Made by a program: the position numbers and the translations under genes
The notes under the pieces: model-generated
Told to the model about the DNA's origin: nothing
Database searches by the model: none
What the model saw: only the letters and a program-made list of their open reading frames with translations
Shown here: piece after piece, positions 1 to 64,000 of the stretch
Layout: the number at the start of each line of letters is the position of its first letter
Numbering within the stretch: the first letter of the stretch is position 1
Assembly: GCA_000004985.1 (NCBI GenBank)
Contig: GG738884.1
Reading direction: 5' to 3' (one strand)
DNA from: Naegleria gruberi
Taxonomy: Eukaryota
DNA length: 64,000 bases

Positions 1-277
1 TACTTTTCGATTCTATAAATTTCCGCATATTTTGTGATTGTCTTTTAAATTTTCTAGTTAATAATTGTTGTTGTTCTCGGAGGTGAATTTCTTCTTGTTT
101 TGATGATGAATAAATTCCATCACTTACATTAAAAATCACTCTCCCTTCATCTTGTTGCATTTTTTAATAATTTTACAAAGATAAATTCCCAACACAGATG
201 TTCCATCCGGATTATTTTGATTCACAGGTATCTACTACTCCAACACAATCGTAATCCTTGGGTTTTGATTTATAGTA

Positions 278-865
278 ATGATATCTAGAAATCAATCAAA
301 AAAAATGCTTCGATTGACCAGATCAGCGATCAAGAGTAATCTCTCGTCATCATTTAAATATAACTCATCACGAGTCTATTTATTTCATCAATCATGCACA
401 AGATTTAATGATGCATCATCTTCAGAAGAAACCACAGAAAAAGAAAAGGAAATAGTTCAAGTACTAGTGCCATTGGTAGGAAGTGGAATTTCGAATATTC
501 AATTCAACAAGTGGCATAAACAAGTTGGAGATCAAGTAGGTTATGGTGATTTAATTGCTGAATTGCAGCATAATGAGACAAAATTGGCAATTGACATTTT
601 TTCACAAAGAAGAGGAATATTAAAAGAACAATTAATTAGTGAAGGATCTTTTGTGAATTGTGGAGATGCAATTTCAAATGTTGAAGTTGAGAAAATGAAT
701 GAAGAAGAGTTGAATATTGACATGACTACTGTCAGGCAGGACCCAAATCAAAAACCTGAAAAACCGTCTTTACTTTCTGCTTTGCTGGATTTAGGTGTTC
801 TAATACTTGCATTCTTTTCTATCTATCCAATGTTTAGTCAAAAAGAAGAAGAAAAAACAAACTAG
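278..865 (+). CDS. Small protein with a single lipoyl/biotinyl-attachment-like (hybrid motif) domain, an N-terminal presequence-like region and a C-terminal hydrophobic segment
   Basis: 195-aa ORF. The core VPLVGSGISNIQFNKWHKQVGDQVGYGDLIAELQHNETKLAIDI...GILKEQLISEGSFVNCGDAISNVEV resembles the lipoyl-domain pattern (G-D-V..GD.L.EIETDKA...EG.V..G). The N-terminus is basic and S/T-rich like a mitochondrial presequence. The C-terminus has a hydrophobic stretch, LGVLILAFFSIYPMF. Confidence 0.4.
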   Translation: MISRNQSKKMLRLTRSAIKSNLSSSFKYNSSRVYLFHQSCTRFNDASSSEETTEKEKEIVQVLVPLVGSGISNIQFNKWHKQVGDQVGYGDLIAELQHNETKLAIDIFSQRRGILKEQLISEGSFVNCGDAISNVEVEKMNEEELNIDMTTVRQDPNQKPEKPSLLSALLDLGVLILAFFSIYPMFSQKEEEKTN

Positions 866-951
866 ATCAATTTGTATTTTAAGGGAATTTTCAATATTAA
901 ATAAGATTAGAAACTGTTTAACTTTCATGGAACTAAACCTTATATTAATTC

Positions 952-3018
952 TTATCTAACTCTTGGAGGTTTGTAATTCGAAAAGGCAACTTTAACAGCA
1001 ACAACCTCTCCTTGATGAATCTTGTACAGACATGGATAAGCTCCATCACCATTTCCACACATTGAAAATAATCCATACGGGAATAGTATTAATTGCTTAT
1101 CAGATGATTCGTTCAAAATTCCATTCACTACCTCATACCAATCCATACTTTCTTGTTTCGTATTCTTGAAAAGAGATGCATCTTCGAATTTATCACCATC
1201 AATAATTCCAACTCCATGATCAATTCCAATAATATTTGAGACATGCCATCCATGACGAATTTCCTGATTGAAAAGGTCAAAATCAGAGTCAAAGATATTT
1301 CCAGGAGTTTCCCAATCCTTCTCAATTTCTGGATGATCTTTTGCATATTCATTGTTGTAGAGTAAAATTTGTTTTGGTAAACGTGGATTCAATTGAGTTG
1401 CTGTCCAGACACCATTTTTAACATTTTCAATTAAGGCACTTTCGTCCTCTCTATCAGTTGTGAAATCAATAACTTTTAACTTTCCAGAATCTACTTGAAT
1501 TTCATTACTTTCCATCATACATAACCAATCTTCATTCAAGTCAACCTTTGGCTCTTCTTCAGATTCTATATTGGATTTTTTTGGTTCTAAAATACCAAAG
1601 GCATGATCTGTCTTTCGTCCAATAAAAGATGTTCCTTTTGATCTTTCTCTCCACATTCCATATTTCAAGCAACCATCTTCAATATCATATACGAACCCAT
1701 AGTCATCTGAACCTGTATAGAGTGGTGCACCCAAGTAATTAGAAAACTCTTTCACACTTGTCATTTCTATATAATTTTCACTGCATAATTTTGGATATTT
1801 GGTCTTGCAATTGATTCCTCGAGTGATGTGAAATTTTGAGAGTTTTTCTGATTGATCAATAGCATGAATGTATTCTCCTCTAAATGAAGGAAAGTGTTTT
1901 TTCAACTCATCCTTACTTTGAATAGTAATGCTTGGATGTTCCTTCCCCAATTGATAGGTTTTAAATGAGAATTCTCGATTAATTTCCTCTCTAGTCCAGT
2001 AAGGAATTTGTTTGACTGCATTATCATCAATATGAATAGCATTACAATCTAAACCTTTGAAAGCCAATATAGAATTTGATTTTTCACTCCATCCAATAAT
2101 TTCTTCTCTTGGATAGAAAGAATTCTTCTCCAAAATGCATTGAATTTTGCCACTTTCTATTGGAGAGTTTTTAGGAGCTGGTTTATAACTCAGAATTTGA
2201 GAATTGCAGAATAGGATAATTCCATATTTTTCTGAAAGTCCAATATAATTAATGTCACTTTGCCATGGTAAATGATCAATGACGCTTAATTGATTATTCG
2301 AATCGAATATAATTTCTACCAATCTTCTATCACCACAAACCATTGCCTGTATTGTCTTATCTTGCTTATATGGAATGAATTTATGACTTGTAAAACCATT
2401 GGAAATTACACTGCAAAACATTGAAGTATCATTAATAATAAACTTTTCAAATTCTCTCTTTTCCCTTTCGAATAAATAAAAGAATTGTTGATAATACAAG
2501 CCACACACTGCATACTTTCTGCAGCTTTGAACATTTTCACATGGAATAAAACACGTAAGTTTCTCACGAAGATCCTTATCAAGTACAATCTTTTTAGTTT
2601 CGAATTTCCTTGATGTAAAATCAACTAATAGAAAATCAGATCTGGTTGGCGTACCAAGAAGAGCATGTCCATCAAATATTCCAACACAATAAAAAACCTG
2701 TTCATTGCCAATGTCAATATTTTCAATTTTTTGATCTTTGAAAAGGAATAACTTGTTATCGGAAACTATTATTCCCTGGACACATGTGGAATCTAATAAA
2801 TGGCTTTCTGTGTCCATGTGGAATGATGCATAACCTTGTCCTTCTGTTATTGTCCATTCTTGTAAAATATTTTGATTCTCATCAATGTGAAGTAATTTAT
2901 TGCCACCATCTTGTTGCTGAATGACGTAATTTGATGAGTGACAGAAGAGAAAAGTTCCAGGTGGTGTGAATTGCATTTTTTTTTGGTTGTTTCTTTTCAA
3001 ATATTGGCGCCGCCACAA
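952..3018 (-). CDS. Hypothetical 688-aa protein, W- and D-rich, with no recognisable domain
   Basis: Single uninterrupted 2067-nt ORF with coding-like composition. Its start lies only 47 bp downstream of the stop of the ABC gene on the same strand. I could not assign a domain from sequence alone. Confidence 0.5.
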   Translation of the reverse strand: MWRRQYLKRNNQKKMQFTPPGTFLFCHSSNYVIQQQDGGNKLLHIDENQNILQEWTITEGQGYASFHMDTESHLLDSTCVQGIIVSDNKLFLFKDQKIENIDIGNEQVFYCVGIFDGHALLGTPTRSDFLLVDFTSRKFETKKIVLDKDLREKLTCFIPCENVQSCRKYAVCGLYYQQFFYLFEREKREFEKFIINDTSMFCSVISNGFTSHKFIPYKQDKTIQAMVCGDRRLVEIIFDSNNQLSVIDHLPWQSDINYIGLSEKYGIILFCNSQILSYKPAPKNSPIESGKIQCILEKNSFYPREEIIGWSEKSNSILAFKGLDCNAIHIDDNAVKQIPYWTREEINREFSFKTYQLGKEHPSITIQSKDELKKHFPSFRGEYIHAIDQSEKLSKFHITRGINCKTKYPKLCSENYIEMTSVKEFSNYLGAPLYTGSDDYGFVYDIEDGCLKYGMWRERSKGTSFIGRKTDHAFGILEPKKSNIESEEEPKVDLNEDWLCMMESNEIQVDSGKLKVIDFTTDREDESALIENVKNGVWTATQLNPRLPKQILLYNNEYAKDHPEIEKDWETPGNIFDSDFDLFNQEIRHGWHVSNIIGIDHGVGIIDGDKFEDASLFKNTKQESMDWYEVVNGILNESSDKQLILFPYGLFSMCGNGDGAYPCLYKIHQGEVVAVKVAFSNYKPPRVR

Positions 3019-3065
3019 TATTGTAATGATCTAGTCTAATAGAGATATATTTTTATTGTAATGAT

Positions 3066-6000
3066 TTAGGCATAATCAAACTCTGTTTCAGAGGATTTGC
3101 TTTTCATTCTATTCTTGAGCCATTTAACTGCATGACGTAATCCAGTTGAGAAATAATTCTGAGTTGCATTAATGGCCAAATTGACATAACTTGATGGTTT
3201 CACACAGACAAGTGCAATAAATGCTGAAATTCTGAAAGCTAAACCAAAGATAACCATCATGTAAATGGTCATTCCCAATTCATTCTCTTCATATCCCATA
3301 TTCTTCAAACTTGTTGAAATGTCATAGATATCACTATATTTGGTAATTTCAATGAGATAGGCATTTTCATGACTGTAGGTAAGGAAAGATATCCATGGCA
3401 TGATATTGATAGGGAATGACATGGCTTTCAATGAAGGAAGAGGTGTTGTTGATCCACTGAATGTGTTAAATATGAAAACTAAAACAACAGCAGTCAATTG
3501 AGCTATTCCTGGTTGAACTATAATCGAAACTAGATATCCTAAACCATATGATGTCCAATAAACTAGTAATAGAACATAATAATATTCATAAACTGGTGCT
3601 CTTGGTGAAACTACAGTGTAATAAATTGTTAAAAAGACAATTGGTGCAATCAAGTTTACAATGAAAAGTGATAAATCTTTAGCCCAGAAATAACAGAAGG
3701 TACTTAATCCTGTTTGACTTTCTCTATTGAAAATTAAACTTTCCTTACCAAATGCTCTGAGTGCTGACATGGCAGCCATCAAAGCCATGCCAAGTGTCAT
3801 GAGTGAAGATGTGGCAGCAACTGGATCATCAACAGGTTGTTTACAAATTTCTTGTAAACCACTTGGACATAATTCATAAATTCCCTTTGGTGGAGGACCA
3901 ACATATACCTTATTATGGTAAACAAGACCCAAGAATGCTGAACAAAGGAAAATTAAGAAAAAGTCCAAAATTAAACTTGGCAAAGTTCTCAAAATTTGAG
4001 TGAAACTTCTCTTGAAACACATCCAGAATTGAGCAAAATAGGAAAATCTTGGATTTTTGAATTGAACTTGTTCTGGTTGATCATTAATTGAAGATTCGCT
4101 ACTAGTTTCGGTTGTTGTTTCTTCTTCGTATAAGTGTTTCTTCATTTCCCAAACTTCTGGTAATGAGATAGGTTCAAACTCTATATCTTTCTGACATGGA
4201 ACTAAACCTGCAGAAACATCAATTACAAAATCAGCCAAATTAGTTCCATTAGGTTTTGGAAATCCTAATTCCTTTTCAAAGTATTCTTCAACTCGTGTGA
4301 CAGGTCCAAGATAAATAGTTTTACCACCCTTTCCTAGCAATAGTAAATTATCAAACATGTTAAATATTTCATATCTAGGTTGATGGATAACAGTAATAAC
4401 TGTCATTCCTGATTTGGCAATTTCTTGTAAACATTGACAGACTTCCATAGATGAACTACTATCCAAACCAGAAGTAGGTTCATCAAGGAAGACTGCAATT
4501 GGACAAGCAACCAATTCAATGCCAACATTAACTCTCTTTCTTTGACCTCCTGAAATTCCACGTTTTTCTTGATCTCCAATTATGGCATGTCTAACATCTT
4601 GTAAATTCAAAACATGAATCACATCATTGACAATGGCGTCAATTTCCTTAGATGGTGTACTTGCATCAAGTCTGGTCTTTGCTGAAAAATATAAAGTTTC
4701 TTCTACTGTGCAAGAACTAATCATAATGTCATCTTGTGGGACGAAACCTAGCTTACTATTGTAATTCGAAAGGTTGTCTCTCTTTCCATTGACGAATACT
4801 TGACCTAATTGAGTTCCATAATAGGCACGATTTGAGAGTGTGGTAATGAAAGTACTTTTACCAGCTCCTGATAAACCCATGACAGCTGTCAATTTGCCAT
4901 GTTTAATTTCACCAGTGACACTATCCAAAACTCTCTTTCCAGAACCTTTCAATGTAAGACCCAAATCCTTGAAACCAATATCAACAGTAAATTGATTAGT
5001 TCTAAAACCAGACGGTTTGTCACTTGCCAACAAATTTGAATTTTCATTAACATCTTTCAAGAACAATTTAGTTCTCTTATGTTTCTTAACATTCTTCAAA
5101 CTATATCTAACATAAAATCTGAAAGCAGCTTCATAAGAAACATAAATAATTGCAATAATAATCATGATAATGACAACCATGGCCAATCCACCAAATTCCA
5201 TTCTATCACTTTTTGTTCCTTTTGGACAATTAGAAAAGAATGAACAACCAGTTGGTTTGATACTTCCCTCACGACAATAATAACCAGCTGGGCATAGGAT
5301 TTTCAAACTGGCATTTGGACAATAGTAAGATTCTGGACACAGCTTGTAGGTGAAGGATCCTTCTGGACAATATTGAGATTCTGAACAGTTTCTAATAGTA
5401 TGAGTGTTTTCACAGTAGAAACCTGCTGGACAGAGTGACTTCTTGTAGGATCCAGGTGGACAATAATCCATAGAATCATTCTTGAATTCACAGAGAGATG
5501 GTTCAATAACTGTATCATTTAAACAATAGGTATTTTCTGGACAATCCAGATTATCTGTGGTTGTTCCATTTTCCATAATAACTACTTGTCTGGCCATGTT
5601 ACAATAATCACCTTCCTTACATGATTCAATTCCAGTGAAATATGGAGTAGTATCACCAACCTTCAATTTCTTAATATAGTAACCAGGAGGAACTGGTAAA
5701 GGACGTTCATATTTTGTTGTACAGATGGTGCCATCTGGACAATCCTCACTTCTCCATAAACTACTGCCGAAACATGTTTGTTTTCCAAATTCTCCATCAC
5801 ACATCAATGGATATGGCATTTGAATGTATGGACAAATGTAACCACTTGGACATGGAATTCTAATTCCAGACAAACAGTAGCTCTCCACAAGACATGGTAT
5901 TCTAGTAAGCGATCTATAAATGAAATCTCCTGGATTTGTCAAAGTATACGGAACTACCAATGTGCTTCTGAAGAGATTACACAAATTACCTCTCAAACAT

Positions 6001-8270
6001 GAGCTTGATAACATGGCAAATTGATTTTCATTGAAATCTCGTGGAGGGGCTTGATTACATGCACCTGAGAATGATTTCAAAAAGACATTATCAGGATCTG
6101 TCTTTAAAGTATCACAGACAAGTTTGAATCTGTCATTGGCTTCAATTTCCCATCTCTTTCTAGTAATGGAAAGGAAGAGGAATTGATTGTTTTCTGAAAC
6201 GAATAAATCAATTACCTTTCCAAGTGCTAAGAAATCATTAACATTATTGGTCATGGCCACGTATCCTTGTTCAATTAAGGAAGGATCATCAGGAGTGGAT
6301 GAGGTTAAATTGAGTGAAATTGCAAGAACTTGCACATTTTTCTTCATTGAAATGTAAATATTTTCTTGCCAGTAACCAAAGAAGAAGGTAAATAAATCTT
6401 CCTGTTGAGTGAATGCTCCTGTGAAAATGTCAATTTCGCATCTGGCTTTTGAGGCATCTTCCATACATTGATCAGTGTCAATTTGTCCTCCTTTCAGATA
6501 GTCAAATTGGCAAATGACAGATGGATTCAAGTGTCTAGTTTCGTTATAAGCAGAAATACCATTCATTGTTTGATTAATGTCCATGAAACTTGATTTGATA
6601 ATTTCAACTTCATCATTCATTTCAGTAATGGTTTGAATATTGTCCAAACATTTACCATTATTCGAATGTTGATTGGCTCCACAATTGAAAGTTTGTGGTC
6701 TATTAGCTGTGTTTCCTTCATTGAAGTTAAAATTATAATTGACAAATTCTGGAATGTGATGTAAAACAAAGGAATACCTTTCGTTTGTTTCACCTTGTTT
6801 CTTCAAGCCCAGACCAATATATAAATTTTGAGAAGGTGGAAATTCTACATTCTCACATGTAGTTTGCAAAGAGAGTTTGATTGGCTTTCTCAATTTATCA
6901 AGAATTGGATAGGCAACAGTAATGGAAGATCCCTCAGGAGCTTGATAAAAAGTATTTAAATTATCTGAATTGACCAAATCAATCTTTCTATAAGAATCTT
7001 GGAACTCTACAATTCTAACTTGCTTTGAAGTGTATATCATAATAAGAGATCTTGAATTAGCCAAATGATTTCTTTCAAAAAATGTTTCTTGAATTCTCAT
7101 TGGTGCTGTCTTTGAAAAATTACCAAAATGAATAAAAGTTTCAATTCTGAAATCTTCATCACTTTCTACATCCCATTTCAATGGAACTGTCATGTAATTC
7201 TGATGCATTACAGTACCTCTAATGAAAATGAGTTGATATCTTGGTTTTTGACCGTCATCAATAATTTTGAGAACACCAACAGAGTAAACATTTTGAGTTT
7301 GAGTATCTCTGAACATTTTCAAATCCAGAACTTGTTTGACATTATCATCCAAACTGTAGAACCAATATCTGTAAAATTCTACCTGATAAAAATTAAACAC
7401 TCCATTAATGTTTAACTTTCCATATTTAGTTACTTGAACTAGGGCAATTTGATCTTGGTCATCTCCAATACCAGTCACTGAACCATATACTTCTCCTTTC
7501 AATAGTTCTCTATAACCAGGATACTTGTAATAAATAGTAAAACCACCATTATAGAAATCTTTAGTATTAACCATGACAACTCTTCCATTTTGATAAAATT
7601 GAAAGAGACGGCCAAAGGATTTACGTCCATTACTTGAATCAACAGCTCTAATAGCAACTACACCTTTACAATCATCTTCTAAAGGTGAATCAATTCCACC
7701 ACATTTGTACTGAAATTCTCCTTTGTTAACAACTTGAACATCTGAGAATATTTCAGGAGTTCCAGCAAATGGATTTGTTTTAGAGCACCACAAGTCAGTA
7801 AAAACAATTGGCATATCAGCAGTACCACATCCATCTTTTGGTCCTGTGTAGAGAGTTGGAGTATCATCATCGCCAATAACTCTTAATTTGATGTTAGAGG
7901 TTGCTCTCTGTTTTTGAAAACTTCTCTTATGTGAACTCTGTGAGTCTATAGCATCTCTCAAATGTTGATACAGAACAGAATCTGGTCTTTTGTAATCAGA
8001 TTGTTGTTCATTCACATGGCTTGCCTTAATGGATGATTCTTGTCTTATGAGAGTATGGTCTTGGAACAAGTATGGATTCATGGAAGGAGCAACAGCAGCA
8101 TGCACACTGCTGATAGTTACTCCTGTTTCTGATAACATGTTATTGCCATTATTGAACTGGTGAAATGTGAAGAAAAGTATCAAGAGTGTGGAAATGATGA
8201 ACAATCTCACACCATGAGAAATTCCGAAAGGATTTGTTGTGGTAGTATGTTGTCGAAGAAGAGGTACCAT
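3066..8270 (-). CDS. ABCG-type (White-like) half transporter fused to a roughly 1000-aa N-terminal extracellular Cys-rich domain. Layout: signal peptide, ectodomain, TM, NBD, 6-TM domain.
   Basis: 1734-aa single-exon ORF. Walker A GLSGAGKST, ABC signature ISGGQRKRVNVGIEL, Walker B VFLDEPTSGLD and H-loop VIHQP are present. The NBD precedes the C-terminal multi-helix TMD, which is the ABCG order. Upstream are a signal peptide (FIISTLLILFFTF), a roughly 950-aa domain ending in tandem CxxGxYC modules (CPPGSYKKSLCPAGFYCENT...CPEGSFTYKLCPESYYCPNASLKILCPAGYYC), and a TM helix (LAMVVIIMIIIAIIYV). Confidence 0.85.
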   Translation of the reverse strand: MVPLLRQHTTTTNPFGISHGVRLFIISTLLILFFTFHQFNNGNNMLSETGVTISSVHAAVAPSMNPYLFQDHTLIRQESSIKASHVNEQQSDYKRPDSVLYQHLRDAIDSQSSHKRSFQKQRATSNIKLRVIGDDDTPTLYTGPKDGCGTADMPIVFTDLWCSKTNPFAGTPEIFSDVQVVNKGEFQYKCGGIDSPLEDDCKGVVAIRAVDSSNGRKSFGRLFQFYQNGRVVMVNTKDFYNGGFTIYYKYPGYRELLKGEVYGSVTGIGDDQDQIALVQVTKYGKLNINGVFNFYQVEFYRYWFYSLDDNVKQVLDLKMFRDTQTQNVYSVGVLKIIDDGQKPRYQLIFIRGTVMHQNYMTVPLKWDVESDEDFRIETFIHFGNFSKTAPMRIQETFFERNHLANSRSLIMIYTSKQVRIVEFQDSYRKIDLVNSDNLNTFYQAPEGSSITVAYPILDKLRKPIKLSLQTTCENVEFPPSQNLYIGLGLKKQGETNERYSFVLHHIPEFVNYNFNFNEGNTANRPQTFNCGANQHSNNGKCLDNIQTITEMNDEVEIIKSSFMDINQTMNGISAYNETRHLNPSVICQFDYLKGGQIDTDQCMEDASKARCEIDIFTGAFTQQEDLFTFFFGYWQENIYISMKKNVQVLAISLNLTSSTPDDPSLIEQGYVAMTNNVNDFLALGKVIDLFVSENNQFLFLSITRKRWEIEANDRFKLVCDTLKTDPDNVFLKSFSGACNQAPPRDFNENQFAMLSSSCLRGNLCNLFRSTLVVPYTLTNPGDFIYRSLTRIPCLVESYCLSGIRIPCPSGYICPYIQMPYPLMCDGEFGKQTCFGSSLWRSEDCPDGTICTTKYERPLPVPPGYYIKKLKVGDTTPYFTGIESCKEGDYCNMARQVVIMENGTTTDNLDCPENTYCLNDTVIEPSLCEFKNDSMDYCPPGSYKKSLCPAGFYCENTHTIRNCSESQYCPEGSFTYKLCPESYYCPNASLKILCPAGYYCREGSIKPTGCSFFSNCPKGTKSDRMEFGGLAMVVIIMIIIAIIYVSYEAAFRFYVRYSLKNVKKHKRTKLFLKDVNENSNLLASDKPSGFRTNQFTVDIGFKDLGLTLKGSGKRVLDSVTGEIKHGKLTAVMGLSGAGKSTFITTLSNRAYYGTQLGQVFVNGKRDNLSNYNSKLGFVPQDDIMISSCTVEETLYFSAKTRLDASTPSKEIDAIVNDVIHVLNLQDVRHAIIGDQEKRGISGGQRKRVNVGIELVACPIAVFLDEPTSGLDSSSSMEVCQCLQEIAKSGMTVITVIHQPRYEIFNMFDNLLLLGKGGKTIYLGPVTRVEEYFEKELGFPKPNGTNLADFVIDVSAGLVPCQKDIEFEPISLPEVWEMKKHLYEEETTTETSSESSINDQPEQVQFKNPRFSYFAQFWMCFKRSFTQILRTLPSLILDFFLIFLCSAFLGLVYHNKVYVGPPPKGIYELCPSGLQEICKQPVDDPVAATSSLMTLGMALMAAMSALRAFGKESLIFNRESQTGLSTFCYFWAKDLSLFIVNLIAPIVFLTIYYTVVSPRAPVYEYYYVLLLVYWTSYGLGYLVSIIVQPGIAQLTAVVLVFIFNTFSGSTTPLPSLKAMSFPINIMPWISFLTYSHENAYLIEITKYSDIYDISTSLKNMGYEENELGMTIYMMVIFGLAFRISAFIALVCVKPSSYVNLAINATQNYFSTGLRHAVKWLKNRMKSKSSETEFDYA

Positions 8271-8701
8271 GGTTACTGTATGTGATACCTCTTGGATCTT
8301 TTTTTTCCTGAATGAGGAGGCAAGTTATGATTTGGTTTGCTGGAACATGACTCGTTCGGAGTTAAATTCTCCTTTGCCGGAGTGCAGGTGTGAAAATAGT
8401 AACACTTCTAATACATGAATTCAAAAGCTCCCCTTACTCTACAAACATAATATTGTTTTCCAGGAAACCAAATAGGAAAAACATCTTCTAGTTGAGTTAC
8501 GATTTTGTAAAATTGAGCCCTTTATGATTGCTTTGAAAATTTTCTAATCACACAATCCACATTACGAACCAACTCAACACTTAATGCTTCATTTCTTCTC
8601 AAATTATAAGAGAGTGATTGCTGAAAATTGCTTTGAAATTTACAGAACGCGAATTTTCAATTTGAATTTCAAAGAAATTTGATTTTTTTAATTAAAAGAT
8701 C

Positions 8702-9634
8702 TTAATTGGCAAATCCTGAAGTACCAGTGAAACCTCCTCTACCACCACTACTGCTACCACCTCCAACAAAGGCAGTTCTTTCTCCAACATATCCATATCC
8801 AGCTCTACGAATACCAAGAACATCCATAACACAATTTCTGAAAGCAGTAATGATACCACAAATAATTGAACAACAAATGCAAATAGCAACTACAATGACA
8901 ATGACAACAATAGCAAAGAGTGGGAGTCCTTCATTACACTTTGAGAATTGATCACCAACAGTATTGAAAGTAACAGTTGGTTGATAAGCAATATTGGAAC
9001 TGATAGCACCAGTTGAGAAGGTGACAGTTTTTCCATTGACAACAGCACTTCCTCCTGAAGTAGTTACATTGTTAGCAAGATTGACATCAGAAGAGAAGAT
9101 GAACTTTGAAGTAAGCATGCCAATTGGTGAGCTTTCCTTATAGTAATAGGAGACATAATTTTGCTTCTATGATGTGTTACAAAATTTCATGTGTGAAAAT
9201 CAATCAATACTTACATTAGAATTAACTCTAATTGGTCCATTAGCACTATATGTATAACGAATGGTAAGTGTAGTGGTGAGTGTGCTTGGAGTGGAAGGGA
9301 AGAAATTAGCAACAATAAAGTTAGAATCTTGTTGAGCTGAGACATATTTAGATGACAATGAATATCCTCCAGTCAATACATCAACTCTAACAGAACTCAT
9401 GTCAATAGAAGAAGCAATTGAATAAGGAACTGCTCTAGCAACAGTTGAGTAGGATCCAGTGAATTGATAGCTGTAAGTTTCCACAACTGAAACAGCACAT
9501 GAACTGGCACTGAGTGTAACGTCTGATTGAATACTAGCAATTGAATATGTCTTTTGAGCATTACAAACTCCGAGAATGATCATCAAGATCATCATCATTA
9601 CTACAGAACTTGTTGAACTGATAATTTGCTTCAT
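8702..9634 (-). CDS. Secreted or type I membrane protein with a Gly-rich C-terminal tail. Two exons: join(8702..9136,9215..9634), intron 9137..9214.
   Basis: Signal peptide MKQIISSTSSVVMMMILMIILGVCNA. Exon 1 ends AAT|GTAAGT and the acceptor is TATAAG|GAA, which joins the two ORF-track ORFs in frame (...VNSN|ESSPIGMLTSKF...). Exon 2 has a TM segment (LFAIVVIVIVVAICICCSIICGII) and a tail GGGSSSGGRGGFTGTSGFAN. Total 284 aa. Confidence 0.6.
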
Positions 9635-11012
9635 ATTTTAATGGTAAAAATTGTTTGTCGTTGTTTTGTTTTTTTCAAACTGTTGAAAATGAAAGATACG
9701 AAGAGTAGTACGATTTTATTCACTTCCACTTGTTTCTTGAGAGATGATTAGGAGGGTGGATGGGAGAGGATAGTGTGTTACGATTTTTGATTGCAATGTT
9801 GCAGGGTCACCTTCTGTTAATTTCCTTCGATTTCAAGAAGTAATACCTTCCGATGATTAAAAAGAAGTGTTGTTTTCTTGGTTATTGTGTGACAGTGGTT
9901 GTTATTTTGTTGGAAGGAAAACAGAAACATCATAGTGATGGGTTACCTTCATCTTGTTTTGTATCCATTACAATTTAATTCATCCTCGTTATTGTTAACA
10001 TTTTGCAACAACAACAGATACGGAATAGATATACAATATAGGAGCAAAACTATAATCATTCAATTAACACAATAATGGCAATTGAAAGTAATTAGAAAAT
10101 TACCATTTACGATCTGGTGGAGCAACAGTCAATACCAGTTATTTAAACAAGTTGTGAACCAAACCATCAAAAAAACAGGCCAAACAACAGTTGTTAGAAT
10201 TCAAACAAGAAGAATCCAGTCGACTGTAATAATGAGAAATGTAACTGACCACATGGTCATGTGAAGGATTTCCAGGTAACAATAGTGAGTTGTATTGATA
10301 ATTGTCTCACGCGGACTTCAAGATGCATGCACAAAGACTCGATCAGATATATTGAAGCGTATGTGCTCATGAGAGATTGATTCAATATGATATTCGAATC
10401 CAAGAGAATAGAATTTAGCCAGACAACCCATGAAGAGATTGAATCTAAATAGATATTACACAAGATGTGTGAACCTCATTACCTATTATTCAACAAAGGT
10501 TTGTATATTTTGTTGTATACAACATTATGGCAAGTCGCGTGCAGGTTTACATTAGGGATCGTCATCTTTGCATCATCTATGATGTGATCCTTATTGTAAT
10601 CCTGATTTCCACTTCAATTCTCTGTGCTTAGTGAGGGACCTTATCTTCGTCATCCTCAAAAGGTACCCACCACACATGCAACAACTCAGCGCTCTGATCT
10701 AATCGATATGTGGCATGATGATGGAAAATTCAGCCTCGTCTTCTTAGTGCCCTAATTGTTTTGAAAGCCAAATTTTCTTAATTGGCACAGTTGTAAACTC
10801 TCGCGTTTTTTATTTTGGAATTTTCGCCAATTTTTAATTGCTATCTTTGTGCCAGGCACGGAAAATTAGATAACAATGTTTAAAAAGCATTCTAAAAATT
10901 CACGTTCATGATCAAATAACTACAAAAAAACAACTCAACAACGATATCGAGTGTTTTCTCACAACCAACCAACTAACGAACCAAACCAATCACACACAAT
11001 TCCTAATAGAAG

Positions 11013-11417
11013 ATGATGAACATTAATAGACTCAGACTCGTGAATAGATTCATTGCCTCTTCCACTCCTCATAAGAGTACATCATCACTCCGATACATGA
11101 TCAACAATAATAATTGTATGGCTACTACTACTGCTGCTTCCTTCCATGTTGATATTAAGAATAATCACATTATCTTGACAGAGGAGAAGAGAGTGTTTTT
11201 AGAAGCTTTGAAACTTGAATTGTTTAATAGCAGTCGATCAAATGTGGCGAATATGATCAAGGATAATAGTCAGCAATCATCATCGTATTCTACAGCAACT
11301 GTTGTTTCTAATGATGATGGGTTTGATAAGAGTTTGGAAAACTCACGAAATTTAATGTGTCACAAGAGACATGATGTGCTGACTCAGCAAGAGTCTGAAT
11401 ACTTTTTGTACTTGTAA
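11013..11417 (+). CDS. Hypothetical 134-aa protein
   Basis: Isolated ORF with an S/T/N-rich N-terminus. No domain recognised. Support is weak. Confidence 0.3.
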   Translation: MMNINRLRLVNRFIASSTPHKSTSSLRYMINNNNCMATTTAASFHVDIKNNHIILTEEKRVFLEALKLELFNSSRSNVANMIKDNSQQSSSYSTATVVSNDDGFDKSLENSRNLMCHKRHDVLTQQESEYFLYL

Positions 11418-11488
11418 ATATTATTTACAATTTCATTGTATTATAAATGTACATTATTTATTATATTCTCTTTGTTGATTGTAATATC

Positions 11489-11878
11489 TTATAAGTTAAT
11501 ATTATTGTTGGTTAACTTGGAAATCATGGAGTTGACTCTTGTGAGTTCATTGAGATAGATAGATGCCAATCTATTCAAATCACCCAAACTCATGTCGCCA
11601 TATTGAACATCTGCCAAGGCAATTTCTATTTGATCAACATAAGCACTTTCTTTTTCGCTTAATGACAACTTATTTGATTTAACCTTATCAAGTTCCTTTT
11701 GAGCTTGATCTTTCTGGATTGATACCTTTGAGCAAGCTTGCTGAAGGTGCTCTTGCTTCTTCTTTTCATCTGTAAGAACATTCCTAAGCCTGGTCTTTTC
11801 ATTCTCCATAACTTTGGTCTTCTCTCTCTCTTGTTGGATTAGGGCAAGAAGTTGTTCAACAGTTGGTTGTGCACTCAT
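11489..11878 (-). CDS. Small coiled-coil protein (129 aa)
   Basis: E/K/Q-rich heptad-like sequence (EQLLALIQQEREKTKVMENEKTRLRNVL...). Discrete ORF between two larger genes. Confidence 0.4.
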   Translation of the reverse strand: MSAQPTVEQLLALIQQEREKTKVMENEKTRLRNVLTDEKKKQEHLQQACSKVSIQKDQAQKELDKVKSNKLSLSEKESAYVDQIEIALADVQYGDMSLGDLNRLASIYLNELTRVNSMISKLTNNNINL

Positions 11879-11962
11879 ATTGGTTTGTTTTTTTATGTTT
11901 TACTCCAAAAAAAGAAGTTTCCTTAATAATTGTTAATCACCAATTTAGTATCAAACTAAAAA

Positions 11963-13960
11963 ATGTTCAGATACGGCATTGCTTTTTTATTGATTCTGTG
12001 TTGCAGCATTAATGTTTACAGTTTGTCCTCAAAAGTTGTCAGCTGCACCGATGCCTCATGCACAACACAACTTGCAGTTCAAATATCTTTAGCCTTTGGA
12101 AATCAAAAATCGATGTTAGTAGAATTATCAGACACTGTGAATGAAAAGGGAGAAAAAGTTAATCTAAGGCCTATTAAGATTGTTATTCAGAAGTCAGCTC
12201 CGAAGGCTGTGTATCCTCTATTGTATGTGAAAACGTTTAACGGAAAACCAACAGAAAGCATAATTTACAAAGATGACATTCTTGTTCCAACTTGTGATGA
12301 TTCTTCAAAATCAGCAGCTCCAACTTGTGGTTGGGTAAAGGATAGCCAAGGAAACAAAATACCTGATAGCCAAGGCTTTTGTTGCTCCTGTTCAGTAGGA
12401 CAAATGTTCGGGGACAGTTCAGCGTCTAATAGAGGCGCTCTTAATTGTGGATTTATGCAAATGAAGTCTTCTGCTCACTGTTTACGTCTGGGAGAAGTTT
12501 ACTGGGATGCTTATGAAATAGAAGGTTATGTTATGTCATTTGAAATATCAGTATTCATAGGTGAAACTGGGTTTGATGATATTGGAAAAGTCACTGTTTC
12601 ACCATCATCTAAGTTAGCCCAACTGCCAAAAGGAGGAAGAGTAGAGCTTGAAGGGGACTTCTCTGCTTACAAATCAGTCCCACTTTATGAAAGCAAGTAT
12701 CTATTCATTCCAAGCTCTCCCAAAACAAGTCCAATAGTGGTCAACGGCCAAGCCAACTGGATGTTTATTGACAAATCAATGGTTACCTTAAGTGGTTCAG
12801 AATGCGATAAAATTGGTGTGTCATATGCTCAGTTCAGAAACCAACCAAATGCATGCTCAAGACCAGCACTTACTTGTCTAGCAAATCAAATAGAAGATCT
12901 AAGACTTGCAGACGTTGAATTAATGAAATCAGGCCTAAAATCTGGAAAATATATTGTTTCGAATTTTGGATCATTTGCTGTTAACAAAACCAATACAGGA
13001 AATGTATTAGAAAAGTATTTGGATGAAGATACTAATTCTCAGATCAATTTGTATATTAATGGTGAAAATGTAAAGTTTCTAATAACCAAAAGTGCAGCTG
13101 AAATTTCAGAAGCATATGTTAAAACATTTACTTCCCTTTCCAAAGAAGGTGAAATGTTGGTTAGTGTGAAAAACAAAGGCGCAAATGGTTGTTCCTACGT
13201 TGTAACAGTAACAGAATGCAGTGACAACATTCTTACAATTGTTCAACAAACAGTATTTGTAGATGCATCTAATAAGAAAGAATTAACCTTTCAAGTTAGA
13301 TCAGAGCAGAAACTAGCCACAACCAATCAGTGCAAAGTAACTCTGTTGTTTTCTGATGGTGAAAAAATTCAAGATATCACAGTTACCTTTGACTCAAAGG
13401 ATTACGCTTATGAAAATGCAATGGAAAGCAGTGGAGAACAAACAGGAAAAGTGGAAACAGAAGGAGATCACTCACTAGGTCAATGTAAATGTAACTCCCC
13501 ATTCGATGTGGTCTGTATTGTTCTCAATTCAAGCTCATGTACCTCCTACATTATTGGTTGGGTTGCCTCAATAGTTGGTATTATTGCAACTCCTGTAATC
13601 TTTGTCTTTTTGTGGAGATGTGGTCTATTTGGCCTAATGTTCAAGACGTGTAAATGTTGTGCTTGTTGCTGTTCCTTTCTTCCAACAAGTATTATGAATT
13701 GTCTTATTGGTCCTTATAAGAAGAAATCCAAAAAATCCAAGAAATCCAAAAAGAAGAAACGTCACCACTCTTCCTCTGATAGTGAAGATGAAAAGAAATC
13801 CAAAAAGAAAAAGAAGAAGAGCAAGAAGAATAAGAAGAGAAGGAAGAAGAGACGTCAACAACGTAGAGATGATTTTGAAATGGACTATTACAATGACAGA
13901 TACTCAAAGAGGAGAAGTCACAAGGATATTGAACATGATCCAATTGCTAGGTATAAATAG
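11963..13960 (+). CDS. HAP2: HAP2/GCS1-type gamete fusogen candidate: signal peptide, Cys-rich ectodomain, TM, poly-Cys juxtamembrane segment, polybasic tail
   Basis: 665 aa. Signal peptide MFRYGIAFLLILCCSINVYS. Ectodomain carries the motif PTCGWVKDSQGNKIPDSQGFCCSCSVGQMFGD...NCGF, consistent with the HAP2-GCS1 signature region. One TM helix (IIGWVASIVGIIATPVIFVFLW) is followed by a palmitoylation-like Cys cluster (CKCCACCC) and a K/R/H-rich tail (KKKSKKSKKSKKKKRHH...KKRRKKRRQQRR), as in algal and plant HAP2. Confidence 0.65.
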   Translation: MFRYGIAFLLILCCSINVYSLSSKVVSCTDASCTTQLAVQISLAFGNQKSMLVELSDTVNEKGEKVNLRPIKIVIQKSAPKAVYPLLYVKTFNGKPTESIIYKDDILVPTCDDSSKSAAPTCGWVKDSQGNKIPDSQGFCCSCSVGQMFGDSSASNRGALNCGFMQMKSSAHCLRLGEVYWDAYEIEGYVMSFEISVFIGETGFDDIGKVTVSPSSKLAQLPKGGRVELEGDFSAYKSVPLYESKYLFIPSSPKTSPIVVNGQANWMFIDKSMVTLSGSECDKIGVSYAQFRNQPNACSRPALTCLANQIEDLRLADVELMKSGLKSGKYIVSNFGSFAVNKTNTGNVLEKYLDEDTNSQINLYINGENVKFLITKSAAEISEAYVKTFTSLSKEGEMLVSVKNKGANGCSYVVTVTECSDNILTIVQQTVFVDASNKKELTFQVRSEQKLATTNQCKVTLLFSDGEKIQDITVTFDSKDYAYENAMESSGEQTGKVETEGDHSLGQCKCNSPFDVVCIVLNSSSCTSYIIGWVASIVGIIATPVIFVFLWRCGLFGLMFKTCKCCACCCSFLPTSIMNCLIGPYKKKSKKSKKSKKKKRHHSSSDSEDEKKSKKKKKKSKKNKKRRKKRRQQRRDDFEMDYYNDRYSKRRSHKDIEHDPIARYK

Positions 13961-14008
13961 TTCTGTAAAATAAAATTATTGTAAATAGAAATCAATTATA
14001 AATACTAT

Positions 14009-15605
14009 TTACAAAATTATACATAGAGAAGGGCCATCTGTAGTATCTTCGTCATTCCTCTTTCTCTTCTTTGGTTGGTTTGCATTTTTCAAGAATTTTT
14101 CTGGAACTTGAACATGCTCCACAATTTCAAAGTCGTGTGTAAAGTTTCCATCCTCTACAGGTTGTATTTGTGGAGTAATTTCGGTATTTTGTTCTGAAAC
14201 TAATTGTTTCAGATCCAAATCCTTTAGCTCGAATTTCTTATATACAGCCTCTGCATCTTTCCATATTTCGTGAGGTTCTGGGATTTCAAATTCTTTCACT
14301 GCTCCAACTTCTTTAGCTGGAAGGAGATCAGGAACCTCTGATGGCATAGATTGATGGTACACGAGAGAATTCTCACGTGAATACTTCTCGGTAAATCTTT
14401 GAATTTCTGATTCCACTAATTTATATTCATTTTCCAAACTTGCCTTGTCAAATTGAGTGAATAACATTTTAGAATATTCTTTGTAAATACTCTTTGAATT
14501 TTCAAAAAGCTTGGAGGCCTCCTCCATTAATTTCATGGCCTTTCCATTTTCATCATTCTTGTTATAATCAAATGCTGAATATACATGAGAAAGAATATTG
14601 TAAAATGAAACCTTAAGTAATAAATGGACTTTGAGCTTTGGCTCCTCTGACTTGACATATTTCATAGCCTCCTTATACTTTTCGTGGACAAACATTGAGA
14701 GTTTGGCAATAGACTCCAGAGATGTCAACTCTTTTTCTAGAGCAATTCTAATGGCCAGCTCCTGAGCTTGGGCTCTTGTAATGCAATACATCATATTGCA
14801 CATGTCGACAGAGTTACTCTGAGTAAATTTCATTCCACCATAATTTGTCTTGAATTGAACTGCAACATTTTCAGCACAAAACTTCCACAATGAAGCTGAC
14901 CTCAAAATTAATTGAAGTGCTTGCTTTTTGTCAAATACCATTCTTTCATTTGCAAAGTTTAACAAAGAAACACTGGCAGTACTGAGCATCATTAGCATTT
15001 CATATAGGGCATCATTGCTTTCCACCTTGATGGAATTATGCCACCAATTATATACAGAAATGAACTGCAACTTGCTTAACATTGGAAGTGTCTTGGAATC
15101 AACTTTCACTTCTTCCTCCTCCTCTTCCTCTTCCTCACGAACCATAACTCCAGCACCTCCACTTGAAGATGCTCTGTTTCCAGATGATGATTTCTTTGAT
15201 TTCTCCTCCTGTTTGGTCTCTTGTTCCTTATCATCAACCATCGGAGCTGACAAATCCCAAACCAATCCAACCAAGACACTCACATACTCCATAATCTTGT
15301 TATATAATTCTTCATTATCTTTTTCAACCATCAACATTTTCCCATTTGAAAATAACAAACTTACAACTTTTTTGTTCCATCAAATTCCTAACTTGTTCCC
15401 TCTTTTCCATCAATATTTTGGCCAACTCTCCATCAAATGATTTACAATGCCTCTCAAACATCTTTTCAAATACACATCGATTCGTCACTCTGATCGCAAA
15501 TAAACAATTCAAATTTCCATCCAAGGCTTTTCTTCCCTCCGAAGCATACTCCACCAACAAGTGGAAAGGTGGAAAATCTCGATTGCCTGGTAGTTGTGGA
15601 GGCAT
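14009..15605 (-). CDS. BROX-like Bro1-domain protein with a C-terminal CaaX prenylation box (CIIL). Two exons: join(14009..15318,15365..15605).
   Basis: A 46-nt intron (15319..15364, GTAAGT...AAAAAG) joins the N-terminal exon (MPPQLPGNRDFPPFHLLVEYASEG...) to the main exon in frame. The segment NSLVYHQSMPSEVPDLLPAKEVG aligns to the BROX segment [22 protein letters not shown]. The C-terminus ...DGPSLCIIL ends in a CaaX box, as human BROX does (CYIS). Confidence 0.65.
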
Positions 15606-15829
15606 TTTTTTAGATTTGAATTTGCCGCCAATTCGAAAAGATTTTCACCCTTATGTAACACGCATATTTAAAAAATTTACTGTAAATAATTTCTAAAACA
15701 AGTATTTAGTATTGAATTCAATAGTATTTGTAATATTTAATACAAACAATTGTTTCATTTACAAAGTGTTGAAAAGGAACTTGAGAATCAATCAAATGTC
15801 AACTACATACTTCAACAAACATAAAAAAA

Positions 15830-18334
15830 ATGTCATACGGTCGATCTAAGAAGAAGAGTATTTTCGGAGGCTTTTTTAAAAGTATGTTTTTTCAAAATAT
15901 TGACATTCAATTAATTATTATCATCATTAAATACTTAAATTATTTAAATATTTTGTAAACTATTTAATAGGTAATGACAATGAAGTAAATTTGGAAGATT
16001 ATGCTCTCAGTCAATGGACTACGCAAATGGTAGTTTCTTGGTTAAAAGACCAAGGACATGATAAGAAGGTAATTTTATATCTTTAATATTATATGTTATA
16101 TAGTTAAATACTATTTTGTAAACTATTTAAAAATTACACCAACAACAACAACAATATAACAAAAAAAAACGGAAATATAATTGGACATTTTCATCATATG
16201 ATTTTACAACAACAATAACAAAATTCCAAAAAAAACCATATCATTGTAATAATATTTAAATATTTTAAATATTAAATAATATTTAAATATTTTAAATATT
16301 AAATAATATTTATAGGTTTACAAAATATTTGAAAAGAACAAAATAACAGGAGCTTTCTTTTGTCAAAATGTAACCAAAGCAGATATCATCCGTTTAGGAT
16401 TTACACCTGGAATGTCAATCACACTTCACAATCAAATTGAAAAATTAATTGAAAGAATGAAATCCATCAATCCCTATAATGTAATTCTCAGTAGTAGACC
16501 ACATCATCCAAGTAATACTACAAATAATCAGAGTTCAAATAGTATTGCTAGTTCAAGTTCTTTGAGTTTATCTTCTAGAAATAGTATGAAATATGATGGT
16601 GCTGCTTTGGCACAATTGAGTGGATTGAATGGAGTTGATCCAAAGGATTCGAATAATGTGTTATTGACACCACCTCGTCCAAGTTTAGTTTCGAAAGGTT
16701 CGACAGGAAGTATTATGGCACTCACAACACAAACTTCACCACTCAATATTTCACAATCATCTCCAGGATTTTCTGAAAAGGATATTCCAATGTTTGCTCA
16801 TCATCAACGTAAATTTTCAATGGCAATTCAAAATCAAGGTCCATTAACATCAACAAATGGTGAAGAGAATGTGTTTGTTGAACCTGCTTATTCTTCAACT
16901 GGAGCATTGTCAATTGCAGATATTGAAATTGAGGATGATTACTTTTTGAAAATGGAAATGGAATCATTTACTGTGGGTAGCAAACAAGAAGAAGAGAAGG
17001 AACTTCAAGAATTCCTTTCTGAACCAACTGTTGCCGGTGAAAATACTCCATCAGTTGTCGATCAAACTCCATCCTCTCCTGGAACTAATAGTCCAACAAG
17101 TGGAAACTCATCACCAATTAGTACAACTAGCACCAGTAGTGTTGCAAATAATAGTTCCAGTAATAATATCATTTCATCGGCATCTTCACCAACAACCAAT
17201 TCAAAATACTTGTTGGTTCCTGTTGCTCCAATGGAGAAAGTTCCAGAAGAATATGCAGCTGCCTATGAATTTTGCCTGACCAATCTGAGATTACTTCCAT
17301 TTGAAGTGAATAATATCAAAGCAGTAGCTCAGGATTTGGTTATTCCAGAAAGATTCATGTTTAAATATTGTAATATCAAACATTATATGCCAGATGATGA
17401 TGAAGACGAAACTGGTTCTGAAAGAGCATCAGTTGTCAGAACAATGACCAAGACTTTTTTGAAAGTACAATTTGTTATCAATGCTACAGATCGTGGTGTT
17501 TGGTTTAAAATGCAGAGACAATATAAGAATCAACTGAAAGGATACAAACCACACAAATTCGGATCTTTCTATCCAGCTCTTTTAATTGGACCATTCCTTT
17601 TCGAATATACATCACATGGTTTTGCATTGGTGAGAATTTCCAAATCAAAGAGAGTTGTAGGTCATGAAATCACAACAATTACAGGTGCTGATAAGGTGAA
17701 GGAATTACTTCAAAAGGTTTCACAGGTGTGCTGTGAATTCAATGGTTCACGAAAGTTTGACATTCAAAAGAATAATCCAATGAGCTTTGTCTATGCAGTT
17801 TTGGATAAACTCAAAATTAGAAAATCAATTGAAAATCACTTAGGAAAAGGTTGCATCAAAGCTTTCATTCAAAATTTGGAAAAATTTGGATATTACAGCA
17901 TGACACTCAATTTACCAAAACAATTAGCAACCTTGTTAGGAAAGGAAGAATATATCATTGACAGCCATAAGGACTTGGATGAACTTCATATTAATATTCA
18001 AACTAACTTCCCAGAGTACTTTGATGTTGAAGGTAAAATGGATGAAACTCTCTTACAATCATTTGACATTTCATTCTGGTATCTCCATCATGAAAATAAG
18101 ACAGTTGAAGATTTCAAACCTGCATATTCTGGAAAAATCTGTAAGTGTCCATTCAACATGTTAGAAAAGCACCCAATTGATATGATTGAAAGCGTATCAA
18201 AGTCCAATTACCGAGGTGCCAAACATCATATGCAAAATGTTCTGCCAACGAGACCAGCTTATGGGCTCGCCTCTGTGTCTTCATCTGCTAACTTGACTGA
18301 AATGGGATCACCAACAAGTGAAACCAAGTGTTGA
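15830..18334 (+). CDS. SAM (sterile alpha motif) domain protein with a long S/T/N-rich C-terminal region. Three exons: join(15830..15881,15971..16068,16316..18334).
   Basis: Exon 1 (MSYGRSKKKSIFGGFFK) ends AAAAG|GTATGT. Exon 2 (...NDNEVNLEDYALSQWTTQMVVSWLKDQGHDKK) ends AAG|GTAATT. Exon 3 starts after TATAG and reads VYKIFEKNKITGAFFCQNVTKADIIRLGFTPGMSITLHNQIEKL..., completing a SAM fold pattern (W..V..WL......Y...F....I.G..L..L...DL..LG....GH). Splice phases are consistent. Confidence 0.6.
16256..16315 (+). repeat. AT-only tandem duplication inside intron 2 of the SAM gene
   Basis: The unit ATATTTAAATATTTTAAATATTAAATA is repeated twice consecutively. Confidence 0.5.
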
Positions 18335-18455
18335 AAATAAATTATTCTAATATTTATTATTAACAACAATTGAATTGAACAATTTCACATGTCACTCAGA
18401 AGGAAATTAAGGAAATAAGGGATTAATTTTAAAATATTTTTTAATTACAAAAAGT

Positions 18456-20498
18456 TTATCTTCTGTCCTTCTTACCAATCGTTGTCTTACCACTGAACAA
18501 GTGCTTTGGCATCATATTGTAAACAACGTGATCTGTTTCAGCACGTTTACCTTCAGCTTGTATTGTCTTAACCTTCTTATTACGCAAATCAACAGCAGCA
18601 GCTTGCTTCTTTGGATCTTTGATACCAGCAAACTTACCAATCTTGGCAACAAGAGGATTGTGAGGTGTCAAAGTACGAGTTCTCTTACCGAGAGCAGTGT
18701 CATCAATATCAACAGAATCATATTCAGCAGCAGCACGCTTTTCAGAAGCACTTCTATTCATGGCCATCTTGCTTTCACTTCTGGCTCTAGCACCAACACT
18801 CGAAACAGCAAGCTTGTGAGTTCTACCTGATGAAGTAGTTCTAGCAACTGAGTTGGATCTAGCCTTATCCAAAGCTTCTTCTGGAACACCTCTGTTCTTA
18901 AGTTCACCAACAATTGACTTCAAATCAATTGGTTTATCCTTTCTTGTCAACTTAGGATGGTTAGTATTCTTATTATACTTGTTAGTTTGAATGATAATTG
19001 CCTTCTTATCAACAATCTTTTGGTAGTCATCTTCTTCATCAGAGTCAACAAAGTATTCTTCGTCGGCATAGTTAACACCTCCTTCGAATCCACCTTCTTC
19101 TCTGAGTCTTTCTTCTTCTTCAGCTTCGAGTTCTTCCAATCTCTTTTCAATTTCTGGATCCACAAAGTCAGCAATATTCTTTCCGTTAATAAATTCTGGA
19201 ATAATATCATATTTCCATTCTTCGTTCTTTAAAAGATAATGCTTCTTATAATCTGGCATGTAAACACCAGAACCACCTCCTTCATTTTCAAGATGTTTTT
19301 CAGTGATTCTTTCGTCTTCCATTTCATTTTCGATATTTCTCTTCAAAATGACGCTTTCTGGGATTTGTGGCACTCTTGTAATGTCATCTCTCTTCTTTGG
19401 AAGAGCCAAGTGAACTCTGTTCAAAATATTTTCAACTGACTTCTTACCATGACTCATCTTAGCTTCAACTCTGTTTTGGAGCAACAAATCACAAGCTTTA
19501 GTTTTAACTTCATTCAAACCAGATTGGTCAATGTTACTGATAGCAAGCATATCACTACACATATCAGCAACTTCTTGCAACATCTTCTTGTGTAAATCGC
19601 TCAATTCGTCATATTTAACCAAGTCAACCTTTGTTAAAACCAACAAAACTGGTTTACCAGCAAAAAGTGGTTTGACATTCTTGAAAAGGTCACATTGTTG
19701 TTGAATGTTGTATCCACAAGTTTCACTCATATCTAACAAATATAAAATAGTAGAACGCAAGTGAGCCATAGCTGTTATACTTTGCATTTCAATTGTGTTA
19801 CGTTGTTCAAGTGGATGGTCCAAAATACCTGGTGTATCAATCAATTGCCATTTCAAATAACGATATTCCATATGACCAACAAACAAGGATTTGGTTGTGA
19901 AAGGATAAGGTTGAACATCAACTTGAGCACGTGTCATATTATTCATAAAACTAGATTTACCAACGTTTGGATAACCAACTAGAATCAAAGTACGTGATGA
20001 TGGATCAATAGAAGGTAAACGAGCCAAGTGTTGTCTGACTTGTTCAAGATAGATAAGTGATGAATTTTGTTTAGTCAATACTGTAATCATTCTACCCAAA
20101 GCAGCTCTCTTCAATTGTTTGCAACGATATAAAGAGTCACCATATTTAAGTAAACGAACATAATCTCTACCAATAGCATCAACAAGATTTCTGCAGGTAC
20201 TTAATTGACCCAAAGCAAGCTTGTAGTGATCCTTATCATAGAGAACGTTCATCAAATCCTCATAGAATGGGTGAATATCTCCCAATCGTGGGAATTCATC
20301 AAGGATGAGAGTAATTTTATCGTGGATGGCTTGTTGACAAAATTTAACTTTTCTCATGTAGAATCTTCTAATACGATTGATAGCATATTGAGGGTGAATT
20401 TCGGTTGGTGTTTTTCTTTGTGTTTTCGAAAGAACAATGTCCATAAATTCTCTTCCGTTAGGAACTGGTGTAATCTTCTTAAAATTATAAACGACCAT
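18456..20498 (-). CDS. NOG1: Nucleolar GTP-binding protein 1 (NOG1/GTPBP4 family)
   Basis: 680-aa single exon with a NOG1 N-terminal domain and an OBG-type G domain: G1 GYPNVGKSSF, DTPG, and TKVD (NKxD variant). The C-terminal basic NOGCT-like region is present. Confidence 0.9.
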   Translation of the reverse strand: MVVYNFKKITPVPNGREFMDIVLSKTQRKTPTEIHPQYAINRIRRFYMRKVKFCQQAIHDKITLILDEFPRLGDIHPFYEDLMNVLYDKDHYKLALGQLSTCRNLVDAIGRDYVRLLKYGDSLYRCKQLKRAALGRMITVLTKQNSSLIYLEQVRQHLARLPSIDPSSRTLILVGYPNVGKSSFMNNMTRAQVDVQPYPFTTKSLFVGHMEYRYLKWQLIDTPGILDHPLEQRNTIEMQSITAMAHLRSTILYLLDMSETCGYNIQQQCDLFKNVKPLFAGKPVLLVLTKVDLVKYDELSDLHKKMLQEVADMCSDMLAISNIDQSGLNEVKTKACDLLLQNRVEAKMSHGKKSVENILNRVHLALPKKRDDITRVPQIPESVILKRNIENEMEDERITEKHLENEGGGSGVYMPDYKKHYLLKNEEWKYDIIPEFINGKNIADFVDPEIEKRLEELEAEEEERLREEGGFEGGVNYADEEYFVDSDEEDDYQKIVDKKAIIIQTNKYNKNTNHPKLTRKDKPIDLKSIVGELKNRGVPEEALDKARSNSVARTTSSGRTHKLAVSSVGARARSESKMAMNRSASEKRAAAEYDSVDIDDTALGKRTRTLTPHNPLVAKIGKFAGIKDPKKQAAAVDLRNKKVKTIQAEGKRAETDHVVYNMMPKHLFSGKTTIGKKDRR

Positions 20499-20862
20499 TG
20501 TTATATATTAGTTTTTTTAGTGGTAGTATTAATGATGAATGATGGAGAGAAGAGGTTTTACTTTGTGTGCGGAGGTGTATCTGTTTTTACTAGTACAAAG
20601 TAAAAGGAGGAAGATATGAGGGTGGTTGTTATTTTTTTTCTCGACAGAAATTTTTTGAAAAGGCTCTCAACAAAATGTTGCAAGTTTTTCTTCTTGGCAA
20701 TTGTTGAAGTTATTTTGAAAGATTCACGAGTTGATGATGATTGTGTGAGGTGCAATGGAAAGTAATCAGAAAAGAATGGAAGGAAATTATATAGATAGAA
20801 TTTTACTATATTGTTAAATAGTTCATGATCTAATTTGAACTAATTTTGTGTTCAATTATTAT

Positions 20863-22660
20863 TTACTTATCGGAAGAATGAAGAGCATCAACGGAAGTAT
20901 CAATATTGTTAATCTCTTGCAATTCTGTCATTAGTAGAGTCATAAAGAGATCAGTTTTGGAGAAGACTCTCACATTGGATTGCTTGTCGTAAGGAGTTTT
21001 CTGCAAATTAACAATACACATCAGATTATTGACATTCATCTTGGGTAATTGAGCAGCTGGATTCACGAGCATTGAGGTTCCAAGAACAATGGATAGATCA
21101 CATTTCTCTGAATGTGAGATGGCACTCTCAAGTTCTTTTGGTGGCAAGGTTTCATTGAAATGTACAATGGTGTCAATTAGTTCACCTCCACAACTTTCAC
21201 ACAAACTACCAGTCAAGTGATCTCTAAAGTTTTCAACAGTTTTACAAACATCATATCCTCTCAAATATTCCTTCTTGCATTTCTTACATACTTCAAGGAA
21301 GCAATTACCATGTAATTCAGATAAGTGAGCTGGTTCAAGACCACTTCTTCTATGAAGACCGTCCACGTTGGTTGAAATAACAAACTTTACCAAACCAATC
21401 TTGACAAGATGAGAAACAGCATAGTGTGTAAATGTTGGAAGAGCTTGTTCAATTTCAATGTTCTTAATTTCATTAGCTTTTCCTTCATTGGTTAAAGTCC
21501 AACATCCTTTTGGTCCACGATAATCTTTTCATTGTGAGTATATAATTGACTATTGGAATAAGAAACTTACCTGGAATTTTGGCACTTGTGGAAATACCTG
21601 CTCCTGAATAAATACAACAGTGTTTAGAATTCTTAATTAGATCTGCCATTTGTTTTGCCTTTTCTTGTACAACTTGTTCTTCTTCTTCATATTCCTTGGC
21701 ATCTTCAGTAAGTCCTGTCACTGCTCCAATTCCTTTTCCAGAACCAACATTTTCACCAAAACCAATACAATCAAGAAGATGCTTTTCTTTTGTTTCAGTC
21801 TTGTTTAGTTTCTTGTCAAAATTCTTAATTTGATCCAAAAAGGAAGAAGAGACTGACTCTGTGGTAACTTGTGGAGTTGGAGTAGTTGTAGCATTAGAGA
21901 TTGGTTGAGAAGGAGGGACCGGAACACTTGTGCTCTTTGTAGTTTCACCCTTTTTCTTAATAACAGGTGTCATGAAATTTTTCATTTTCTTTTCAAACTC
22001 TCTTTGAATTGCATCCTTCTTTTCCTTCTCTTCAAAAGTTGAGACGTAACCACTTCCCTCACGAATAGCCACAACTGTTTCTAGACTAATTGTGTTTGGG
22101 CTGTTTGAAAATCTTGAAATGAACTGAAGCGAATTTTTCATATCTTTTCCCAATTTCATTTCCGACAAGGATGGTATATCAATTGTGAATTCTTGAAGAA
22201 TTTTGCCACTATCTGTTTCAATAGAGAACTTGGTATTCCTAATATTGTAATTGGAAACAATCTTCATTTGTGAAAGAATATCATTAAGATCAACAATGTT
22301 GCTAAATTGTTCTTCAGAGATGATAAATGCAATTCTGCAATTTTTCACAGAATCTAATTGAAGAGTTTTGACCTTTTTAACTCCAATAGATAATTTACAA
22401 TCTCTGCATTTCAAAAATTCAACAAAACCAGTGGTGATTGATTCAACATCAACAACCACAGTTGTATCCTTATTATCTTCCATTATAATTTTCATACATT
22501 TTTGTGCTTGAAGAAGAAGTGTTGATCTTTCGCATTGGGTAACATATACCAAATCTTGAGGAGAGAATTTGCTTTCTACCCTTCCCGATGAGTCATCTAC
22601 AACTCCCTTGATCATAAAAGGGGATTTTGGGGTGAAATTTAAGGTAGGTAATCTAGTCAT
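20863..22660 (-). CDS. Sirtuin (Sir2 family, class IV SIRT6/7-like catalytic core) with a roughly 380-aa N-terminal extension. Two exons: join(20863..21524,21571..22660).
   Basis: A 46-nt intron (21525..21570, GTAAGTTTC...GAAAAG) splits the NAD-binding motif: exon 1 ends ...GAGISTSAKIP and exon 2 continues DYRGPKGCWTL, reconstituting GAGIS..IPDYRGP.G.W. Downstream are the Zn-binding cysteines CKKCKK...CESCGG and VISTNVDGLHRRSG. Confidence 0.8.
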
Positions 22661-22977
22661 TTTTTTAATGTTAAAAAAACTTGATTATTTACCATTATTC
22701 AAATGCTGATAAAGGAGAGTTCATATTTCCTTGATCGATTACTGTCAAGTATAATTCATCTCTGCAGATTATTTATTGCTAAGGTAATTACCTTTTTTAA
22801 ATCTGAAAAGAATGCACTAGGCAATTCATGCTTGGAGAATGCTGAAAAAGAGAAAAATAAAATATGAATCCTCTTTTATTTTTGTATCTGAAATGAGGTA
22901 TTTCAAATAACTCATTTCTTCTTTGTATATTTCAAATAAATAAAACAGTGCTGCAAAAGAGAAATAAAATATGAAAT

Positions 22978-23050
22978 CGCCCACCGTGGGGGTCGAACCC
23001 ACGACCACAAGGTTAAGAGCCTTGCGCTCTACCGACTGAGCTAGACGGGC
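22978..23050 (-). tRNA. tRNA-Lys (anticodon CUU), copy A
   Basis: 73-nt cloverleaf. Acceptor GCCCGTC/GGTGGGC (two G-U pairs), D arm GCTC-AGTCGGTA-GAGC, anticodon arm CAAGG-CTCTTAA-CCTTG, T arm GTGGG-TTCGACC-CCCAC, discriminator G. Identical in sequence to copy B. Confidence 0.9.
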
Positions 23051-23452
23051 TACATTAACTACATCTATACTATTAATTAACAAGCCTTAGTGTGGCCTTA
23101 CAATAAGTAAGACATAGGTTGAAATTATGGTATGATTATGGTTACAATATATATTTGAAATTATTAAAGAACCTACAATTGCTTTTAACTTTACAATCTT
23201 GGTATTGCCTATTTGATTTGATGCTTTCTTCAACACCTCCACTTTTCAGGAAGAAAGTAGTAATATGGTGCAACAAGATGAAGTCTGATTCAGTATCACT
23301 TTGTACAAACGTAACAATCCAGCATTAAATTCATCTCTGGAAGAGAATGAAGTTTATCATTATCAAGCACCTCAAGCACAAGATTATATTTCATAGAAGA
23401 ATGTGATACTCTTTTTTTTATTATTGAATTTAGAAACCAAACAAATAATAGC

Positions 23453-25336
23453 TTGTTGCCTGTTCTTTCAAAAACTAGTAGTTGTGGAAAAAATGGACAG
23501 ACCAAAAAAATGGCTCAACACCTTCCTCATGACATTCTTCATCACATTTTTACGAGCTATGCATCACTTGATCAATATTTAAATGGTCTCATGCTTGTTT
23601 GTAGCCATTGGTATGAAACAACAAAATACGAAAGGTTTTGGTTAGTAACTTTGGACAAACTTCTCTGCACTGAAATTCAAGCTATAAAAGATCCTCGACA
23701 ATTCGGAGGAGAACAAGTGCAACATTTCCCATTCAATGAACATGTTGAGAGGGTGTTGGCCATAACTTTCGAGGCCATCGGTAGAGAAAGAGAAAGATAT
23801 CTCAAGAAATTGCTGAATAGAAGGCAACATTTAATTATCGACATGAAACCATTCAAAAAGAGGAAAGAGCAAAATAGAGATATTTATGGAGAAACATTCA
23901 AGTGGAGAACTGTTCAGTTCATCAGAGAAAAAAGAAGGAGAATTATGGCTTTGGAAATGGTGATAATGGCAATGGAATTTGAGAGTGATGTTTTGAATGA
24001 GCAATTATTCGAAGCAAAGTGGAATGAAATTATTGAATTTATTCGTGAAAATGGAATTTATGATTTGAAAACTGTCTCAAATTTGAGAATTTTACAATCA
24101 TCTACAACTATTTTTCATATTCTACTGAAACAATGGAAGATACATTTTAAAAATCAATTTGTAGATTCTAAATGTCTTGAGAAATTTATTCATTTCTTCC
24201 TTTGTGAATGTAATTTAAATATTTCTCCCTATGTAGATCTATTGGTTAGTATGGAAATGAATATTCAACGATTAAACAATAAGGTATTCATCAAAAAGCT
24301 AACTAATGAGGTGAAATCTAGTAGAAAAACAGGAGTACCACCAAAGACATTATTGTTATTGATTCAAAATTGTAACATGTACCGACAAGATGAAGCGCAA
24401 TTTATAAGAATATTTATTGAAATGTTGAAAAACAAAAAACATTTTCATGATCAAATGGTTAATCCATATCTTAATCAGTATTTAGGATCGGTTGTCCCTA
24501 GTATTTTCTGCATAGAACTATATTTAAAGGATTTGAATATCACTCAGTGCAAAGATTATAAGCATTACAATATGGTAAATTCTATCTGTAGAGACATAGA
24601 GTATGTATATAGTGAGGAAGTTGTGAAAATTATACAGAGAGCTCATTCTGAGTTTGGACTAGGTCTAAATATTCCACTTCCTGAAAGCTTAGTTCATGAA
24701 AAAAACAAATTGCCACTTCTTAAATTCCTGATTGAAAATGGTTCAGATGTAAATTCACCTCCTCCAGGAACACTTTATTGCTATGGATATACTTTGATTC
24801 AATATATTCGACAATGTAGATCAGGTAGTTCAACAAGTGATGAAATAATTTATCTAGTCGAACACGGTGCTGTTCTCCCAGAGGATTCTAATAGTTACGG
24901 CATAAGAGTAGATAATGTATTTGATGCATATTTTGATAGAGAAGAAAAGTATTTACCAACCTTAAAGTTTCTTGTTGAAAAATTTGGAAAGAGATTAACA
25001 AGTGGAACTGAGTGGTTGATGAATATTCACAGAACGCGGAGTAATGGCTCAACAATTGAAGGATTTTGTCAAGTTTTAATGTATTATGAGAGTTTGGATG
25101 TTTTACGTGATTTACTTAATAAGGGAGGTTTTCTTCTACTTGTGAAAATCTACTGTTTTTGGGATGAATATTATGCAAGGGAATCAGATGTTGGGAAAAA
25201 GAAAGAGTTAAGGGAATTCCTTAAAAGTAAGCTTGACATTGTAATTGATGATACTCTTATAGAAGTTTGTATTGAGGATTCCAAAGAAATCAATGAAGAA
25301 AATGGTTTCTATTTTCCAAACGATGACGAATTTTAA
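23453..25336 (+). CDS. F-box domain protein (627 aa)
   Basis: N-terminus LPHDILHHIFTSYASLDQYLNGLMLVCSHWYETT fits the F-box pattern (LP.[ED]I...I...L....L.....VCK.W). The rest has no clear domain. Confidence 0.5.
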   Translation: MLPVLSKTSSCGKNGQTKKMAQHLPHDILHHIFTSYASLDQYLNGLMLVCSHWYETTKYERFWLVTLDKLLCTEIQAIKDPRQFGGEQVQHFPFNEHVERVLAITFEAIGRERERYLKKLLNRRQHLIIDMKPFKKRKEQNRDIYGETFKWRTVQFIREKRRRIMALEMVIMAMEFESDVLNEQLFEAKWNEIIEFIRENGIYDLKTVSNLRILQSSTTIFHILLKQWKIHFKNQFVDSKCLEKFIHFFLCECNLNISPYVDLLVSMEMNIQRLNNKVFIKKLTNEVKSSRKTGVPPKTLLLLIQNCNMYRQDEAQFIRIFIEMLKNKKHFHDQMVNPYLNQYLGSVVPSIFCIELYLKDLNITQCKDYKHYNMVNSICRDIEYVYSEEVVKIIQRAHSEFGLGLNIPLPESLVHEKNKLPLLKFLIENGSDVNSPPPGTLYCYGYTLIQYIRQCRSGSSTSDEIIYLVEHGAVLPEDSNSYGIRVDNVFDAYFDREEKYLPTLKFLVEKFGKRLTSGTEWLMNIHRTRSNGSTIEGFCQVLMYYESLDVLRDLLNKGGFLLLVKIYCFWDEYYARESDVGKKKELREFLKSKLDIVIDDTLIEVCIEDSKEINEENGFYFPNDDEF

Positions 25337-25437
25337 TAATATTTTCAAATAGCATTCATTACAATGAAACTCTAATCGAACAAAAACATAGATGAGCACG
25401 TACAAATTCAATTTTCTCCTCAAAAGAATCAAAAAAA

Positions 25438-26577
25438 ATGCAAACACACCAATTCACCACCGTTTTGACCCGATCACAAGTGCAACAATGTCTAACCTAT
25501 GAAGATGCCATGCTTGCTAATAAGAATTTATTCATTTCCGATCTGAATAAACATTTAATTCCAATGCGAACTGTCATGGAAATTTCAAATCATGGACCAA
25601 CTTTGTTCATGCCATGTTATTTGAAAATGTCAAGCCATGATGACGATCAGCACCATTTGGGATTAAAAATTGTATCAGTGAGAAGTAATAATCCTGTTAA
25701 ATATTCATTAGATTCTGTGAATGGAACAATTTCCTTGTTGAATCATGAAAATGGGTCTCTAATTTGTTTGATGCATGCCAATGATATTACTGGAGTGAGA
25801 ACTGCTTGTGGAAGTGCTCTTGCAGTTGAAAAATTATTAAACTCATATTCTGGATTCAGTTCAACAGTTGAAAGAATCTATGAAAATTTAGGAATTATGG
25901 GATGTGGAACTCAGGGGAAATGTCACATGTTTGCCATGCTCAGAATTGCAAAGAATGTTAAAAGAGTAATCTTGTGGAACCAGACAGAAGAAAGAGGAAG
26001 AAATTTAGTTAGAGAACTAGTGGAGAATTTCAAAGCTTCAGAAGATTTACCTTTCAAATTTGTGGCAAGTGAAAGTTCTCAACCTTTGGAAGATTCACAT
26101 TCGACAAGAATTATTGAAATATCTTTCAATTCAAATGCCAACCAAGTTTCTAACCAATCAGATATTATCTGTTGTTGTACCAATTCTTCAAAGCCATTCT
26201 TTGAAACAAATCAAGTAAGAGATGGTACAATTATTACATGTATCGGATCTTATAAGCCATTCATGCAAGAAGTTGAAAGCCAACTGGTTACCAAAAGCAA
26301 GGTAATTGCTGATTTGAAAGAGGCAGTATTGGAAGAATCAGGTGATTTGATAATTCCACTGCAAGAAAACTTAATTTCACACGATCATATTCAATGTGAA
26401 TTGAGTCAACTGATACAATTCACCTCAGAACAAGTGAATGAAAAATTCCAAATTGGAAAGGATATTATAATTTATAAGAGTGTAGGATTTGCTGCTCAAG
26501 ATTTAGCAGTAGCTCACCAAATTTATCAACGAGCACTCTCTCTCAAAGTTGGTCTTTCCATTAATCTAAACGAATAA
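25438..26577 (+). CDS. Ornithine cyclodeaminase / mu-crystallin family protein (ketimine reductase-like)
   Basis: 379 aa. Family-typical TGVRTACGSALAVEKLL followed by the Rossmann motif LGIMGCGTQGKCHMFAML. Fold length is consistent with OCD/CRYM. Confidence 0.7.
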   Translation: MQTHQFTTVLTRSQVQQCLTYEDAMLANKNLFISDLNKHLIPMRTVMEISNHGPTLFMPCYLKMSSHDDDQHHLGLKIVSVRSNNPVKYSLDSVNGTISLLNHENGSLICLMHANDITGVRTACGSALAVEKLLNSYSGFSSTVERIYENLGIMGCGTQGKCHMFAMLRIAKNVKRVILWNQTEERGRNLVRELVENFKASEDLPFKFVASESSQPLEDSHSTRIIEISFNSNANQVSNQSDIICCCTNSSKPFFETNQVRDGTIITCIGSYKPFMQEVESQLVTKSKVIADLKEAVLEESGDLIIPLQENLISHDHIQCELSQLIQFTSEQVNEKFQIGKDIIIYKSVGFAAQDLAVAHQIYQRALSLKVGLSINLNE

Positions 26578-26878
26578 AACTCCAGTAAATTTACACGTGT
26601 AGTAAACCTTTTGATGCAACCTTGTTTATCAAATGTAGTGTGTTTAAAGCTATCATTTAAAGCTAACTCATTCCTCTAGAAATCACGCGTGATTTCTGGG
26701 AATTGAACACACGCATGGTGGTAAGACTGTGCTATGGCACCCTTATCAAAATAACAAAATCTATTTTCATGCAACACTTGTTGGGTGCAGGAAAGGAGTC
26801 GAGAGAAGGATGCAGTGTTGCACTCTAAAAAATCAATAAAGAAGTGTCAATTCTATTAGAAAACGAAAATAAAACAAA

Positions 26879-27817
26879 ATGAAAAAAACAACCACTTTCA
26901 ATTACAGCTCTTCACAAACAAGCACCTCTTCCGGTGTTGGAGTTAACATGAATTTATCAGAATTTGGTAAATTATTAGGTGGCCAACAACCAACCCAACC
27001 AAATTATCAGCAACCACAACCAGTTCAACCAATTTATCAACAACCAAATTACCAACAACCACCACAATCGTATCAATACCCACCACAACAATATCAACAA
27101 CCAAATTATCAGCAACCACAACCATATCAACCAGTTCAGCAACCAAATTATCAACAACCAGGATATCAATATCCACCACAACAATATCAGCAACCAAATT
27201 ATCAGCAACCACAACCATATCAACCAGTTCAGCCATATCAGCAACCAATTTATCAACCAACTTATCAGCAACCACCAGTTCAGCCAACTCAACCAAAAAA
27301 GCCAACTAAAGCTCCAACTCAACAACCAAAAACGTCAACTCAACCAAATTATCAGCAACCACCAGTTCAACCATATCAACAACCAATTTATCAACAGCCA
27401 ACTGCATTTACACCACAAGTCAGTAGTACCAGTGTTTTAGGTAAGCAAATGATTGATGCATGTAAGAAGAATGCATACACCAGTGACAAATTAAAGACAA
27501 TTACCACTTATGCTTCATCACAATGTTGTCCAATCAGCGTTTCTGAGCTCAACACCATTTTGAAAATGTTCTCATATGTTTCTGACAAGTTGCAAGCATT
27601 GTCAATTTTGAGTAGCTCAAATAATATTGGACCAATGACCACTGCTCAAGCAGCTGAAATAATGAAATCTGTTTCCTATGTCAGTGATAGAATGAAAATA
27701 TTGGAATATATTGTGACCAGTATTTATGACAGAAAGCAATCAACTGAAACAATTACCAAAATGTTTTCCTATTCATCAGATCAACAAAAAGCCAGAGAGT
27801 TATTGTTAAGTAAATAA
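26879..27817 (+). CDS. Q/N/P/Y-rich low-complexity (prion-like) protein with a structured C-terminal triple repeat
   Basis: 312 aa. Residues about 40-180 are degenerate tandem repeats of QQPNYQQPQPYQPVQ. The C-terminal approximately 120 aa hold three copies of a roughly 30-aa motif (MFSYVSDKLQALSILSS / SVSYVSDRMKILEYIVTS / KMFSYSSDQQKARELLLS). Antisense ORFs 26943..27305 and 26975..27325 are repeat artefacts. Confidence 0.6.
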   Translation: MKKTTTFNYSSSQTSTSSGVGVNMNLSEFGKLLGGQQPTQPNYQQPQPVQPIYQQPNYQQPPQSYQYPPQQYQQPNYQQPQPYQPVQQPNYQQPGYQYPPQQYQQPNYQQPQPYQPVQPYQQPIYQPTYQQPPVQPTQPKKPTKAPTQQPKTSTQPNYQQPPVQPYQQPIYQQPTAFTPQVSSTSVLGKQMIDACKKNAYTSDKLKTITTYASSQCCPISVSELNTILKMFSYVSDKLQALSILSSSNNIGPMTTAQAAEIMKSVSYVSDRMKILEYIVTSIYDRKQSTETITKMFSYSSDQQKARELLLSK

Positions 27818-27881
27818 ATTGTTAAAAGTTACTCGCAATCCCCTTAATGATTATTAAGGTAGTATTTTTACAAGTAATGTA

Positions 27882-27954
27882 GCCCGTCTAGCTCAGTCGG
27901 TAGAGCGCAAGGCTCTTAACCTTGTGGTCGTGGGTTCGACCCCCACGGTGGGCG
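27882..27954 (+). tRNA. tRNA-Lys (anticodon CUU), copy B
   Basis: Same 73-nt sequence as copy A, in inverted orientation 4.8 kb away. Confidence 0.9.
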
Positions 27955-28083
27955 ATTTCATATTTTAGTTTCGCTTTTTGTTCTCTTTTATTTATTTTTG
28001 TTCTGATATGAAGAAGTATCTACAAATAACTCATTTCTTTTTATTATTTCAAAAACTATTTAATTAAAAAATATTTGAAATTA

Positions 28084-28089
28084 AAAAAC
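28084..28089 (-). terminator. Pol III terminator T-run of the SRP RNA gene
   Basis: TTTTTT on the minus strand directly after the last conserved 7SL helix. Confidence 0.6.
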
Positions 28090-28408
28090 ATTAGTCTGAC
28101 TCCCAGATTTCACTCTCTGATAGCTCATGCTCAGTTCTGCAATCTGACCATCCTACAGTGTGAAGGCTATGATTTGCTCAGTTATCCTGCCTCAACCGGT
28201 TCACCTTTCATTAGGACCCTAGTTTCTCCTTATTCATGGGGAGATACTATGGTCACACCGCTATTGGTCAGACAGAACATCGTCACCATATTGCTAACAA
28301 AGGAATGAGTCTGAAGAACCATCCCTTTGCCTGACGCTGTGGCAGAGAACCATAACAGCTACCTCCCTACAGTAGCCCAGCTTATCTATTGGGAACGATC
28401 AGTCGTTA
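28090..28408 (-). ncRNA. Signal recognition particle RNA (7SL/SRP RNA)
   Basis: The minus-strand read contains, in the same order as human 7SL: CTGGGCTACTGTAGGGAGGTAGCTG (Alu-domain CCCAGCUACUCGGGAGGCUG), AATATGGTGAC (AAUAUGGUGACC), and the S-domain helix-8 block GGTGAACCGGTTGAGGCAGGATAACTGAGCAAATCA (human GGUGAACCGGCCCAGGUCGGAAACGGAGCAGGUCAAAAC, with a GNRA loop GATA and an AGCA motif). Local GC is about 48%, against AT-rich flanks. It ends at a T6 run (pol III terminator). The 5' end is placed to within about 15 nt by spacing from the Alu-domain motif. ORF-track ORF 28075..28308 overlaps it and is spurious. Confidence 0.78.
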
Positions 28409-28550
28409 GTTGAATGGATGGATTAAAAAATAATTACAAGCATTTGGTTTTTAAAAATAAACAATATTAATTTGAACAATCACACAGATTGAGTTTGAGG
28501 AATATTGCAAGTAACAGTGAATACTAATATTAAGAAATAAAATAAGTTTA

Positions 28551-30130
28551 CTATTTTTGATCTAACAATGATTGTATGGTTTGTCTCCTCTTAGAAAACA
28601 TTTCCTTAATCTCTTGTATTTGCTTTTGTTCTTCTTCATCCATATTATTCAATTGTCTCTTCAATTCATCTACATTGAGGGCAGAATACAACTTTTTAAG
28701 TTGTTCCATTTCCTCATTATTTACTACTTTTGGTGTGTTATTTTCAACTTTTTTAGGTTGATGTTTCACCATAGTTCCACAATCATCATCATCATCACTG
28801 TCATCACTGTCAGTGCCACTATCAGATGAAGAATCATCCTTCTTCACTGGTTTCTTTGTTATTTTTGTTGTTCCTGTTTGATTATTTGTAGGCTTGTGTT
28901 GGACTAATGTGTCATATCCTTCATCAGAGTCAGAATCACTGTCACCAGAACTATCCGTATCAGTTTCTTCAGTATCACTTCCATTGTTATCATCATTATC
29001 TTCGGCCTTTTTCTTGAAATAATTAAATCTTCCTCCTGCTTCAGCAAATATTTGATTCATCTTTTCAATTAATTCTTGTAAAATTTTAGTTGATTTGGCT
29101 CGTTGAATAAATTTGTGTTTAAGAAGATTTTTAGATGATGGTCTTTCAGCTGGATCTCTTACTAAACAATAAGCAACAAAATCTCTAAATTCTTCAGACC
29201 ATTTTTCAGGGTTTGAAAGTGTTGGTGGAGGTCTGTTTGGAATCATGAAAATTGCACGCATTGGATGAATTCCATGAAGAGGTGGCTTTCCTTCAGCCAT
29301 TTCAATGGCAGTAATACCCAGTGACCAAACATCAGCAGTTCCGTCATATTCAGTTTCTTGAATTACTTCAGGTGCCATCCACTGTTATAATAATAATAAT
29401 AACAACACGTTAATATTATTTAATGAAGGTAATAATGTTAAATATAAAACAGTTAAAATCATTAAAATACTTACATAAGGAGTACCTATCACTGTTCTTC
29501 TCTTGGAAATTGTATTATTTAATTGTGCACTAACACCCTAAAGAAGAAAATCGGATCAAGTTGTAAATACAATGTATACTTACGAAATCAGCTAGTTTTA
29601 CATCTCCTTCATCAGTGAGAAGAATGTTTCCTGCCTTTATATCACGGTGAATCTTCTTTTGAGAGTGTAAATAAACAAGACCTTTCAATGCTGATGAACA
29701 AATAGCAGCAATTTGTGGTTCAGTCAACATTGGTCCAAGAACTGTAAGTAAATCCTGCACGGAACCTCCTCCACAATATTCAATAGCAATTTGGAGTTCT
29801 TGATCTTGTTTGTATGCTCCATAATAATTTACAATATATGGTGATTCACAAGCCTTTAAAATGTTAATTTCCTTCTCAACTTCGGCAATATCATTTTCAA
29901 CTGGTACACATTTCAATGCATAAATATGACCATCGTTTTTATTCATCACTTTCCAAACAACACCATATGAACTAAGTATCATCATAGTAAAAAAATATTA
30001 ATTTATAATAATACAACATTGTTTATATTATTAATAATCTAATGAAAGAGATCTCTTACCCTTCTCCCAACAACTCTAATCTTTGATACACAGTGTTGGT
30101 ATCAACTCCCGTTACATATAATGAAGACAT
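28551..30130 (-). CDS. STE20-family (MST/Hippo-like) Ser/Thr kinase with a C-terminal SARAH-like coiled coil. Four exons: join(28551..29381,29475..29537,29584..29971,30060..30130).
   Basis: Exon 1 (MSSLYVTGVDTNTVYQRLELLGEG) ends GG|GTAAGA. Across an 88-nt intron this reconstitutes the Gly loop GEGSYGVVWKV. Exon 2 holds VAIK-like ALKCV, HRDIKAGNILL and ends at ...KLADF|GTAAGT. A 46-nt intron leads to exon 3 (GVSAQLNNTISKRRTVIGTPY). A 93-nt intron leads to exon 4 (WMAPEVIQETEYDGTADVWSLGITAIEMAEGKPP...). The C-terminus ELKRQLNNMDEEEQKQIQEIKEMFSKRRQTIQSLLDQK resembles the MST1/2 SARAH helix. The acidic S/D-rich linker is typical. Total 450 aa. Confidence 0.85.
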
Positions 30131-30552
30131 TTTTTCTATTATTGTTCTCTCTTTTCATTTTATCTAAAGGATAAGAAGACAAATGATGATGAGCCAATCA
30201 GAAGTTTTCTCGCAGGAGAGCATCACCCACTCTGTTTATTAAATAGATTAACCACTGTCCGTAAAGGGTGATGTTGTGATTGAGGGATTATCAAACGGAT
30301 ACTTTGCAATGTGATAAATAGGCATTCGAATGACTTTTTTGCTGTGATGTTTTGTAGCATCCCAAAATAATATCAGGAAGTTGAATAAATATTTAATAGT
30401 GAACTGATTAGCAAGCAATTTTTAATTCTAACATGATGTGCTAAGAGAAGTGCATTGAAACTCATAAAAAGATCAAATCATCTTATAAATTTCTTCTTTG
30501 AAGGTGGATTGTTTTAATAATAAAATAACGCAATTAATATTAATAAATAAAA

Positions 30553-30957
30553 ATGAGCAGCAACATTGGAATACCTATCAAGCTTTTACATGAAGCCGAA
30601 TCACATATAATATCACTGGAAACAAAATCGGGTGAACTCTACAGAGGAAAACTTATTGAAGCCGAAGATAGTATGAATGTACAACTTGTGGATGTTACTG
30701 TAACACATAGAAATGGCCAACAATCTGCCATGAATACTGTATATATTAGAGGAAGTAAAATTAGATACTTTGTTTTGCCGGATATTCTTCAAAAAGCACC
30801 AATGTTTAAAGTTGTTGATTCAACTGTAAAAGGTCAAGGAAGAGGATATGGTTCTCAAACTAAAGTACATAGAGGTTCAGGACTTGGACTCGGATATGGT
30901 GTCGGTAGAGGAAGAGTTACAGCTCGAGGAGGTGGACGAGGTGGATCATCTAAATAA
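30553..30957 (+). CDS. SNRPD3: Small nuclear ribonucleoprotein SmD3
   Basis: 134 aa. [50 protein letters not shown]...[24 protein letters not shown] is near-identical in pattern to human SmD3 ([40 protein letters not shown]...[22 protein letters not shown]). It ends in an RG/GRG-rich tail. Confidence 0.85.
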
Positions 30958-31101
30958 TTTCATCATTATATTTTACAATCATCATTATCATCAATTTATT
31001 TATTCTTCAATGTCTGCTCTCTAGATCAATGTGTATTAATAATAAATCATCACATCAACAACTAGTTCTCAAATAATGGATGAATAGTAATAATTTATTG
31101 A

Positions 31102-34100
31102 TCATTTAGCTGGCTTTCTTGCAGTATTAGGAAGACTCTTCTTATTCTTCTCTTCATTCATTCTGTCAATTTCTTTCTTCTTTTCCTCTTCAAGAGTTTG
31201 TTCCTTCAAAGCAATAATCTGCTTTTGATTTTCAACAAAGCTCTCTTTCATGGATGTGGCTAATGTTTGAAGCTTTTGCTCTGTTATTTCATTAACAAGC
31301 TTTTCAAAGGATTTTGATCTTTCAGCTCTTTTCTCTTTGATTTGGGCAATAAGCTTTTCATTTTCTTCCTTCTCTTTTGCTTCTCTGTCTTTTCTATCAG
31401 AAGGTGATTCTTCTCGTTTTTCAATCTTGAGCTCGGCTCTAGGGGAATGCTCTTTTTGAGAAAGAATACGAGCAAGATTTTGCTTAATGTACTTTTCTCT
31501 TGCTGCTTTTCCCTTATCGGCATGTTGAGCAGTTGTAGTTTCCCACTCTTCTGTCATTTGGTCAATCTTTTGCTTTTTAAGGTTGACTTCCTGGAAAATA
31601 ATATTAGGTGTTGTGGAAAACATGTCCATAGAGTAGAATAAAGTACTTGCTGAGCTATTTTCACATCCTTCCACGTATTGACTTGCGAGTAGGACTGGTT
31701 TGTCTTGTTTGGTTGGTATCTTGGGAGGCTCCTTTTTGGCTTTTTGAGTTGTTGCTGCAGGTTTCTTTGCTGATGCTGGTTTTTTAGCATCCTTTTTGGC
31801 AATCTTAGTATCAACAACTACTGGTCTTTCATCTTCGAGCTTGAGATCAGTGAGTGAAGTGTTATTTGCCCTTTCTTTCAAATATTTTTGAAATTCAATC
31901 CCAGCATTCTCAAGTCTGCTCTCAAGATATCTCAACGATGTATCTTCATCTATTGCACAGACAAGTAAATATCCAATTGCTAATGTTTTAGTACTTGGAA
32001 ACACTACCAAGTTGGAGACTACAATCTCACTTTCATTATCAAATGTTTGGAATTCCAACAAAGATGTTGTACTATCATTTTCAACTTTAAATACAGACAG
32101 CTTAATAGGAATACTCTCACTAAGGAGGAGCCTAAAGCCCAAGTTGGCCTTCTCACCAGAATCAACTCTATACCTAAATAACTCTCGTTCCTGATTTGTG
32201 AAATATCTTCCCTGAAGTGGTAAAGCTTGTAAAGAGAGTGACTTGGCTACATCTAAATCGAAAACATCATTCTCTGATATTGTTTCTAAGGAGTAAGTGG
32301 TTGCTTCTAGATCTCTGTTAGGGCAAGCATAGCAGATTAGAGAATATTGCTGAGGACTTGGGAACAGTTTCACAGGGAAGATTCTACCATTGATTGATTT
32401 CACAACAGCTGTAGTCTCATTGTTAACAAGCATTAGATGAGTGAAGGGAAGAATGGAGATATCATCCACCAGTAATCGAGCACTAAATACTCCTTCCTTA
32501 TCAATTATTAATTGGTGGCTAGAAAGGTTTTGATAAATAAAAATAGTACATTATTCAATACTTACATGCTCCAAACTTTCCACTCGTTATTTTTGTGAGT
32601 CGGAGATGATAAGGCACCAGTTCTTTGTATGGATTGACTGAGTTTTGTTGTATAAATATCTTCTTGTTTACCAAAAGTTAATGGCTTTTCGCTAATAAAT
32701 TCGACATATTGATTCTCAATATTCGTAAATCTTATTTCGAAAATGTCAAAATCATCTTTACATGGAAGAGTTACAGGGAGGATGCTATCAAACCCAGAAA
32801 TTGTAAAGTCATAAATTAGTTTGCTAGGAGTTAGTTTCTTCCAATTACTGGCCTTTTGAATAGACACTTTTGGCTTTACTTCATCCTTGATTCCCATTAC
32901 CCGTACGAATAACCTAGATGTTTCTGTTACATAGAAAACAATTGGGCTAGTGGTGGTCACATGTTTTCCAAGGAAGGCAACTGTTTTAAATTGTGTAATT
33001 TCATGTGCAACATATACGCAGTCAAAGTAGTCTTGCAGTTCTTCCAAGTCAATCCAAAAATCTTTCATTCTTTTTTCAATTCTTCTATCTTGATAACAGA
33101 ATCCAATTTCAATTTCAAAATCTGCTGTCCAAATAGAAGAATTCTTGTAAGAGTATTTTCCACCCCAAGCAACATCATTTGAAATAATTCTTAGTAAAGT
33201 ATGACCTTTGAATACAGAAATATCCTCAATTCTGAATAAATTATCTTTTTTAAGTCCTTGTGATTCTATATCTACATCTTTTTTACATTTTAAAAACATT
33301 AGTTTTCTCTTAGTTTGATCGCAATCCATTGGTGCCCTACAAAGATATTTAACTAAACTGAAGGTAGATTTCCATTCCTTGTGTGATTGAAGGGAAAGTG
33401 TCAGAGGAGAGATTACATCTAGAATACTTTCACATGAAACTGGTTGCATGGAAAAGTCAGAAAATAGGCAAGAGAAGCACCACAGAGGATCTGTAAATGC
33501 CAAATGTTCTTCTCCATTTGAAAGAGCAATAATTCCTTTCAAAATTATTGAAGGCCAGAATTCATCATAGGGAGAAATTGGAAACATTATTTTACCATTT
33601 GCATCATGTGGGAGCTTATCATCTACTATTACAATTCTTTCTTTTCCTTTGTAACGAAGTTTAATGTAGTATCTTCCCCATGGTGAGATATCAGGTAATA
33701 CATCACTACCTGGTCGTTTTGGCCATATTCTTTCCCAAAGATAGGATCCAAAAGGAATCATTTCTTTGCATTCCTCAATTTGGTAAAGAGCTGAAACGAA
33801 TGCCTTGGTCCACCCTCCTTTGTTAGAAATGTCAAGAACTTTGGTGTATTTTTCAAAGTCTTCCACAACAATTTCTTCTTCATCACAATCCAAAGTCAAT
33901 TCTTGTTGAACAGGAACTGGTTCCTTTTCTTCAACTTTTTTAGTTTTTGATTTAGTTTCGGGAACTGAAGATTTTGGCGGTTCTTTTGCTTTTATCCTCT
34001 CGTAGTAAGGATGGGCTGGGAAGAGATCTCTAGATATCCTTGGTTCCCATTTTGATTTGATTGATTTCCATTCCTTGACTTGAGAAGAAAATTCCGAACA

Positions 34101-34418
34101 TTTTTCGTTGAACACTATTTCACTAGAATCCTTTGCAATAACATCTTTAAATGCATCCTCTGTTGTAGACCCTTTTTTCTTACTATTTGATGGAGGTCTC
34201 TTATTTGTTTGAGCAGATACTTCTTCAGGATCTCCCAATAATTGTTTATCCCTCTCCATTAATTGTTTTAAAACTTCCTCATTCCACTCTGGAAATACTT
34301 TTTCCTCATATTCACTACTGGAGTATATCGTATCGGAGAGAAGAGTGATCTCAACTTTGTCATTCTTTTTCCCTCCTTTGGATGGTGCTTTCTTTGAGAG
34401 TGAGGGTGATTTCGACAT
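31102..34418 (-). CDS. Calpain-like (CysPc-like) domain protein, probably a catalytically inactive pseudoprotease, with a C-terminal charged coiled coil. Two exons: join(31102..32518,32566..34418).
   Basis: A 47-nt intron (32519..32565, AT|GTAAGT...TTTCTAG|C) joins the two ORF-track ORFs in frame (...EWKVWSI|HQLIIDKEGVFSARLLVDDISILPF). The block WGRYYIKLRYKGKERIVIVDDKLPHDANGKIMFPISPYDEFWPSIILKGIIALSNGEEHLAFTDP aligns to calpain domain IIa ([48 protein letters not shown]). The catalytic QGxLGDCW motif is replaced by NKGGWTKAF, with no Cys. Total about 1089 aa. Confidence 0.55.
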
Positions 34419-34794
34419 TTTTTTATAATCTTATTTAAAAAAAATCGTAAAGCGTTTATAATTTTAGGCGCCAAAAAAACTTTCTTCATTTGATGCCCCA
34501 TAGATGCTTTGTTTTTATTTTATATTAACAATGTGAATATTGGAATGGAAGAAATGCTTTCTTAGCTGCAAGATGCTTGTGGTTTTACATTATCATAGCG
34601 GTTATGTTGTATGTGGATTCGGCTTGAGTCACAGTTCAAACCTCTGCTGCCCTCGTTGTCTATTCTCTTCTCACCCTTCCTATTTTGATAAACACAAGGC
34701 TAAACGATTACAGAGATTTTACATTACCCGAATACGAACAGATGCATAATGGTACCATTTCAGTTCATGATTGTTTATTCTTTCACATTAAAAA

Positions 34795-36237
34795 ATGTCT
34801 GCAACAATAACATCAGCAGGCAATCATTCCCTTCAGATCACCATTCCCTCCTATCAGGTGAGGAATGATTATATAGTCTATCAACTTGTCCTCTCTCTAT
34901 TCAATTCTACAACTTTAGCCGTAACAAAAGAAATAACATGCAAGAAACGATATTCCGAGCTCAGAGATTTTCATACCGATGTTGTTTGCTCTCTTTTACC
35001 AAAAGATAAACAAGCAATTCTCAAGTTTCCTGCAAAAATTATGTTCGGAAATATGAAGAAGGAAACTATAGAGAAGAGACTAATGCTTCTCGAACAATAC
35101 TTTTCATCATTATTGTCTGTTTTAAATTGGGATGCAGATAAATATTCAGAGTTGAGAAATGCTATCGTAAAATTATTCGAATCTACTGGGACGCCCTATG
35201 TGAGCAAACAAACAAATAGTTTGATGGATAATTCTTTTGAAGAAAAATGTTATAAGGAATTAACTCATCTTCAATTATTGTTAAATGATTCCGAGTGTTA
35301 TTGGCTTCCTTTTTGTTCACCTTTTAAATATGCTAGGTCAACTATGAGTGTAACAACAAACATTTGTAAATTAGAACAACAAGCTGAAAAGGTGATACAG
35401 AAACTTTACAGTGCAATGGATGAAAAAAGCCTTCTTTTAAAAGCTCAGAAATTTGTAACTAATTTTGTGAGCAAAATGCATGAACTGACACTTAGCACTG
35501 CAACTCTCTTCAAGGTTCTACTCAATATGGAAGAAGCACAGGATCAGGAAAATTGCATTAATGACATAATTAATCAAGGAATACAACATTTGGAGGAAGC
35601 AACCAGAATGAAGAATGTGTTGAATAGAGATTATTTTGAACCAATGTGGAAACAAATTACAAAGGGAGATCTCAGCAAGGAAATCGTAATGGATTTTTAT
35701 TTAACTTTGGTATTGCTTGGAGTAAATCCAAAATATAGATCGAGCGATGTTCTACTTGCGGCCATTGATTTAGATGAAGAATTTTCAAAGGAAGCATTAG
35801 AATATAACAATAATTTCATGAATAGACAAGCTGGATTTGAGGATGAATTTAGCTATCTCAGTTTTGCACTTGATACTGATTCACAATCTACCTATGATGA
35901 ACCTGCCAGCAAATATCATCAAGTGGTTTCGAATATTTGGAATCAACTCGATATTAGAGTGGAAACAAGTTCGCTAGACAAGTTAAAAGACAGATTCGAA
36001 ATAGCAACAGAGGAATGTGAGAAAAAGACTTCTTTTTACATTGGATTATCACAAGCTCTCATCAAGGTATCAAAAACCATGTTGGAAATGAGAGGGAAAT
36101 TATCACAGACAGCTCTTCTTAATGTAATTCCTGAAATCAAATCAAGTTTAGAGGAAGTGCAAATAGCTCTTATTAGAATCCAGAAAAAGTGTGATGGATT
36201 TATTGAGCAACAAGATTTACGAAGTAATGGCAAGTAA
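34795..36237 (+). CDS. PX (phox homology) domain protein, sorting-nexin-like
   Basis: The N-terminal approximately 110 aa match the PX consensus: VYQLVLSLF...KRYSELRDFHTDVV..LP...FPAK.......ETIEKRLMLLEQYFSSLLSV (R-[YF]-S-[DE]-F..L...L...P.LP.K....E.R...LE.Y). The remainder is helical or coiled. Confidence 0.6.
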   Translation: MSATITSAGNHSLQITIPSYQVRNDYIVYQLVLSLFNSTTLAVTKEITCKKRYSELRDFHTDVVCSLLPKDKQAILKFPAKIMFGNMKKETIEKRLMLLEQYFSSLLSVLNWDADKYSELRNAIVKLFESTGTPYVSKQTNSLMDNSFEEKCYKELTHLQLLLNDSECYWLPFCSPFKYARSTMSVTTNICKLEQQAEKVIQKLYSAMDEKSLLLKAQKFVTNFVSKMHELTLSTATLFKVLLNMEEAQDQENCINDIINQGIQHLEEATRMKNVLNRDYFEPMWKQITKGDLSKEIVMDFYLTLVLLGVNPKYRSSDVLLAAIDLDEEFSKEALEYNNNFMNRQAGFEDEFSYLSFALDTDSQSTYDEPASKYHQVVSNIWNQLDIRVETSSLDKLKDRFEIATEECEKKTSFYIGLSQALIKVSKTMLEMRGKLSQTALLNVIPEIKSSLEEVQIALIRIQKKCDGFIEQQDLRSNGK

Positions 36238-36264
36238 AAACTCCGATTTTCATTATGATAAAAA

Positions 36265-39200
36265 ATGAAAGGTGGCAATCTCTCAGTATCTAAATTGGAT
36301 AATGACAGATACACTCAGCCACCAACAACACGATCACAACACACCATCTATTCAAGATCATCAACTCTTTTCATCATCATTCTAATAATTATTTTATTAA
36401 TTTCTTCCTTCTCGAGTCTATTCGTTCTCTCTCAATCGAACTATTGTAAAGATAAAACCTATCGATTCATCAGTGTTGTTCCTGATGAAGGTGATGCAAC
36501 CAATTCATTCAGTGGTGATAAATTAAAAACCTCCATCTCTATTGGCATTGATTATTTACGGGCTCAGGGAATTTTACCAACAGGAGTTTCCATTGAAAAT
36601 GTTTTTGTTGTTACAAAGAATGATTTATCGGGTGCTATTGAAAAGATGAGGAATTTAATTATGGTCAATGGAACAAAGGATGAAAGATATGTGGGAATTA
36701 TTGGAGCGTAAGTTTTTAAAGATGATTAATATTGATGATTATTAATGATGAATTTGTAATCGGAATTAAATGATTATATTCATTGATAATGATAACATCA
36801 TGTGGAGAATAGTTACTACAGCTATGAATCTTTGACGATTGCTTATGAAATTGCCTACGAATATCAAATTCCAATGATTTCGTATGGTTCTTCTACGTCT
36901 GTACTTTCGTATAACAGATGGTTTTATAGAGTGTAAGTTTTAGGAAGAATCAGAGATTATAATTGATTAATAGTATTCCATCTTCGTTAGCCATGACATC
37001 TGCAATGGTGGAATTTTTATATTCTTTGGAGTGGTCAACTATTTCAGTTTTGGCATCAAATGAGGTTTATGGAGTTGATTGTGCAAGGAATATTCAAGCA
37101 ACAGCTAAAGAAATTGGTATGACCATTGATAATGTATATTATTTCAAGGTTGGTGATCACCAAGAATTAGCAGATCGAGTTACAAAAATCAAAGAATCTG
37201 GAACCAAGGTGATTGTGACAATTATGACTTCAGATACTGATGCCACTTTTCTATTGGGAAAAATTAAGGAAATGCAACTCAACACTGAGGGATATATTTG
37301 GATGTTTGATGAAACTTTTGCCTATCAGCCTGGTATTTCTGCAAAGAATGTTTCACTCACATCTGATTCACAGGGAATGTTCTTTGTGGAATTGAATTCT
37401 GGGTTGTGGTCTAGTGATTTGTACTTTGTTGGAAAGTTTATGCAACAATATAATTATTCGAGTGTGGAAGAGACCTATTCACAAATTCAAGCTTTTGATG
37501 TAAGTATTATTAATGAAAATATAGAGTGATGTTAACGAATTACAGAGATTTGCATTCGACTCTGCTTTGAGTTTTGGTTATACTATTCGTGATATGTGTC
37601 AAAGTGGATTGGATCCAACTCATGGTGTTGCGATGGTTTCCTCTATTGATCAAGTATCATTTATTGGAGCTAGTGGAAAAGTTTCGTTTGACTCTTATGG
37701 AGATCGTTTGGGAGTTTATTATTCTGTAAATAATGTGGATGGAAACGAGGCCACCATTGTTGCTAAATGGAGCCAACGTGAATCTATAGTTTGGGACGAA
37801 TTTTTCTATGTAAATAGAACTCTCAGAGTGCCTTGGGGTAAAATCACAAATGTTCAAATCTTTTTGAATTCACCCCTTACAGGAAACAGATGGTTTTCAA
37901 TTCCATCAGTCAATCAGGTACCACCAGAACGTCACAGTCATACCATGTCTCTAGGAATTACAACAAATAGACTATATTTATTTGGAGGTAATTCTCAATC
38001 TAAACTTAATTTTGACATGTATTCTGATTTGTGGAAGTATGATTTTATCAGTGGACAATGGTCTAAAATGGAGGCTCTCGATGGATACTCTCCAAAGGGT
38101 AGAGAGGGCCACATAATGTGGACTGTTCAAGCTGGTGTCTATAGCACGGATGAAAGAATCATTATATTTGGAGGAAAGTCAGGTTCTTACACAGATGACA
38201 TGCTCGAATATTCTACTCTCAGATCTCAGTGGAGAACAATTTCTCCAAATTCATACAAGCCATTTGCGAGATACTCAGCCAAGATTGCTCAGTACAAAAA
38301 CAAAGTCTACATGTTTGGAGGTTTGACCTATAATGGTGTAAGAGATGATATGTGGATATGGAATAATGAGAATTATCAATGGAGTAAGGTTAACCAGACA
38401 TCCTCGGCTGTTTGGCCTTATGGTAGATATTCTCACTGTATGTCTGTTTATACATACAATGGAAATCCGTATATTTTACTTTTTGGAGGAAAAGGTCCAG
38501 CTGGTGAACCTTTATCTGACATGTGGCGTTTTGACATGACTCAAGAAACTTGGGCTCAAATAAGTCAAACAGGAGATGTTCAAGGAGCTGTGTTTGATTC
38601 TACATGTGTAGCCACTGATAAGTATTTATATGTATTACATGGAAAGACTGTAAAAGGAAGTCAACAAATTATGTTCAAGAAGGTAATGAGAGCTGACTTG
38701 CCGTTCACACAAACATCAGTCAAATGGAAAGTGACAGAGTCCAATCTCAGCGATCCTAGGTCAAATGTTGCTTCTGTTTTCTTTTCCAATTATATTATTT
38801 GGTTTGGTGGTCTAGGTCTAGATTATGACTTTAATGATTTTTATTCATTGAATGTCATTAATCAAAAGATTGTTAAAGTGAATAAGAACTTTTTTGCTCC
38901 TAGCCCTGTAGTAGCTCACACCATGTCTACCTTAGGTGCATCCCTTTACTTATTTGGAGGATATATTGGTGATGACATTCCTTCCAATCTACTCTACAAA
39001 TATTCTATTGCATCCGAAACGTGGTCTATTGTCGATACTCAAACTAAACCATCACAAAGATCATATCACACCCAAGTGACACTTGGTGATCGTATTTGGG
39101 TGTTCGGTGGTATTGAGTCTTCATCAAAAGTTTATTCTGATATTTGGACCTTTTCTGCCAGTGCTGATTCATGGACTCTTGTTGAGCCTAGAACATCTGC

Positions 39201-41848
39201 AGTACCTATAGCAAGATATAAGCATGCAATGACAAGAAATGAAACCCATTTGTTTGTAATTGGTGGTAGAACTCAAACAACTCAATTGACAGATATTTGG
39301 GCTTTTGATACAGAAACGAAAACTTGGTCGAAATTCAAGCAAATTATTACCTACGCCTATACAATAGATTGCTCTGCAAAATGGTTCTCTGCAGAAGAAA
39401 CAGGATCATACCCTGCTATTTTACTATTTGGTTGTCATGATTTTTCAGGTACGCCAACAGCTAATTATTACAAGGTTGAGATAACTGACGTTAACAATGA
39501 CCAGTTCAGGCTATCATACAGTACATTGTTTAGAGAAATAGAACCTAGGTCAGGGTTGGTAGCTGTCAAGTTATCAGGATTCAAATCAATGATATTTGGA
39601 GGTAGAATGGATCAAGAATTGTTTAATACCTTATTGCTTGTTGAGGGATCTACTGGAAACACAAGTGTGATTCTTCCTCCATTGACTGAGCATGAACTAC
39701 CTTCTGCTAGAGCCTACCTTTCCTATTCATTTATTGGAAATTCAATTTACATATTTGGTGGTGTTGGTGCACCAGAAGGAACTGAATTCATTTTACCATC
39801 TCTTAGAAATGGTGACATGTGGAAATATAATATTGGCAATGTTTGTAAAGGCAAAGATTCTACCAATTGTTACAAATGTGGACCAGGAACTTATGAAACC
39901 TATGGAATGTGCGAATTTTGTCAGCCAGGGTCATATAATGAGCAGTATGGAGCCATTGATTCATGTACAGCATGTCCAAAAGGATTTTACAGTGATGTAT
40001 ATGGAGCAAATCATGCTCAGTTTTGCCTTCCTTGTGAGTATGGTACCTATTCTGATAAGCCAGGAAGTACCTATTGCTTACCTTGTCCAGATGGAGCTGT
40101 TTGTCAACTTGGTGCTATCCAACCAGTCTATAACTATACAAAGATTGCTTACAGAAAATCAAATCAACCAGATGCCTACTTTTCCAAAGAAGTGGAGAAC
40201 AGTAATGCTATCAAAATTGAAGCTGGTATTATTGCATCAATTGCTGGCTCTCTTATTCTGATAGTGTTTTTCTGTTGGAAAGTTTTTAATATTCCAAAAG
40301 AAAACTGGATCAAGAGAATGGACTTTTTCTTTACTGAGAGACACAATAGATTAATGGGTACAATGATCAAAAGAAGATCAATTGTTGGAGCTTGTTACAG
40401 TTTTATTGTTTTGGTAGCGTTCTTGGCCTACATTATTGCACTTGTTGTCCCTTACTAGTAAGTACAATTATTTCGAATATTTTATTAGAAAATTTTATTT
40501 TAGCAATTACGGAAATTATGTGGAAAACAGAAGCTTGGTTCCAAACCTTGCTTTGGATGACGAATTCAAATCAGATGCAGTGATTAGCCTAAAAATTCTA
40601 GGTTTTAACGGTCGGTGCACTGAGGGAAATCAAACAATTATTGACAAGCCAATGAAATGTCAAGAGAAGCTGTCCATATTCCTGGAATCAATTGATTATG
40701 ACAATTCCACGAAAGGTAGTAATTTCGAATATGATTGTCAAATTGACGATGATGGAGCTGGTTCGAGAAGTTGTATTGTTTCTATGAGATTTACTAATTG
40801 TGCATTTGCCAAAGATAGAAAAACAGCAACTATTGGTATTAAGGTTGGTGGTAGTAATGCATTTGCCAATGGATATGAGTATCAAGTAGATTTTGCTTCT
40901 GCCTACATTGATGTTTATATGCCTGAAAAATTACCACAGAGATCAGTAATTAATGGCACAATTTACTCTGATGATAACACCTTCTTTAGAGGAACCAAAA
41001 CTCCAACCCAGGTCAATTTCCAATTAATTCAAAACAGATACACAATTCCATCTAAAAATATTAAGCAAACAGGCTATGTCATTGATTTCCAAGATCAGTC
41101 ACAGGGAGACGTTGTTGAATCTCTATCATTTAGTCACGAAAATGGCCTTTATTTTGTGTTGAGTTTTGAAAAGCTATCCACAACACTTGAATTAGTTCTC
41201 TCTGAGAAGAAGGTTATCTTTGTCTTTTTAACTGACATGCTTGCTTCACTTTCAGGTATTTTCTCATTGACAGCATTGACCATGTCAATAACTGAATTTT
41301 TCATTTTCCACTATAAGAGAATTAGAGCTAATTTGATTGCCTATAGAAAGAAACATGCCAGTATGGATACCAACTATTTATTGGACGAAGTAGTACTTCA
41401 GGGAACTGAATATCAAGCAATGAAGAAAAATCTCAATAGACAAGACGAAGCATTCTACGATGACATTACAATAGCCAAAATTTATCACAAGAAGGGAATG
41501 AGAAGAAATGTTGTGTACATTCCTTCCAATGCTCTAGAGGATGAAGAACTCATCGATGCTAACCAACATGAACTAGTCACTGAAAAACCACCCTCAACAG
41601 AAACCTACATGGAAATGCACGAGAATGCAGACGAATATGCACCACCAGTTTTAGCCAACAACCGATCTGTCTCAATTTTCTCCAAACGAAAGAAGAAGAA
41701 TTCAAAGTCTGAACTTGCAGAACCATTCATTACCGAAGAGGAAATGGATTTGGATGATCTTGTCAATGAGCAAGACAATAATTTCTCACTCAATGACATC
41801 AAAGGACCACTCACATCTTCAACCACAGCAGTACCTTACTACAAATAA
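36265..41848 (+). CDS. Large multi-pass receptor-like protein: signal anchor, ANF-receptor/PBP1 (Venus-flytrap) domain, about 11 Kelch blades, ephrin-receptor-like Cys-rich modules, at least 3 TM helices and a cytoplasmic tail. Five exons: join(36265..36707,36822..36932,36974..37499,37546..40457,40504..41848).
   Basis: Splicing: GC|GTAAGT (114-nt intron); exon 2 ...IPMISYGSSTSVLSYNRWFYRV ends GT|GTAAGT (41-nt intron); exon 3 ends GAT|GTAAGT (46 nt); exon 4 ends TA|GTAAGT (46 nt). All phases are consistent, and ORF-track ORFs 36265/36963/37567/40436 fall in one frame. The PBP1 signature ISYGSTS..LS...F.R..PSD-like is present (ISYGSSTSVLSYNRWFYRVIPSSLAMTSAMVEFLYSLEWSTISVL). The repeated LFGG/IFGG motifs count 11 (LYLFGG, IIIFGGK, VYMFGG, ILLFGGKG, IWFGGLG, LYLFGGY, IWVFGGI, LFVIGGR, ILLFGCHD, MIFGGRMD, IYIFGGVG). 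Cys modules: CYKCGPGTYETYGMCEFCQPGSYNEQYGAIDSCTACPKGFYSDVYG...CLPCEYGTYSDKPGSTYCLPCPDGAVC. TM segments: IASIAGSLILIVFFCW, IVGACYSFIVLVAFLAYIIALVV, IFSLTALTMSITEFFIF. Total 1778 aa. Confidence 0.7.
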
Positions 41849-41960
41849 AAGACTTCAATTAGTATACTGCATCGTGCAGGTTCAATCTCAATATACTAAT
41901 TGAGAATCAACTGCACTTTACAATGAGTATTTAAATTATTAATTTAGAAATTTAAAAAAA

Positions 41961-43228
41961 ATGTCATCGTCAACCTCTGCTGTTGATGCCAAGCAAAATT
42001 CAAAGGCATCCGAAGAAGAACGACATGATCAAGTTTCCCTCGGAGAGTATTTTGTTGTGTTTACCTTTATGGCTTTCTCTCTATTGATACATTTGTACTT
42101 ACCATTCCCAAGTACCTATGTTTTCAAAGCCTACTTTATTTATTTTGTTTTCCAATATGCACTGGCTAGATTCTTACCTGGTACTATAGTAAAGGGTCTG
42201 CCTTTGGAGGATGGTACTGTGTTGGAGTATAATTGTAATGGACTGCAAGCTTACTTGATTACGTTATCTTTGTTTTTGGCTGGTGGACATGTTGGTTGGT
42301 GGAAGTACTCAATTGTCTATGATCACTTGTTGGAATTTGTGGCTGTTACTAGTATTTTCCATTGGTGTTATTGGTCAATTGTTTTTATCAAAGGAAGAAT
42401 GTTAAAGAAGAGAGAATATAATGATGGATTAATTAGAGAAGTTTGGTTGGGTGCTGAAAGAAATCCAAGAATTCTTGGAGTTGATTGTAAATTATTCTTT
42501 GATGGAAGACCAAGTTTACTCACATGGGTTGTTGTTGCATTCTCATATGCATCAGTTCAATATGAAAAGTATGGTGCCTTCAGTACTCCAATGCTTATTT
42601 ATTTAATCTTTTCATTCTTGTACATGTTGGATTTCTTTGTAACTGAGAATCAATTCATTACTGGATTCGAAATTTATCAAGAAAGATTTGGATTTATGTT
42701 ATCTTGGGGTAACTTTGTTTGGTAAGTAGTGACTATCTCAATACTCAATTGACCAAATTATTTAGGATGCCATTTGTCTGTACTGCTCAAGCTTATTATC
42801 TTATTGAGTGGAGTGAACTTCCAACATGGGGAAGCATTGCTGTTTGTCTTTTGTGGTTATTTGGTTATGTTGTTGCTAGACTTTCAAATGCTCAAAAGGA
42901 TAAATTCAAGAGAGAACCAAATGCTCCATTCTTGGGTATCAAGTCAAGGTATATTGAAACTCCTGAAGGAAAGAAGGTTCTTACAAGTGGATTCTGGGCA
43001 TTGTCTCGTCATCCAAATTATTTTGGTGAATTGGCAAACTCACTTTCATTCGGATTGATGTGTGGATTTGATAAGGGCATTTTCCCTTACGCTTACAGCA
43101 TTTTCATTTGGACCTTGTTGTTTACAAGATACGAAAGAGACCACAGAAAGATGGCTGTCAAGTATGGTGCCTCATTTGACAAGTACTGTAAAGAAGTCAA
43201 GTACAAGATCATTCCATATTTATACTAA
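41961..43228 (+). CDS. Sterol reductase of the ERG4/ERG24/7-DHCR/LBR family (delta14-, delta7- or delta24(28)-sterol reductase). Two exons: join(41961..42721,42766..43228).
   Basis: A 44-nt intron (42722..42765, TG|GTAAGT...TTTAG|G) joins the ORFs in frame (...SWGNFVW|MPFVCTAQAYY...). Multiple TM helices. Family signature GFWALSRHPNYFGEL plus the C-terminal ...YKIIPYLY are typical of sterol reductases. Total 407 aa. Confidence 0.8.
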
Positions 43229-43375
43229 ATTCAATCAACTTGGGTTAAATTGATTCGTAAAATATTTTTGTTGAAATTTATTGCACCATATCTCCTCACA
43301 AATGGACAAATGGTGACTTGGCTCTACTGGGATACTTCCAATTTTGTTTAAACTTTTCACCAAAGCAAATTACGT

Positions 43376-44353
43376 TCACTCACAAAACAAGTTCAATTCA
43401 CCCAATTCATCATATTCTACTTCAGTTTCTTCACAGACCACTCTTGGCTTTGGATTCATAAAGTTTTCGTATTTTTCAATGAAAGAAAGTAGTCCGTTGA
43501 TATTCGAAACCGGTTCACCCCAAAGTTTAATCTCTTGCTTATTCGTTTCCTCATATGAAATTGAATATTTCCTTCTGAAAACCATTCTCCCAGCAAATAT
43601 TCTTTCATACATAAAACTTCTACTCCAACTCCTTGTTCTGCAAACATGTTGAGCAGTTAAAAATCTTTGAATAAGGTTTACAATTCCAAAGTCATCTCTC
43701 ATGTTGTTGTATACATAATTCCTCACAAATACAATGCTCTTTGGATTTTGTATAAGGGCTGTTTTTACGAGATCCTTAGTTAGAATGCTTGAATTGACGT
43801 ATTTGAGGGATTTTCCGTTTTGTTTGACAGCTGCCAAGGCTATTTTATAATCACTCTGTAATCTATGTGAAGCATCTCTCAAGTTTAATCCATTCAATTT
43901 AACACATTTCTTTACAAAATCCCCATTATCCCTTAGTACATCATCCCCAAATCCAAGAATGGCTAACTTTCTAATAGAACATTCAACTGCCACCTCCAAA
44001 ACTTCTATTTCCTTATCCAATGATGATAAATACAAAACCTCTCCTCTCGTCTTCTTCATTATACTCTTGAACAATTCTTGATTCTTACTAAACAATTGCT
44101 TTACAATAATTGCAGTGTCATACGAGCATCGATAGAAAACACTTCGTGTTCTCTTTTTCTTCCGAAAACAATCATCAATATCTCTGAAGAATTTTACAAC
44201 CTTTTCCATTCCCCAATTTTTGTATTCAACAACTTGATGTGATTCTTCTTTGAAATTGTTTTTCATTAATTGAAAATATTTGTGATGATGATAAAATTCT
44301 ATCAATCCAAGTGATTGAGAATCGAGTAGGCATACAACTGGTATTGCTGACAT
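43376..44353 (-). CDS. Hypothetical protein with DUF4116-like tandem repeats
   Basis: 325 aa. Repeats of the form DYKIALAAVKQNGKSLKYVNSSILTKDLVKTALIQNPKSIVFV resemble the DUF4116 repeat pattern. Confidence 0.45.
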   Translation of the reverse strand: MSAIPVVCLLDSQSLGLIEFYHHHKYFQLMKNNFKEESHQVVEYKNWGMEKVVKFFRDIDDCFRKKKRTRSVFYRCSYDTAIIVKQLFSKNQELFKSIMKKTRGEVLYLSSLDKEIEVLEVAVECSIRKLAILGFGDDVLRDNGDFVKKCVKLNGLNLRDASHRLQSDYKIALAAVKQNGKSLKYVNSSILTKDLVKTALIQNPKSIVFVRNYVYNNMRDDFGIVNLIQRFLTAQHVCRTRSWSRSFMYERIFAGRMVFRRKYSISYEETNKQEIKLWGEPVSNINGLLSFIEKYENFMNPKPRVVCEETEVEYDELGELNLFCE

Positions 44354-44807
44354 TTTTTTTAAAGAACTTAAAGTTCATATTTCATTACAACAAGTTTACA
44401 ATGAATATAATCATTCTTGGGGGCCAAAGACTTCGGAAGGACATGGTTTCCTGAACTGTTTGCATAAATGTCATACGACACGATTCCTGATACTTGTCAT
44501 TTATGAAATAATCAAGAAGGCTACTGAATATTGGCCACAATTGCAAATGATTATTGCCATACTTGTATGTAATGCAACCAGAAATATCTCTCCAATAAAT
44601 ATGTCAATGTATTGGGAACTGAATCGAATACCAAGCTCAATTTGGCCATTTTTAGAGCCAAAGTCCTGTTTGTATTTGTACTAAATAATGGCGGGCCTCT
44701 TGCATAATTCCAAATACACATTAGCACTCTTTTAAGGTAATGAATATTCGATTCATCATTGCCCTTTTCTTTAAACGCATCATATGGAAAGATAAACAAA
44801 CAACAAC

Positions 44808-45494
44808 TTGAAAAGAATGCAACAAGAATATCAACCAACTACCACCAACAGCACTACTCAAACAAAAGACGAGAAAATCGTCAACAACACTACTAACCCA
44901 CCACTTCAAAGTGCGCAATCTCCAACTTTCATTAGTACTAGTTTAAAATCTTCATCATCGGTGGAACAATCAAATAGTAGAAGAAGTTCTGTGGATTATC
45001 TGCGTGAGGTAGCTGAAGTGGGTCAACAAGATTTAAATGAAAATGCCAGCCGTCAAACTGATGCCAACACTCTTATTCAAACATTTATAGACATGGTAAA
45101 CATGGAGGATGAAAATTGGAAGAAGAGGAAGAGAGACCCAAGCAATAATAGTGAAGAAGCAACTACATGCAATGTTGACCAACATGAGCATGCATGTTAT
45201 GACCAGCATGCTATTTGGGATATTATACCTCAAAAGTTTGCACATGTAAAATTGCATGCACATGAATTACCTTCAACTGAGTTTTGTAAGATAATGTTTC
45301 TGTATGGATGGGCCTATTCAAAGTATTTGGTGCATACAAGAGAAATGAATGCTGGAATCACCCAAAGCAAGGTATCCTCGCCTACCTCACCAGTTCTATC
45401 GCAGGATGGGTCCAGTGACGATTCAACTTCAAATATTGTTGAGCCTCCACAAAAGAAACTAGCTCGCAATCCCAACACAAGTAAGCTGGAATAA
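44808..45494 (+). CDS. Hypothetical S/T/N-rich acidic protein (228 aa)
   Basis: ORF with a low-complexity N-terminus. No domain recognised. Confidence 0.35.
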   Translation: MKRMQQEYQPTTTNSTTQTKDEKIVNNTTNPPLQSAQSPTFISTSLKSSSSVEQSNSRRSSVDYLREVAEVGQQDLNENASRQTDANTLIQTFIDMVNMEDENWKKRKRDPSNNSEEATTCNVDQHEHACYDQHAIWDIIPQKFAHVKLHAHELPSTEFCKIMFLYGWAYSKYLVHTREMNAGITQSKVSSPTSPVLSQDGSSDDSTSNIVEPPQKKLARNPNTSKLE

Positions 45495-45529
45495 ACCTAG
45501 ACCAAAAATTTTCAACAAAGTAAAACAGT

Positions 45530-45602
45530 TGCTGACGGACGGGATCGAACCGGCGACCAATGGCTTATTAGACCAACGCTCTACCGACTGAGCTACGCCA
45601 GC
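45530..45602 (-). tRNA. tRNA-Ile (anticodon AAU)
   Basis: 73 nt. Acceptor GCTGGCG/CGTCAGC (one G-U), D arm GCTC-AGTCGGTA-GAGC, anticodon arm TTGGT-CTAATAA-GCCAT with anticodon AAT at 34-36, T arm GCCGG-TTCGATC-CCGTC, discriminator A. Confidence 0.85.
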
Positions 45603-45934
45603 TGCACGAGTCTTACTTTACTTAATGATTCCTTATATATTATCACAATTTAACAGGTAAAAAAAAATTGAATTAATTTGAATTTATAATAAATTAATTG
45701 AAGTAAAATATTTCAGAACAGTTAACGATCGTATGGAATGACCAAAGTTTGGTATCATCTCCAGCACGTTTTTCTAGAAATATTTCTTCTTCCCTTATTA
45801 GCTGTTGTGCTCCCACTATTAAGGAATGCATAGAACCTAAATAAAACCCCAACCAATTCTCAACAGCTAGCCGTTTTCACTATTAATAAATATTCTATTA
45901 TAATTTGCATAATATTTGAAAATAAAAAAACACT

Positions 45935-47197
45935 GTGGTAATTGCACACTCACCTCCAATTATGGGCTCAAATACCTCAATGACAAGTGCAATGGCCAAG
46001 TCCATCATTGCTGGTGAGACTAGTATTAGCACAATAATTAATAACAATGCTAATCAAGAAGAAGAACACCATCAACACTCAGATAAATCACTGAGCAAAG
46101 AATCTCAATGGAGTAAGTCTTCTCCTGCTCTCAAACCACCAAGGCCCTATCGTTCCAGTATGAAAAGGTCTTCAAGGTCCGTGCCCAATAAGATGGATGC
46201 AGAATTTCAAAAGGTCAAGCAAGATCAACAAAAACAACAAAAGCAAAAAACTACTCCCTCATCTTCGAATGATTCAAGTCCTAGCACCATTTCATCATCA
46301 CCTTCATCATCTTCAAGTGCAACACCAACCACCTCAACTGTTGGTGAAGTTCAAATTCTGGAAGACCAAAATGCCAGCACTAGCAAACAAACCAATGTGA
46401 AATCAAAGAACAGACCAAATGCAATAACCTATGCAAACTTTCTGAATCATTCACATACACTCACACTAACAGATGAATCCATACAGGATAGATATTTTGA
46501 TAGATATTACCCACCTCTGCCAGCAGATGTTGAGGAAAAACTCAAAGTTGTTGATAAGAAAGCACGTCCAAAAACTGCCAATGCATACGTTAAGGCAAAA
46601 TCTGCGAGTAATCTGAAAATTTCTGCTCCCTCTTCTTCCTCAAACATATCCTTAATAACCATAACAGAATCCTCCTCTCCACAAAACCATGATAACAATA
46701 TTAATAACAACAATAATGGTAATAACACTCCTCTAGTGGCCAAGCCAATGTCTCCAATAGTCTCACTCTACAGCAAAACCTCATCTAACAATCAAAGTGC
46801 ACCAAGATCACTAGCAAGAAGCAGTTCTCATTCATTTGGCTTAACAAGCTATCCATCATCAACAACAAGAACAGTTTCCCCATCCGCCAACAATAATAAC
46901 ACCAGCAGCTCAACCCTTCACCCACATCATCATGCTCCTTTGCAAAGAAGTTCATCCCATTCAATTGGACTCTCACACAATAATGCTACCAAATCACCAA
47001 CACATTCGCCTTCCATTTCTCCACACAATAATTCTCTCCAACCACATCATCATACCTTTCAGAGAAGCAATTCTCAATCAAGTGGCATGTTAACTCGATC
47101 CAATCTTCAGCAACAAAAATCACCAAGTAGTGCTATCCCACATATGCCTCAAACATTCCACAAATTACCAACTGAAGGAACAACAATGGTTGGATAA
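45935..47197 (+). CDS. Ser/Thr/Asn/His-rich low-complexity protein (420 aa)
   Basis: Long ORF with homopolymeric S/T/N tracts and HHH runs, typical of amoebozoan low-complexity proteins. Domain architecture unclear. Confidence 0.45.
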   Translation: MVIAHSPPIMGSNTSMTSAMAKSIIAGETSISTIINNNANQEEEHHQHSDKSLSKESQWSKSSPALKPPRPYRSSMKRSSRSVPNKMDAEFQKVKQDQQKQQKQKTTPSSSNDSSPSTISSSPSSSSSATPTTSTVGEVQILEDQNASTSKQTNVKSKNRPNAITYANFLNHSHTLTLTDESIQDRYFDRYYPPLPADVEEKLKVVDKKARPKTANAYVKAKSASNLKISAPSSSSNISLITITESSSPQNHDNNINNNNNGNNTPLVAKPMSPIVSLYSKTSSNNQSAPRSLARSSSHSFGLTSYPSSTTRTVSPSANNNNTSSSTLHPHHHAPLQRSSSHSIGLSHNNATKSPTHSPSISPHNNSLQPHHHTFQRSNSQSSGMLTRSNLQQQKSPSSAIPHMPQTFHKLPTEGTTMVG

Positions 47198-47208
47198 GTT
47201 TTGGGTGT

Positions 47209-49597
47209 TTATTGTTTTTCTTTTGCCTCTTTCACTCTCTTGTAAAGAATTTTGAGAGCATTTCTTGCAGTGATTGGAATGGATGATCCTGATTTGCCCA
47301 ATAAGAAGCCAATAATTTCAACTGCGATGGAGAGTGTGGAACTAGCACTCTTATTTTGCTTTTGTTGGATTTGTTGGGTGATTTTCTCTTGTGTGAATTC
47401 ATCTGACATTAAGGCTGCAATGTCAACTTTATCCAAAGTCAACATTCTGTAAATAGCAGCCCCTAGGAAACTAATAGGAGGAATTTTACTCTTCGATACA
47501 ATCCACCAATCTTGAAAAATTAATAATCAAAATAAACAGTATAAACTTACCAGCAATACGAACACGAATAGTTCCTGAAGATAGTTCCAATGTCTCTATT
47601 AAAATATTTTCCTCCTTAATATTTCCGTATTCGAAACGAGCCTCTTCCAATGAATTAAATCCTTCCAAGGTGTATTTCAGTAAGGAGAGAATCATTCTAG
47701 TGCTAAGTGATATTTTCTCTTTCATAATAGTTGCAACGCTGCCATGGCTATAATATGGCAGAGTGAATGCTAAATGGTGAACCTTTTTAACTTTTTGCTT
47801 GTTGATTGCCTCTGGTTTTAAAATCTCATAAATTGGGACAAGATTCGATTTTTCAAATTCCTTCACCCTTTTCAAAGTCAAAATGCTTTCAGACAAATTT
47901 CCTTCTGCCTTATTACCTTTAAAGTTCAAGTATTTGATGGCAATCTTTCTAGTTTCCTTATTAAGTTGCTTTTCTTCAGCTAGAAATGTCATAGAAATCA
48001 ATTCAGCTGATTGCTCCTTATCAGATTTAAGTTGTCTTGAAATTTTATAGTGGTCAATGCTTGATATTAAACTAGATTCGTTGATTTCTTGCTTTTCCAC
48101 TCTTTCCATCATCTTGATTTTAATTGGATTGGACATTTTGTGGAAATCATGCTCAGATGGATCGAGCTCAACATAATCTCTGCAGTCTGTATCAAAGACA
48201 TTAATCAGCACATCATTCTTATTAATAGAAAACTTTTCCTCAAGCAATAATAGGAAATCAGAATATCCACACTTATCTAACATTGACATTTTCTTTTTTG
48301 TGCCATTGAAATCAACAATGAAAACAATATTATTATTCGATGTCTTCTCAAGTGTTTTCATATAAATTGAAATTGGAGAGGAGTTAGTTCCAGTGAGGAG
48401 GAGTTCTATCTCGTTTTGAACTTTGAAAAATTGTTTTTGTAAACCGATCGAGTTGAATTGAAAAGTACTAAACTCCTCAATAGCACTTGCATGCATGATT
48501 GCAAACTCCTTTTCCTGTCTGTTAATAATCTGTGAGATACAATCAAGTACCAGAAGTGTGCTTTTCTCCTTTTGCTTTTCATCATTTTCACTCGATTGGA
48601 TAACAGAAATTCGTGAAATCAAATACCTAAATACAATACCAGTAGCATAGCTAGAGAGAATGAACAGATAATGTGACCAGTAGGAACAGAACTTTGAGGC
48701 ATCGATGAATAAATTTCTCTTTGTAAAGAAAGAATCATAATACACAGAGTAAAATTTTTGTGGAACTCTTTCCACAATACCTTTCAAATAGCTCAGAAAG
48801 GAAGCCTTTGTTAAATCATGTACAGAGGTGTCTATGACCATGTCCAAAAACCTTTCCATTAAATCACGTGGGAAAACCTCAAAAAATTCCTCAATACCAA
48901 ACTCTTCAAAATTATTAAAAACAGAAAAGGTTATGACATATAAACGTGATAACTCGTTAGTAGTGTTCCCTAGCTCTTTTAACAACAATTCAAAAAGTAT
49001 TTTAGTTCTAATAACCAGTTCAACCTTGAGCTCTTGTATGGCGTATATTCTTTGTGATTTGATACCACATTCATAACAGGCCTCTTGAAAATCTAATCCC
49101 CTCTGCATATGTTTGTAAATATTTAACATGTTCAACACTATCATAAATACTACCTCTATATTATCTCTCAAATCTAGTATGTACTCAATTTCTTCTTGAC
49201 ATTTCTCTCTTTTCTCTAATGAATTGTTGAGATTGAGTTGAATTTCAAGTAAATCTGAAACTATTTCCTCCAATGATAAGTGATAACAGAAAGTTAGATC
49301 AAGTACAGTGTCAGTACCAAATCTACATTTCCACAGCATGTTAACTCTTGTTTGAGTTTCAACAAAAGGTGAGGCGTATTGTGATTTGTAATATGTCAAA
49401 ACTTCATTCCTGGCCATGTGGTGAACAATTTCCGTTCCTTCAATTCCATCAATTTGTTTTTCTTCATCTGGAACATCGTACAAGTTCACAAACCTATCAA
49501 TATTGATAGCAGTAGAATTATTAGTGGTGGATGATCCGATCTCGACTGAACTAGATACATATGTTCGAGGAACAACATGTCGTCCATTATACAGCAT
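47209..49597 (-). CDS. Hypothetical 782-aa protein with a C-terminal degenerate (pseudo)kinase-like region. Two exons: join(47209..47510,47551..49597).
   Basis: A 40-nt intron (47511..47550, G|GTAAGTTTAT...TTTCAAG|AT) fuses ORFs 47486..49597 and 47209..47445 in frame (...GTIRVRIAD|WWIVSKSK...MLTLDKVDIAALMSDEF). The C-terminal region has YGNIKEENILIE, reminiscent of HRDLKPENILL with the catalytic HRD lost, which suggests a pseudokinase. Confidence 0.5.
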
Positions 49598-49639
49598 TTT
49601 TTTATGATTGAATAGTTATAATTAGTTTAAATCAATGAT

Positions 49640-49760
49640 GATGGTGAACTTCTATGCAAATGGTGGGGTTAGTATTAAAAATTTGACAATAAAGTTTGGA
49701 AATGATGGGGTTAGTATTAAAATTGGTGCAAGTTAATATTGGTGGGGCACCGAGTGATGA
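49640..49760. repeat. Direct repeats in the divergent promoter between the 47209..49597 gene and the ValRS gene
   Basis: ATGGTGGGGTTAGTATTAAAAATTTGACAATAAAGTTTGGAAATGATGGGGTTAGTATTAAAATTGGTGCAAGTTAATATTGGTGGGGCAC contains two or three copies of (A)TGGTGGGGTTAGTATTAAAA. Confidence 0.4.
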
Positions 49761-50453
49761 AAATTGTTGTTTTTTTGTGAAATGATAAGTGATGAAGTGA
49801 CGAATATCGAAAAGATCCAGTGAATTTCCAAAGAACTTTGCAGAACAAACATGGGCTATGATTTCAATAATCAAAAGGTGTTGCATTTGGCAAATCAACC
49901 CACATTGCATTACAACAACTGCCTTTCGAACAAGAAGGAAGTTATTGGAAATGGAGAGGAAATTCAAGGAATGCATGAAAATGAATTATGTATCAAATAA
50001 GATTAAATTATCAAATAAATTTTCCAATCGATTCATTCTGGCATAATCCATTACAAATCTGATAGTCTTAGCAAGGTAAACCATACAATAATTGTAGAAC
50101 TCCACAACAGAGGAATGTGGAGTTTTGGCTTCCTTAGTAAAATCTTAGAATAATTCTGTATTCAATTGAAACTGGTTGAATGTTGTGCATGAATGGTGTT
50201 GATGATTAAATCTTCACCTTGCACCATCTGGCAGATTAAAGTTGCAAATTAAAAATAGCATTGTTGAATATGATAGATAAAAAGAGATGATCTCGAAGAA
50301 TCTTGTATTATCATAACAACAAAAAAGATCGCCAATATCCTTCTCTTTCAAAAGGAAAGATTGTTTTAATAATAATATTGAAAGGATAACAATTTAATAT
50401 TTGATAGAAACATCCATCAATAACAATTTTAAAAATTTAAATTTGAAAAAAAA

Positions 50454-53400
50454 ATGAGCAAACAAAACACCAAGAAAAAGACCGAACTTGAGAAGGTCAC
50501 CTTCACAAATTCTACACCACTGGGTGAAAAGAAGGACGTTCAATCCATTGAAATGCCTGCTCAATACCATCCAGAATTTGTAGAAATGGCTTGGTACGAG
50601 TATTGGCATAAGAAGGGATACTTTACTGCTGATGCCAACGATACAACAAAGGAAACATTTACTATTGCTTTACCTCCACCAAACGTTACAGGATCTCTCC
50701 ATATTGGACATGCTCTTACTGTAGCTGTTCAAGATGCCATCTGTAGATATCACAGAATGAACGGAAAGAATGTCTTATATATTCCTGGTGTTGACCATGC
50801 TGGTATTGCCACACAAGTTGTTGTAGAAAAACAATTAGCCAAGCAAGATCCTCCAGTTTCAAGACACGAAATCGGAAGAGAAAAATTCGTAGAAAAAGTC
50901 TTTGAATGGAAGGAAGAATATGGTCAAAAAATTATGAACCAACTTAAGAGAATTGGTGCTTCTTTGGATTGGACTAGAGAATGCTTCACTATGGACGAAA
51001 CACTGAGCGTTGCTGTCAAGGAAGCTTTCATCAAAATGTACGAACAAGGAATTATTTATCGTAAGAATAGATTGGTAAATTGGAGTTGTGTTTTGAAATC
51101 AGCTATTAGTAACATTGAAGTCGACAGTGATGAGGTTGAAGGAAATAAGCTCTTTATTCCAGGCCATCCTGAAAATAAGAAATACGAATTTGGTAAAATG
51201 TGGTCTTTTGCTTACAAATTTGAAGATCAAGAATTTGCCAATGATGAAATTATTATTTCCACAACTCGTCCAGAAACAATGTTGGGAGACGTTGCTGTAG
51301 CTGTCCACCCAGACGATCCAAGATATAAGAAATTCCACGGAAAGACTTTGATTCACCCATTCCTTGAAAGAAAATTGGTTGTTATCACTGATAAGGAATT
51401 GGTTGATATGAATTTTGGTACTGGTGCTGTCAAAATCACTCCAGCTCACGATCCAAACGATTTTGAATGTGGTCTCAGACATAATTTGGAAATGATCTGT
51501 GTTTTCACTGATGATGGTAAGATCAATGAAAATGGTGGTGAATTCAAGGGTATGATGAGATTTGATGCTCGTTATGCTGTCATTGAAGAATTGAAGAAGA
51601 AGGGTCTCTACAGAGATGAAAAGGTCCACAAGCTCGCTCTTAAGAAGTGTTCTCGTTCAAAGGATGTTATTGAACCAATGCTCAAGCCTCAATGGTATGT
51701 CAAGATGGATGATTTGGCCAGACAAGCTTGCGAAGCTGTTCAAAATGGTACTTTGAAGATTGTTCCAGAAAGAGAAAAGACTACTTGGTTCCACTTTTTG
51801 GGTGCTGAAAACGTTCAAGATTGGTGTATCTCAAGACAATTATGGTGGGGTCACAGAATTCCAGCCTATCTTGTCAAGATTGCTGGTAAGGAACATTTGA
51901 GTGCTGATGATGAAAAATGGTGGATTGTTGCTCATGATGAACAAGAAGCTAGAGCTAAGGCTATGGAAAAGTTCAAGGATTTGGTTACTTCTGAAAGTGA
52001 TATCATTTTACAACAAGACGAAGATGTTTTGGATACTTGGTTCTCATCTGGTTTGTTCCCATTCTCTCCTTTGGGTTGGCCAAATACTGAATCTGCTGAT
52101 TTCAAGAGATTCTTCCCAACTCAAATGCTCGAAACTGGTTTGGATATCTTGTTCTTCTGGGTTTCTAAGATGGTTATGATGAGTTTGAGTCTTACTGGTG
52201 AACTTCCATTCACTGAAGTTTTGCTTCACGCTATGGTTAGAGATAAGGAAAATAGAAAGATGTCTAAGAGTTTGGGTAACGTTATTGATCCAATTGACGT
52301 CATTGAAGGTATTACCCTCCAAGAAATGAATGACAAGCTCAAGCAAGGTAACTTGTCAAGCAGGGAAATTGAAAAGGCTGCTCTTGGTCAAAAGAAGCAA
52401 TTCCCTGAAGGTATCCCTGAATGTGGTACTGACGCTTTGAGATTCACTTTGTTGAACTATACTGCTCAAGGTCGTGACATTGCTTTGGATATTTTGCGTG
52501 TCTTTGGTTATCGTACTTTCTGTAACAAGATGTGGCAAACTACCAAGTTTGCTTTGATGAACTGGACTGATTTCAAGTCGGAAGGTATTGAAAACTATCC
52601 AACTGATCTTTCTAACTTGACTTTCAATGACAAGTGGATTCTCAGTAGATTGAACAAGACCATTAAGGCCTGTAACGCTTCATTCGAAAAGGGCAATTAT
52701 GACTTTATGACATATACTCAATCTTGTTATGATTTCTGGTTGAAGGATTTGTGTGACCAATATTTGGAAATGATTAAGAATGATATCAAGTCTGAAGATT
52801 TGAACAGACGTAGAACTACTCAATTGGTTTTGTACACTTGTATTGAACAATGTTTGAGATTGTTGCACCCAACTATGCCTTTCATTACTGAAGAATTGTG
52901 GCAAAGACTTCCAGGTCACTCTGCTTTCCCATCCAACAGAGAATCCATTATGATTTGCCCATATCCTGCACCAGTTGCTGCTTGGGAAAATGATAACGTT
53001 GAAACTGAAATGAAATTCGTTATGGAAGTTGTTCACGCTATTAGATCACTTAAGGGTGCTTACAAGTTGACTCCAAAGCAAACTCCTGAAGTTTATATTA
53101 TTACAAGCTCTCAAAATGATCTCTTGAAGAGTGTTAAGGCTTATATTGAAATGTTGGCCTTATCAGGAAATCTTTACTTTGATGTTGAAGTTAAGGATAT
53201 TCCAGCTGGTTGTGGTGTTGAAGTTGTTAACCAATATTGCGAAATTCACATGATGCTTAAGGGACTCATTGATATTGACCAAGAAGTCAAGAAGCAAGAA
53301 AAGAATAAGGAAAAGCTTGTTAAGGTTCGTGACTCGCTCATTGAAAGAACTCAAACAGAAAAGTACAAGACCAACACTCCAGAAGAAGTTAAGAATAATG

Positions 53401-53477
53401 ACCAAATCAAATTGGAAGGTTATAACCTTGAACTTGCCAAGATTGACGAAACCATTGAACGTTTGAAGAAAATGTAA
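50454..53477 (+). CDS. VARS: Valyl-tRNA synthetase (class I aaRS)
   Basis: 1007-aa intronless ORF with HIGH motif PPNVTGSLHIGHAL, KMSKS motif KMSKSLGNV, and editing and anticodon-binding regions. The C-terminal coiled coil is typical of ValRS. Confidence 0.92.
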   Translation: MSKQNTKKKTELEKVTFTNSTPLGEKKDVQSIEMPAQYHPEFVEMAWYEYWHKKGYFTADANDTTKETFTIALPPPNVTGSLHIGHALTVAVQDAICRYHRMNGKNVLYIPGVDHAGIATQVVVEKQLAKQDPPVSRHEIGREKFVEKVFEWKEEYGQKIMNQLKRIGASLDWTRECFTMDETLSVAVKEAFIKMYEQGIIYRKNRLVNWSCVLKSAISNIEVDSDEVEGNKLFIPGHPENKKYEFGKMWSFAYKFEDQEFANDEIIISTTRPETMLGDVAVAVHPDDPRYKKFHGKTLIHPFLERKLVVITDKELVDMNFGTGAVKITPAHDPNDFECGLRHNLEMICVFTDDGKINENGGEFKGMMRFDARYAVIEELKKKGLYRDEKVHKLALKKCSRSKDVIEPMLKPQWYVKMDDLARQACEAVQNGTLKIVPEREKTTWFHFLGAENVQDWCISRQLWWGHRIPAYLVKIAGKEHLSADDEKWWIVAHDEQEARAKAMEKFKDLVTSESDIILQQDEDVLDTWFSSGLFPFSPLGWPNTESADFKRFFPTQMLETGLDILFFWVSKMVMMSLSLTGELPFTEVLLHAMVRDKENRKMSKSLGNVIDPIDVIEGITLQEMNDKLKQGNLSSREIEKAALGQKKQFPEGIPECGTDALRFTLLNYTAQGRDIALDILRVFGYRTFCNKMWQTTKFALMNWTDFKSEGIENYPTDLSNLTFNDKWILSRLNKTIKACNASFEKGNYDFMTYTQSCYDFWLKDLCDQYLEMIKNDIKSEDLNRRRTTQLVLYTCIEQCLRLLHPTMPFITEELWQRLPGHSAFPSNRESIMICPYPAPVAAWENDNVETEMKFVMEVVHAIRSLKGAYKLTPKQTPEVYIITSSQNDLLKSVKAYIEMLALSGNLYFDVEVKDIPAGCGVEVVNQYCEIHMMLKGLIDIDQEVKKQEKNKEKLVKVRDSLIERTQTEKYKTNTPEEVKNNDQIKLEGYNLELAKIDETIERLKKM

Positions 53478-53762
53478 AATCTTTTAAGTTATTAAATCAA
53501 AAAATTCATATATCTCCGTAATTACATGTATTGAATTGCAATTTGGAATTTTTGGATAACAATTAATTGTTGGAAACAATATATTTCCATTTTTATTTGA
53601 CGCTCTATTTTGGTATTCGGATTCAATCAAAATGTGAAGAACAGATTGAATTTTCTACAACTCGCAATAATAGAAGCGTACAAATTTGTCCTTACATGCA
53701 GCCGAAGCGATATTAATACATTTCTCCAACATTACTTGCTTGATTAATTCAACACACAAAAA

Positions 53763-54098
53763 ATGTCTAATTGTGAAATCATCAAATCTCTCGTATCGGA
53801 ATGCCAACAAAACAACAAGGAAGAACCAACTAAGTGTGCATGGGCTGTTAAAGCTTTGGATTTGTGCACAAACAAGACAACAATAGAACATGAATTGTCT
53901 GCTATTGAAAAAAGTTTGGAAGAAGGACCAAGAGTACCACAAAAGAAGATTTGTTGCTCTTGTCCCGATATCAAAAAGATTAGAGATAGTTGTTTAATTA
54001 CACACGGAGAAGAAAATGTTGAATGTAAATATTTAATTAGTGCTTATAGACTTTGTCTGAGGGATCTCGGATTTACTAGAGAGCAAGTTAAATTGTAA
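53763..54098 (+). CDS. COX17: COX17-like copper chaperone with an additional N-terminal twin-Cx9C (CHCH) unit
   Basis: 111 aa. The C-terminal half, KKICCSCPDIKKIRDSCLITHGEENVECKYLISAYRLCLRDLGF, aligns to human COX17 ([41 protein letters not shown]) including the CCxC copper site. The N-terminal half has CEIIKSLVSEC and CAWAVKALDLC, two further Cx9C motifs. Confidence 0.75.
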   Translation: MSNCEIIKSLVSECQQNNKEEPTKCAWAVKALDLCTNKTTIEHELSAIEKSLEEGPRVPQKKICCSCPDIKKIRDSCLITHGEENVECKYLISAYRLCLRDLGFTREQVKL

Positions 54099-54166
54099 AT
54101 AAATAATCGAGTATAAATACAACATGATTTTCAAATTTTCTGATTTATTATATACAATTAGAGTGA

Positions 54167-54485
54167 TTATCCTGATTTGAACAGAAGAATGGCAACTTGC
54201 CCTAAGTAAAAGTAGATAAAATGTTTAGCTAAACAGATTTGAGTTTACAATAATTCGAATCAAATACTTACTTTCATGTGTGACATAACTTCCAAAGTTT
54301 CTTCCAACAATACAATGCCATGTAGGGTTATATTTCTTATCGAATTCCTTCTTTATGTGAGCAGCAATATCCTTTTCAATATTGAATTTATCCAAGGCTT
54401 GAGAGGCAACATCAACAGCTTCACGTTGCATGTTTTCTTCCATATCAGCGTTTTTAATGACAGCCTTCTTACTTTCTGATGACAT
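54167..54485 (-). CDS. DYNLL: Dynein light chain LC8 (DYNLL). Two exons: join(54167..54228,54272..54485).
   Basis: Exon 1 encodes ...[64 protein letters not shown] and ends A|GTAAGT. After a 43-nt intron, exon 2 gives [20 protein letters not shown]-stop. This is colinear and near-identical to metazoan LC8 (...[27 protein letters not shown]). Total 91 aa. Confidence 0.9.
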
Positions 54486-54744
54486 CTTTGTTAGTATATT
54501 GAGTTAGTTGTTGTTGTATTTTTTTCTTTGTTGTTTGTATTGAAAATTATTGTAGTTGTCTCAGTTTAATATATTTCAGAATTGGCGCCACTTTGTAGTT
54601 GACAAATGCAAAATTACTTTCGGAAATGAGTAAAACAGATTGTTGGCGCCAAACTACTAGTCATACAAAATCAAACCTTATTCAAAATTATTAGATTCCG
54701 TAATAAAATTCGAATGTTGGTTATTATCTACAATTAAAGTTGTA

Positions 54745-55716
54745 TTATTGAATGAGACATTTCTTCTTAACACTTCTTTCTAGTGCTTCCATTAAATCTT
54801 CTCTCTTAACGCAGACATCATTGAGACATGCCTCCTGTGTAAACTCGCTGTGAAATGGTAACATTGTTGGGCTAGGTTCTGATGTGAGATTGAATACTTT
54901 GTAAAATGAAAATCCAATATCTTTGAGTGATTGCTCAATTCTCTCTTGAGAAACGAGATGTGGACCACTTCCTAAGGAATTTAATATTACAAGGCAGGGA
55001 AATTTGTAGGTCTTTTTAAGTTCCAAACAGTATTTCAACCCATTAATCATGTATTGGAATGATTCCTCATTATCTGATCTACAAATGGAAAGTGCACTTT
55101 TAAATTTAGGTGTTTGGGGTGGATCAGCATTTAAATAATCTTTTAAGGTGTTAACTTTAATTTCCTTAATAGAAAAAGTCATGAAAAAGTCAACACACAC
55201 TTCGGTACGAGTATCGACAATGTCTGAATCAGGATTAGTGCTGGGTGTGGAGCTACCTTCAATCATTGAAACAATCTTGTGTTTTTCACAACCATCGTCT
55301 GAAATCAATCCACAGTCATAATAGGTCATTATTGAGGCAACAATAGAAGATAATATTGGTCTATAACTAGCTCTCTTCTCCTTTACAGCCTTTTTAAGGA
55401 GAGAATTGTTGGCATGACAAAGACCAGCAAATAAACTTTTCATATTTCCTTTGAAATGTTCATCAATAAAGTTCTGATAATCCTTCATCCACTGATCATC
55501 CAAATTAAATATTTGTTTGATTGCCATCCTCCAAAATCTATTCAGCAAATTCGTCATCTGTTTGTTTTTGCAATAAACCAATTCCAATTTACAAGCCATT
55601 CCGATATCATTGGTCAATAGGTGCTTCCTCCAATTATCTTGAAACACATCACAAAGTAGGAAATCAACAATAGACAAATGAATATCTTCTGGCAGATCAA
55701 AGAAAGTCTTTTCCAT
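54745..55716 (-). CDS. Hypothetical protein with an N-terminal F-box-like motif (323 aa)
   Basis: The N-terminus LPEDIHLSIVDFLLCDV is F-box-like. No other domain recognised. Confidence 0.45.
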   Translation of the reverse strand: MEKTFFDLPEDIHLSIVDFLLCDVFQDNWRKHLLTNDIGMACKLELVYCKNKQMTNLLNRFWRMAIKQIFNLDDQWMKDYQNFIDEHFKGNMKSLFAGLCHANNSLLKKAVKEKRASYRPILSSIVASIMTYYDCGLISDDGCEKHKIVSMIEGSSTPSTNPDSDIVDTRTEVCVDFFMTFSIKEIKVNTLKDYLNADPPQTPKFKSALSICRSDNEESFQYMINGLKYCLELKKTYKFPCLVILNSLGSGPHLVSQERIEQSLKDIGFSFYKVFNLTSEPSPTMLPFHSEFTQEACLNDVCVKREDLMEALERSVKKKCLIQ

Positions 55717-56276
55717 TATTTTTTTATTGTGATGATGAACTTTGATTGTTTAGTGCGATAATAGGGATTGTGTTCATCCAACATGATCAATCTAATAACC
55801 CAAGCAACAATATCAACTAAAATTTTCGTTTCTCAAATCTTGATAGATTATGCATAATCTCTATTCATTTGGGATGATGAGGTGGCCTAACAAGTTGAAC
55901 AAAACAAAGACGAACATACAGCAAACAAGTTGGAAATGATCAGAAAAGGTAAAAAAAAAACTCTTGCTGTACAGAGAGTGCACAAAGCCTTTATTTTGTC
56001 GGTTGCATCAACTTGTAAAACTTCATCATCAACATCACAACAATATTGTGTGTTCTCTCGTTCAACAAATTATTACGACCATCATTCTTTTAGAACAGTT
56101 TTAGTGGTGCTATCAATATATTCCAAACTCACCATTGAATAATTTCACTCACAAACCGCCGTTTTTTCCTTCCGTTAAATTTTTCAAATTTAATTTAATT
56201 GCAAACGGAAAAGTAATAAGAAAAGGCATTTTCTCTCTTTGATCATCTTCATCATTTTAGTAGTAATAAATATTAC

Positions 56277-57971
56277 TTGAGAATGAGTGCCTCATCAACA
56301 ACAACACCACATCTAATGTATGATGCTGTACCAGTTTTTACTCCAACTATGGAGGAGATGATGGATTTTACTGGATACATTGAACGAGTTGTGGATCCTG
56401 CCTGTATGTATGGTGGTATTTGCAAAGTAATTCCTCCAAAGGAATGGAAAGCCAATAGTTATAATATGGAAGATATTGATTTTGAAATTGCAACACCTAT
56501 CAGACAATATGCAGACGGAGCAAAAGGTGTCTTTCAATTATATTTAGAAGAAAGTAAACAAACAACATTTAAAAGATGGTACAAGTCTGTTACCGAACGT
56601 GCTCCTCCAATACCAGATAATATAACAGATTTAGAAGAACAAGTCGATTTTATGGAGAGAAAGATTTGGAAGAATATTGCATTCCGTGCTCCTCTCTATG
56701 GAAGTGATTTATATGGTTCATTGTTTGATGACCCAAAGACTCCTTGGAATTTAAATTATCTCGATTCATGTCTTTCTAAAGTATTAAAAAGACAAGGAAG
56801 TATACTACCAGGTATCAATGCACCATATCTATATGTAGGAAGTTATAAATCTTGCTTTGCTTGGCATTGTGAAGATTTGGATTTGTACAGTATTAATTAT
56901 ATGCACATTGGAAGTCCAAAGGTTTGGTACACAATTCCCTTCCCATATAAGAAACAATTTGAAGAATTAGCCAAAAAGTACTTCCCAGAGCCATTTAAGG
57001 GTTGTTCACAATTTCTCAGACACAAAACTACAGTAATTTCACCATTCACATTGAGAGAGGTTGGTATTAGAACAACTCGTGTGACTCAATTGCCTGGTGA
57101 GTTCATTATTACACTTCCTGGATCATATCACCAAGGGTTTAATTGGGATATTAATGTTAATGAGGCTGTAAACTTTGCTACTAGGAGATGGATTGATATT
57201 GGAAGAAATTGTTTAAGATGTACTTGTGATCCTGACACTGTGAGAATTAATTTGGATGGTATTGAGGAATATCTTGATGCAGAAGAGTCTCTACATGTAC
57301 ATGCTGATCATGCCAGTATACTGCCTCATGAACCAACAGATATTCTCGATTGTGATCCATCAACACTCCAATACTATGACCCTCAATTTGCTATGGATCC
57401 TACAGATCCATCTTATCCACTCTTTTTAGCAAATGCAGGGCTAGATATTGCTCCTGTTCCACATCAAATGCCAAATCCAGGAATGATTTCAAAATACTAT
57501 GACGAAATGAATGCATCCTACAGTTATCCATATAATATCCCAACTAAAGTTTTTAATCATGAAATTGATATGCCAATGCTTTCCAATATTAAGAGTGAGT
57601 TTGATGATTTTCCAATTACAGAATATAAGGTAGTCTCAAATGATGAAAAGTGTATCAAGATTAAAATCACAACTAATGGAGCTTTGGAGGGAGTAGAAGA
57701 ACAAGAAGAGGAAGAGGTTGAGGAAGAGGATGAAGAAGAATATGTACCAACAAAGAAAAAGAGATCATCGAGAAAGAAGGTTAAGAAGGAAAAGAAATCA
57801 TCCATTTCGAAACAATATAAAACTAGGAAGTCAACTACTACCACAACTGCAACTGCTGTTGCAACAATTACCACCACTGTAACTCCTCTTACTTGCTCCA
57901 CCATTTCGAAATCTCATCACCATCCTCTCTTTGCTAGGTTTTTCTCTAGGTCCAGACTTTTACGAAAATAA
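56277..57971 (+). CDS. JmjN/JmjC histone lysine demethylase (KDM4/JMJD2-like)
   Basis: JmjN: VPVFTPTMEEMMDFTGYIERVVDPACMYGGICKVIPPKEW. JmjC: YLYVGSYKSCFAWHCEDLDLYSINYMHIGSPKVWYTIPFPY...EFIITLPGSYHQGFNWDINVNEAVNFA, with the Fe(II) ligands H-x-E...H (HCED ... YHQGFN). The C-terminus is an acidic and basic low-complexity tail. Confidence 0.85.
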   Translation: MRMSASSTTTPHLMYDAVPVFTPTMEEMMDFTGYIERVVDPACMYGGICKVIPPKEWKANSYNMEDIDFEIATPIRQYADGAKGVFQLYLEESKQTTFKRWYKSVTERAPPIPDNITDLEEQVDFMERKIWKNIAFRAPLYGSDLYGSLFDDPKTPWNLNYLDSCLSKVLKRQGSILPGINAPYLYVGSYKSCFAWHCEDLDLYSINYMHIGSPKVWYTIPFPYKKQFEELAKKYFPEPFKGCSQFLRHKTTVISPFTLREVGIRTTRVTQLPGEFIITLPGSYHQGFNWDINVNEAVNFATRRWIDIGRNCLRCTCDPDTVRINLDGIEEYLDAEESLHVHADHASILPHEPTDILDCDPSTLQYYDPQFAMDPTDPSYPLFLANAGLDIAPVPHQMPNPGMISKYYDEMNASYSYPYNIPTKVFNHEIDMPMLSNIKSEFDDFPITEYKVVSNDEKCIKIKITTNGALEGVEEQEEEEVEEEDEEEYVPTKKKRSSRKKVKKEKKSSISKQYKTRKSTTTTTATAVATITTTVTPLTCSTISKSHHHPLFARFFSRSRLLRK

Positions 57972-57979
57972 ATTTAGTT

Positions 57980-59395
57980 TTACTCAACCAGATTTATTTG
58001 AATATTTTGCAAGAGTGGATGCTTAATAATAATGGTATCTGTCTCTAACTTAAAATTAATATTATTGGATGAAAGTTGGTACTGGACTTGATCTAAACTT
58101 TCCACTTCCAAAACCATTCTACTCAAACCATAAACTCTATTTGTTTCACACACTTCACTTCTATCACGACAAATTACTCTCAATTTTGGAGGTAATATTG
58201 ATGTGTTTGGAGCTATCATCTTGGAGAAATCCCACAAGTAATGTCTATAAGGCTCTATGACTTCCACATTTTGGGATCCAAATAATTTGATAAATGTTTT
58301 CAATCCTTCCACATCTTCTCTGACTGCTGTTGTTTGGAATTCAATTTCCCTACAAGACTTGATTTTGAGGTTTCCTAATGGGAAGTTTTTCAATTGCCAC
58401 ATATTTCTATTATTTCTTACGTATTTTACATTTTTTTCGGTAACCAATTTCATTACTAATTCAAAGAATGGATGATAATTAATGGTATATATTCCATGAT
58501 TCTTAAATGGTTCATTTCTGTAAATATACTTTCTGTAAAATTCCCACATGGTTCCAAATAAAAATGTTTGTTTAAATCCTATTATCTTTTTGTCTTCCAA
58601 TTTCAGTTTTGATAGCATCGACTTAGTCATGTAAAATTCATGATAATTCTTGAACTGGCTTGTGCAAATAATTCCTCTAGATTTAAGTATTTTCCTATCG
58701 GAATCTCCCGAAGCTGATGGAAAAAGTGAGACTCCCAATAATCCAAATGTGTGAACACTTCCAAAACTTGTGAGTAATGAGGCAATTCCATCAAGAGAGA
58801 GTAGATTGCGTTGTACAGATTGTTCCTCTTGCTTTTTTGCACCAACAACTCTCTCACCAAACAGTACAGTAAAGATATGACTAATATATCCTCTTATTTT
58901 GTTCAATCCAGGTTGTTCCACACATTGAATCTTGAAATTATTAAGAGAAACACATCCCATACGAGTTGATTGATCGATAGGGTAATTTTCCTTCTGAGAA
59001 AATGGTTGAAAACCATAAACAATCGGAAGCTTTAAATCCTTTGCAAAGAATTTAAATAATGCCTCAGCTTGATTTGAATAAAAAGTAACTTGTTCCAATG
59101 ATTTCACAATAGAATGCAAATTAGGATTATCACTACCACGTCGGAGCATACTATCAATTTGTTTATAAACATAATGTTCCTCCTCTTTAGAAAAATTGGC
59201 GGCAAATTGTTCTCTCATACCCAAGACTGTCTTTTTGAGAGTTTGAAATCCCAACCGATAGGCAAGCAATATTTGATTCACGAAAAACAAGCCTCCTCCG
59301 ATCAAGCCATTCCTCGACGAGGCTGCGTGGGAAGAATTTTCCAAATTTTGTTGTTGATTCATTTTTTTTAATATAATTTTAATTTTTTCAATCAA
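57980..59395 (-). CDS. Hypothetical 471-aa protein
   Basis: Single ORF with coding-like composition. Its stop codon lies 8 bp from the JmjC gene stop on the opposite strand. No domain confidently recognised. Confidence 0.45.
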   Translation of the reverse strand: MIEKIKIILKKMNQQQNLENSSHAASSRNGLIGGGLFFVNQILLAYRLGFQTLKKTVLGMREQFAANFSKEEEHYVYKQIDSMLRRGSDNPNLHSIVKSLEQVTFYSNQAEALFKFFAKDLKLPIVYGFQPFSQKENYPIDQSTRMGCVSLNNFKIQCVEQPGLNKIRGYISHIFTVLFGERVVGAKKQEEQSVQRNLLSLDGIASLLTSFGSVHTFGLLGVSLFPSASGDSDRKILKSRGIICTSQFKNYHEFYMTKSMLSKLKLEDKKIIGFKQTFLFGTMWEFYRKYIYRNEPFKNHGIYTINYHPFFELVMKLVTEKNVKYVRNNRNMWQLKNFPLGNLKIKSCREIEFQTTAVREDVEGLKTFIKLFGSQNVEVIEPYRHYLWDFSKMIAPNTSILPPKLRVICRDRSEVCETNRVYGLSRMVLEVESLDQVQYQLSSNNINFKLETDTIIIKHPLLQNIQINLVE

Positions 59396-59967
59396 TTTCC
59401 ATTTCTGAAGAATTTACATAGAGAAAAATTGTTTTTTTAAATGCAATGATCAATGATGAGGATTTGGAAGGAAGGGAATGATTTGGAGTTGGTACTTATT
59501 TTGATTCGAGTCATTTCAATGTAAATAAACCATTTCTTTATTGGACATGTTTTAAGATTTTCAATGCTCATGATGAATTGCTGTTTATCTGAGAGATATA
59601 GAGATACTTCAGCAGCTTCAATTTTGATGACATTTCTTACTAATAATCGTACCAACACTCTTGCTACGCTTCACTCTTAAAGAGATCTTTGACAACACAT
59701 ACTAAAAAAATGGATTTCTCGATTTTGAAAAAAAATAGTAAAAAGTTCTAGTTAGAAGAACCTTAATACAACTCATTAATCGGTAATCTTACCAAAATCC
59801 CTCTAAATTCCCTCACTGAGAGTCAAAATCATCACCATTGCTCGGATGTTTGATGACCTTCTATTCACTAATTTTTAAACAATTACCTAGCCAGCACTGA
59901 AGATTTAACTAAGAGCAACGCTATTACTCAGTAAATGAAATAGATCTTAAAACGGACGAGTTTACAT

Positions 59968-62900
59968 TTATTTGGAGTTCTCCTCCTTTGAATCATCTTG
60001 TTTTTGGGGTTGGCTGGTTTCCTCAATGTCCTCAATTTCCAAATCATCTTCCTTATGTCTTGGAGAAGCTTCAACAGACTCATCAGAAGTGAACATATCA
60101 TACTCACCCTTAAAGTAAGACATGGATTTCTCTGTTAGTTTCATAGGGAATCTGTTTTCAAATTGGAATCTTGGATGAGGTACATTGAATTTGTTCTTTA
60201 GGTTGGTGTCTTTCTTCAGCTCTTCAATTCCTTGCTCAACATAATTTACCAAAACATCGGCAGTCATTTCCCTCCTGAATATTTCCCTGTTTGTATCATT
60301 CTCAAACACAGCACAAATAAGGGTTGGGAATAATATTTGCTTGTTTTGGTTGTCCGAAAAATATTGGTCTGGTAATGAAATTAATCTCTGTAGAATGGTT
60401 GGGTTCCTTCCATTGTGATAGTGGAGCATATCTTGATTGGATTGATTTTCCAAGCAGAAATATCCAATGAGAAGAATAATTTCATTCAAGAGGTCTGGAA
60501 TGTGAATTTTAAGATTGGATGCAATAGCAGAATCATATACAATCAGTGTTGGATCATAGTTGACGGATTCTATAAAACTCAAAAGGAATCCAATTATGTG
60601 GAACAATTCTGTTTGGAAAGTATCTCCCAGAATTTTCTGGATGAAATCAAGATCAATGCATGCCAAGTTGTTTAAAATTCTAAATGCTAGGAATGTTATT
60701 CTGAGGGCAAGGTCATTGAGTTCTGGTTTGTTTTTACCTCTCAAAGGTCCACTAGCAAGAACAATAGTTGATAATACAGGTAGGACGTCAATAACATTAA
60801 TTGATTGGAATTTAGCGATGAGGTTTTCAATTTCTGGTCCCTTTTTTTGAACATAGACAGGTAAATGTCTAAGTTTGGCATACGTGAATGTTGTCATCAC
60901 TCTGATAAGCTCCAAAGATTTAAGAATGAAAGAAGATCTTTCTTGTAATTGGAATTCATCAACATAGATTACATGTGATTTGATAATATCCAATAGTTTG
61001 GTACTGACAATAAAGTCAATCAAGTAGTCTTTAAACATTACTTCCACTTCAACAATCTCAGCAGAAGGTGTTTGCAATAGTTTGGTAATAATTACCACCA
61101 TCATTTCCAATTCAGCAAGTGATGTGGGTTGATTACCTAGCTCAATAGTTGCTTGTAAAACTGAGCAAATTAGGTTGTTAGTATTAATGTAAATTAGATT
61201 ATCCTTAAGCTTGCAGAGAGAATTGAGTGCCTGAATGTAGGCAGATCTTTCGTCTGCATCCTTGGCAAGTGCCATTTGAGAACACACACAATCCAAGGCG
61301 CCTTCATCTCTGAGAGATTCCAAAATATCAGATCTACTAATTCTAGATAAAGACAAAAGTGCTTGGATGAGTACATCAGATTTAGGTTGATTCTTGATGT
61401 TTTGTACTGTCTTTTTGAAAAGATTTGATTTCGGTTTGGCTTTTGGTTTGATTTGAATGAGCTTTTTCTCCATAGCTTCAAAGGCTTTGGTGAATTTTTG
61501 TTTGGCTCTTTTGAATTTCTTACTCGATTTCTTATTTTCGTTAGTGCTATCCTCTTCAGCAGCAACGATTGGAGATGGTGAGACAACATTATATTCGACT
61601 TTTGGTGGGGATAGAGCTCTCTTTCTAGCTTCTTCAACTTTCTTCAAGTCAATGGATGCCTTTGCCTTCTTAGTTTCTATAGTTTTAGTCTTTCTATCCT
61701 CAGCAGCTTCAAGCTTTTTCTCTAATTTTTCTGACAAGTGTTGTGTAGAGAGCTCGGTTTCCTTCTTGGTCTTTTGGATCTTTTTTTCATATTCGACCTT
61801 TTTGCTGATTCTTTCAGCAGATTCCTTCTCTTTTTGCTCTTTAATGAGTTCGACTTTCTTCTCTTTAGCCTTAATACTTTCAAGGAAAGTTTGTTGGCGT
61901 TCAATTTCTAATTGTTGTCTTCTCATCTTGGCTGCTCTCTCCTTTTCTAGATCCTTAGTGCATTTGACTTTGATTTTATGTTGCTCTCTTTCTCTTCTTT
62001 CTTGGGAGGCTGTTAATTTTTGATCGAGTTGGAACTTGTTCTTTTCTTCTTCGAGAGATTTAATAAATTTGACTTCTTCAACCTTTTCGCTTTCTTTTCT
62101 GGCCTCTTCCATAACTTTCTTGATGTGTATTTGGTTATTCTTTCTTGCTCTTTCGTGCTTTTCTTCTTGTTTCTTTTTAGTTTCTTCCAGTTCCTTTTCT
62201 CGTTTTTTCAAAACTTCCTTTTGTTTTTCTGCCTCCTTTAAGAATTTGACCTCTTGTTGAATTTGTTTTGTTTGTCTATTCCATGCTGATTTGGCCATCT
62301 TTTCCTCTTGTCTTCTTCTAATGTCCTCTGGTGACAACCTCTTTCTGTTTGGGGATGAAAGTCTTTCCCTTACAGACATCATATCAGGAGAACTGGGAGG
62401 AGAGTTTTCTGGGCTTGATACAACATCTGCCCAAGCTCTTCCCTGAGTTCCAAATGAAGGACTATTGAACAAATCTTCAAATGAGGTACTGATATTGATC
62501 TGGCTAGTTGAATTAGATGGTGTTGTATCGCTCAATAATGAAGAATTAACATCATTGACAGTTTGTTTTGATAATAATTCAGAAAAATCTTTGACAGCTG
62601 ACTGAAATATATTACAAATTTCAGAAGTAAATTCACTTCCATTTTGCTCGCATTCTTTAAATAAATCCTCAATTATTCTTTTGGAAAATTAAATTAGTAT
62701 AACAAAATAAAATACTACACAAACCTTCTTACTTCATCAGTTGTCAATTTAGTTTCCTCAACAGGTGAAATGACTGGAACAAGCATCTTTTTAGGAACTA
62801 TTTGTTTCTTTGGACTCCTGGTGATAGAAGCATTTCCAACTCTAAATGAATGAAGATTTTTCTGAGATAATGTTTTTGGAGTAATGATAGACTCCTTTTG

Positions 62901-62999
62901 TTTTGGAGACAAGATCTCATGATGTGCATTACTCATAAAATGTAAATTTAAATGTGGAGGTGATTTCCAAACACTATTCGAAGCAATACTATTGTCCAT
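59968..62999 (-). CDS. Large E/K-rich coiled-coil protein with a C-terminal helical-repeat-like domain. Proposed two exons: join(59968..62667,62733..62999); the 5' end is uncertain.
   Basis: ORF 62715..62999 ends ...TTDE at a GAA|GTAAGA donor. The frame of the large ORF stays open upstream of its first listed codon (...IIEDLFKECEQNGSEFTSEICNIFQSAVKDFSELLSKQTVNDVNSSLLSDTTPSN...). An acceptor at ATTGAG|GAT (intron 62668..62732, 65 nt) keeps phase. The central approximately 300 aa are a heptad coiled coil (EEKMAKSAWNRQTKQIQQEVKFLKEAEKQKE...). The upstream low-complexity ORF 62948..63178 may be an additional 5' exon or UTR. Confidence 0.45.
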
Positions 63000-63528
63000 A
63001 AATTGATTATGATGGTCGGAAGTTGCAACACTCCATTTAATGAATTTGTAGTTGCAGCAGCATAACTCGATATTGTTGTTGTTGATGATGAAGATGTATT
63101 ATTATTGTTTAGTGATGATGCAGACGGTACTTGTGTTGCAGCAGGTGAAGATGAGCCACCGCTTGGCAACTTGTCCATTTTTTTTATTGTGAAGAATACA
63201 TCAGCATATTGAAAATGGAAGCCTTTTCAAGCGATTGGCGCTCAAATAATCTACAGTAATCCTTATGATTGAAATACAAAGAAAATATTTCGAGTTCCCT
63301 TAAGACTGTGCAAAAATTGTAATGAACGGAAGGCTTCGGTAAGGATTGAGGTTGATGGACCATCTCTTGTGGGAAGAATGAACATTAAGGAATGAAGAAT
63401 TGATTAAATTTGGAATTTTTAATTGTTGATCATATTGTATACAATGGATCATCAATACTTTTGTTTTCGAACTGTGACTCCTATTTTTACAAATATATTA
63501 GAAACAATTTAAAATTATTAGTTAAAAA

Positions 63529-64000
63529 ATGTCAATTCTTTCGTATGATCCCGAAAATCGGATTGAAAAGATAATTTCAAATTCTACCTATTTATTTGAT
63601 AATACTTACGGATTTCAATTTATCAGCATGGCTAGTTCCTTTCGTGTGGTATGTGATAAATTCTTACAAAATAGGAAGATAATATTTTCAGTTGCACCTC
63701 TTTGGAGTCAACAATTATGCTTGTTTCGTCGGAAAAGAATTAGAGGGTGAGCAAGATTTATACTTTATCAATGTAATGGAAGAGGAAATCATTGGAACAT
63801 CTGCCAATATCAACTCTGTAGTTTTGCTTGTCCAACACAAAAAGTCAAAGAGAACCAGAATTTTTATTAGAGAACCGAAAAACCATCTTTCTAAAGTTTA
63901 TAATACACACAACATTGATGGAATTGAGTGGAGAGAAGTTTTGGATTTGGAAACTCTGTTATTGGATGGTGAATGGATAATTACTTGTTCATGCTCTTGG
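63529..64000 (+). CDS. Partial gene running off the window: small globular protein, at least two exons, join(63529..63648,63692..>64000)
   Basis: Exon 1 (MSILSYDPENRIEKIISNSTYLFDNTYGFQFISMASSFRV) ends GTG|GTATGT. A 43-nt intron is followed by exon 2, open to the window edge (LHLFGVNNYACFVGKELEGEQDLYFINVMEEEIIGTS...). The function is not recognised; a longin/roadblock-like fold is only a guess. Confidence 0.35.

Follow-up and report, generated by a model that had tools for sequence, protein, structure and literature searches.

A Naegleria gruberi ABCG half-transporter with a predicted propeller-and-stalk ectodomain and a seventh transmembrane helix

A single gene of Naegleria gruberi encodes a protein that combines an ABCG core of the known kind with an N-terminal ectodomain of ~1000 residues, in which a propeller head and a Cys-rich stalk are predicted, and with a seventh transmembrane helix; sequence comparisons show that this combination recurs in many protist lineages. 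The gene was identified within a 64,000-nucleotide stretch of genomic DNA (the window), and it is located, with all of its parts, on the minus strand. The encoded order is a hydrophobic signal or anchor segment, a disordered stretch, a predicted 7-bladed beta-propeller, a neck, the Cys-rich stalk, an extra transmembrane helix (TM0), the nucleotide-binding domain (NBD), and a 6-TM ABCG domain (TMD). The whole arrangement is conserved in orthologues and in distant homologues.

Gene Integrity and Selection

The ORF scan identified a single uninterrupted ATG-to-stop ORF of 1734 amino acids (3066-8270), with in-frame stops close upstream of the ATG, and at a GC content of 34% its length would be far beyond chance expectation. 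The ORF was taken as the complete CDS (1734 codons and the stop, comprising the ectodomain, TM0, and the ABCG half-transporter) based on its continuity and on the colinearity with Naegleria fowleri. A 95-residue antisense ORF within the CDS (7128-7415, plus strand) was treated as a chance ORF. No paralogue was found within the same 64-kb window, and an exact look-up in the reference annotation returned neither a gene with exactly this product nor genes with the products that start at Met45 or Met64.

Selection was assessed by dN/dS against one 98.4%-identical strain, represented by a metagenome contig. The dN/dS ratio for the whole CDS is 0.097, and residues 140-1020 differ by 24 synonymous and 3 non-synonymous changes, with 9 synonymous and 0 non-synonymous changes in the stalk. 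The ectodomain is thus under purifying selection. The disordered region (residues 40-139) displays a dN/dS of about 0.7, a value based on just 11 changes, and carries a 9-nt in-frame indel between the strains.

An alternative explanation is that two neighbouring genes, one for a secreted Cys-rich protein and the other for a standard ABCG, are by chance read as one ORF, or that the gene is a pseudogene, and both the absence of the exact product from the gene records and the splitting of the gene into two calls in the metagenome contig would fit such an artefact or decay. However, the two-piece call results from a 1-nt deletion at codon 1414, and the break is located in the TMD-proximal region and not at the junction of the ectodomain and the ABC core. 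The window ORF contains no stop or frameshift over 5202 nt and the fusion in N. fowleri is annotated as one protein, which sustains the claim of an earlier note on this DNA that ectodomain and ABC core form one gene. Furthermore, assembled transcripts of Rigifila and Mastigella show the fusion, and the low overall dN/dS is accompanied by 0 non-synonymous changes across neck and stalk. The separate-genes or pseudogene reading was ruled out based on the N. fowleri colinearity, the transcript-derived homologues, and dN/dS, and is regarded as highly improbable.

The ABCG Core

The NBD (residues 1100-1360; 4191-4973) was assigned by Pfam ABC_tran, motif alignment, and PDB sequence matches. The Walker A (GLSGAGKST, residues 1132-1140), signature (ISGGQRKRV, 1239-1247), and Walker B (VFLDEPTSGLD, 1260-1270) motifs that had been quoted previously are all present in the translated ORF, including the catalytic Glu in Walker B, and are complemented by a Q-loop (VPQDD, 1177-1181) and an H-loop (VIHQP, 1294-1298). 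All five motifs are canonical, and the NBD is therefore predicted to be ATPase-competent. The TMD (residues 1405-1693; 3192-4058) was assigned by Pfam and Foldseek and includes an extracellular loop 1 with a Cys pair (C1468/C1476); the loop-1 motif CPxxLxxxC is kept in the consensus of two family alignments. The polypeptide ends in a basic helix (residues 1695-1734; 3069-3188; modelled as a helix at 1695-1726, positions 1076-1107 of the model) that is presumably cytosolic.

The Pfam matches place the NBD before the TMD in one polypeptide (ABC_tran at residues 1115-1267, ABC2_membrane at 1414-1635, ABC2_membrane_7 up to 1690) and each scores above its cut-off (67.8, 60.5, and 164.6 bits, respectively). 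They are confined to ABC domains, and no cytosolic signalling domain was found by Pfam. The best PDB sequence matches are all ABCG or PDR proteins (Cdr1, AtABCG16, AtABCG25, and ABCG2; E 2e-69 to 1e-36). The AlphaFold model has a pLDDT of 82.4, and its NBD-TMD core was matched by Foldseek to ABCG2, ABCG1, ABCG5/G8, and AtABCG25 (E 4e-35, target-normalised TM-score 0.84-0.86). Based on this model the core is predicted to have the ABCG (type II exporter) fold.

The Ectodomain

The protein starts with a hydrophobic segment (residues 21-37; 8160-8210) that was identified as a hydropathy peak and represents either a signal peptide or an anchor. The N. fowleri orthologue and many homologues have a counterpart of it. 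The h-region covers residues 23-37 and is followed by a sequence (HQFNNGNN) in which no convincing -3/-1 site could be seen by eye; a cleavage-type site closer to the usual pattern (...SSSILEA) is seen in the N. fowleri orthologue. The segment, previously described as a cleavable signal peptide, may be an uncleaved anchor. The adjacent low-complexity region (residues 40-139; 7854-8153) is predicted to be disordered (pLDDT below 50) and cannot be aligned with the N. fowleri orthologue.

The disordered region is followed by the head (residues 140-634; 6369-7853), which consists of a Cys-capped N-terminal lobe, the predicted 7-bladed beta-propeller, and a helical linker, and which is located N-terminal to the neck. 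WD40 and related propeller repeat models gave no sequence match to it. The neck (residues 635-757; 6000-6368), a beta and helical domain with the pattern VSxNxQHxF ... RxxWE ... C, is conserved family-wide, as seen in three alignments, and among the best 150 ectodomain matches every protein with a neck either contains the head or stalk as well or is a short fragment. Neither Pfam nor the PDB, searched by sequence and by profile, contained a relative of the neck.

The stalk (residues 758-1020; 5211-5999) was defined from the motif list and the model as 11 beta-hairpin modules of the C-x5-C or CPxGxYC type. The 11 C-x5-C motifs, several of which are CPxGxYC, are found between residues 758 and 1015, and the AlphaFold model arranges the stalk as a beta-hairpin ladder. 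A total of 38 cysteines precede TM0, and 23 of these, all within the neck and stalk (residues 694-1015), are kept in at least 90% of the homologues; 17 cysteines in this range are invariant across 27 family members. Within the stalk, 16 cysteines are invariant in 27 homologues and 7 more are kept in at least 90%.

The tandem CxxGxYC modules had been likened to ephrin-receptor repeats in the earlier note. This assignment was not borne out: the ectodomain gives no match to Pfam PF07699 at E<=10, none of the 27 family members (0/27) matches PF07699 at E<=1e-3, and the stalk profile retrieves no ephrin receptor and no other Cys-rich domain from the PDB. A single PF07699 match, below threshold (22.3 vs 23.1 bits), was obtained in one giant repeat protein, and an hhalign comparison of the stalk profile with the PF07699-positive tail of the protein encoded at 37567-40458 of the window reached a probability of only 34.8%. 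By motif, CPxGxYC resembles GCC2/GCC3-type repeats, for which the Pfam and PDB profile tests gave no match. Overall, the stalk appears to be a repeat type of its own. Pfam searches of the ectodomain and of the giant repeat proteins returned no family match, which in the ectodomain includes PSI, Sema, Kelch, and WD40, and nothing was found in PDB searches with the ectodomain sequence, the neck profile, and the stalk profile. The lone PDB match, RutD (E=0.27), was dismissed as noise.

Membrane Topology

The hydropathy profile displays three hydrophobic regions, at residues 21-37, at residues 1026-1048, and in a block at residues 1424-1693. The second of these, TM0 (5127-5195), is the highest peak of the protein (2.95) and lies within a helix that is modelled as continuous over residues 1026-1072 and is followed by the ABCG fold. 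Peak and modelled helix together uphold the earlier proposal of an extra transmembrane helix ahead of the NBD, and 27 out of 28 homologues examined have a hydrophobic peak at the equivalent position. The flank C-terminal to TM0 is strongly basic, as would be expected on the cytosolic side, and nine of the 12 N-glycosylation sequons are located in the ectodomain. The proposed topology with the ectodomain outside or in the lumen, followed by TM0, a cytosolic NBD, and a 6-TM TMD, fits all of the indirect tests (basic flank, distribution of Cys and sequons, models). Between TM0 and the NBD, the chain is predicted to form a disordered linker (pLDDT below 50 around residues 1071-1087), which argues against tight mechanical coupling by that route.

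A Family of Ectodomain-Bearing ABCG Proteins

A search with the ectodomain retrieved 843 cluster representatives at E<=1e-3 (256 at E<=1e-10), so that the ectodomain is no orphan, contrary to the initial impression that it has no recognizable homology. In 48 of the best 150 ectodomain matches the stalk is fused to an ABC NBD. The family was defined by a homologous neck and a Cys-rich stalk directly before a single helix and an ABCG core, an arrangement that is present in the N. gruberi protein, and PF19055 is matched by 24 of the 27 long members. Named members were found in N. fowleri, N. lovaniensis, Willaertia, Acrasis, Anaeramoeba, Rigifila, and Mastigella. The N. fowleri orthologue (XP_044561707.1) shares 48% identity with the N. 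gruberi protein and follows it colinearly from residue 140, with the alignment shown to residue 1572, and the homologues of Rigifila and Mastigella are assembled transcripts that contain stalk, TM0, NBD, and TMD in one ORF. A word-seeded search with the full protein and a 27-sequence alignment yielded nothing beyond generic ABC matches and a metagenome protein with 99% identity.

The fusion, which could have been taken for a one-off, is thus conserved across Heterolobosea, Metamonada, Amoebozoa, and CRuMs. The earlier note had placed the host among the amoebozoa. This placement has to be corrected: the host is N. gruberi, a member of the Heterolobosea, and the window encodes a ValRS that matches the N. 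gruberi protein at 100% identity. One subclade of the family lacks Walker A, Q-loop, signature, Walker B, and H-loop and has kept neck, stalk, and TMD. Willaertia magna contains both live-NBD and dead-NBD forms. The dead-NBD subclade hints at the formation of heterodimers.

No description or functional study of an ectodomain-bearing ABCG was found in the ABC transporter literature searched. ABC surveys present ABCG proteins as NBD-TMD, with the N-terminus in the cytoplasm, and are silent on an ectodomain-bearing form (PMC4649718, PMC13257379), and it is likewise unmentioned in a paper on ABC structures (PMC9408558).

Comparison with Known Systems

The N. gruberi protein shares the reverse NBD-TMD order, the NBD motifs, and the Pfam TMD matches with ABCG2, ABCG1, ABCG5/G8, AtABCG25, and AtABCG16, and a dimeric working unit is presumed. 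It departs from the canonical ABCG layout, in which the N-terminus is the cytosolic NBD: the solved half-size ABCGs begin with this domain and have six TM helices, whereas ~1025 residues and TM0 precede the NBD in N. gruberi. In addition, its extracellular loop 1 is enlarged relative to the solved half-size ABCGs and carries the conserved Cys pair. The extracellular loop 3 of ABCG2 has cysteines, whereas loop 3 of the N. gruberi protein (residues 1604-1661) has none.

Arabidopsis ABCG24 and ABCG28 and their cereal homologues are also half-size ABCGs that exceed the usual length by several hundred residues. The long half-size ABCGs of maize have 1040-1112 amino acids compared with roughly 600-790 in typical members (PMC9409143), and ABCG28 acts on secretory vesicles that take polyamines to the pollen-tube tip (PMC7419745). 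A possible link between these plant proteins and the N. gruberi family is suggested by the protein lengths and by an automatic name, "ABC transporter G family member 28", under which an Anaeramoeba homologue was deposited; none of the searches returned a plant sequence. Should a relationship exist, the plant proteins would be long enough for the neck, stalk, and TM0 only, and not for the propeller head.

The ABCA proteins ABCA1 and ABCA4 belong to the same type II exporter fold class as the N. gruberi protein and also have large extracellular domains. In ABCA these domains are insertions in a full transporter, located between TM1-TM2 and TM7-TM8, whereas the N. gruberi ectodomain is appended at the N-terminus and has a helix of its own. 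No sequence similarity between the ectodomain and ABCA was found in the PDB search. The extracellular domains of ABCA1 and ABCA4, which extend over ~600 residues, are thought to receive lipid (PMC13257379).

A beta-propeller followed by small disulfide-rich modules is also seen in the Sema-PSI arrangement of semaphorins and plexins and in the Kelch-PSI-EGF arrangement of attractin, and Foldseek returned a weak match to semaphorin 3A Sema-PSI-Ig (E 5e-5, target-normalised TM-score 0.36). Precedents for an ABC motor combined with a large accessory or non-cytosolic domain that works on material outside the membrane are the Dictyostelium TagA-D proteins, which are protease-ABCB fusions, and MacB and LolCDE, which are bacterial type VII ABC systems. 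These proteins belong to other ABC subfamilies with other accessory folds, and no homology to them was detected.

Possible Mode of Action

We lean slightly toward the explanation that the N. gruberi protein, as a member of a conserved and uncharacterized family, is an ATP-driven exporter that works as a dimer and uses its propeller and stalk either to bind a partner outside or to pass material on to it. The signal or anchor segment would send the N-terminal region across the ER membrane and TM0 would bring the chain back to the cytosol, with the NBD consequently located in the cytosol and the propeller and stalk exposed to the outside or to a lumen. The protein would act as a dimer like other half-size ABCGs, with a second copy or a degenerate-NBD paralogue as its partner, and would spend ATP on exporting a substrate from the cytosolic leaflet or from the cytosol. 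Held up by the rigid stalk, the propeller would be positioned over the point where the translocation path opens to the outside. It could bind a partner there, such as an acceptor, a ligand, or a component of a matrix or surface, and this partner would receive the exported substrate or would position or regulate the pump.

Two alternatives assign a different role to the ectodomain. The protein might be a ligand-gated pump or a receptor, in which a ligand on the propeller switches the ATPase or transport, or in which the ABC module is the signalling output. The combination of propeller, Cys-rich stalk, and single helix recalls receptor ectodomains, in line with the weak semaphorin 3A match, and the dead-NBD paralogues retain the ectodomain, suggesting that its role is independent of their own ATPase. 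However, the only domains that Pfam recognizes are ABC domains, with none for cytosolic signalling, the NBD and TMD are fully canonical and constrained as expected of a working transporter, and the disordered linker after TM0 speaks against such coupling; this explanation is considered unlikely. It is also conceivable, and rather more clearly unlikely, that the protein works by mechanotransmission like MacB, LolCDE, and LptB2FG, with ATP driving a motion of the ectodomain on an outside substrate and not the passage of a solute through the membrane, for example in the extraction or handover of lipid or surface material. A large, rigid, disulfide-laddered ectodomain that is conserved together with the enlarged, Cys-paired extracellular loop 1 would suit such a mechanism, and the ABCG relatives ABCG1 and ABCG5/G8 handle lipids and sterols at the outer leaflet. 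Against it, the ectodomain is carried on a separate helix before the NBD and not between TMD helices as in MacB, FtsX, and ABCA, and no structural or sequence similarity to domains of the MacB/FtsX/ABCA type was found. A broader proposal, in which the family represents an ancient and possibly pan-eukaryotic ABCG class whose ectodomain is coupled to the motor (ligand-gated or motion-transmitting) and which works as a heterodimer of a live-NBD and a dead-NBD subunit, is likewise given a low probability.

The lineage extends over at least four eukaryotic groups that are only distantly related, and some of its members have lost all ATPase motifs. It may therefore be well suited to studies of how a type II ABC exporter can be coupled to an extracellular domain. 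The family may also account for the unexplained N-terminal extensions of plant ABCG24 and ABCG28. In Naegleria it constitutes a large family of proteins that are predicted to be surface-exposed, and the N. fowleri orthologue could thus be of interest as an antigen or in the biology of the cell surface.

A Single Gene for Ectodomain and Transporter Core

The ABCG gene (window positions 3066–8270, minus strand) consists of a single open reading frame of 1,734 codons from ATG to stop, with in-frame stop codons directly upstream of the ATG. The GC content of the window is approximately 34%, and a 5.2-kb open frame is therefore not attributable to chance. All three Pfam matches of the product exceed the curated cut-offs: ABC_tran (residues 1115–1267), ABC2_membrane (residues 1414–1635), and ABC2_membrane_7 (PF19055, 164.6 bits, best stretch residues 1493–1690). 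The Walker A (GLSGAGKST, residues 1132–1140), signature (ISGGQRKRV, residues 1239–1247), and Walker B (VFLDEPTSGLD, residues 1260–1270) motifs reported in the earlier note were each found in the frame, the nucleotide-binding domain (NBD) also contains the Q-loop and H-loop, and the ATPase site is intact as judged by its motifs. The protein shows every tested property of the ABCG subfamily except the canonical layout of a cytosolic NBD at the N-terminus followed by six helices.

A hydropathy scan identified an N-terminal hydrophobic segment (residues 21–37), an extra helix ahead of the NBD (TM0, residues 1026–1048) that forms the strongest peak of the protein, and the hydrophobic block of the transmembrane domain (TMD, residues 1424–1693). 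Residues 758–1015 contain 11 C-x5-C motifs, often of the form CPxGxYC, and 9 of the 12 N-glycosylation sequons are N-terminal to TM0. The hydrophobic segment, Cys-rich motifs, TM0, and ABC core are thus as first described.

The earlier reading of ectodomain and ABC core as one gene is supported by the uninterrupted frame, colinearity with Naegleria fowleri, transcript-derived homologues, and the pattern of substitutions. The N. fowleri orthologue (FDP41_004289, XP_044561707.1, 1,678 aa), named just “ABC transporter domain-containing protein,” carries its own N-terminal hydrophobic segment and is colinear with the N. gruberi protein from residue 140 at 48% identity, the printed alignment ending at residue 1572. 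Transcriptome-assembled homologues from Rigifila ramosa and Mastigella eilhardi each span the Cys-rich region, the helix, the NBD motifs (Walker A, signature, and Walker B), and the TMD in a single frame. A metagenome contig of 9,204 nt (ENA ERZ929261), 98.4% identical to window positions 1–8578, is from a closely related Naegleria strain and differs within the coding sequence by 40 synonymous and 15 nonsynonymous changes (dN/dS 0.097). The predicted propeller region accounts for 14 synonymous and 3 nonsynonymous changes and the neck and stalk for 10 and 0, respectively; residues 1–139 display a dN/dS of ∼0.7 based on just 11 changes. The counts are small and the pattern is clear, indicating at the sequence level that the ectodomain is coding sequence under constraint and shares its frame with the ABC core. 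The contig has also lost 9 nt in frame (codons 73–75) and 1 nt at codon 1414; the latter deletion splits its gene call into two pieces, and this break lies within the ABC part and not at the junction between ectodomain and core. The assembly collection contains no exact match to the 1,734-aa product or to products starting at Met45 or Met64, and the reference gene model at the locus is therefore apparently different or absent; the valyl-tRNA synthetase (ValRS) encoded in the window does have a 100% identical record.

Distribution of the Ectodomain Family

The ectodomain had been described as lacking recognizable homology. An exhaustive HMMER scan of 1.8 billion cluster representatives with residues 40–1020 instead returned 843 matches at E ≤ 1e-3, of which 256 reached E ≤ 1e-10 and 77 reached E ≤ 1e-30. 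A part-by-part rescan of the best 150 of these 843 matches found the stalk joined to an ABC NBD in 48 (29 of which include the TMD), the head and/or neck, mostly together with the stalk, without an ABC part in 27 (mostly <1,100 aa, many on contigs of a few kb), and stalk-type repeats alone in 75 (up to 34 copies in a 6,346-aa protein). Giant stalk-repeat proteins without an ABC domain include P0018 (6,346 aa), P0037, P0043, P0074, P0121, and others.

Among 27 long family members, PF19055 was identified in 24 and ABC_tran in 20, and none matched any ectodomain family in Pfam. Within positions 694–1015 of their alignment, 17 cysteines and several glycines and prolines are invariant, and in most full-length members the N-terminus is signal-like and a helix lies ∼90–170 residues ahead of Walker A. 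Named members belong to the Heterolobosea (N. fowleri, N. lovaniensis, Willaertia magna, and Acrasis kona), the Metamonada (Anaeramoeba flamelloides, deposited as “abc transporter g family member 28”), the CRuMs (Rigifila), and the Amoebozoa (Mastigella); the fusion is accordingly not confined to one lineage, as had been considered, and represents a conserved architecture. An HMM of the head, built from close homologues, detected the head in members outside the build from Willaertia (P0033, 225 bits), N. lovaniensis (P0086, 46 bits), and Rigifila (P0044, 44 bits), and from these matches the head is probably ancestral to the family; it did not detect the head in Anaeramoeba or Mastigella.

The CPxGxYC motif is real, and the ephrin-receptor-like label given to it in the earlier note found no support in the Pfam and PDB profile tests. 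PF07699 has no match in the ectodomain at E ≤ 10 and none in the 27 family members at E ≤ 1e-3, and Pfam leaves the repeat of the giant proteins unrecognized except for a sub-threshold PF07699 match in one of them. Among PDB chains, a stalk profile matched no ephrin receptor, TNFR, furin-like, or EGF-like member, and a neck profile had no match. The window encodes a second protein with a propeller and a Cys-rich region (37567–40458, plus strand; 963 aa), which combines beta-propeller repeats of the Kelch/attractin type with an Ephrin_rec_like match at the C-terminus (26.1 bits). Aligned with this PF07699-matching tail by hhalign, the stalk profile reached 34.8% probability. The stalk is treated as a separate repeat type, possibly a distant relative.

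Predicted Structure and Topology

The ectodomain was modeled from 21 aligned sequences (residues 40–1060, mean pLDDT 69, pTM 0.68). Residues 40–137 are disordered in the model and are followed by a beta-rich core (pLDDT 83–96). Foldseek returned weak matches to a Chlamydomonas mastigoneme protein and to the Sema-PSI-Ig region of semaphorin 3A (E 5e-5, target-normalized TM-score 0.36), a predicted likeness in layout, with a propeller followed by small disulfide modules. A second model (residues 620–1734, 35 sequences, pLDDT 82.4, pTM 0.67) begins with a neck of beta-sheet and helices and a stalk formed by a ladder of short beta-hairpins, continues through an unbroken helix (residues 1026–1072) in which TM0 extends into the cytosol, and ends with a disordered linker, the NBD, the helical TMD, and a helix at the C-terminus. 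Judging by the strand pattern, the first neck strands, around the family-wide motif VSxNxQHxF, may form the closing propeller blade. The NBD and TMD core is predicted to have the ABCG fold, matching ABCG2, ABCG1, ABCG5/G8, AtABCG25, and AtABCG16 (Foldseek E down to 4e-35, target-normalized TM-scores 0.84–0.86), a superposition consistent with the PDB sequence matches.

All indirect indicators agree on an ectodomain that would be extracellular or lumenal, followed by TM0 and a cytosolic NBD. The position of the N-terminal hydrophobic segment is conserved in the N. fowleri orthologue, the region before TM0 is rich in sequons and conserved cysteines, the flank after TM0 (RFYVRYSLKNVKKHKRTKLFLK) is basic, with ten Lys or Arg residues to a single Asp and a single Glu, and the NBD is necessarily cytosolic. 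Inspection by eye of the sequence after the hydrophobic segment revealed no good small-residue −3/−1 site; an uncleaved segment would give eight membrane spans instead of seven and leave the sidedness unchanged.

Potential Function and Dead-NBD Homologues

Half-size ABCG proteins are known to act as dimers, and for this reason the N. gruberi protein would export a cytosolic or inner-leaflet substrate as a dimer, its two stalks holding two propellers over the extracellular exit. The ectodomain most likely binds an outside partner; this might accept the exported molecule, act as a regulator, or belong to the surface or matrix and position the pump. Extracellular loop 1 is enlarged and contains a conserved CPxxLxxxC pair and loop 3 contains no cysteines, family-specific details consistent with the ectodomain touching the TMD from outside. 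Of the alternatives, a ligand-gated pump or receptor appears unlikely, and a device for mechanotransmission of the MacB kind slightly more so. The predicted disorder of the linker between TM0 and the NBD argues against force or signal passing by that route; it has no bearing on coupling through TM0 packing or the loops.

A subclade of eight homologues (P0058, P0062, P0072, P0082, P0086 from N. lovaniensis, P0115 from Willaertia, P0117, and P0147) has lost all five ATPase motifs (Walker A, Q-loop, signature, Walker B, and H-loop) and retains the neck, stalk, TM0, and TMD. Willaertia magna carries both a live (P0033) and a dead form (P0115), as would be expected of live and dead subunits that pair in the manner of ABCG5 with ABCG8, and this suggests that the two forms may be obligate heterodimers.

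Neighboring Genes

The earlier note assumed an amoebozoan host. ValRS (50454–53477) is 100% identical to the NCBI protein of N. gruberi, followed by N. fowleri (84%) and Willaertia magna (75%), placing the DNA in the Heterolobosea (Discoba). Frames near the ABCG gene encode HAP2/GCS1 and NOG1 and therefore indicate a eukaryote with few introns. The 665-aa product of 11963–13960 (plus strand) matches the gamete fusion factor HAP2/GCS1 in Pfam along its entire length (E 2e-105). The downstream neighbor (952–3018, minus strand, 688 aa) starts 48 nt from the ABCG stop codon, its sole Pfam signal being a weak C-terminal DUF4241 below the cut-off (E 9e-4). Two adjacent frames (8702–9118 and 9200–9634, minus strand), the upstream one with a signal-like N-terminus and an N-terminal DUF2207 domain (24.8 bits) and the downstream one with a TM helix and a Gly-rich tail, are probably one gene split by a short intron. 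Three tRNA genes (22978–23050, minus; 27882–27954, plus; 45530–45602, minus) are a pair of tRNA-Lys(CTT) genes, ∼4.8 kb from each other and on opposite strands, and a single tRNA-Ile(AAT).

Relation to Described ABCG Transporters

Based on the depositors' name for the Anaeramoeba protein, the plant long half-size transporters ABCG24 and ABCG28 may be the nearest described relatives. Their maize homologues measure 1,040–1,112 aa (PMC9409143), lengths that would accommodate every part from signal to core, the neck, stalk, and TM0 included, except the propeller, and ABCG28 is required at the pollen-tube tip for ROS and for the secretory vesicles that contain polyamines (PMC7419745). Surveys of eukaryotic ABC architecture depict ABCG solely as an NBD-TMD protein whose N-terminus is cytoplasmic (PMC4649718, PMC13257379), and no ectodomain-bearing ABCG was described in the literature searched. 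The architecture first noted in N. gruberi was read correctly and apparently represents a widespread, automatically annotated, and undescribed variant of the ABCG family. It opens no long-standing question, and it would be noteworthy to ABC transporter specialists and is a good structural target.

Follow-up and report, generated by a model that had tools for sequence, protein, structure and literature searches.

No gamete fusogen is more widely conserved than HAP2/GCS1, and finding it in a lineage is taken as a sign that the lineage is or was sexual. The genus Naegleria, which like Trypanosoma cruzi belongs to Discoba, includes the lethal pathogen N. fowleri. HAP2 of Chlamydomonas reinhardtii (Cr; solved structures 5mf1, 6dbs and 6e18) is the reference class II gamete fusogen; in this protein the original HAP2/GCS1 signature of about 50 residues spans residues 352-399, and domain III adopts an Ig-like fold of seven strands (PMC5332557). 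The family as a whole is marked by 16 conserved ectodomain cysteines (PMC5332557), seven of them at the tip of domain II (PMC6089408), and by a Glu-Arg salt bridge that anchors the fusion loops, described as E126-R185 in Chlamydomonas, E121-R176 in T. cruzi (Tc) and E117-R163 in Arabidopsis thaliana (At) (PMC6089408). A cysteine-rich, polybasic stretch following the transmembrane (TM) segment is common among HAP2 orthologues (PMC8777248), and the Arabidopsis protein needs a positively charged C-terminus in order to function (PMC2841615).

A sexual cycle, of whatever type, has never been observed in Naegleria gruberi (PMC11756805). Its HAP2 is already catalogued and is not new, being a core Naegleria gene (orthogroup OG0000563) that is present once in N. 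gruberi ATCC 30224 (PMC9928731, pangenome Table S6), and cryptic sex has likewise been inferred from Naegleria HAP2 before (PMC9928731; see also PMC11756805). Herman et al. 2021 (PMC8296547) leave HAP2 unmentioned in their main text, and several papers contain both names, Naegleria and HAP2, only among their references or in lists of taxa. Here we analyze a window of 64,000 nucleotides from N. gruberi contig GG738884.1 (assembly GCA_000004985.1), and our results support the conclusion that positions 11963-13960 of its plus strand encode a member of the HAP2/GCS1 family that has the architecture of a class II fusogen. Among the few details added to the published gene are a longer N-terminal gene model, the intronless structure, synteny with a BRO1-domain gene, and a TM and poly-Cys module that forms the most conserved segment of the protein.

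The gene is a single uninterrupted open reading frame (ORF) with an ATG start, 665 codons plus a stop and zero internal stops, and an in-frame stop sits two codons 5' of the ATG at 11963. The ORF list, the match to Pfam family PF10699 and identity to a deposited protein together define 11963..13960 as a complete, intronless coding sequence of 665 aa plus stop; all features given below lie on the same (+) strand. GC content of the ORF (0.36) is the same as that of its surroundings, and tblastn detected one copy only, with no second HAP2 in the window. Residues 51-665 are identical at 615/615 positions to a deposited N. gruberi 'predicted protein' of 615 aa that carries PF10699 (P0001), and it is on these protein residues, as a matter of sequence comparison, that the N. 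gruberi identity of the gene rests. No exact-sequence match was present in the protein collection for the 665-aa ORF or for two neighbours; in the case of the ORF, this is because the deposited model is the shorter form.

That model begins at Met51, and consequently lacks both the signal peptide and the first conserved cysteine pair (C28 and C33). The 50 extra N-terminal residues of the window ORF are kept in Willaertia, N. lovaniensis and the pangenome representative sequence, with a 'SLSSK..C' motif found in the homologous N-termini of Willaertia (P0002), the full N. lovaniensis ORF (L001:9557-11557) and the pangenome representative. Judged by these alignments, the public N. gruberi and N. 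lovaniensis HAP2 models are N-terminally truncated, with the signal peptide missing. The predicted signal peptide itself, aa 1-20 (MFRYGIAFLLILCCSINVYS; 11963..12022), is assigned from hydropathy, an AF2 helix at residues 3-13 and the homologous N-termini.

A first-pass annotation, made from the sequence alone, had proposed a HAP2/GCS1-type fusogen at this locus and named among the ways to check it a PF10699 profile search and a comparison of the predicted structure with the class II fold of Chlamydomonas or Arabidopsis HAP2. Both were run, and both bear out the family assignment. The profile score is 353.7 bits against a gathering cut-off of 27.4, with near-full coverage (aa 33-523 on profile positions 4-513 of 515), and at E=2.1e-105 the match lies far beyond chance. 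At the sequence level, solved HAP2 proteins are matched with E=1e-58 (Tc, 5ow4), about 1e-43 (Cr, 5mf1/6dbs/6e18), 5e-42 (Cyanidioschyzon, Cm, 7s0k) and 3e-38 (At, 5ow3). The AF2 model has a mean pLDDT of 80.7, with aa 30-480 mostly at 85-98, and it is predicted to adopt a class II fold of three beta-rich domains, of which domain III is Ig-like. Foldseek searches of the PDB place HAP2 structures from Chlamydomonas, Arabidopsis, Cyanidioschyzon and Trypanosoma at all of ranks 1-9 (prob 1.00, E 2e-40 to 6e-19), with TMt reaching 0.86 to the Tc domain II fragment and 0.60 to Cm HAP2, and these are followed by Fsx1, bunyavirus Gc, alphavirus E1, flavivirus E and EFF-1. When whole structures are compared, the model reaches only modest TM-scores against the crystallised post-fusion trimers (TMq 0.39-0.45, rmsd ~27 A), which we attribute to a different, probably extended, conformation of the AF2 model.

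The hallmark residues of the family are in place. All 16 conserved ectodomain cysteines are present (residues 111, 122, 140, 141, 143, 162, 173, 281, 298, 305, 419, 457, 508, 510, 518 and 526), each being kept in 46-53 of the 53 family sequences in the automatic alignment on which our conservation counts are based. Within that alignment, the seven tip cysteines (111 through 173) are conserved in 47-53 of 53 members, C281, C298 and C305 in 48-49, and the stem cysteines C508, C510, C518 and C526 in 46-49, while C419 and C457 are invariant (53/53). The domain II tip, aa 98-173 (12254..12481), was delimited from HMMER alignments to TcHAP2 and CrHAP2 and from the published Glu-Arg pairs; in these alignments Glu98 (strand b) and Arg157 (cd connection) fall on the salt-bridge residues of Tc and Cr, an observation that concerns residue presence only. 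The E98 column is conserved in 49/53 sequences and the R157 column in only 37/53, probably because variable loops are misaligned in the automatic alignment. Three short candidate membrane-insertion loops lie at the tip, at about aa 99-110, 144-156 and 163-172, with non-polar residues I100, I101, Y102, I106, L107 and V108 in the first, V145, M148 and F149 in the second, and F164, M165 and M167 in the third; these loops may insert into the target membrane. The counterpart of the original HAP2/GCS1 signature, located by ungapped alignment with CrHAP2, is aa 267-314 (MFIDKSMVTLSGSECDKIGVSYAQFRNQPNACSRPALTCLANQIEDLR; 12761..12904).

The protein has the topology of a type I single-pass membrane protein, with a signal peptide and a C-terminal TM anchor indicated by hydropathy and an AF2 helix. 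Only two segments exceed KD>1.6 in a 19-aa window, aa 1 to ~26 (the signal peptide) and aa 527 to ~563 (the TM segment). Between them lies the ectodomain, aa 21-527 (12023..13543), comprising class II domains I, II and III plus a stem as judged from the PF10699 match at aa 33-523, pLDDT and the HAP2 fold matches; 19 of the 29 cysteines of the protein fall within it. Domain III occupies about aa 376-478 (13088..13396) and is modelled by AF2 as a seven-strand Ig-like beta-sandwich (strands 379-386, 395-404, 410-417, 429-433, 438-447, 454-463 and 468-477) that contains C419 and C457. The stem, aa 479-527 (13397..13543), is defined by the AF2 model and by cysteine conservation, with its Cys quartet in CKCNSPFDVVCIVLNSSSC; pLDDT is low at 483-505 and a short helix is modelled at 516-521.

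A single transmembrane helix follows at aa 528-553 (13544..13621), supported by a hydropathy peak of 2.39 at window 530 and an AF2 helix at 527-553. Beyond it, motif position places a juxtamembrane poly-Cys cluster, CKCCACCC, at aa 563-570 (13649..13672), a candidate palmitoylation site for which modification is plausible by analogy with other HAP2 proteins (PMC8777248). The polybasic K/R/H-rich cytoplasmic tail, assigned by composition to aa 586-665 (13718..13957), is disordered or helical with low pLDDT in AF2, and the last 90 residues of the protein are 48% K/R/H (28 K, 11 R and 4 H). The signal peptide, single TM, CKCCACCC cluster and K/R/H-rich tail described in the first-pass annotation are thus all located in the ORF by motif position, hydropathy or composition, and its PTCGW and QGFCCSCS motifs are found at aa 120-124 and 137-144; the Cys-containing ectodomain that it put at roughly 520 aa also stands, with a computed length of 507 aa.

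The closest relatives after N. gruberi itself are Willaertia magna (54% identity) and N. lovaniensis (55%), both Heterolobosea, in which the orthologues are intact ORFs of 666 (N. lovaniensis) and 677 codons (W. magna). Comparisons among the three give pN of 0.30-0.34 against pS of 0.75-0.79, with synonymous sites saturated; we report pN and pS because at pS>=0.75 the Jukes-Cantor dS is undefined for most comparisons, and the finite dN/dS ratios, 0.06-0.19 and 0.67 over the 20-codon signal peptide, are indicative only. Conservation within the protein peaks in the TM and poly-Cys segment (76% amino acid identity, dN/dS ~0.06, N. gruberi versus N. lovaniensis), and CKCCACCC is invariant across the three species. 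A convergent BRO1-domain neighbour of HAP2 is also conserved in all three, and by these comparisons the gene in N. lovaniensis and W. magna is intact, syntenic and held under purifying selection.

Two contextual suggestions of the first-pass annotation do not survive. It had associated the gene with a macrocyst-type cycle, but the sequence is 100% identical to the protein of N. gruberi, a heterolobosean in a genus with no observed sexual cycle (PMC11756805), and an origin from a dictyostelid, with its macrocyst cycle, is rejected because the next relatives are Heterolobosea and not Amoebozoa. It had further described a 'sexual cycle locus'. When 29 large ORFs across the window were annotated with Pfam, the neighbours proved to be unrelated genes, and such a locus is rejected since HAP2 is flanked by an ABCG transporter, a BRO1-domain protein, a NOG1 GTPase, an F-box protein and similar genes.

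The present analysis establishes family membership, fold, hallmark residues, topology, conserved synteny and purifying selection. We assign a probability of roughly 0.88 to the reading that this is the single-exon HAP2/GCS1 fusogen of N. gruberi, a type I membrane protein whose mechanism would follow, by homology, that of Chlamydomonas, Arabidopsis and Trypanosoma HAP2. HAP2 would be displayed on the surface of one mating-competent cell and, once a partner cell has adhered, the short non-polar loops of the domain II tip, kept in position by the putative E98-R157 salt bridge and the tip disulfides, would enter the partner membrane. The protomers would then trimerise, and domain III and the stem would fold back into a hairpin, drawing the membranes together through hemifusion to a fusion pore. 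On the cytoplasmic side, the probably S-acylated CKCCACCC cluster and the polybasic tail are likely to associate with the inner leaflet and to govern localisation or regulation. By analogy with the characterized proteins, the fusing cells would be gametes of a Naegleria sexual cycle as yet unobserved.

The fact that gametes or a sexual cycle have never been observed in Naegleria (PMC11756805) would also fit a functional HAP2-family fusogen employed in non-sexual or parasexual fusion, such as somatic amoeba-amoeba fusion or the formation of multinucleate cells; purifying selection indicates that there is a function, not which one, and fusexin-superfamily relatives such as EFF-1 drive somatic fusion. 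We consider such a use improbable, however, since HAP2 acts in gamete or mating-cell fusion in every organism tested (PMC6089408, PMC8777248), the Naegleria meiosis toolkit is complete and heterozygosity is seen in N. gruberi (PMC9928731, PMC11756805), and a separate EFF-1/AFF-1-type protein in N. gruberi could serve somatic fusion (PMC5350521). A functionless relic of an ancestral sexual cycle, to which the failure to see sex in the laboratory could likewise point (PMC11756805), is very improbable, and the constraint analysis largely refutes a relic or pseudogene: the 665-codon ORF and both orthologues are intact despite saturated synonymous sites, pN (~0.30-0.34) is set against a pS of ~0.75-0.79, and all 16 conserved cysteines, the E/R pair and the invariant CKCCACCC are retained.

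That the fold is common to viral class II proteins and to the Env of a nematode endogenous retrovirus (7a4a) raises the further idea of a class II envelope gene that was integrated from a virus or retroelement, in place of a cellular HAP2, which we regard as next to negligible. Such an origin is refuted by sequence-level matches to HAP2 only, with none to viral chains at E<=1, by cellular neighbours and by a HAP2-BRO1 arrangement conserved in N. gruberi, N. lovaniensis and Willaertia magna; GC content equals that of the surroundings, and no integrase, RT or capsid genes were found among the flanking genes.

An intact and selectively constrained HAP2 supports cryptic sex in Naegleria and offers a marker with which to look for it. 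We give even odds to a more specific proposal, in which N. gruberi has a working, undiscovered sexual cycle whose HAP2 fusogen would combine Trypanosoma-like short tip loops with a heterolobosean-specific, invariant and S-acylated WRCG...CKCCACCC...PYK juxtamembrane module that concentrates at the fusion site. If true, the full-length gene with its signal peptide would provide a handle (reporter, antibody or knock-down) for finding Naegleria gametes and mating-inducing conditions. As a separate observation, beyond the window, HAP2-like genes that are positive for PF10699 and lack an anchor recur in Planctomycetota MAGs (Phycisphaerae lineage), and these are a more surprising item than N. gruberi HAP2 itself.

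Among known systems, archaeal Fusexin1 (7p4l), viral Gc/E1/E and C. elegans EFF-1 share the overall class II fold with the Naegleria protein (Foldseek E 2e-17 to 1e-11) but lack the HAP2 cysteine signature and PF10699; the match is one of fold only, at 7-13% identity, and a PDB sequence search found no similarity to the Fsx1, viral class II or EFF-1 chains at E<=1. Arabidopsis HAP2/GCS1 (5ow3) shares both family and fold with the Naegleria protein (E=3e-38; Foldseek E=5e-36), although its tail is His-rich where that of Naegleria is Lys/Arg-rich, and its tip bears a single amphipathic helix (PMC6089408). CrHAP2, at ~25% identity, has in common with the Naegleria protein the three-domain class II fold, the 16-Cys signature, the PF10699 core, an E126-R185 pair equivalent to E98-R157, type I topology and a Cys-rich polybasic stretch after the TM, whereas its cd-connection loops are longer, with insertions that fall at Naegleria aa 148/149 and 166/167, and its cytoplasmic domain has at least 500 residues (PMC8777248). 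The best sequence match among solved structures is T. cruzi HAP2 (5ow4; E=1e-58, aligned over aa 32-522), which also gives the strongest local match in fold (TMt 0.86 on domain II). The cytoplasmic tail of T. cruzi HAP2 is nearly absent (PMC8777248), whereas that of the Naegleria protein runs to ~112 residues and includes both a poly-Cys cluster and a polybasic tract. The two proteins share the E/R salt-bridge pair and the tip cysteines, and the tip loops of Naegleria are short like those of T. cruzi, with a cd connection free of long insertions relative to Tc; while the loop sequences differ, Naegleria HAP2 may use 'three small non-polar loops' in the manner of T. cruzi HAP2.

The gene at window positions 11963-13960 on the plus strand is a canonical, complete HAP2 orthologue. 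It forms an unbroken 665-aa open reading frame that starts with ATG, and an in-frame stop two codons upstream of that ATG makes this the longest reading frame possible. The Pfam family HAP2-GCS1 (PF10699) matches aa 33-523 over profile positions 4-513 of 515, with 353.7 bits (E=2.1e-105) against a gathering score of 27.4, and the remaining Pfam matches are sub-threshold noise in the low-complexity tail. When all PDB chains were searched with phmmer, only HAP2 ectodomains were recovered: those of Trypanosoma cruzi (5ow4, E=1e-58), Chlamydomonas (5mf1, 6dbs and 6e18, E about 1e-43), Cyanidioschyzon (7s0k, E=5e-42) and Arabidopsis (5ow3, E=3e-38).

The protein has just two segments with Kyte-Doolittle hydropathy above 1.6, the N-terminal signal peptide and a transmembrane (TM) segment from aa 527 to about 563. 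Between them lies a mature ectodomain of 507 aa (aa 21-527) with 19 of the 29 cysteines, and K, R and H make up 48% of the C-terminal 90 residues. The motifs PTCGW (aa 120-124), QGFCCSCS (aa 137-144) and CKCCACCC (aa 563-570) are all found in the frame. The first-pass annotation, which had proposed a HAP2/GCS1 gene with a signal peptide, a Cys-containing ectodomain, a single TM and a K/R/H-rich tail, was accurate in each of these features, as well as in its coordinates.

The predicted structure agrees with this identification. A significant PF10699 match and a class II fold were the two points on which the first-pass annotation could have failed, and it holds on both. An AlphaFold2 model computed from an alignment of 53 sequences reaches a mean pLDDT of 80.7, with most of the ectodomain at 85-98 and low values confined to the stem (aa 483-505) and the tail. 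In a Foldseek search of the PDB, HAP2 structures occupy ranks 1-9 (E 2e-40 to 6e-19), followed by other proteins with a class II fold: archaeal Fusexin1 (Fsx1), bunyavirus Gc, alphavirus E1, flavivirus E, nematode ERV Env and EFF-1. Compared with the trimeric post-fusion crystal structures, the model has modest global TM-scores (TMq 0.39-0.45, rmsd about 27 A), as would be expected if the modelled conformation differs from these and is more extended than the hairpin. The fit is better to Cyanidioschyzon HAP2 7s0k (TMt 0.60, rmsd 10 A), and TMt reaches 0.86 against the T. cruzi domain II fragment.

The top database match, at 100% identity to aa 51-665, is a 'predicted protein [Naegleria gruberi]' of 615 aa; next are the homologues of Willaertia magna (54%) and N. 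lovaniensis (55%), which both belong to the Heterolobosea. The three HAP2 proteins group together in a rough neighbor-joining tree, and GC content is uniform along the window (0.32-0.37). The match to N. gruberi and its heterolobosean relatives means that the sequence is not from a dictyostelid, and the earlier label of a 'macrocyst-type' cycle is wrong. HAP2 of Naegleria has already been published and catalogued: a pangenome study places it under syngamy among the core orthogroups, as OG0000563, and gives N. gruberi ATCC 30224 a single copy (PMC9928731), and indirect evidence of sex in Naegleria includes meiosis genes, heterozygosity and isoenzyme data (PMC11756805). The same pangenome study lists another orthogroup named 'HAP2', OG0010275, to which N. 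gruberi contributes one copy (PMC9928731), and an N. gruberi protein of the EFF-1/AFF-1 type, D2W008, has been modelled (PMC5350521); neither the OG0010275 member nor D2W008 was present in the window or among the N. gruberi matches of our homologue search. The additions of the present analysis are limited to a corrected N-terminus and to data on constraint and synteny.

The deposited N. gruberi model begins at the internal Met51 and so lacks the signal peptide. Judged from sequence conservation, the 50 extra residues (11963-12112) are real coding sequence: the N-terminus of the Willaertia magna protein is homologous, with a hydrophobic leader followed by SLSSK..C....C, as is that of the representative of the HAP2 orthogroup in the pangenome supplement. 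In N. lovaniensis, a full unbroken 666-aa frame is present (L001:9557-11557), while the deposited model has just 518 aa, the truncation corresponding to L001:9557-10000. Together, the full-length frames and conserved N-termini indicate that both public Naegleria HAP2 models are N-terminally truncated. No intron interrupts the gene in any of the three species.

The first-pass annotation had also presented the region as a sexual cycle locus. Pfam searches with 29 large ORFs from along the 64-kb window do not bear this out, revealing varied, unrelated genes: ABCG transporter, BRO1, NOG1, F-box, ornithine cyclodeaminase, DUF4476, calpain, PX, Kelch/ephrin-receptor-like, ERG4/24, kinases, class I aminoacyl-tRNA synthetase and JmjC. 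Three tRNA genes, two tRNA-Lys(CTT) and one tRNA-Ile(AAT), are interspersed among the protein-coding genes at 22978-23050 (-), 27882-27954 (+) and 45530-45602 (-), and no second HAP2 copy occurs in the window. Some neighbors of HAP2 are conserved. A BRO1-domain gene (14009-15358, minus strand) is convergent to HAP2, 48 bp from its stop codon, and this pairing is kept in N. lovaniensis (L001:11698-13449) and Willaertia magna (L002:12092-13666); the NOG1 neighbor is also conserved in N. lovaniensis. The N. gruberi BRO1 frame, at 449 aa from a TTG, falls short of the 540 and 506 aa of its orthologues, and the adjacent ORF at 15324-15605 (-) may be its first exon, implying an intron. On the other side, a divergent 129-aa coiled-coil-like ORF without a Pfam match (11489-11878, minus strand) is separated from HAP2 by 84 bp between the ATGs, and a bidirectional promoter may serve both. 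In N. lovaniensis, a gene of 127 aa with clear similarity has the same position (L001:9118-9501), and none was found at that position in Willaertia.

We considered whether the gene might be a relic. Codon alignment of the three orthologues shows saturation at synonymous sites (pS 0.75-0.79), whereas pN is only 0.30-0.34; dN/dS, where finite, is 0.06-0.19, except for 0.67 across the 20-codon signal peptide. Within the protein, conservation peaks in the TM and poly-Cys segment, where the two Naegleria species share 76% identity and dN/dS is about 0.06; YIIGWV, WRCG, CKCCACCC and PYK are invariant in all three species. Because of this constraint on the orthologues, a relic is disfavored. The conserved TM/juxtamembrane region spans 13544-13717 (aa 528-585), and its conservation suggests a lineage-specific functional module, more than a plain anchor.

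Some HAP2 homologues in the database search were labelled bacterial. PF10699-positive loci were found on contigs with bacterial gene content from six Planctomycetota MAGs and one Thermodesulfobacteriota MAG (L003:8207-9886; L004:8272-9897 and 10001-11866; L005:1486-3150; L006:5968-7632; L007:6001-7668; L008:6001-8715; L009:5995-7665; all outside the window). One protein, P0026, is encoded on a 24-kb Planctomycetota contig near DNA Pol I, a sigma-70 factor, sulfatases and glycoside hydrolases; another, P0048, lies on a 31-kb Thermodesulfobacteriota contig immediately behind a second PF10699 gene. Both are 29-31% identical to Naegleria HAP2 and keep the Glu/Arg tip pair and some cysteines, with 6 of the 16 conserved cysteines missing; P0026 lacks a C-terminal TM, and the P0048 frame is cut by the contig edge. 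By sequence, P0026 matches solved HAP2s (T. cruzi, 9e-29) and gave no match to Fsx1. Scanning a single genome for each prokaryotic species added five loci, all in Planctomycetota, on contigs of up to 98 kb and with 46-64% identity to P0026, four of them labelled Phycisphaerae, Sedimentisphaerales or Anaerohalosphaeraceae. PF10699 scores were 186-209 bits at the three loci scanned against Pfam, and one of the scanned proteins carries three fused Bact_surface_Ig-like domains. At one locus, a phage integrase lies 1.6 kb upstream. In a rough midpoint-rooted neighbor-joining tree, these proteins form a clade apart from eukaryotic sequences. Our literature search found no mention of HAP2 together with Planctomycetota; Moi et al. 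2022 noted only that a bacterial assignment, 'with caution', had been made for some MAGs containing Fsx1. These genes leave the assessment of Naegleria HAP2 unchanged.

By analogy with its characterized relatives, Naegleria HAP2 is predicted to work as a class II fusogen. The tip of domain II would insert into the partner membrane, the protomers would trimerize, domain III and the stem would fold back, and hemifusion would lead to pore opening, a sequence that rests on experiments with Chlamydomonas and Arabidopsis HAP2 (PMC5332557; PMC6089408). HAP2 proteins commonly carry a Cys-rich polybasic stretch behind the TM, and mutating its residues altered localization or function in other species (PMC8777248); Arabidopsis HAP2 requires its positively charged tail (PMC2841615). 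The corresponding stretch and tail of Naegleria HAP2 may have similar roles.

The hallmark residues of solved HAP2s are present. Fedry et al. 2018 anchored the family alignment on nine invariant domain II tip residues, seven cysteines plus a strand b Glu and a cd connection Arg, the latter two forming a salt bridge (E126-R185 in Chlamydomonas, E121-R176 in T. cruzi, E117-R163 in Arabidopsis; PMC6089408). Residue alignments place the Naegleria pair at E98 (KPTE) and R157 (SNRGALNC), and the seven cysteines at C111, C122, C140, C141, C143, C162 and C173. Fedry et al. 2017 described a set of sixteen conserved cysteines in the ectodomain (PMC5332557); our alignment contains exactly 16 such Cys columns, each conserved in 46-53 of 53 sequences, and Naegleria HAP2 has all 16. 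Its aa 267-314 are equivalent to the original HAP2/GCS1 signature of about 50 aa (Chlamydomonas 352-399), and domain III is modelled as seven strands (aa 379-477) matching an Ig-like fold. Non-polar residues in the bc and cd connections (I100/I101/Y102/I106/L107/V108; V145/M148/F149; F164/M165/M167) mark candidate membrane-insertion loops, and in the shortness of both connections Naegleria HAP2 resembles that of T. cruzi.

Follow-up and report, generated by a model that had tools for sequence, protein, structure and literature searches.

According to our analysis, the two tRNA-Lys(CUU) genes that bracket three protein-coding genes in this stretch of Naegleria gruberi DNA (64 kb in full, hereafter the window) are probably the products of an old inverted duplication of a tRNA unit of approximately 200 bp, followed by a minute inversion of an AT-rich element, E, in the flank. 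The genes concerned are:

22978–23050, minus strand: tRNA-Lys(CUU) copy A, 73 nt (ARAGORN; Rfam RF00005)
27882–27954, plus strand: tRNA-Lys(CUU) copy B, 73 nt, identical to copy A (ARAGORN; Rfam RF00005)
23453–27817, plus strand: enclosed block of three genes (open reading frames; Pfam)
23453–25336, plus strand: F-box-like gene (PF12937; Pfam)
25438–26577, plus strand: OCD/mu-crystallin gene (OCD_Mu_crystall, PF02423; Pfam)
26879–27817, plus strand: Q-rich DUF4476 gene (Pfam)
28084–28380, minus strand: SRP (7SL) RNA gene (Rfam RF00017)

Lys CTT was assigned to both tRNA copies by ARAGORN, each scored 66.4 bits against RF00005 (gathering score 29), and pairwise alignment found the same base at 73 of 73 positions. 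The genes are divergent: their 5′ ends face each other across 4,831 nt. Together with the protein domains found by Pfam, these results bear out the earlier note, which had described an identical, outward-pointing pair enclosing three genes. A canonical A box, TAGCTCAGTCGG, and B box, GGTTCGACCCC, can be read in both copies, and in both trailers the first TTTT run, at +10 to +13, provides a Pol III terminator. Judged by fold, anticodon, promoter boxes, and terminator, both copies are predicted to be functional nuclear tRNA genes.

The intergenic spaces measure 318 and 402 nt around the left-hand tRNA and 64 and 129 nt around the right-hand one, and the nearest neighbors outside the block (sirtuin, NOG1-like GTPase, SRP RNA, and kinase) are all on the minus strand. 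Within the block, the OCD protein shows 100% identity to a Naegleria gruberi protein. The SRP RNA gene, which was absent from the earlier note, gave a full-length model match of 96.8 bits (gathering score 70); it is convergent with tRNA-Lys B and has a T6 terminator immediately at its 3′ side. It is the context of the right-hand tRNA and lies outside the duplication. Apart from this gene and the two tRNAs, an Rfam E-value scan of positions 20000–31000 found no other non-coding RNA in the flanks.

The flanking segments are as follows:

22934–22977, minus strand: 3′ trailer F of copy A (ATTTCATATTTTA...TTTTATTTATTT), collinear with the tRNA (alignment)
27955–27998, plus strand: 3′ trailer F of copy B (alignment to trailer A)
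23051–23072, minus strand: weakly shared 5′ flank of copy A (TAGTAT...TAATGTA), identical at 15 of 22 positions to 27860–27881
22840–22870, minus strand: second copy, without a tRNA, of the first ~30 nt of trailer A (repeat search)
22871–22936, plus strand: element E at locus A together with the repeat CTCTTTTATTT that bounds it on the left; inverted relative to tRNA A (blastn)
22938–22948, plus strand: right arm of the inverted repeat bracketing E at locus A (partner 22871–22881)
27983–28053, plus strand: element E at locus B, the first 15 nt of which double as the end of trailer F (blastn)
28067–28080, plus strand: right arm of the weaker inverted repeat bracketing E at locus B (partner 27986–27999)

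The repeat search recovered a single inverted repeat, 22962–23072 against 27860–27970, with a length of 111 nt and 93% complementarity. On the 3′ side, trailer A (22977–22934) aligned with trailer B (27955–27998) over approximately 44 nt with 80% identity (37/46), so that the flank of about 45 nt previously described as inverted along with the tRNA is indeed collinear with it. On the 5′ side, only TAATGTA and a few further bases are shared, and in local alignment this similarity by itself was no better than the window background. The second trailer copy lies 109 nt further downstream and is identical to the first at 26 of 31 positions; it scored highest among the non-self matches of the trailer across the window (22, compared with at most 16 for the background). 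Neither the trailer nor the 5′ motif was found at the tRNA-Ile gene of the window or at the tRNA-Glu gene of a related kinase locus, which suggests common descent, as opposed to a general flank signal, as the source of the similarity. As in a paralogous duplication, the similarity continues past the tRNA gene into the flanks, above background.

The orientation changes at the end of the trailer. A second element, of about 50 nt, had been reported to occur in the same plus-strand orientation at both loci; blastn of one locus against the other showed that this element, E, is real and slightly longer (~65 nt). Positions 22871/22875–22936 aligned plus/plus with 27983/27991–28053 at 81–83% identity over 66–74 columns (51 bits, E ~1e-9 to 4e-9), and this was the top match of either flank in the window. 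Inside E, the exact 17-mer CAAATAACTCATTTCTT occurs at the two E sites only in the 64-kb window. The 50-nt core of E scored 28 in the plus/plus orientation vs. 8 when collinear with the tRNA, and the maxima of the null sets were 16 (2,000 shuffles) and 14 (9,702 real window tiles); the flank similarity therefore exceeds the AT-rich background. At both loci E starts 44–45 nt from the tRNA 3′ end, adjoining the collinear trailer. The orientation switch falls inside CT(C/G)TTTTATTTATTT, copies of which stand on both sides of E at locus A as an inverted repeat, with a weaker counterpart at locus B. These bracketing repeats, a short T-run/A-run at both loci, are 11 nt long and 91% complementary with arms 56 nt apart at locus A, and 14 nt long and 79% complementary at locus B.

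The core of E at locus A (22890–22918) is a quasi-palindrome with 14-bp arms (22890–22903 and 22905–22918), and its hairpin has a predicted energy of −8.7 kcal/mol (z = −5.3). This hairpin is not conserved at locus B, where E has no stable hairpin (fold z = +0.87). Quasi-palindromy as the cause of the shared orientation was rejected in view of the two orientation scores and of the presence of the hairpin at locus A only. Another AT-rich match, at 16250–16349, has no relation to E and consists of a simple tandem repeat. When E and its bracketing repeats are read on the minus strand, they follow a Pol III gene of that strand at each locus, namely tRNA-Lys A at locus A and the SRP RNA gene at locus B. 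Metagenome scans with the tRNA 3′ end plus the start of the trailer, and with the tRNA 3′ half alone, gave 0 matches each.

The flank identity of 77–84% corresponds to a Jukes-Cantor distance of ~0.23, with a divergence of ~17–19% in E and ~20% in the trailer. Under neutrality, identity at 73 of 73 tRNA positions would have a probability of ~8e-8 (0.8^73). This points to purifying selection or gene conversion acting on both copies, which thus appear to have been kept functional. The divergence of the flanks also indicates that the duplication is old, and neither the rearrangement hotspots raised earlier nor a recent rearrangement finds support here.

We propose that a single DNA-level copying of the unit (roughly 7–22 nt of 5′ flank, tRNA-Lys(CUU), the 44-nt trailer, and the ~60-nt AT-rich E) took place in the Naegleria gruberi lineage and would have placed the copy in inverted orientation a few kb away, with a divergent (head-to-head) pair that now brackets three unrelated protein genes as the outcome. 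Both copies would have stayed functional Pol III genes with zero substitutions, while the neutral flanks would have drifted to ~80% identity. Later, E would have been flipped in one copy, being quasi-palindromic and situated between short T-run/A-run inverted repeats; the flip may have occurred through intramolecular recombination or template switching between the bracketing repeats, i.e., as a minute inversion. The same AT-rich flank would also have gained the ~30-nt trailer duplication and several repeats of 10–12 nt. Short flanking inverted repeats are the usual substrate for minute inversions, which were reportedly described in chloroplast spacers by Kelchner and Wendel in 1996, and quasi-palindrome template switching is said to have been described in bacteria by Ripley. 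Like those cases, E is a hairpin-prone AT-rich segment of ~50–60 nt with bracketing repeats of 11–15 nt and stands in opposite orientation in two homologous copies; unlike them, it belongs to heterolobosean nuclear DNA, the copies are paralogous and not orthologous, and the mechanism is deduced.

The geometry had earlier been attributed to duplication followed by a local inversion of the tRNA-plus-flank unit beside a static element. The duplication and the inversion stand, given similarity far above background and an E bracketed by inverted repeats, but the flipped piece would be E relative to the tRNA and trailer. A flipped E and a flipped tRNA unit amount to the same geometry only when the initial copying of the whole unit was in inverted orientation. 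We infer the order of the events, the mechanism of inversion, and which copy is ancestral; with no syntenic outgroup, the duplication and the flip are not polarized, and with two E copies only, the direction of change in E is not fixed. The need for two events (duplication and flip) counts against this explanation, as does the weakness of the distal inverted-repeat arm at locus B. Moreover, a simple flip leaves the tRNA-less trailer copy at 22840–22870 unexplained, and this copy makes the repeat-E-repeat segment resemble an insertion flanked by a direct duplication.

Comparison with relatives revealed no neighbors shared with the window at the OCD, sirtuin, and kinase loci of N. fowleri, N. 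lovaniensis, Willaertia, and two other relatives. The OCD orthologue loci of N. fowleri (L001 and L002) and N. lovaniensis (L003) have OCD alone in common with the window and contain no tRNAs, and the sirtuin orthologue locus of N. fowleri (L009) has neither a tRNA nor a NOG1-like neighbor. That no tRNA gene lies near the OCD and sirtuin orthologues of N. fowleri or N. lovaniensis supports inverted duplication of the unit and suggests that the tRNA-Lys copies are lineage-specific additions or losses. The loci of the kinase relatives (L004, L005, and L008) have no neighbors in common with the window; L005 carries the tRNA-Glu gene instead, and the sequence of the L004 contig stops 111 nt beyond the kinase gene. 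Two near-identical contigs (L006 and L007, 99.25–99.3%) end inside the SRP RNA gene; the environmental contig with 99.25% identity stops at 28157.

An unlikely alternative is that one event, an inversion of the 4.8-kb block with staggered breaks on either side of one ancestral tRNA unit, also duplicated the tRNA. According to a model derived from Drosophila inversion breakpoints, staggered-break inversion leaves an inverted duplication at both ends, and an inverted duplication of ~200 bp does stand exactly at both ends of the multi-gene block. The three enclosed genes are on the plus strand with minus-strand neighbors on both sides; however, genes of both orientations occur throughout the window, and this pattern, being of little weight, was dismissed as evidence. 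The alternative also predicts that E is collinear with the tRNA at both ends, which is not what we observed, so an extra flip would still be required, and no syntenic outgroup has the block in the opposite orientation. In a variant, the inverted pair would already have been present, and the block would later have flipped between its members, as in yeasts. The yeast precedent comes from Saccharomyces, where, according to a passage of PMC7990762 citing Kellis et al. (2003), all interspecies inversions found were flanked by oppositely oriented tDNAs. Like those inversion ends, the tDNAs of the window bracket a block of a few genes in opposite orientation; the difference is that the yeast inversions were demonstrated by species comparison, whereas an inversion of the Naegleria block is hypothetical.

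It is very unlikely that E and its bracketing repeats (~78 nt, 22871–22948) form a MITE-like, non-autonomous mobile or dispersed element that landed independently, in opposite orientations, ~30–45 nt downstream of each tRNA-Lys gene. Terminal inverted repeats of 11–15 nt at locus A, a direct trailer duplication of ~30 nt that flanks the unit there like a target-site duplication, and the different orientation at the same distance from the tRNA are all in line with such landings. However, a ~30-nt target duplication is far beyond the usual range for DNA transposons. Terminal inverted repeats with a short target-site duplication were not found at every E copy, given that at locus B a direct duplication is absent and the distal terminal repeat is unconvincing. 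Two independent insertions at the same nucleotide would need very strong target specificity, and E has diverged to the same degree as the trailer, as expected if they were copied together. Neither the window nor ~110 kb of sequence from related loci in Naegleria and Willaertia contained a third copy of E, and within this sequence the short dispersed element suggested earlier as an alternative is unsupported. Highly improbable, taken jointly, are the proposals that the 78-nt unit is a new miniature element of Naegleria that inserts, in either orientation, at a fixed site 3′ of Pol III genes, or that the tDNA pair is a boundary, an insulator, or a flip-flop substrate, in which case it would act on the three enclosed genes. 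The reading of the flank similarity as AT-rich background, or as a shared functional tRNA flank signal in place of common descent, is effectively refuted. Short repeats abound in this AT-rich region, low-complexity matches in the window reach 41 bits against the locus B spacer in some cases, and the 5′ flank does not rise above background alone; these points are outweighed by the higher bit score of the E alignment, its core score well above the null maxima, the 17-mer confined to two loci, and the tRNA-Ile and tRNA-Glu flanks that carry none of these sequences. A link to the tRNA-targeting retroelements of dictyostelids had also been raised, but the host is Naegleria gruberi (Heterolobosea), and no retroelement-like ORF, RT, LTR, or poly(A) tail was found in the 64–402-nt spacers beside either tRNA-Lys gene; a TRE- or DGLT-A-like insertion would be expected to show such features, in a host lineage known to carry these elements. 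E resembles TRE5, TRE3, and DGLT-A in position only, at a fixed short distance downstream of a tRNA; unlike these elements, it is ~65 nt long, without coding capacity and without poly(A) or LTR features. The tRNA-Lys spacers are too small for a retroelement.

Inverted duplication of the unit agrees with what has been reported for this genome. N. gruberi has ~924 tDNAs (PMC2888827), and 12 close same-isotype tRNA pairs were counted vs. ~2 expected, 4 of the 12 being antiparallel (PMC2888827, Additional file 2), which indicates that local tRNA gene duplication is commonplace. As in the pairs of Bermudez-Santana et al. (2010; PMC2888827), two copies of one tRNA gene lie near each other here, but they are 4.8 kb apart with three protein genes in between, presumably outside the close-pair clusters of that survey. 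Shared flanks with an internal minute inversion were outside its scope. In the literature on Naegleria tRNA gene organization and repeats, the only specific information we found was the tDNA counts and a remark that synteny between N. fowleri and N. gruberi is low.

Overall, the inverted tRNA-Lys pair is real but ordinary, and it matters little beyond annotation, where the practical gain is an annotated SRP RNA gene at 28084–28380. The pair would provide a clean, datable example of the large tRNA complement of N. gruberi growing by short-range DNA-level copying, and of AT-rich, palindrome-prone Pol III flanks being reshaped by minute inversions. Because small inversions in yeasts are known to arise at inverted tDNA pairs, pairs of this type could conceivably also have a part in the very poor conservation of microsynteny between Naegleria species.

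Two of the three tRNA genes detected in the window by ARAGORN are tRNA-Lys(CUU) genes, and direct comparison showed them to be identical at 73/73 positions. They are divergent: their 5' ends face each other across 4,831 nt. The earlier note had described an identical, outward-pointing pair around three genes; the tRNA calls, the identity, the distance and the enclosed ORFs all confirm it. The minus-strand copy with its flanks is called here locus A, the plus-strand copy locus B, and the AT-rich segment that both share beyond the 3' trailer of the tRNA is called E.

Features of the tRNA-Lys(CUU) pair and its surroundings (positions in the window)
22871-22936, plus strand: E of locus A, 81-83% aligned to locus B on the same strand
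22978-23050, minus strand: tRNA-Lys(CUU) of locus A (ARAGORN; Rfam, 66.4 bits)
23453-25336: enclosed ORF, F-box-like protein (ORF and Pfam)
25438-26577: enclosed ORF, ornithine cyclodeaminase/mu-crystallin (OCD) protein (ORF and Pfam)
26879-27817: enclosed ORF, Q-rich protein with C-terminal DUF4476 (ORF and Pfam)
27882-27954, plus strand: tRNA-Lys(CUU) of locus B (ARAGORN; Rfam, 66.4 bits)
27983-28053, plus strand: E of locus B, 81-83% aligned to locus A on the same strand
28084-28380, minus strand: SRP (7SL) RNA gene (Rfam RF00017, full-length, 96.8 bits against a gathering score of 70)

The block has a Sir2-family gene and then a putative NOG1-like GTPase ORF to its left and an MST/Hippo-like kinase gene to its right, all encoded on the minus strand. 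The SRP RNA gene, absent from the earlier note, is found downstream of the kinase gene, 170 nt from its stop codon, and has a T6 terminator directly after it. This gene and tRNA-Lys B are transcribed toward each other, and the 129-nt spacer between these Pol III genes holds E of locus B. Within the DUF4476 gene, a long degenerate in-frame repeat with QQPNYQQP-type motifs spans 26969-27422 and comprises 10 overlapping members of a 70-nt family.

A repeat search recovered the two loci as one inverted repeat (22962-23072 / 27860-27970; 111 nt, 93%). The 3' trailers align over ~44 nt in the tRNA orientation (ATTTCATATTTTA...TTTTATTTATTT; 37/46 = 80%), with a T4 terminator at +10..+13 inside the aligned part, so the claimed ~45 nt of 3' flank inverted along with the tRNA was recovered. 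The 5' flanks have TAATGTA directly upstream in common and match at 15 of the last 22 nt, a similarity not above the window background in a stand-alone local alignment. E adjoins the trailer directly on its far side at both loci and includes an exact 17-mer, CAAATAACTCATTTCTT, found at only two sites in the 64 kb, loci A and B. Because the plus-strand order is E, inverted trailer, inverted tRNA at locus A and tRNA, trailer, E at locus B, the orientation of E with respect to tRNA and trailer is opposite in the two copies. The shared flanks reflect common descent and not a general tRNA flank signal, because none of their sequences occurs in the flanks of the tRNA-Ile gene (45530-45602 in the window) or of the tRNA-Glu gene on L005, the contig of a kinase relative.

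The orientation of E might have been ambiguous, since its core at locus A is a quasi-palindrome (GAAATGAGGTATTT-C-AAATAACTCATTTC; arms 14 nt, 93%), with a folding energy as DNA of -8.7 kcal/mol (z = -5.3). However, the 50-nt cores of E scored 28 in the plus/plus alignment and 8 in the tRNA-collinear orientation, against a maximum of 16 in 2,000 shuffles and of 14 among 9,702 real window tiles. This rules out palindromy as a source of ambiguity; the discordant orientation of E is real, as the earlier note had it for its ~50-nt element. The flank similarity likewise stands clear of the AT-rich background, and chance similarity is excluded. Locus B has not kept the hairpin (z = +0.87), so nothing suggests that a structure in E is under selection.

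The alignment switches orientation inside the motif CT(C/G)TTTTATTTATTT, which is found on both sides of E at locus A as an inverted repeat (22871-22881 / 22938-22948; 11 nt, 91%); the locus B counterpart is weaker (27986-27999 / 28067-28080; 14 nt, 79%). A minute inversion between short inverted repeats would be expected to show this arrangement. Trailer A has its first ~30 nt repeated without a tRNA at 22840-22870 (minus strand), 109 nt downstream of the first copy and 26/31 identical to it; this is the best non-self match of the trailer in the window (score 22, background maximum 16). At locus A, E is therefore enclosed by the inverted repeats and these in turn by the direct repeats, a geometry that a simple flip does not fully explain. 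An exact 12-mer, TATTTCAAATAA, is present twice inside E at locus A, and TTTTTGTTCT twice at locus B. A palindrome with 25-nt arms (80% complementary) at 28039-28088 covers both the terminal part of E in locus B and the SRP RNA terminator region. An intergenic AT-only tandem repeat of the AATATTTAAATATTTTAAATATTAAAT type is located at 16250-16310; its matches to the AT-rich spacer of locus B, the strongest of their kind, are spurious and arise from the tandem repeat.

The most economical history is one in which DNA-level copying would have produced a second, inverted tRNA unit of ~200 bp, and E would then have turned around in one of the two copies by an exchange between the repeats that bracket it, alongside further slippage and duplications in the AT-rich flank. 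That the shared sequence extends far beyond the Pol III terminator and takes in some 5' flank argues against a retroposed tRNA transcript. It is possible that staggered breaks inverted the block and created the duplication in one event, or that the block was inverted later through the existing pair, for which yeast offers a parallel (Kellis et al., 2003, quoted in PMC7990762); the flip of E would still be required. Independent arrival of a MITE-like element at the two loci is hinted at by locus A, with its inverted repeats and ~30-nt direct repeat, but this direct repeat is atypical in length, the signature is missing at locus B, E and the trailer are equally diverged, and no copies of E were found beyond the two sites of the 17-mer in the 64 kb. 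The suggested link to tRNA-targeting retroelements fails, as the short intergenic spaces on either side of the tRNA genes (318 and 402 nt for tRNA-Lys A, 64 and 129 nt for tRNA-Lys B) hold no retroelement-like sequence.

The flanks also provide a relative age for the duplication. They are 77-84% identical (Jukes-Cantor distance ~0.23), whereas the window and a contig of environmental N. gruberi agree at 99.25% of positions across 1.86 kb; the duplication is thus old relative to strain divergence. By our own arithmetic, 73 unchanged tRNA positions at 20% neutral divergence have a probability of ~8e-8, indicating that both copies were kept intact by selection, gene conversion, or both.

Comparison of the OCD, sirtuin and kinase loci in relatives did not polarise the duplication or the flip. 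In N. fowleri and N. lovaniensis, the OCD locus has OCD as its sole gene in common with the window and contains no tRNA gene; the N. fowleri sirtuin locus also has no tRNA gene, and its neighbours differ from the window, as do those of the kinase relatives (~77% nucleotide identity) and of Willaertia magna. These results agree with the low synteny reported between N. fowleri and N. gruberi (PMC6125883). A 5S rRNA gene, another dispersed Pol III gene beside OCD in a different Naegleria species, lies immediately upstream of N. fowleri OCD (VFQX01000068.1, 9688-9808, minus strand; RF00001, 94.7 bits). Downstream of the kinase, L005 carries tRNA-Glu(UUC) (2611-2682, plus strand), where N. gruberi has the SRP RNA and tRNA-Lys genes, which suggests that Pol III genes turn over at this position. 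Two metagenome contigs, L006 and L007 (ERR1078381 / ERZ929261), are 99.25-99.3% identical to 28157-30016 of the window, so the environmental data set contains an N. gruberi-like strain. L006, the longer of the two, breaks off within the SRP RNA gene, and L007 reaches only 28355, just within the 5' end of the gene; metagenome scans with tRNA-Lys-derived queries gave no matches.

The dictyostelid frame of the earlier note does not apply, because the window belongs to N. gruberi, a heterolobosean within Discoba: the OCD protein is 100% identical to an N. gruberi "predicted protein," the next best matches, N. fowleri and N. lovaniensis among them, are 53-55% identical, and the GC content of 32-37% agrees with the published 35% (PMC6125883). 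Its reading of a duplication with local inversion was broadly right, apart from this taxonomic frame and the retroelement link. The proposed history fits the tDNA complement of the species, with ~924 tDNAs and 12 close same-isotype pairs against ~2 expected (PMC2888827). In line with this very high count (924), loci of N. fowleri, N. lovaniensis and Willaertia totalling 85.6 kb (L001, L003, L008, L009) contained no tRNA gene, compared to three in the 64-kb window. The tRNA-Lys pair with its flanks is an ordinary outcome of tRNA gene family turnover.

What the first reader, a model, noticed from the sequence alone, without database searches (positions are those of the whole stretch)
28090..28408. 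SRP (7SL) RNA gene beneath a spurious 77-aa ORF, next to a tRNA gene
This GC-elevated island, about 48% GC against roughly 25-30% in the flanks, carries on its minus strand the conserved 7SL elements in the correct order: the Alu-domain GCUACUGUAGGGAGGUAGCUG block, AAUAUGGUGAC, and the helix-8 core GGUGAACCGG...GCAGGAUAACUGAGCA with a GNRA tetraloop. It ends in a T6 terminator. The gene lies 135 bp from tRNA-Lys copy B, forming a small pol III gene cluster. Such ncRNA genes are often missing from protist annotations.
Basis: seen in the sequence. Interest (0 to 1): 0.6.

Follow-up and report, generated by a model that had tools for sequence, protein, structure and literature searches.

The report
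Naegleria gruberi SRP (7SL) RNA gene

Summary
Confirmed and ordinary. The minus strand of window 28083-28381 encodes a full-length SRP (7SL) RNA of about 297-299 nt. It scores 96.8 bits against Rfam RF00017 (curated threshold 70, E = 2.6e-23) and covers model positions 1-299. Of the 113 consensus base pairs that could be scored, 93 are canonical, and 49 of those differ from the consensus on both sides. The expected parts are present: helices 2, 3 and 4, a UGUNR motif, the helix 5 5e loop, helices 6 and 8 with the SRP54-binding internal loops, and a T6 terminator. The window is Naegleria gruberi, because flanking genes are 100% identical to NAEGRDRAFT proteins. It is not a dictyostelid, as I first suspected. 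The 77-aa plus-strand ORF has a TTG start, no family match and no database entry, so it is spurious.

- The helix 8 apical loop is the 5-nt GAUAA, not a GNRA tetraloop.
- The helix 6 cap is UGAA, not GNAR.
- The AAUAUGGUGAC string is a coincidental identity at a non-homologous position.
- The 5' end is about 27 nt inside the stated coordinates.
- The tRNA-Lys is downstream and convergent, so it cannot act as a trypanosome-style upstream promoter element.

A 2021 paper already reports clear 7SL homologues in Naegleria nuclear genomes. Interest is low.

The parts
28083..28381 (-). SRP (7SL) RNA gene. The likely transcript runs from G28381 to within the U-tract, about 297-299 nt.
   Evidence: Rfam RF00017 96.8 bits, E 2.6e-23, model positions 1-299 on 28380-28084. 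G28381 can pair with C28336 to extend helix 2 to 4 bp, and it corresponds to the 5' G of metazoan 7SL (read from the sequence). The exact ends are inferred, not mapped.
28334..28381 (-). Alu 5' domain. Helix 2 is 28381-28378 paired with 28339-28336. Helix 3 is 28377-28371 paired with 28364 and 28362-28357, with loop GUAGGG. Helix 4 is 28352-28350 paired with 28342-28340, with loop UUCUCUG.
   Evidence: Pair table from the covariance-model alignment: every helix 2-4 pair is canonical except the consensus G.G. The H3-loop AGGG (28368-28365) is complementary to the H4-loop CUCU (28347-28344), which would allow the loop-loop tertiary contact.
28353..28357 (-). UGUNR motif (UGUUA) between helices 3 and 4, the U-turn of the SRP9/14 binding site.
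   Evidence: It aligns to the consensus UGUAA. The motif is defined in PMC4605306. In strain L001 only the free N position differs, giving UGUGA.
28141..28143 (-). 5e motif: a 3-nt asymmetric loop AUU in the 3' strand of helix 5. A28143 corresponds to the conserved SRP72-binding adenosine.
   Evidence: It aligns to the three unpaired consensus positions 'AUa', flanked by the pairs C28271-G28144 and U28272.G28140. The motif is described in PMC4605306.
28215..28254 (-). Helix 6, the SRP19-binding hairpin. Its cap is UGAA (28236-28233), closed by A28237-U28232 above two C.A mismatches.
   Evidence: Covariance-model alignment and pair table. The isolated hairpin folds at z = -3.5, and 0 of 200 shuffles fold as well.
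28162..28208 (-). Helix 8, the SRP54 M-domain site. The asymmetric loop is AAC(C) 28201-28198 opposite U28169 (and A28170). The symmetric loop is GAGG 28193-28190 opposite AGCA 28178-28175. The apical stem is CAG/CUG and the apical pentaloop is GAUAA 28186-28182.
   Evidence: Covariance-model alignment and pair table. The same fold is predicted independently for the isolated helix and for the 141-nt S domain, the latter at z = -3.1.
28083..28088 (-). T6 run, the RNA polymerase III terminator and 3' U-tract.
   Evidence: T-run scan and the sequence itself. The role of T-runs as pol III terminators is established knowledge; for scR1 see PMC4176351, listed.
28382..28550 (-). 169-nt 5' flank between the kinase stop codon and the RNA gene. 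The promoter is presumed to lie here but was not identified.
   Evidence: There is no canonical TATA box near -30, only weak one-mismatch matches at -7 and -74, and weak internal A/B-box-like matches. It is not conserved with the sequence downstream of the kinase gene in L003 or L005.
27882..27954 (+). tRNA-Lys(CUU) gene, convergent with the SRP RNA gene (3' end facing 3' end).
   Evidence: ARAGORN and Rfam tRNA at 66.4 bits. An identical copy lies at 22978-23050 on the minus strand.
28075..28308 (+). Spurious 77-codon ORF antisense to the RNA gene.
   Evidence: TTG start only. No Pfam match at E <= 1. The exact sequence is absent from the protein collection.
28551..29378 (-). 3' exon of the STE20/MST-like kinase gene NAEGRDRAFT_80621. 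It is the upstream neighbour and is used here to identify the organism.
   Evidence: The exact 275-aa ORF clusters with XP_002674446.1 of Naegleria gruberi. Pfam assigns Pkinase.

Best explanation
Window 28083-28381 (minus strand) is the nuclear gene for the RNA component of the cytosolic signal recognition particle (7SL / SRP RNA) of Naegleria gruberi. It is most likely transcribed by RNA polymerase III from about G28381 and terminated in the T6 run (inferred). The roughly 298-nt RNA folds into the canonical eukaryotic two-domain shape. The Alu domain (helices 2-4, the UGUNR turn and the ends of helix 5) would bind SRP9/14 and pause elongation. The S domain (distal helix 5 with the 5e loop, helix 6 and helix 8) would scaffold SRP68/72, SRP19 and SRP54, which recognises signal peptides and docks at the ER receptor. 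The fold and the motifs are shown here. The protein binding, the polymerase and the exact ends are inferred from the family. The antisense 77-aa ORF is a chance ORF. The neighbouring tRNA-Lys is an independent pol III gene.
For: The RNA matches Rfam RF00017 over the full model at 96.8 bits against a gathering score of 70, with E 2.6e-23 in the whole window and 5.3e-25 locally. Four further SRP-clan families also match.

93 of 113 scorable consensus pairs are canonical, and 49 of them differ from the consensus on both sides, which means structure is conserved beyond sequence.

All the expected elements are present: UGUNR, helices 3 and 4 with complementary loops, the 5e loop, and the helix 8 symmetric (GAGG/AGCA) and asymmetric loops.

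The S domain folds on its own into the helix 5/6/8 junction at z = -3.1, and helix 6 alone folds at z = -3.5.

The length is about 298 nt and a T6 terminator is present.

An independent near-identical strain from a metagenome (L001) has three substitutions in 225 nt. All are structure-neutral: the N of UGUNR, a helix 4 loop base, and U.G to C-G.

The organism is fixed as N. gruberi by 100% protein identities. PMC8321541 reports clear 7SL homologues in the nuclear genomes of three Naegleria species.
Against: No expression data could be consulted, so the transcript ends and the polymerase are inferred. No promoter element was recognised. No orthologue from another heterolobosean could be retrieved, so within-lineage covariation is untested. 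The apical loops of helices 6 and 8 depart from the GNAR/GNRA consensus. Nearest-neighbour folding prefers an alternative to the helix 3 + helix 4 fold of the Alu 5' domain, at -16.2 against -10.7 kcal/mol. That alternative uses the loop-loop complementarity. Whether this is the only copy, or the expressed copy, in the genome could not be checked beyond the 64-kb window.
Confidence: 0.95

Rival explanations
1. The locus is a non-functional duplicate or pseudogene of the SRP RNA gene, and the working copy lies elsewhere in the N. gruberi genome.
For: The gene's position is not conserved next to the orthologous neighbours in N. fowleri, N. lovaniensis, Willaertia magna or two unnamed relatives. 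The helix 6 and helix 8 apical loops are non-consensus. No promoter element was recognised. Genome-wide copy number could not be examined.
Against: The match is full-length with every conserved internal loop intact and 82% of consensus pairs canonical. The terminator is intact. The same loop sequences occur in an independent strain, whose three substitutions are all structure-neutral. The window holds no other copy.
Confidence: 0.04
2. The plus-strand 77-codon ORF (28075-28308) is a real small protein gene, and the RNA-family match on the other strand is incidental.
For: An uninterrupted 77-codon reading frame exists.
Against: The ORF starts with TTG and has no ATG before codon 59, which does not suit a eukaryotic nuclear gene. 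It has no Pfam match at E <= 1. The sequence is absent from about 15 billion deposited proteins. The opposite strand matches the SRP RNA model at E 2.6e-23.
Confidence: 0.005
3. The SRP RNA gene depends on the neighbouring tRNA-Lys gene for its promoter. In trypanosomatids, the A and B boxes of an upstream, oppositely oriented tRNA gene drive 7SL transcription.
For: Naegleria and trypanosomatids both belong to Discoba (established knowledge). A tRNA gene lies within about 130 nt of the SRP RNA gene. The trypanosome mechanism is described in PMC2943599.
Against: The geometry is wrong. The tRNA lies downstream of the SRP RNA 3' end and the two genes converge, while the 5' flank of the SRP RNA gene abuts a kinase gene and holds no tRNA or tRNA-like element.
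Confidence: 0.02

Closest known systems
Eukaryotic 7SL / SRP RNA of the metazoan type (Rfam RF00017, clan CL00003), e.g. human RN7SL1
   Same: The length is about 300 nt. The Alu domain has helices 2, 3 and 4 and UGUNR. Helix 5 is long and carries the 5e 3-nt loop. Helices 6 and 8 form a three-way junction. Helix 8 has the AGG/AGCA symmetric loop and the AAC asymmetric loop. The gene ends in a U-tract.
   Different: The helix 8 apical loop is the 5-nt GAUAA instead of a 4-nt GNRA-type loop. The helix 6 cap is UGAA above two C.A mismatches instead of GNAR. Helix 5 is shorter by 5 consensus pairs, a deletion in the model alignment. The sequence is AT-richer at 46% GC.
Naegleria 7SL homologues reported by Pyrih et al. 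2021 (PMC8321541)
   Same: The organism group and the detection method (an Rfam covariance model run on nuclear assemblies of three Naegleria species) are the same. This is very probably the same gene.
   Different: The paper gives no coordinates, sequence or structure, and none appear in its held supplements. Identity with this locus is therefore inferred, not shown.
Trypanosomatid 7SL RNA genes
   Same: Both are discoban protists, and in both the 7SL gene lies among tRNA genes, including tRNA-Lys, in pol III loci (PMC2695483).
   Different: Trypanosomatid 7SL uses an upstream, divergently oriented tRNA gene as its promoter (PMC2943599). Here the tRNA is downstream and convergent. From general knowledge, not tested here, the trypanosomatid SRP RNA has a reduced Alu domain supplemented by a tRNA-like sRNA, whereas this RNA has a complete helix 3/4 Alu domain.

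Membership tests
Eukaryotic SRP (7SL) RNA, Rfam RF00017 / clan CL00003 | The covariance-model score reaches the curated gathering threshold over the full model. | tested here: met
   96.8 bits against 70, model positions 1-299 of 299, E 2.6e-23.
Eukaryotic SRP (7SL) RNA, Rfam RF00017 / clan CL00003 | An Alu domain with helices 3 and 4, separated by a UGUNR motif, and with loops able to form a tertiary contact. | tested here: met
   Helices 2-4 are all canonical. UGUUA lies at 28357-28353. The H3 loop AGGG is complementary to the H4 loop CUCU. The feature is defined in PMC4605306.
Eukaryotic SRP (7SL) RNA, Rfam RF00017 / clan CL00003 | Helix 5 carries the 5e motif, a 3-nt asymmetric loop with a conserved adenosine. 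| tested here: met
   AUU at 28143-28141 aligns to the consensus 'AUa' between two paired segments.
Eukaryotic SRP (7SL) RNA, Rfam RF00017 / clan CL00003 | Helix 8 has the conserved symmetric (AGG / AGCA) and asymmetric internal loops that bind SRP54. | tested here: met
   GAGG 28193-28190 opposite AGCA 28178-28175, and AAC 28201-28199 opposite U28169. The fold is reproduced by independent folding.
Eukaryotic SRP (7SL) RNA, Rfam RF00017 / clan CL00003 | Helix 8 is closed by a GNRA-type (GNAR) tetraloop. | tested here: not met
   The loop is GAUAA, 5 nt, and the model has to insert the U. It is identical in strain L001. It could mimic GA-AA with the U flipped out, but that is inference only. 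This single deviation does not bring the score below threshold.
Eukaryotic SRP (7SL) RNA, Rfam RF00017 / clan CL00003 | Helix 6 is closed by a GNAR tetraloop with adenine at the third position (SRP19 site). | tested here: inconclusive
   The best reading is UGAA (28236-28233), closed by A-U above two C.A mismatches. The third-position adenine is kept and the first G is not. Thermodynamic folding instead leaves a 10-nt loop. The feature is defined in PMC4615810.
Eukaryotic SRP (7SL) RNA, Rfam RF00017 / clan CL00003 | A pol III gene with a T-run terminator and a product of about 300 nt. | tested here: met
   T6 at 28088-28083, and 297-299 nt from G28381. The polymerase itself was not tested.
Eukaryotic SRP (7SL) RNA, Rfam RF00017 / clan CL00003 | It is expressed as a stable RNA and assembled with the SRP proteins. 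| not testable with these tools
   No transcriptome or biochemical data are accessible here.
Trypanosomatid-type tRNA-dependent 7SL promoter | A tRNA gene lies upstream of the 7SL gene in the opposite orientation and supplies A/B boxes as promoter elements. | tested here: not met
   The only nearby tRNA (27882-27954, plus strand) is downstream and convergent. The 5' flank 28382-28550 holds no tRNA. The feature is defined in PMC2943599.

The most novel reading that the evidence does not exclude
Naegleria gruberi SRP RNA caps helix 8 with a GAUAA pentaloop and helix 6 with UGAA above tandem C.A mismatches, in place of the near-universal GNRA/GNAR tetraloops. Those two tetraloops supply the A-A contact that SRP19 uses to clamp helices 6 and 8 together. 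Naegleria may therefore assemble its S domain with a modified apical clamp, a lineage-specific variant that has not been described. The sequence fact is solid, since it appears in two independent assemblies. What is uncertain is whether the feature is structurally meaningful, whether it is conserved across Heterolobosea, and whether it is really unreported.
Probability: 0.25. Interest if true: 0.25.

Novelty: already known. Interest (0 to 1): 0.1.

Why it matters
It matters little beyond annotation hygiene. SRP RNA is universal, and this copy is found by the standard Rfam model above its curated threshold. A published screen already reported 7SL homologues in Naegleria nuclear genomes. The practical value is an exact, structure-annotated location for the N. 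gruberi gene, which sits in an intergenic gap next to NAEGRDRAFT_80621. It also gives a warning that an antisense 77-codon ORF there should not be called as a protein. The non-consensus helix 6 and helix 8 caps could interest SRP structural specialists if they prove conserved in Heterolobosea.

Tried and rejected
(1) Dictyostelid origin. I first suspected this from the AT-rich, Q/P-repeat context and searched for the DUSE literature. The kinase and NOG1 homology searches rejected it in favour of Naegleria.

(2) Orthologous SRP RNA genes by synteny. I searched loci around the kinase orthologues (L003, L004 from Willaertia, L005), around NOG1 in N. lovaniensis (L126) and around the OCD gene in N. 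fowleri and N. lovaniensis (L127-L129). None holds an SRP RNA. The exact-protein look-ups gave no N. gruberi contig: the two N. gruberi protein ids and two window ORFs all drew blanks. The public annotation of this spot therefore could not be inspected.

(3) Metagenome DNA scan with a helix 8 pattern. It returned 120 stretches. Nearly all were chance matches in GC-rich bacterial DNA, plus what look by eye like a few bacterial 4.5S RNAs and one metazoan-type 7SL, L007. None was a heterolobosean relative, so no within-lineage covariation analysis and no custom covariance model were attempted.

(4) Promoter search. No canonical TATA box and no convincing A/B boxes were found. The sigma-70 and intrinsic-terminator scan is irrelevant to a eukaryote and only picked up helix 3. 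The sequences downstream of the kinase gene in the relatives share nothing with this 5' flank.

(5) The supplements of PMC8321541 were searched for the 7SL coordinates and held nothing.

(6) Strain divergence in the RNA (3 of 225) against the spacer (6 of 169) is in the expected direction but not significant, with Fisher p = 0.18.

(7) Whole-molecule minimum-energy folding gives only z = -2.2 and misfolds the Alu domain. I relied instead on the covariance-model mapping and on folding each domain separately.

Full report
THE OBSERVATION
The minus strand of window 28084-28380 matches Rfam RF00017 (Metazoa_SRP) from model position 1 to 299. The score is 96.8 bits against a curated threshold of 70, with E = 2.6e-23 for the whole 64-kb window. 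A local search gives E = 5.3e-25, with four further SRP-clan families suppressed as lower-scoring overlaps.

The gene is 46.1% GC. Adjacent 200-nt windows read 25-33%, and the whole window is 34.4%. A 77-codon ORF with a TTG start lies antisense at 28075-28308. A T6 run closes the gene at 28088-28083. tRNA-Lys(CUU) is at 27882-27954 on the plus strand.

ANATOMY
I mapped the Rfam consensus structure onto the sequence pair by pair. Of 113 scorable consensus pairs, 93 are canonical. Of those 93, 32 are identical to the consensus, 12 differ on one side and 49 differ on both sides. The structure is therefore conserved well beyond primary sequence.

The Alu domain is complete.
- Helix 2 is 28380-28378 paired with 28339-28337, and G28381-C28336 can extend it.
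- Helix 3 is 28377-28371 paired with 28364 and 28362-28357.
- The UGUNR motif is UGUUA at 28357-28353.
- Helix 4 is 28352-28350 paired with 28342-28340.
- The helix 3 loop contains AGGG and the helix 4 loop contains CUCU. This is the complementarity the known loop-loop tertiary contact needs.
- It also explains why nearest-neighbour folding prefers an alternative hairpin that pairs those two segments, at -16.2 against -10.7 kcal/mol for the canonical fold.

Helix 5 carries the 3-nt 5e loop AUU at 28143-28141, aligned to the consensus AUa.

The S domain (28140-28280) folds on its own into the helix 5/6/8 junction at z = -3.1, and only 1 of 200 shuffles folds as well. Helix 8 has the SRP54-binding symmetric loop (GAGG opposite AGCA) and the asymmetric loop (AAC opposite U). 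The motif definitions come from PMC4605306 and PMC4615810.

1. The helix 8 apical loop is GAUAA, five nucleotides at 28186-28182, closed by CAG/CUG. The covariance model has to insert the U. It is not a GNRA tetraloop.
2. The helix 6 cap is best read as UGAA closed by A-U above two C.A mismatches. Thermodynamic folding leaves it as a 10-nt loop. The third-position adenine of the GNAR consensus is kept and the first G is not.
3. The 11-mer AAUAUGGUGAC sits 87 nt before GGUGAAC here, inside the 5' strand of helix 5. In a metazoan-type 7SL recovered by chance from a metagenome (L007), the same string sits 49 nt before GGUGAAC, at the helix 5/6 junction. The covariance model aligns the window's copy to a different part of the model. 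The identity is coincidental.
4. The RNA starts at about 28381, not 28408.

ORGANISM
The AT-rich, Q/P-repeat context first suggested a dictyostelid, but the evidence says otherwise.
- The flanking STE20/MST-like kinase has Willaertia magna as its best named hit, at 63%.
- The 680-aa NOG1 ORF is residue-for-residue identical to the N. gruberi protein, apart from a segment near residues 558-620. There the public gene model lacks 43 residues and reads about 20 more differently.
- The ornithine-cyclodeaminase-family ORF is 100% identical to a N. gruberi protein on the same 363-kb scaffold.
- The kinase exon clusters with XP_002674446.1 / NAEGRDRAFT_80621.
The window is therefore Naegleria gruberi.

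CONTEXT AND COMPARISON
The SRP RNA gene lies 169 nt downstream of the kinase stop codon and on the same strand. It converges on tRNA-Lys, with 128 nt between the two 3' ends. This is the opposite of the trypanosomatid arrangement, where an upstream, divergently oriented tRNA gene supplies promoter elements to 7SL (PMC2943599; PMC2695483). I found no canonical TATA box and no convincing A/B boxes, so the promoter remains unidentified.

The gene is not syntenic elsewhere. The loci around the kinase orthologues in Willaertia and two unnamed relatives lack an SRP RNA, as do the loci around NOG1 in N. lovaniensis and around the OCD gene in N. fowleri and N. lovaniensis. N. fowleri has a 5S rRNA gene beside OCD instead. 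A metagenome-wide helix 8 pattern scan returned no heterolobosean relative. Covariation within the lineage could therefore not be tested.

The only independent sequence is a near-identical strain in metagenome ERR1078381 (L001). It has three substitutions in 225 nt of RNA, all structure-neutral: the free N of UGUNR, a helix 4 loop base, and U.G to C-G. The 169-nt spacer has six substitutions and a 2-nt indel. The difference is in the expected direction but is not significant (p = 0.18). L001 carries the same GAUAA and UGAA loops, so they are not assembly errors.

THE ANTISENSE ORF
It has only a TTG start, matches no Pfam family at E <= 1 and is absent from a collection of about 15 billion proteins. 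It is a chance ORF in a GC-enriched stretch.

MECHANISM
The fold and the motifs are shown here, and everything in this paragraph is inferred from the family. The RNA would be a pol III transcript of about 298 nt that scaffolds the cytosolic SRP. The Alu domain would bind SRP9/14 for elongation arrest. Helix 6 would bind SRP19, helix 8 SRP54, and the junction with the 5e loop SRP68/72.

KNOWN OR NEW
Pyrih et al. 2021 (PMC8321541) screened nuclear assemblies of three Naegleria species with the Rfam protozoan SRP model. They state that it identified clear homologues, but give no coordinates. The gene is also found by a stock Rfam scan above threshold. I therefore rate it as already known. What this work adds is an exact, structure-annotated location and a set of small corrections.

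The only mildly unusual aspect is the non-consensus capping of helices 6 and 8. These are the two loops that SRP19 clamps together in other eukaryotes (PMC4615810). Whether that is a conserved heterolobosean variant needs orthologues that I could not reach.

VERDICT
My confidence that this is the SRP RNA gene is about 0.95. The residual doubt is whether this copy is the expressed one. Interest is 0.1.

Noticed in passing
window 18456-20498 (-): The uninterrupted 680-aa NOG1 ORF matches the N. lovaniensis (684 aa) and Willaertia (681 aa) proteins end to end. The public N. gruberi model (637 aa) lacks 43 residues and reads about 20 more differently. The public model probably contains a false intron.
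   Followed up: partly
window 22978-23050 (-) and 27882-27954 (+): There are two identical 73-nt tRNA-Lys(CUU) genes about 4.8 kb apart in inverted orientation. Similarity extends only about 6 nt upstream and about 13 nt downstream of the tRNA, so this is not a segmental duplication.
   Followed up: partly
L127 9688-9808 and L128 8491-8611 (N. fowleri): A 5S rRNA gene (94.7 bits) sits directly upstream of the OCD-family gene in N. fowleri. None was detected at the corresponding spot in the N. gruberi window or in N. lovaniensis (L129). Small pol III genes appear scattered among Naegleria species and are not syntenic.
   Followed up: no
L001 / L002 (metagenome ERR1078381, PRJEB11402): An environmental sample holds a strain nearly identical to N. 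gruberi across the kinase-SRP RNA locus. The kinase exon is identical at protein level, and the non-coding DNA differs by about 1-4%.
   Followed up: partly
window 26879-27817 (+): A 312-aa ORF has a long PNYQQP/QPYQP repeat region followed by two DUF4476 domains. The exact sequence is not in the protein collection, although N. fowleri and N. lovaniensis have an unannotated 303-305-aa gene at the same position after OCD.
   Followed up: no
window 28551-29985 (-): The STE20/MST-like kinase NAEGRDRAFT_80621 is split into two ORFs, 29530-29985 and 28551-29378, with about 150 nt between them. This fits a single intron. The prokaryote-style gene calls in the metagenome assemblies report the two halves as separate proteins.
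   Followed up: no
L007 (metagenome contig OJKR01012388.1) about 330-620: A metazoan, mammal-like 7SL sequence sits in an environmental metagenome contig. It is probably host or contaminant DNA, or a 7SL-derived element. Here it served only as a positional comparator.
   Followed up: no

Follow-up and report, generated by a model that had tools for sequence, protein, structure and literature searches.

The gene at 36265-41848 (plus strand) of the window, the 64,000-nucleotide stretch of Naegleria gruberi contig GG738884.1 analysed here, encodes a protein that is most likely a small-ligand sensor with its output passing through a membrane module. The explanation that best accounts for the whole, to which we give about an even chance, is a five-exon, multi-pass membrane glycoprotein, a flytrap-Kelch-Cys sensor with an Erv41/PAC-like module and a conformational or ionic output. 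The protein would lie in the plasma or endocytic membrane with flytrap, propellers and stalk facing outward or into the lumen. The flytrap would close on a small amino-acid-like ligand, a rigid assembly of propellers and Cys stalk would relay the change to an oligomeric membrane module, and a conformational or ionic signal would result at the cytoplasmic face. The membrane part of this receptor is previously undescribed, and the overall design has never been studied before. Table 1 lists the features.

Table 1. Features of the gene and its product (window coordinates)
Feature	Position	Strand	Residues and remarks
Exon 1	36265..36707	+	aa 1-148 (split codon): N-terminal cytoplasmic stretch, signal-anchor helix, flytrap start; ATG ORF, GTAAGT donor at 36708
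Exon 2	36813..36932	+	aa 148-188: flytrap lobe-1 core with putative ligand-contact Ser151, Ser175
Exon 3	36974..37499	+	aa 188-363: mid-flytrap including Y220, D300/E301; Pfam ANF_receptor
Exon 4	37546..40457	+	aa 364-1334: flytrap end, all Kelch blades, Cys repeats, TM0, cytoplasmic loop, TM1; Pfam
Exon 5	40504..41848	+	aa 1334-1781 and stop: module beta ectodomain, TM2, cytoplasmic tail; GTAAGT donor 40458, AG acceptor 40503
Signal-anchor helix	36367-36435	+	aa 35-57 (hydropathy peak aa 37-55)
Venus-flytrap/PBP1 (ANF_receptor)	36460..37836	+	aa ~66-460; introns 1-3 inside
Twelve Kelch blades	37894..39837	+	aa ~480-1127; two six-bladed beta-propellers: blades 1-6 to 38826, 7-12 from 38827
Cys-rich stalk	39844..40104	+	aa 1130-1216; four CxxCxxGxY repeats and a terminal CxxCxxGxxC
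TM0	40213..40281	+	aa ~1253-1275 (hydropathy 1256-1274); poorly conserved adapter helix, returning the chain to the cytoplasm; helix in predicted model
Basic cytoplasmic loop	40282..40386	+	aa ~1276-1310; (K/R)T-x-x-GG entry to TM1
Two-TM unit	40387..41293	+	TM1 aa 1311-1333 (hydropathy 1313-1331), beta ectodomain aa 1334-1568, TM2 aa 1569-1597 (hydropathy 1571-1592); intron 4 inside
Cytoplasmic tail	41294..41845	+	aa 1598-1781, about 185-190 aa

On sequence evidence this is one real gene of five exons and not a chance ORF. From the start ATG at 36265 to a stop codon ending at 41848, the spliced CDS runs for 5346 nt without interruption and encodes 1781 aa (the initial annotation gave 1778). 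Its four introns (36708-36812, 36933-36973, 37500-37545 and 40458-40503; 105, 41, 46 and 46 nt) each have a GTAAGT donor and an AG acceptor. Orthologs, both annotated "hypothetical protein" and identical in domain order, are Naegleria lovaniensis C9374_003713 (1793 aa, 55% identity over 99% of the query) and Willaertia magna ABK040_008888 (1636 aa, 41% identity over 91% of the query). All four exon junctions align to full-length orthologs with no gaps, the exon 1/2 junction (IIGA/YYSYES) among them, and three introns sit at identical positions in N. lovaniensis (FYRV/IPS, QAFD/RFA, VPY/YNYG), where the locus is a single annotated gene in conserved gene order. A chance ORF is excluded by these gap-free junctions, shared introns and synteny, and the initial proposal of one gene across four short introns agrees with splice sites, open frame, ortholog junctions and intron positions alike. 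Since one 963-codon ORF (37567-40458) takes in the flytrap/Kelch junction, every blade, the Cys repeats, TM0 and TM1, the domain combination does not depend on splice predictions. The idea that two or more genes, for a flytrap, a Kelch and a membrane protein, were wrongly joined could draw on two very short introns (41 and 46 nt), but the single exon from flytrap C-lobe through two TM helices, the gap-free junctions against two orthologs with conserved intron positions, and an identical order in seven other proteins, some transcriptome-derived (P0054 Rhodelphis has the same parts on one transcript), leave such an artefact close to refuted and extremely improbable.

The flytrap assignment made at the outset is supported: ANF_receptor (PF01094) matches aa 91-429 at 124.8 bits against a cutoff of 25.4 (E 5.6e-36), and PF13458 matches as well (E 6.7e-11). 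The best solved-structure relatives of aa 61-461 are mGluR4/7/8, CaSR and T1R (E 1e-13 to 1e-6). Four of the five mGluR-type amino-acid contact positions are kept, as S151 (codon 36820-36822), S175 (codon 36892-36894), Y220 and D300/E301; mGluR4 S159, T182, Y230 and D312 align with S151, S175, Y220 and E301, and the fifth position (mGluR1 D208) is Ser191. These residues are largely retained across flytrap-bearing relatives, and the flytrap, pocket included, is well conserved among orthologs. Because the contacts are kept, small-molecule or amino-acid sensing, as the initial annotation suggested, is predicted; we infer ligand binding from the four conserved positions only. Like the flytraps of class C GPCRs (mGluR4/7/8, CaSR, T1R), this one retains the Ser, Ser/Thr, Tyr and acidic positions with which those receptors bind the alpha-amino-acid moiety. 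Unlike those receptors, the window protein lacks 7TM_3, lacks NCD3G at threshold, places two Kelch propellers between flytrap and Cys stalk, and has an unrelated three-helix module as its membrane part. Nor does the protein have any 7TM, cyclase or kinase domain as its output.

Kelch matches to PF24681 (E 7.7e-113) and PF24981, the ATRN/LZTR1 propeller (E 1.6e-67), bear out the double propeller first proposed; its count of 11 blades gives way to twelve "hydrophobic-GG" motifs spaced regularly at ~50 aa. The strong PF24981 match sets these propellers beside those of the attractin, MEGF8 and LZTR1 type; attractin, too, is a membrane protein whose Kelch propeller lies outside the cell. Relative to all three, however, the window protein has two tandem propellers and another membrane anchor, and has no CUB, EGF, PSI, C-lectin or laminin-EGF domains. 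In the stalk, CxxCxxGxY motifs start at aa 1138, 1152, 1170 and 1190, and the Cys columns are nearly invariant across 41 relatives. The TNFR/ephrin-receptor-like repeats seen initially do score above cutoff for Ephrin_rec_like (PF07699), marginally in the window protein (23.5 bits, cutoff 23.1) and at 33-37 bits in the orthologs; a PF23091 match is sub-threshold. The ABCG-gene protein ~30 kb upstream contains CPxGxYC-type repeats, from which a common Cys-module toolkit had been proposed; that proposal is not supported, as Ephrin_rec_like does not match the ABCG-gene protein at E<=1e-3 and phmmer aligns nothing in it with the Cys repeats of the flytrap-Kelch gene.

Hydropathy agrees with the three TM segments of the initial annotation and comes near its tail of roughly 200 aa. 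Its "multiple TM helices" belong to a conserved module with a predicted Erv41/PAC-like fold, which that first reading could not have recognised. Between TM1 and TM2 lies a 235-aa beta ectodomain, predicted to be disulfide-bonded. Every Cys past the signal-anchor (24/24) falls in a predicted outside segment, with none in the tail or in the 38 aa of the loop, which carry 9 K/R. Near-invariant residues flank the membrane on its inner side: D1289 (40321-40323; D in 96/97 family members) and H1296 (40342-40344; H in 94/97) in a D-x6-H pattern in the loop, and E1598 (41294-41296; E in 88/97) at the start of the tail. Together these form one cluster, the cytoplasmic mouth; a second lies at the post-TM1 "wrist" (N1338, E1341, P1347). 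The interface residues and six Cys of the module are near-invariant and TM0 is variable, the helix with the weakest conservation among the three (mean relative entropy 0.98); with this adapter helix an outside sensor could be fused ahead of a module whose N-terminus is cytoplasmic. At 1430 the window protein has Phe, and both orthologs have Cys. The tail has no Pfam domain and no recognisable signalling domain in the window protein; a block at aa ~1625-1685 is conserved in Naegleria and Willaertia by ortholog alignment, and the Naegleria species end in a PYY motif, which the annotated W. magna model lacks, as it does the N-terminal anchor.

The two-TM unit is predicted to fold like the lumenal domain of Erv41/Erv46 (ERGIC) and the PAC/TMEM206 channel, with a more distant predicted likeness to ASIC/ENaC/P2X. 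Pfam ERGIC_N matches 15 of 38 module sequences, always in the same segment (the basic loop before TM1) and always below the 27-bit cutoff; no other Pfam family matches more than two of the 38. The window protein and its orthologs have no ERGIC_N match, and COPIIcoated_ERV stays below Pfam thresholds throughout. The hhalign probabilities of the module profile are not significant (0.9% against ERGIC3, 0.6% against human PAC), the module HMM ranks ERGIC3 only 21st against ~1000 window-shuffled decoys, and a PDB profile search with the module found nothing. Compared with Erv41/Erv46 (ERGIC2/ERGIC3), to which the sequence match is thus sub-threshold, the window protein differs in its Cys pattern, ends in a long tail and begins with a 1250-aa sensor followed by an additional TM helix. 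The likeness to PAC/ASOR is one of predicted fold alone, with no detectable sequence similarity, and PAC reportedly has no homologs outside vertebrates and one hemichordate (PMC6663466). A precedent for an Erv-type two-TM module reused as carrier of another functional domain is PDI-C of plants and chromalveolates, with a thioredoxin domain inserted in the Erv41/46 scaffold (PMC4729789). PDI-C keeps its extra domain inside the lumenal part and retains clear ERGIC_N/COPIIcoated_ERV homology, whereas the window protein carries its sensor at the N-terminus, with an extra TM helix between it and the two-TM unit, and its homology is remote.

As far as sequence comparison reaches, the core of Kelch, Cys repeats and membrane module is pan-eukaryotic, spread over many distant protists. 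The module family counts 298 representatives at E<=1e-3, or 98 if the cutoff is tightened to E<=1e-10; its full-length members carry Kelch in 36/41, Ephrin_rec_like in 35/41 and ANF_receptor in 5/41. Named taxa with the module are Naegleria, Willaertia, Acrasis, Entosiphon, Kipferlia, Blepharisma (a ciliate with many paralogs), Lapot, Rhodelphis, Difflugia and two orphan eukaryotes. The full domain order recurs in N. lovaniensis, W. magna, Rhodelphis marinus and four further assemblies, so the architecture, initially called unusual, is not a one-off. Ortholog identity and synteny place the host among the heteroloboseans (Naegleria/Willaertia clade), and not in Amoebozoa, the profile group first named. 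Directly after TM2, relatives carry TIR, EF-hand plus PX, or EF-hand domains.

Because of these cytoplasmic domains a signalling sensor is preferred over a pure trafficking protein. It is unlikely, if still worth weighing, that a diverged Erv41/Erv46 (ERGIC2/3) module makes the protein a cargo or sorting receptor, cycling between compartments while its huge lumenal N-terminal part binds glycans, proteins or small molecules as cargo according to pH, by analogy with Erv41-Erv46 or with propeller-plus-Cys-rich sorting receptors such as sortilin/Vps10. The Pfam and hhalign results above argue against this, no KKXX-type retrieval motif is seen at the C-terminus of the window protein, and a class-C-type flytrap with amino-acid contacts, together with the tails of the relatives, suits signalling better than bulk retrieval. 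Comparably doubtful is a ligand-gated ion channel, in which the two-TM/beta-ectodomain unit would trimerise like PAC, ASIC/ENaC and P2X into a pore. Flytrap and propellers would gate it in the way the amino-terminal and ligand-binding clamshell domains gate ionotropic glutamate receptors, and the mouth of the pore would be lined by the near-invariant Glu at the inner end of TM2, giving a preference for cations. PAC has Lys319 at its inner pore, a position that may not be equivalent.

An adhesion or prey-recognition (phagocytic) receptor is decidedly improbable. Its propellers and Cys repeats would bind glycans or proteins on the surface of bacteria or substrate, with the flytrap accessory or vestigial and the membrane module merely an oligomeric anchor. 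The family core of Kelch plus Cys repeats, in which flytraps are a minority, the multiplied genes of Blepharisma and the attractin-type surface proteins with Kelch ectodomains would all fit such a role, but the pocket residues are well conserved among orthologs, and conservation of the module at its cytoplasmic interface far exceeds what an anchor needs.

To our knowledge, flytrap sensors have outputs of only a few kinds: seven-helix GPCRs, glutamate-receptor pores, and guanylate cyclases or kinases. The receptor gene in the window and at least seven relatives from distant protists couple a class-C-type flytrap (the N-terminal ANF_receptor, or PBP1, domain) to a different, undescribed membrane module, which points to a predicted further eukaryotic route from small-molecule binding to signal. 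This C-terminal module consists of a helix TM0, a cytoplasmic loop, TM1, a beta ectodomain and TM2. Its family extends across eukaryotic supergroups, counts about 300 representatives and matches no Pfam model, and no literature on it was found. The predicted fold connects the cargo receptors Erv41/46 with PAC/TMEM206, a channel that until now has been regarded as unrelated to them; the literature gives PAC no homologs outside deuterostomes. Should this connection prove real, PAC would have a testable origin and Naegleria, to which the brain-eating amoeba N. fowleri belongs, a predicted candidate environmental sensor.

Four long ORF segments in the same orientation, with short gaps between them, make up the receptor locus. 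Joining five exons across four introns (see table) yields a 5346-nt CDS with one stop, at its end, and a product of 1781 aa; the initial annotation had the gene's coordinates exactly, and its length of 1778 aa was slightly off. G+C is about 34% across the whole window. The closest proteins are C9374_003713 of Naegleria lovaniensis (P0001; 55% identity, 99% coverage) and ABK040_008888 of Willaertia magna (41%), so the host is a heterolobosean of the Naegleria clade and no amoebozoan. All four exon junctions (IIGA/YYSYES, FYRV/IPSS, QAFD/RFAF and VVPY/YNYG) are gap-free in a three-way alignment of the window protein with these two orthologs. The N. lovaniensis counterpart is annotated as one spliced gene of 1793 aa, its neighborhood is identical and syntenic (calpain-like (-), PX (+), receptor gene (+), ERG4/ERG24 (+)), and tblastn blocks in that genome have their edges at FYRV/IPS, QAFD/RFA and VPY/YNY, the positions of introns 2-4 here. 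Exon 4 by itself covers the last part of the flytrap, every Kelch blade, the Cys repeats and two TM helices, and the unusual domain combination is thus independent of splicing. A transcriptome-derived protein from Rhodelphis carries the same parts on a single transcript. Nowhere else in the window was a paralog of any part of the receptor gene found.

Positions of the receptor gene, its introns and sites, and neighboring genes in the window
Feature	Position	Strand	Remarks
ABCG-type transporter gene	3066-8270	-	1734 aa
Calpain-like peptidase gene	32562-34418	-	
PX-domain gene	34795-36237	+	480 aa
Gap between PX gene and receptor ATG	36238-36264		27 nt
Receptor gene	36265-41848	+	five exons
Intron 1	36708-36812	+	105 nt, GTAAGT donor, AG acceptor, frame restored
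Intron 2	36933-36973	+	41 nt, GTAAGT donor, AG acceptor, frame restored
Intron 3	37500-37545	+	46 nt, GTAAGT donor, AG acceptor, frame restored
Intron 4	40458-40503	+	46 nt, GTAAGT donor, AG acceptor, frame restored
F1430 codon	40790-40792		TTT
PYY motif	41830-41845		near receptor C-terminus
ERG4/ERG24-type sterol reductase gene	41961-42725	+	first ORF
DUF4116 protein gene	43376-44353	-	

By its domains the window protein belongs to the ANF_receptor, Kelch and Ephrin_rec_like families. Pfam upholds the proposed ligand-binding domain in full: ANF_receptor (PF01094) scores 124.8 bits against a cutoff of 25.4 at aa 91-429, spanning the whole domain (profile positions 6-352 of 353), and Peripla_BP_6 is likewise above cutoff. 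The best relatives among solved structures are ligand-binding domains of class C GPCRs, with mGluR4 (E = 1.4e-13) ahead of mGluR7/8, CaSR and T1R. In HMMER and MAFFT alignments mGluR4 S159, T182, Y230 and D312, the residues that contact the alpha-amino-acid group in mGluRs, correspond to S151, S175, Y220 and E301, invariant in the three orthologs and mostly retained in the flytrap-bearing relatives. By sequence alignment alone, four of the five positions of the class C amino-acid-binding consensus (mGluR1 S165, T188, D208, Y236 and D318) are kept, as S151, S175, Y220 and E301 with D300, while S191 occupies the position of D208. The retained contact residues make a small amino-acid-like ligand plausible.

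Kelch families follow (PF24681 at 375.7 bits, with PF13418, PF13415, PF13964 and PF01344 all above cutoff), as does the attractin/LZTR1 propeller PF24981 at 228 bits. The propeller repeats of the initial annotation therefore stand, but its 11 blades become twelve, counted as hydrophobic-GG signatures spaced about 50 aa apart at aa 506-1102; judged by that count, they would be enough for two six-bladed propellers. The Ephrin-receptor-like Cys repeats proposed for the stalk are also present: four exact CxxCxxGxY motifs come after the blades (aa 1138-1198), and Ephrin_rec_like (PF07699) scores marginally above cutoff in the window protein (23.5 vs. 23.1 bits) and clearly above it in the two orthologs (37.4 and 33.2 bits).

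Hydropathy places a signal-anchor at aa 37-55 and agrees with the earlier prediction of three TM helices beyond the ectodomain. Every Cys after the anchor lies in a predicted outside part, 19 of them in the ectodomain and the other 5 in the 239 aa that separate TM1 from TM2; the 38-aa loop, which has nine K/R, and the 189-aa tail contain none. The Cys distribution and the K/R-rich loop fit an out-in-out-in topology.

Measured against the known receptor classes, the window protein has a sensor and a Cys-rich stalk like those of class C receptors. However, class C GPCRs are defined by 7tm_3 after flytrap and NCD3G, neither of which appears in the window protein at E <= 0.1, and have seven helices where this protein has three after the ectodomain; NCD3G gives only sub-threshold matches in 6 of 41 relatives. 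Receptor guanylate cyclases (natriuretic-peptide receptors) carry kinase-homology and cyclase domains, which are missing from the window protein's tail (Pfam, E <= 0.01), and ionotropic glutamate receptors have a PBP2-type domain split by the Lig_chan pore, whereas the window protein has neither Lig_chan nor SBP_bac_3. Without 7TM, NCD3G, cyclase, kinase or Lig_chan, it falls outside every known class of flytrap receptor. Attractin and MEGF8 combine a propeller with CUB, EGF, PSI, C-type lectin and laminin-EGF domains and a single TM; the window protein matches the PF24981 propeller only.

The module (aa 1236-1681) has no significant Pfam match. Word-indexed homolog searches with it returned only fragments of orthologs, and it took an exhaustive search by HMMER, with a profile of the orthologs, to bring out the family, which comprises 298 cluster representatives at E <= 1e-3, 98 of them at E <= 1e-10. 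The match is nearly always C-terminal, in proteins of 400-2500 aa. Among full-length members, Kelch occurs in 36 of 41, Ephrin_rec_like in 35 and ANF_receptor in 5, and the relatives P0016, P0024, P0114, P0039 and P0054 show flytrap, Kelch, Cys repeats and module in exactly this order. Named sources are Heterolobosea (Naegleria, Willaertia, Acrasis), Euglenozoa (Entosiphon), Metamonada (Kipferlia), ciliates (Blepharisma), Rhizaria (Lapot), Rhodelphis, Amoebozoa (Difflugia) and two orphan eukaryotes. The relatives' gene is already in databases as "hypothetical protein," all named members being annotated so or by their Kelch/Ephrin parts alone; the architecture and the membrane-module family are undescribed, literature searches having found no published description of either. 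PF25852.1 is listed in the precomputed Pfam matches of the two orthologs, P0001 and P0002, and our local Pfam copy lacks it for either of these or the window protein; the family might be a newly built model that covers part of the architecture.

Conservation across 97 modules is lowest in TM0, consistent with a role as adapter helix. Ahead of TM1 stand D1289 (96/97), H1296 (94/97) and T1308-x-x-G1311-G1312, and after it N1338, E1341 and P1347. The beta domain is recognizable by six Cys and by FRG and TGY(H) motifs, and TM2 with its cytoplasmic end by G1581, G1585 and E1598 (88/97). Tails are short in most members; in some relatives signaling domains lie 60-250 aa beyond TM2, namely TIR (P0035), EF-hand plus PX (P0022) and EF-hands (P0121, P0064). 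The tail of P0036 extends a further 1150 aa or so, with several hydrophobic stretches. Position 1430, Phe in the window protein, is one of the six conserved ectodomain Cys in both orthologs and in 78 of 97 family members; the Phe leaves the beta domain of the window protein with an odd number of Cys (5). Its codon TTT is one base from TGT, and the substitution may have arisen by true divergence or be an error in the sequence.

With five sequences aligned, the predicted structure was of no use (pLDDT 42). A 38-sequence alignment gave a model at pLDDT 87.1 and pTM 0.74, made on the N. lovaniensis module (P0001 aa 1259-1702), which is 60% identical to that of the window. In it three helices, the middle one short, lead into a beta domain with some 12 strands, and a long helix comes last. 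In Foldseek searches with this model, PAC/ASOR structures take ranks 1-19 (E = 1.6e-10 to 1e-7, probability 1.00), and P2X and ASIC come next. The TM-scores are low (0.21-0.46) and rmsd is high, which we attribute to the placement of helices in a monomer model. The module as predicted has the Erv41/46 topology (two TMs, N-in/C-in, with a beta-sandwich lumenal domain of Erv41p fold) as well as the PAC structure (a two-TM subunit with a PAC-type beta ectodomain). A single module model matches both Erv41p and PAC/TMEM206.

Among Pfam profiles, ERGIC_N (PF13850) matches 15 of the 38 module sequences, all below its 27-bit threshold (best E = 7e-5) and always on the segment of KT-x-x-GG, TM1 and first strand, and any other family matches at most two; by Pfam it is absent from the window protein and P0001. 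COPIIcoated_ERV (PF07970) reaches E = 0.09 at best, in one ortholog only. With hhalign, the module profile gives probabilities of 0.9% against a single ERGIC3 sequence (confirmed as such by Pfam matches of 311 and 116 bits) and 0.6% against human PAC, whose sequence is that of 7jna_A. When the module HMM was run on ERGIC3 among shuffled decoys, ERGIC3 came only 21st of about 1000 (p ~0.02), and the module profile finds no match among PDB sequences at E <= 10. Given the insignificant hhalign and shuffle results, we do not claim sequence homology to ERGIC3 or PAC.

Our reading of the model is that the module probably shares its fold with Erv41/46 and PAC, and it may plausibly share an ancestor with the Erv family found throughout eukaryotes. 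The model further suggests that the orphan animal PAC channel and pan-eukaryotic Erv41/46 may have one fold in common and perhaps a common origin. Literature searches for a PAC-ERGIC link found no paper joining the two, and TMEM206 homologs have been stated to be absent beyond vertebrates and one hemichordate (PMC6663466). The membrane unit is like those of Erv41/46 and TMEM206, but the window protein is a member of the former neither by Pfam nor of the latter by sequence. Erv41/Erv46 form a heteromeric complex with COPII/COPI-dependent ER-Golgi cycling, and PAC is a trimer with a proton-activated anion current and a Lys319 selectivity ring, whereas the window protein is compared with both by sequence and predicted fold alone; its conserved E1598 near the inner end of TM2 is not equated with Lys319.

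We are highly confident of the anatomy of the window protein, that is, its domain order and conservation. The whole package, a ligand sensor signaling via an oligomeric transducer of Erv41/PAC fold, we give about an even chance. In such a receptor TM0 would be an adapter helix that lets an outside-facing sensor precede a unit whose own N-terminus is cytoplasmic. Conserved residues sit at the wrist and the cytoplasmic mouth and not in TM0, which suggests that the two-TM unit does more than anchor, and the TIR, EF-hand and PX domains after TM2 in relatives argue for signaling at the cytoplasmic face. The relatives' tails, with this conservation pattern, lead us to favor the ligand-sensor reading.

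Two rivals are to be taken seriously, and they assign the protein another output. A true ligand-gated channel would agree with the run of channel structures among the fold matches and with the EF-hands in relatives; Erv41 as top match and the lack of any sign of a pore make it unlikely. It is unlikely, too, that the protein is an Erv-like cycling cargo or sorting receptor, since a flytrap pocket and signaling domains in relatives' tails speak against one, despite the Erv41 and ERGIC_N signals, the short tails of most members and the PDI-C precedent (PMC4729789). Less likely than either are an adhesion or prey receptor, which we consider very improbable, and an artefact of the gene model, which is barely credible. 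The boldest version of the channel, in which the module is a functional pore and the family both an unrecognized pan-eukaryotic class of ligand-gated channels and the missing link between PAC/TMEM206 and Erv41/46, seems to us quite unlikely. If true, a class-C-type flytrap with Kelch propellers would gate a two-TM channel of PAC/Erv41 fold, and the orphan animal PAC/TMEM206 would be shown to descend from an ancient Erv41/46 scaffold.

As for the window protein's own tail, it has no Pfam domain at E <= 0.01, and a block of it is conserved among Naegleria and Willaertia. A PYY motif lies 1-8 residues before the C-terminus in three Naegleria-type sequences (VPYYK, TPYYRSEQ and TPYYSEKDDQL), including P0001 and the relative P0004, and is absent from the Willaertia C-terminus; it could serve as a di-aromatic signal for sorting or ER export.

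Among the neighbors, the ABCG-type protein has ABC_tran and ABC2_membrane in its C-terminal 600 aa and an N-terminal extension of about 1100 aa without a Pfam match, which ends in CPxGxYC-type Cys repeats (aa ~800-1010) with a TM helix immediately after. In style these repeats recall the receptor's CxxCxxGxY repeats but show no detectable homology: in the ABCG protein neither Ephrin_rec_like nor, by phmmer, any similarity to the receptor repeats is found, so the shared Cys toolkit suggested earlier finds no support. The PX gene ends so close to the receptor ATG that the receptor promoter and 5' UTR must overlap it; the two genes are likewise tight in N. lovaniensis, 58 nt apart. A fusion of the two was considered and rejected, the sole candidate splice reaching a stop after seven codons, and the N. 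lovaniensis annotation, with two separate genes, also speaks against it. On the other side of the receptor, the first ORF of the sterol reductase gene covers profile positions 58-279 of 432, so that further exons probably follow.
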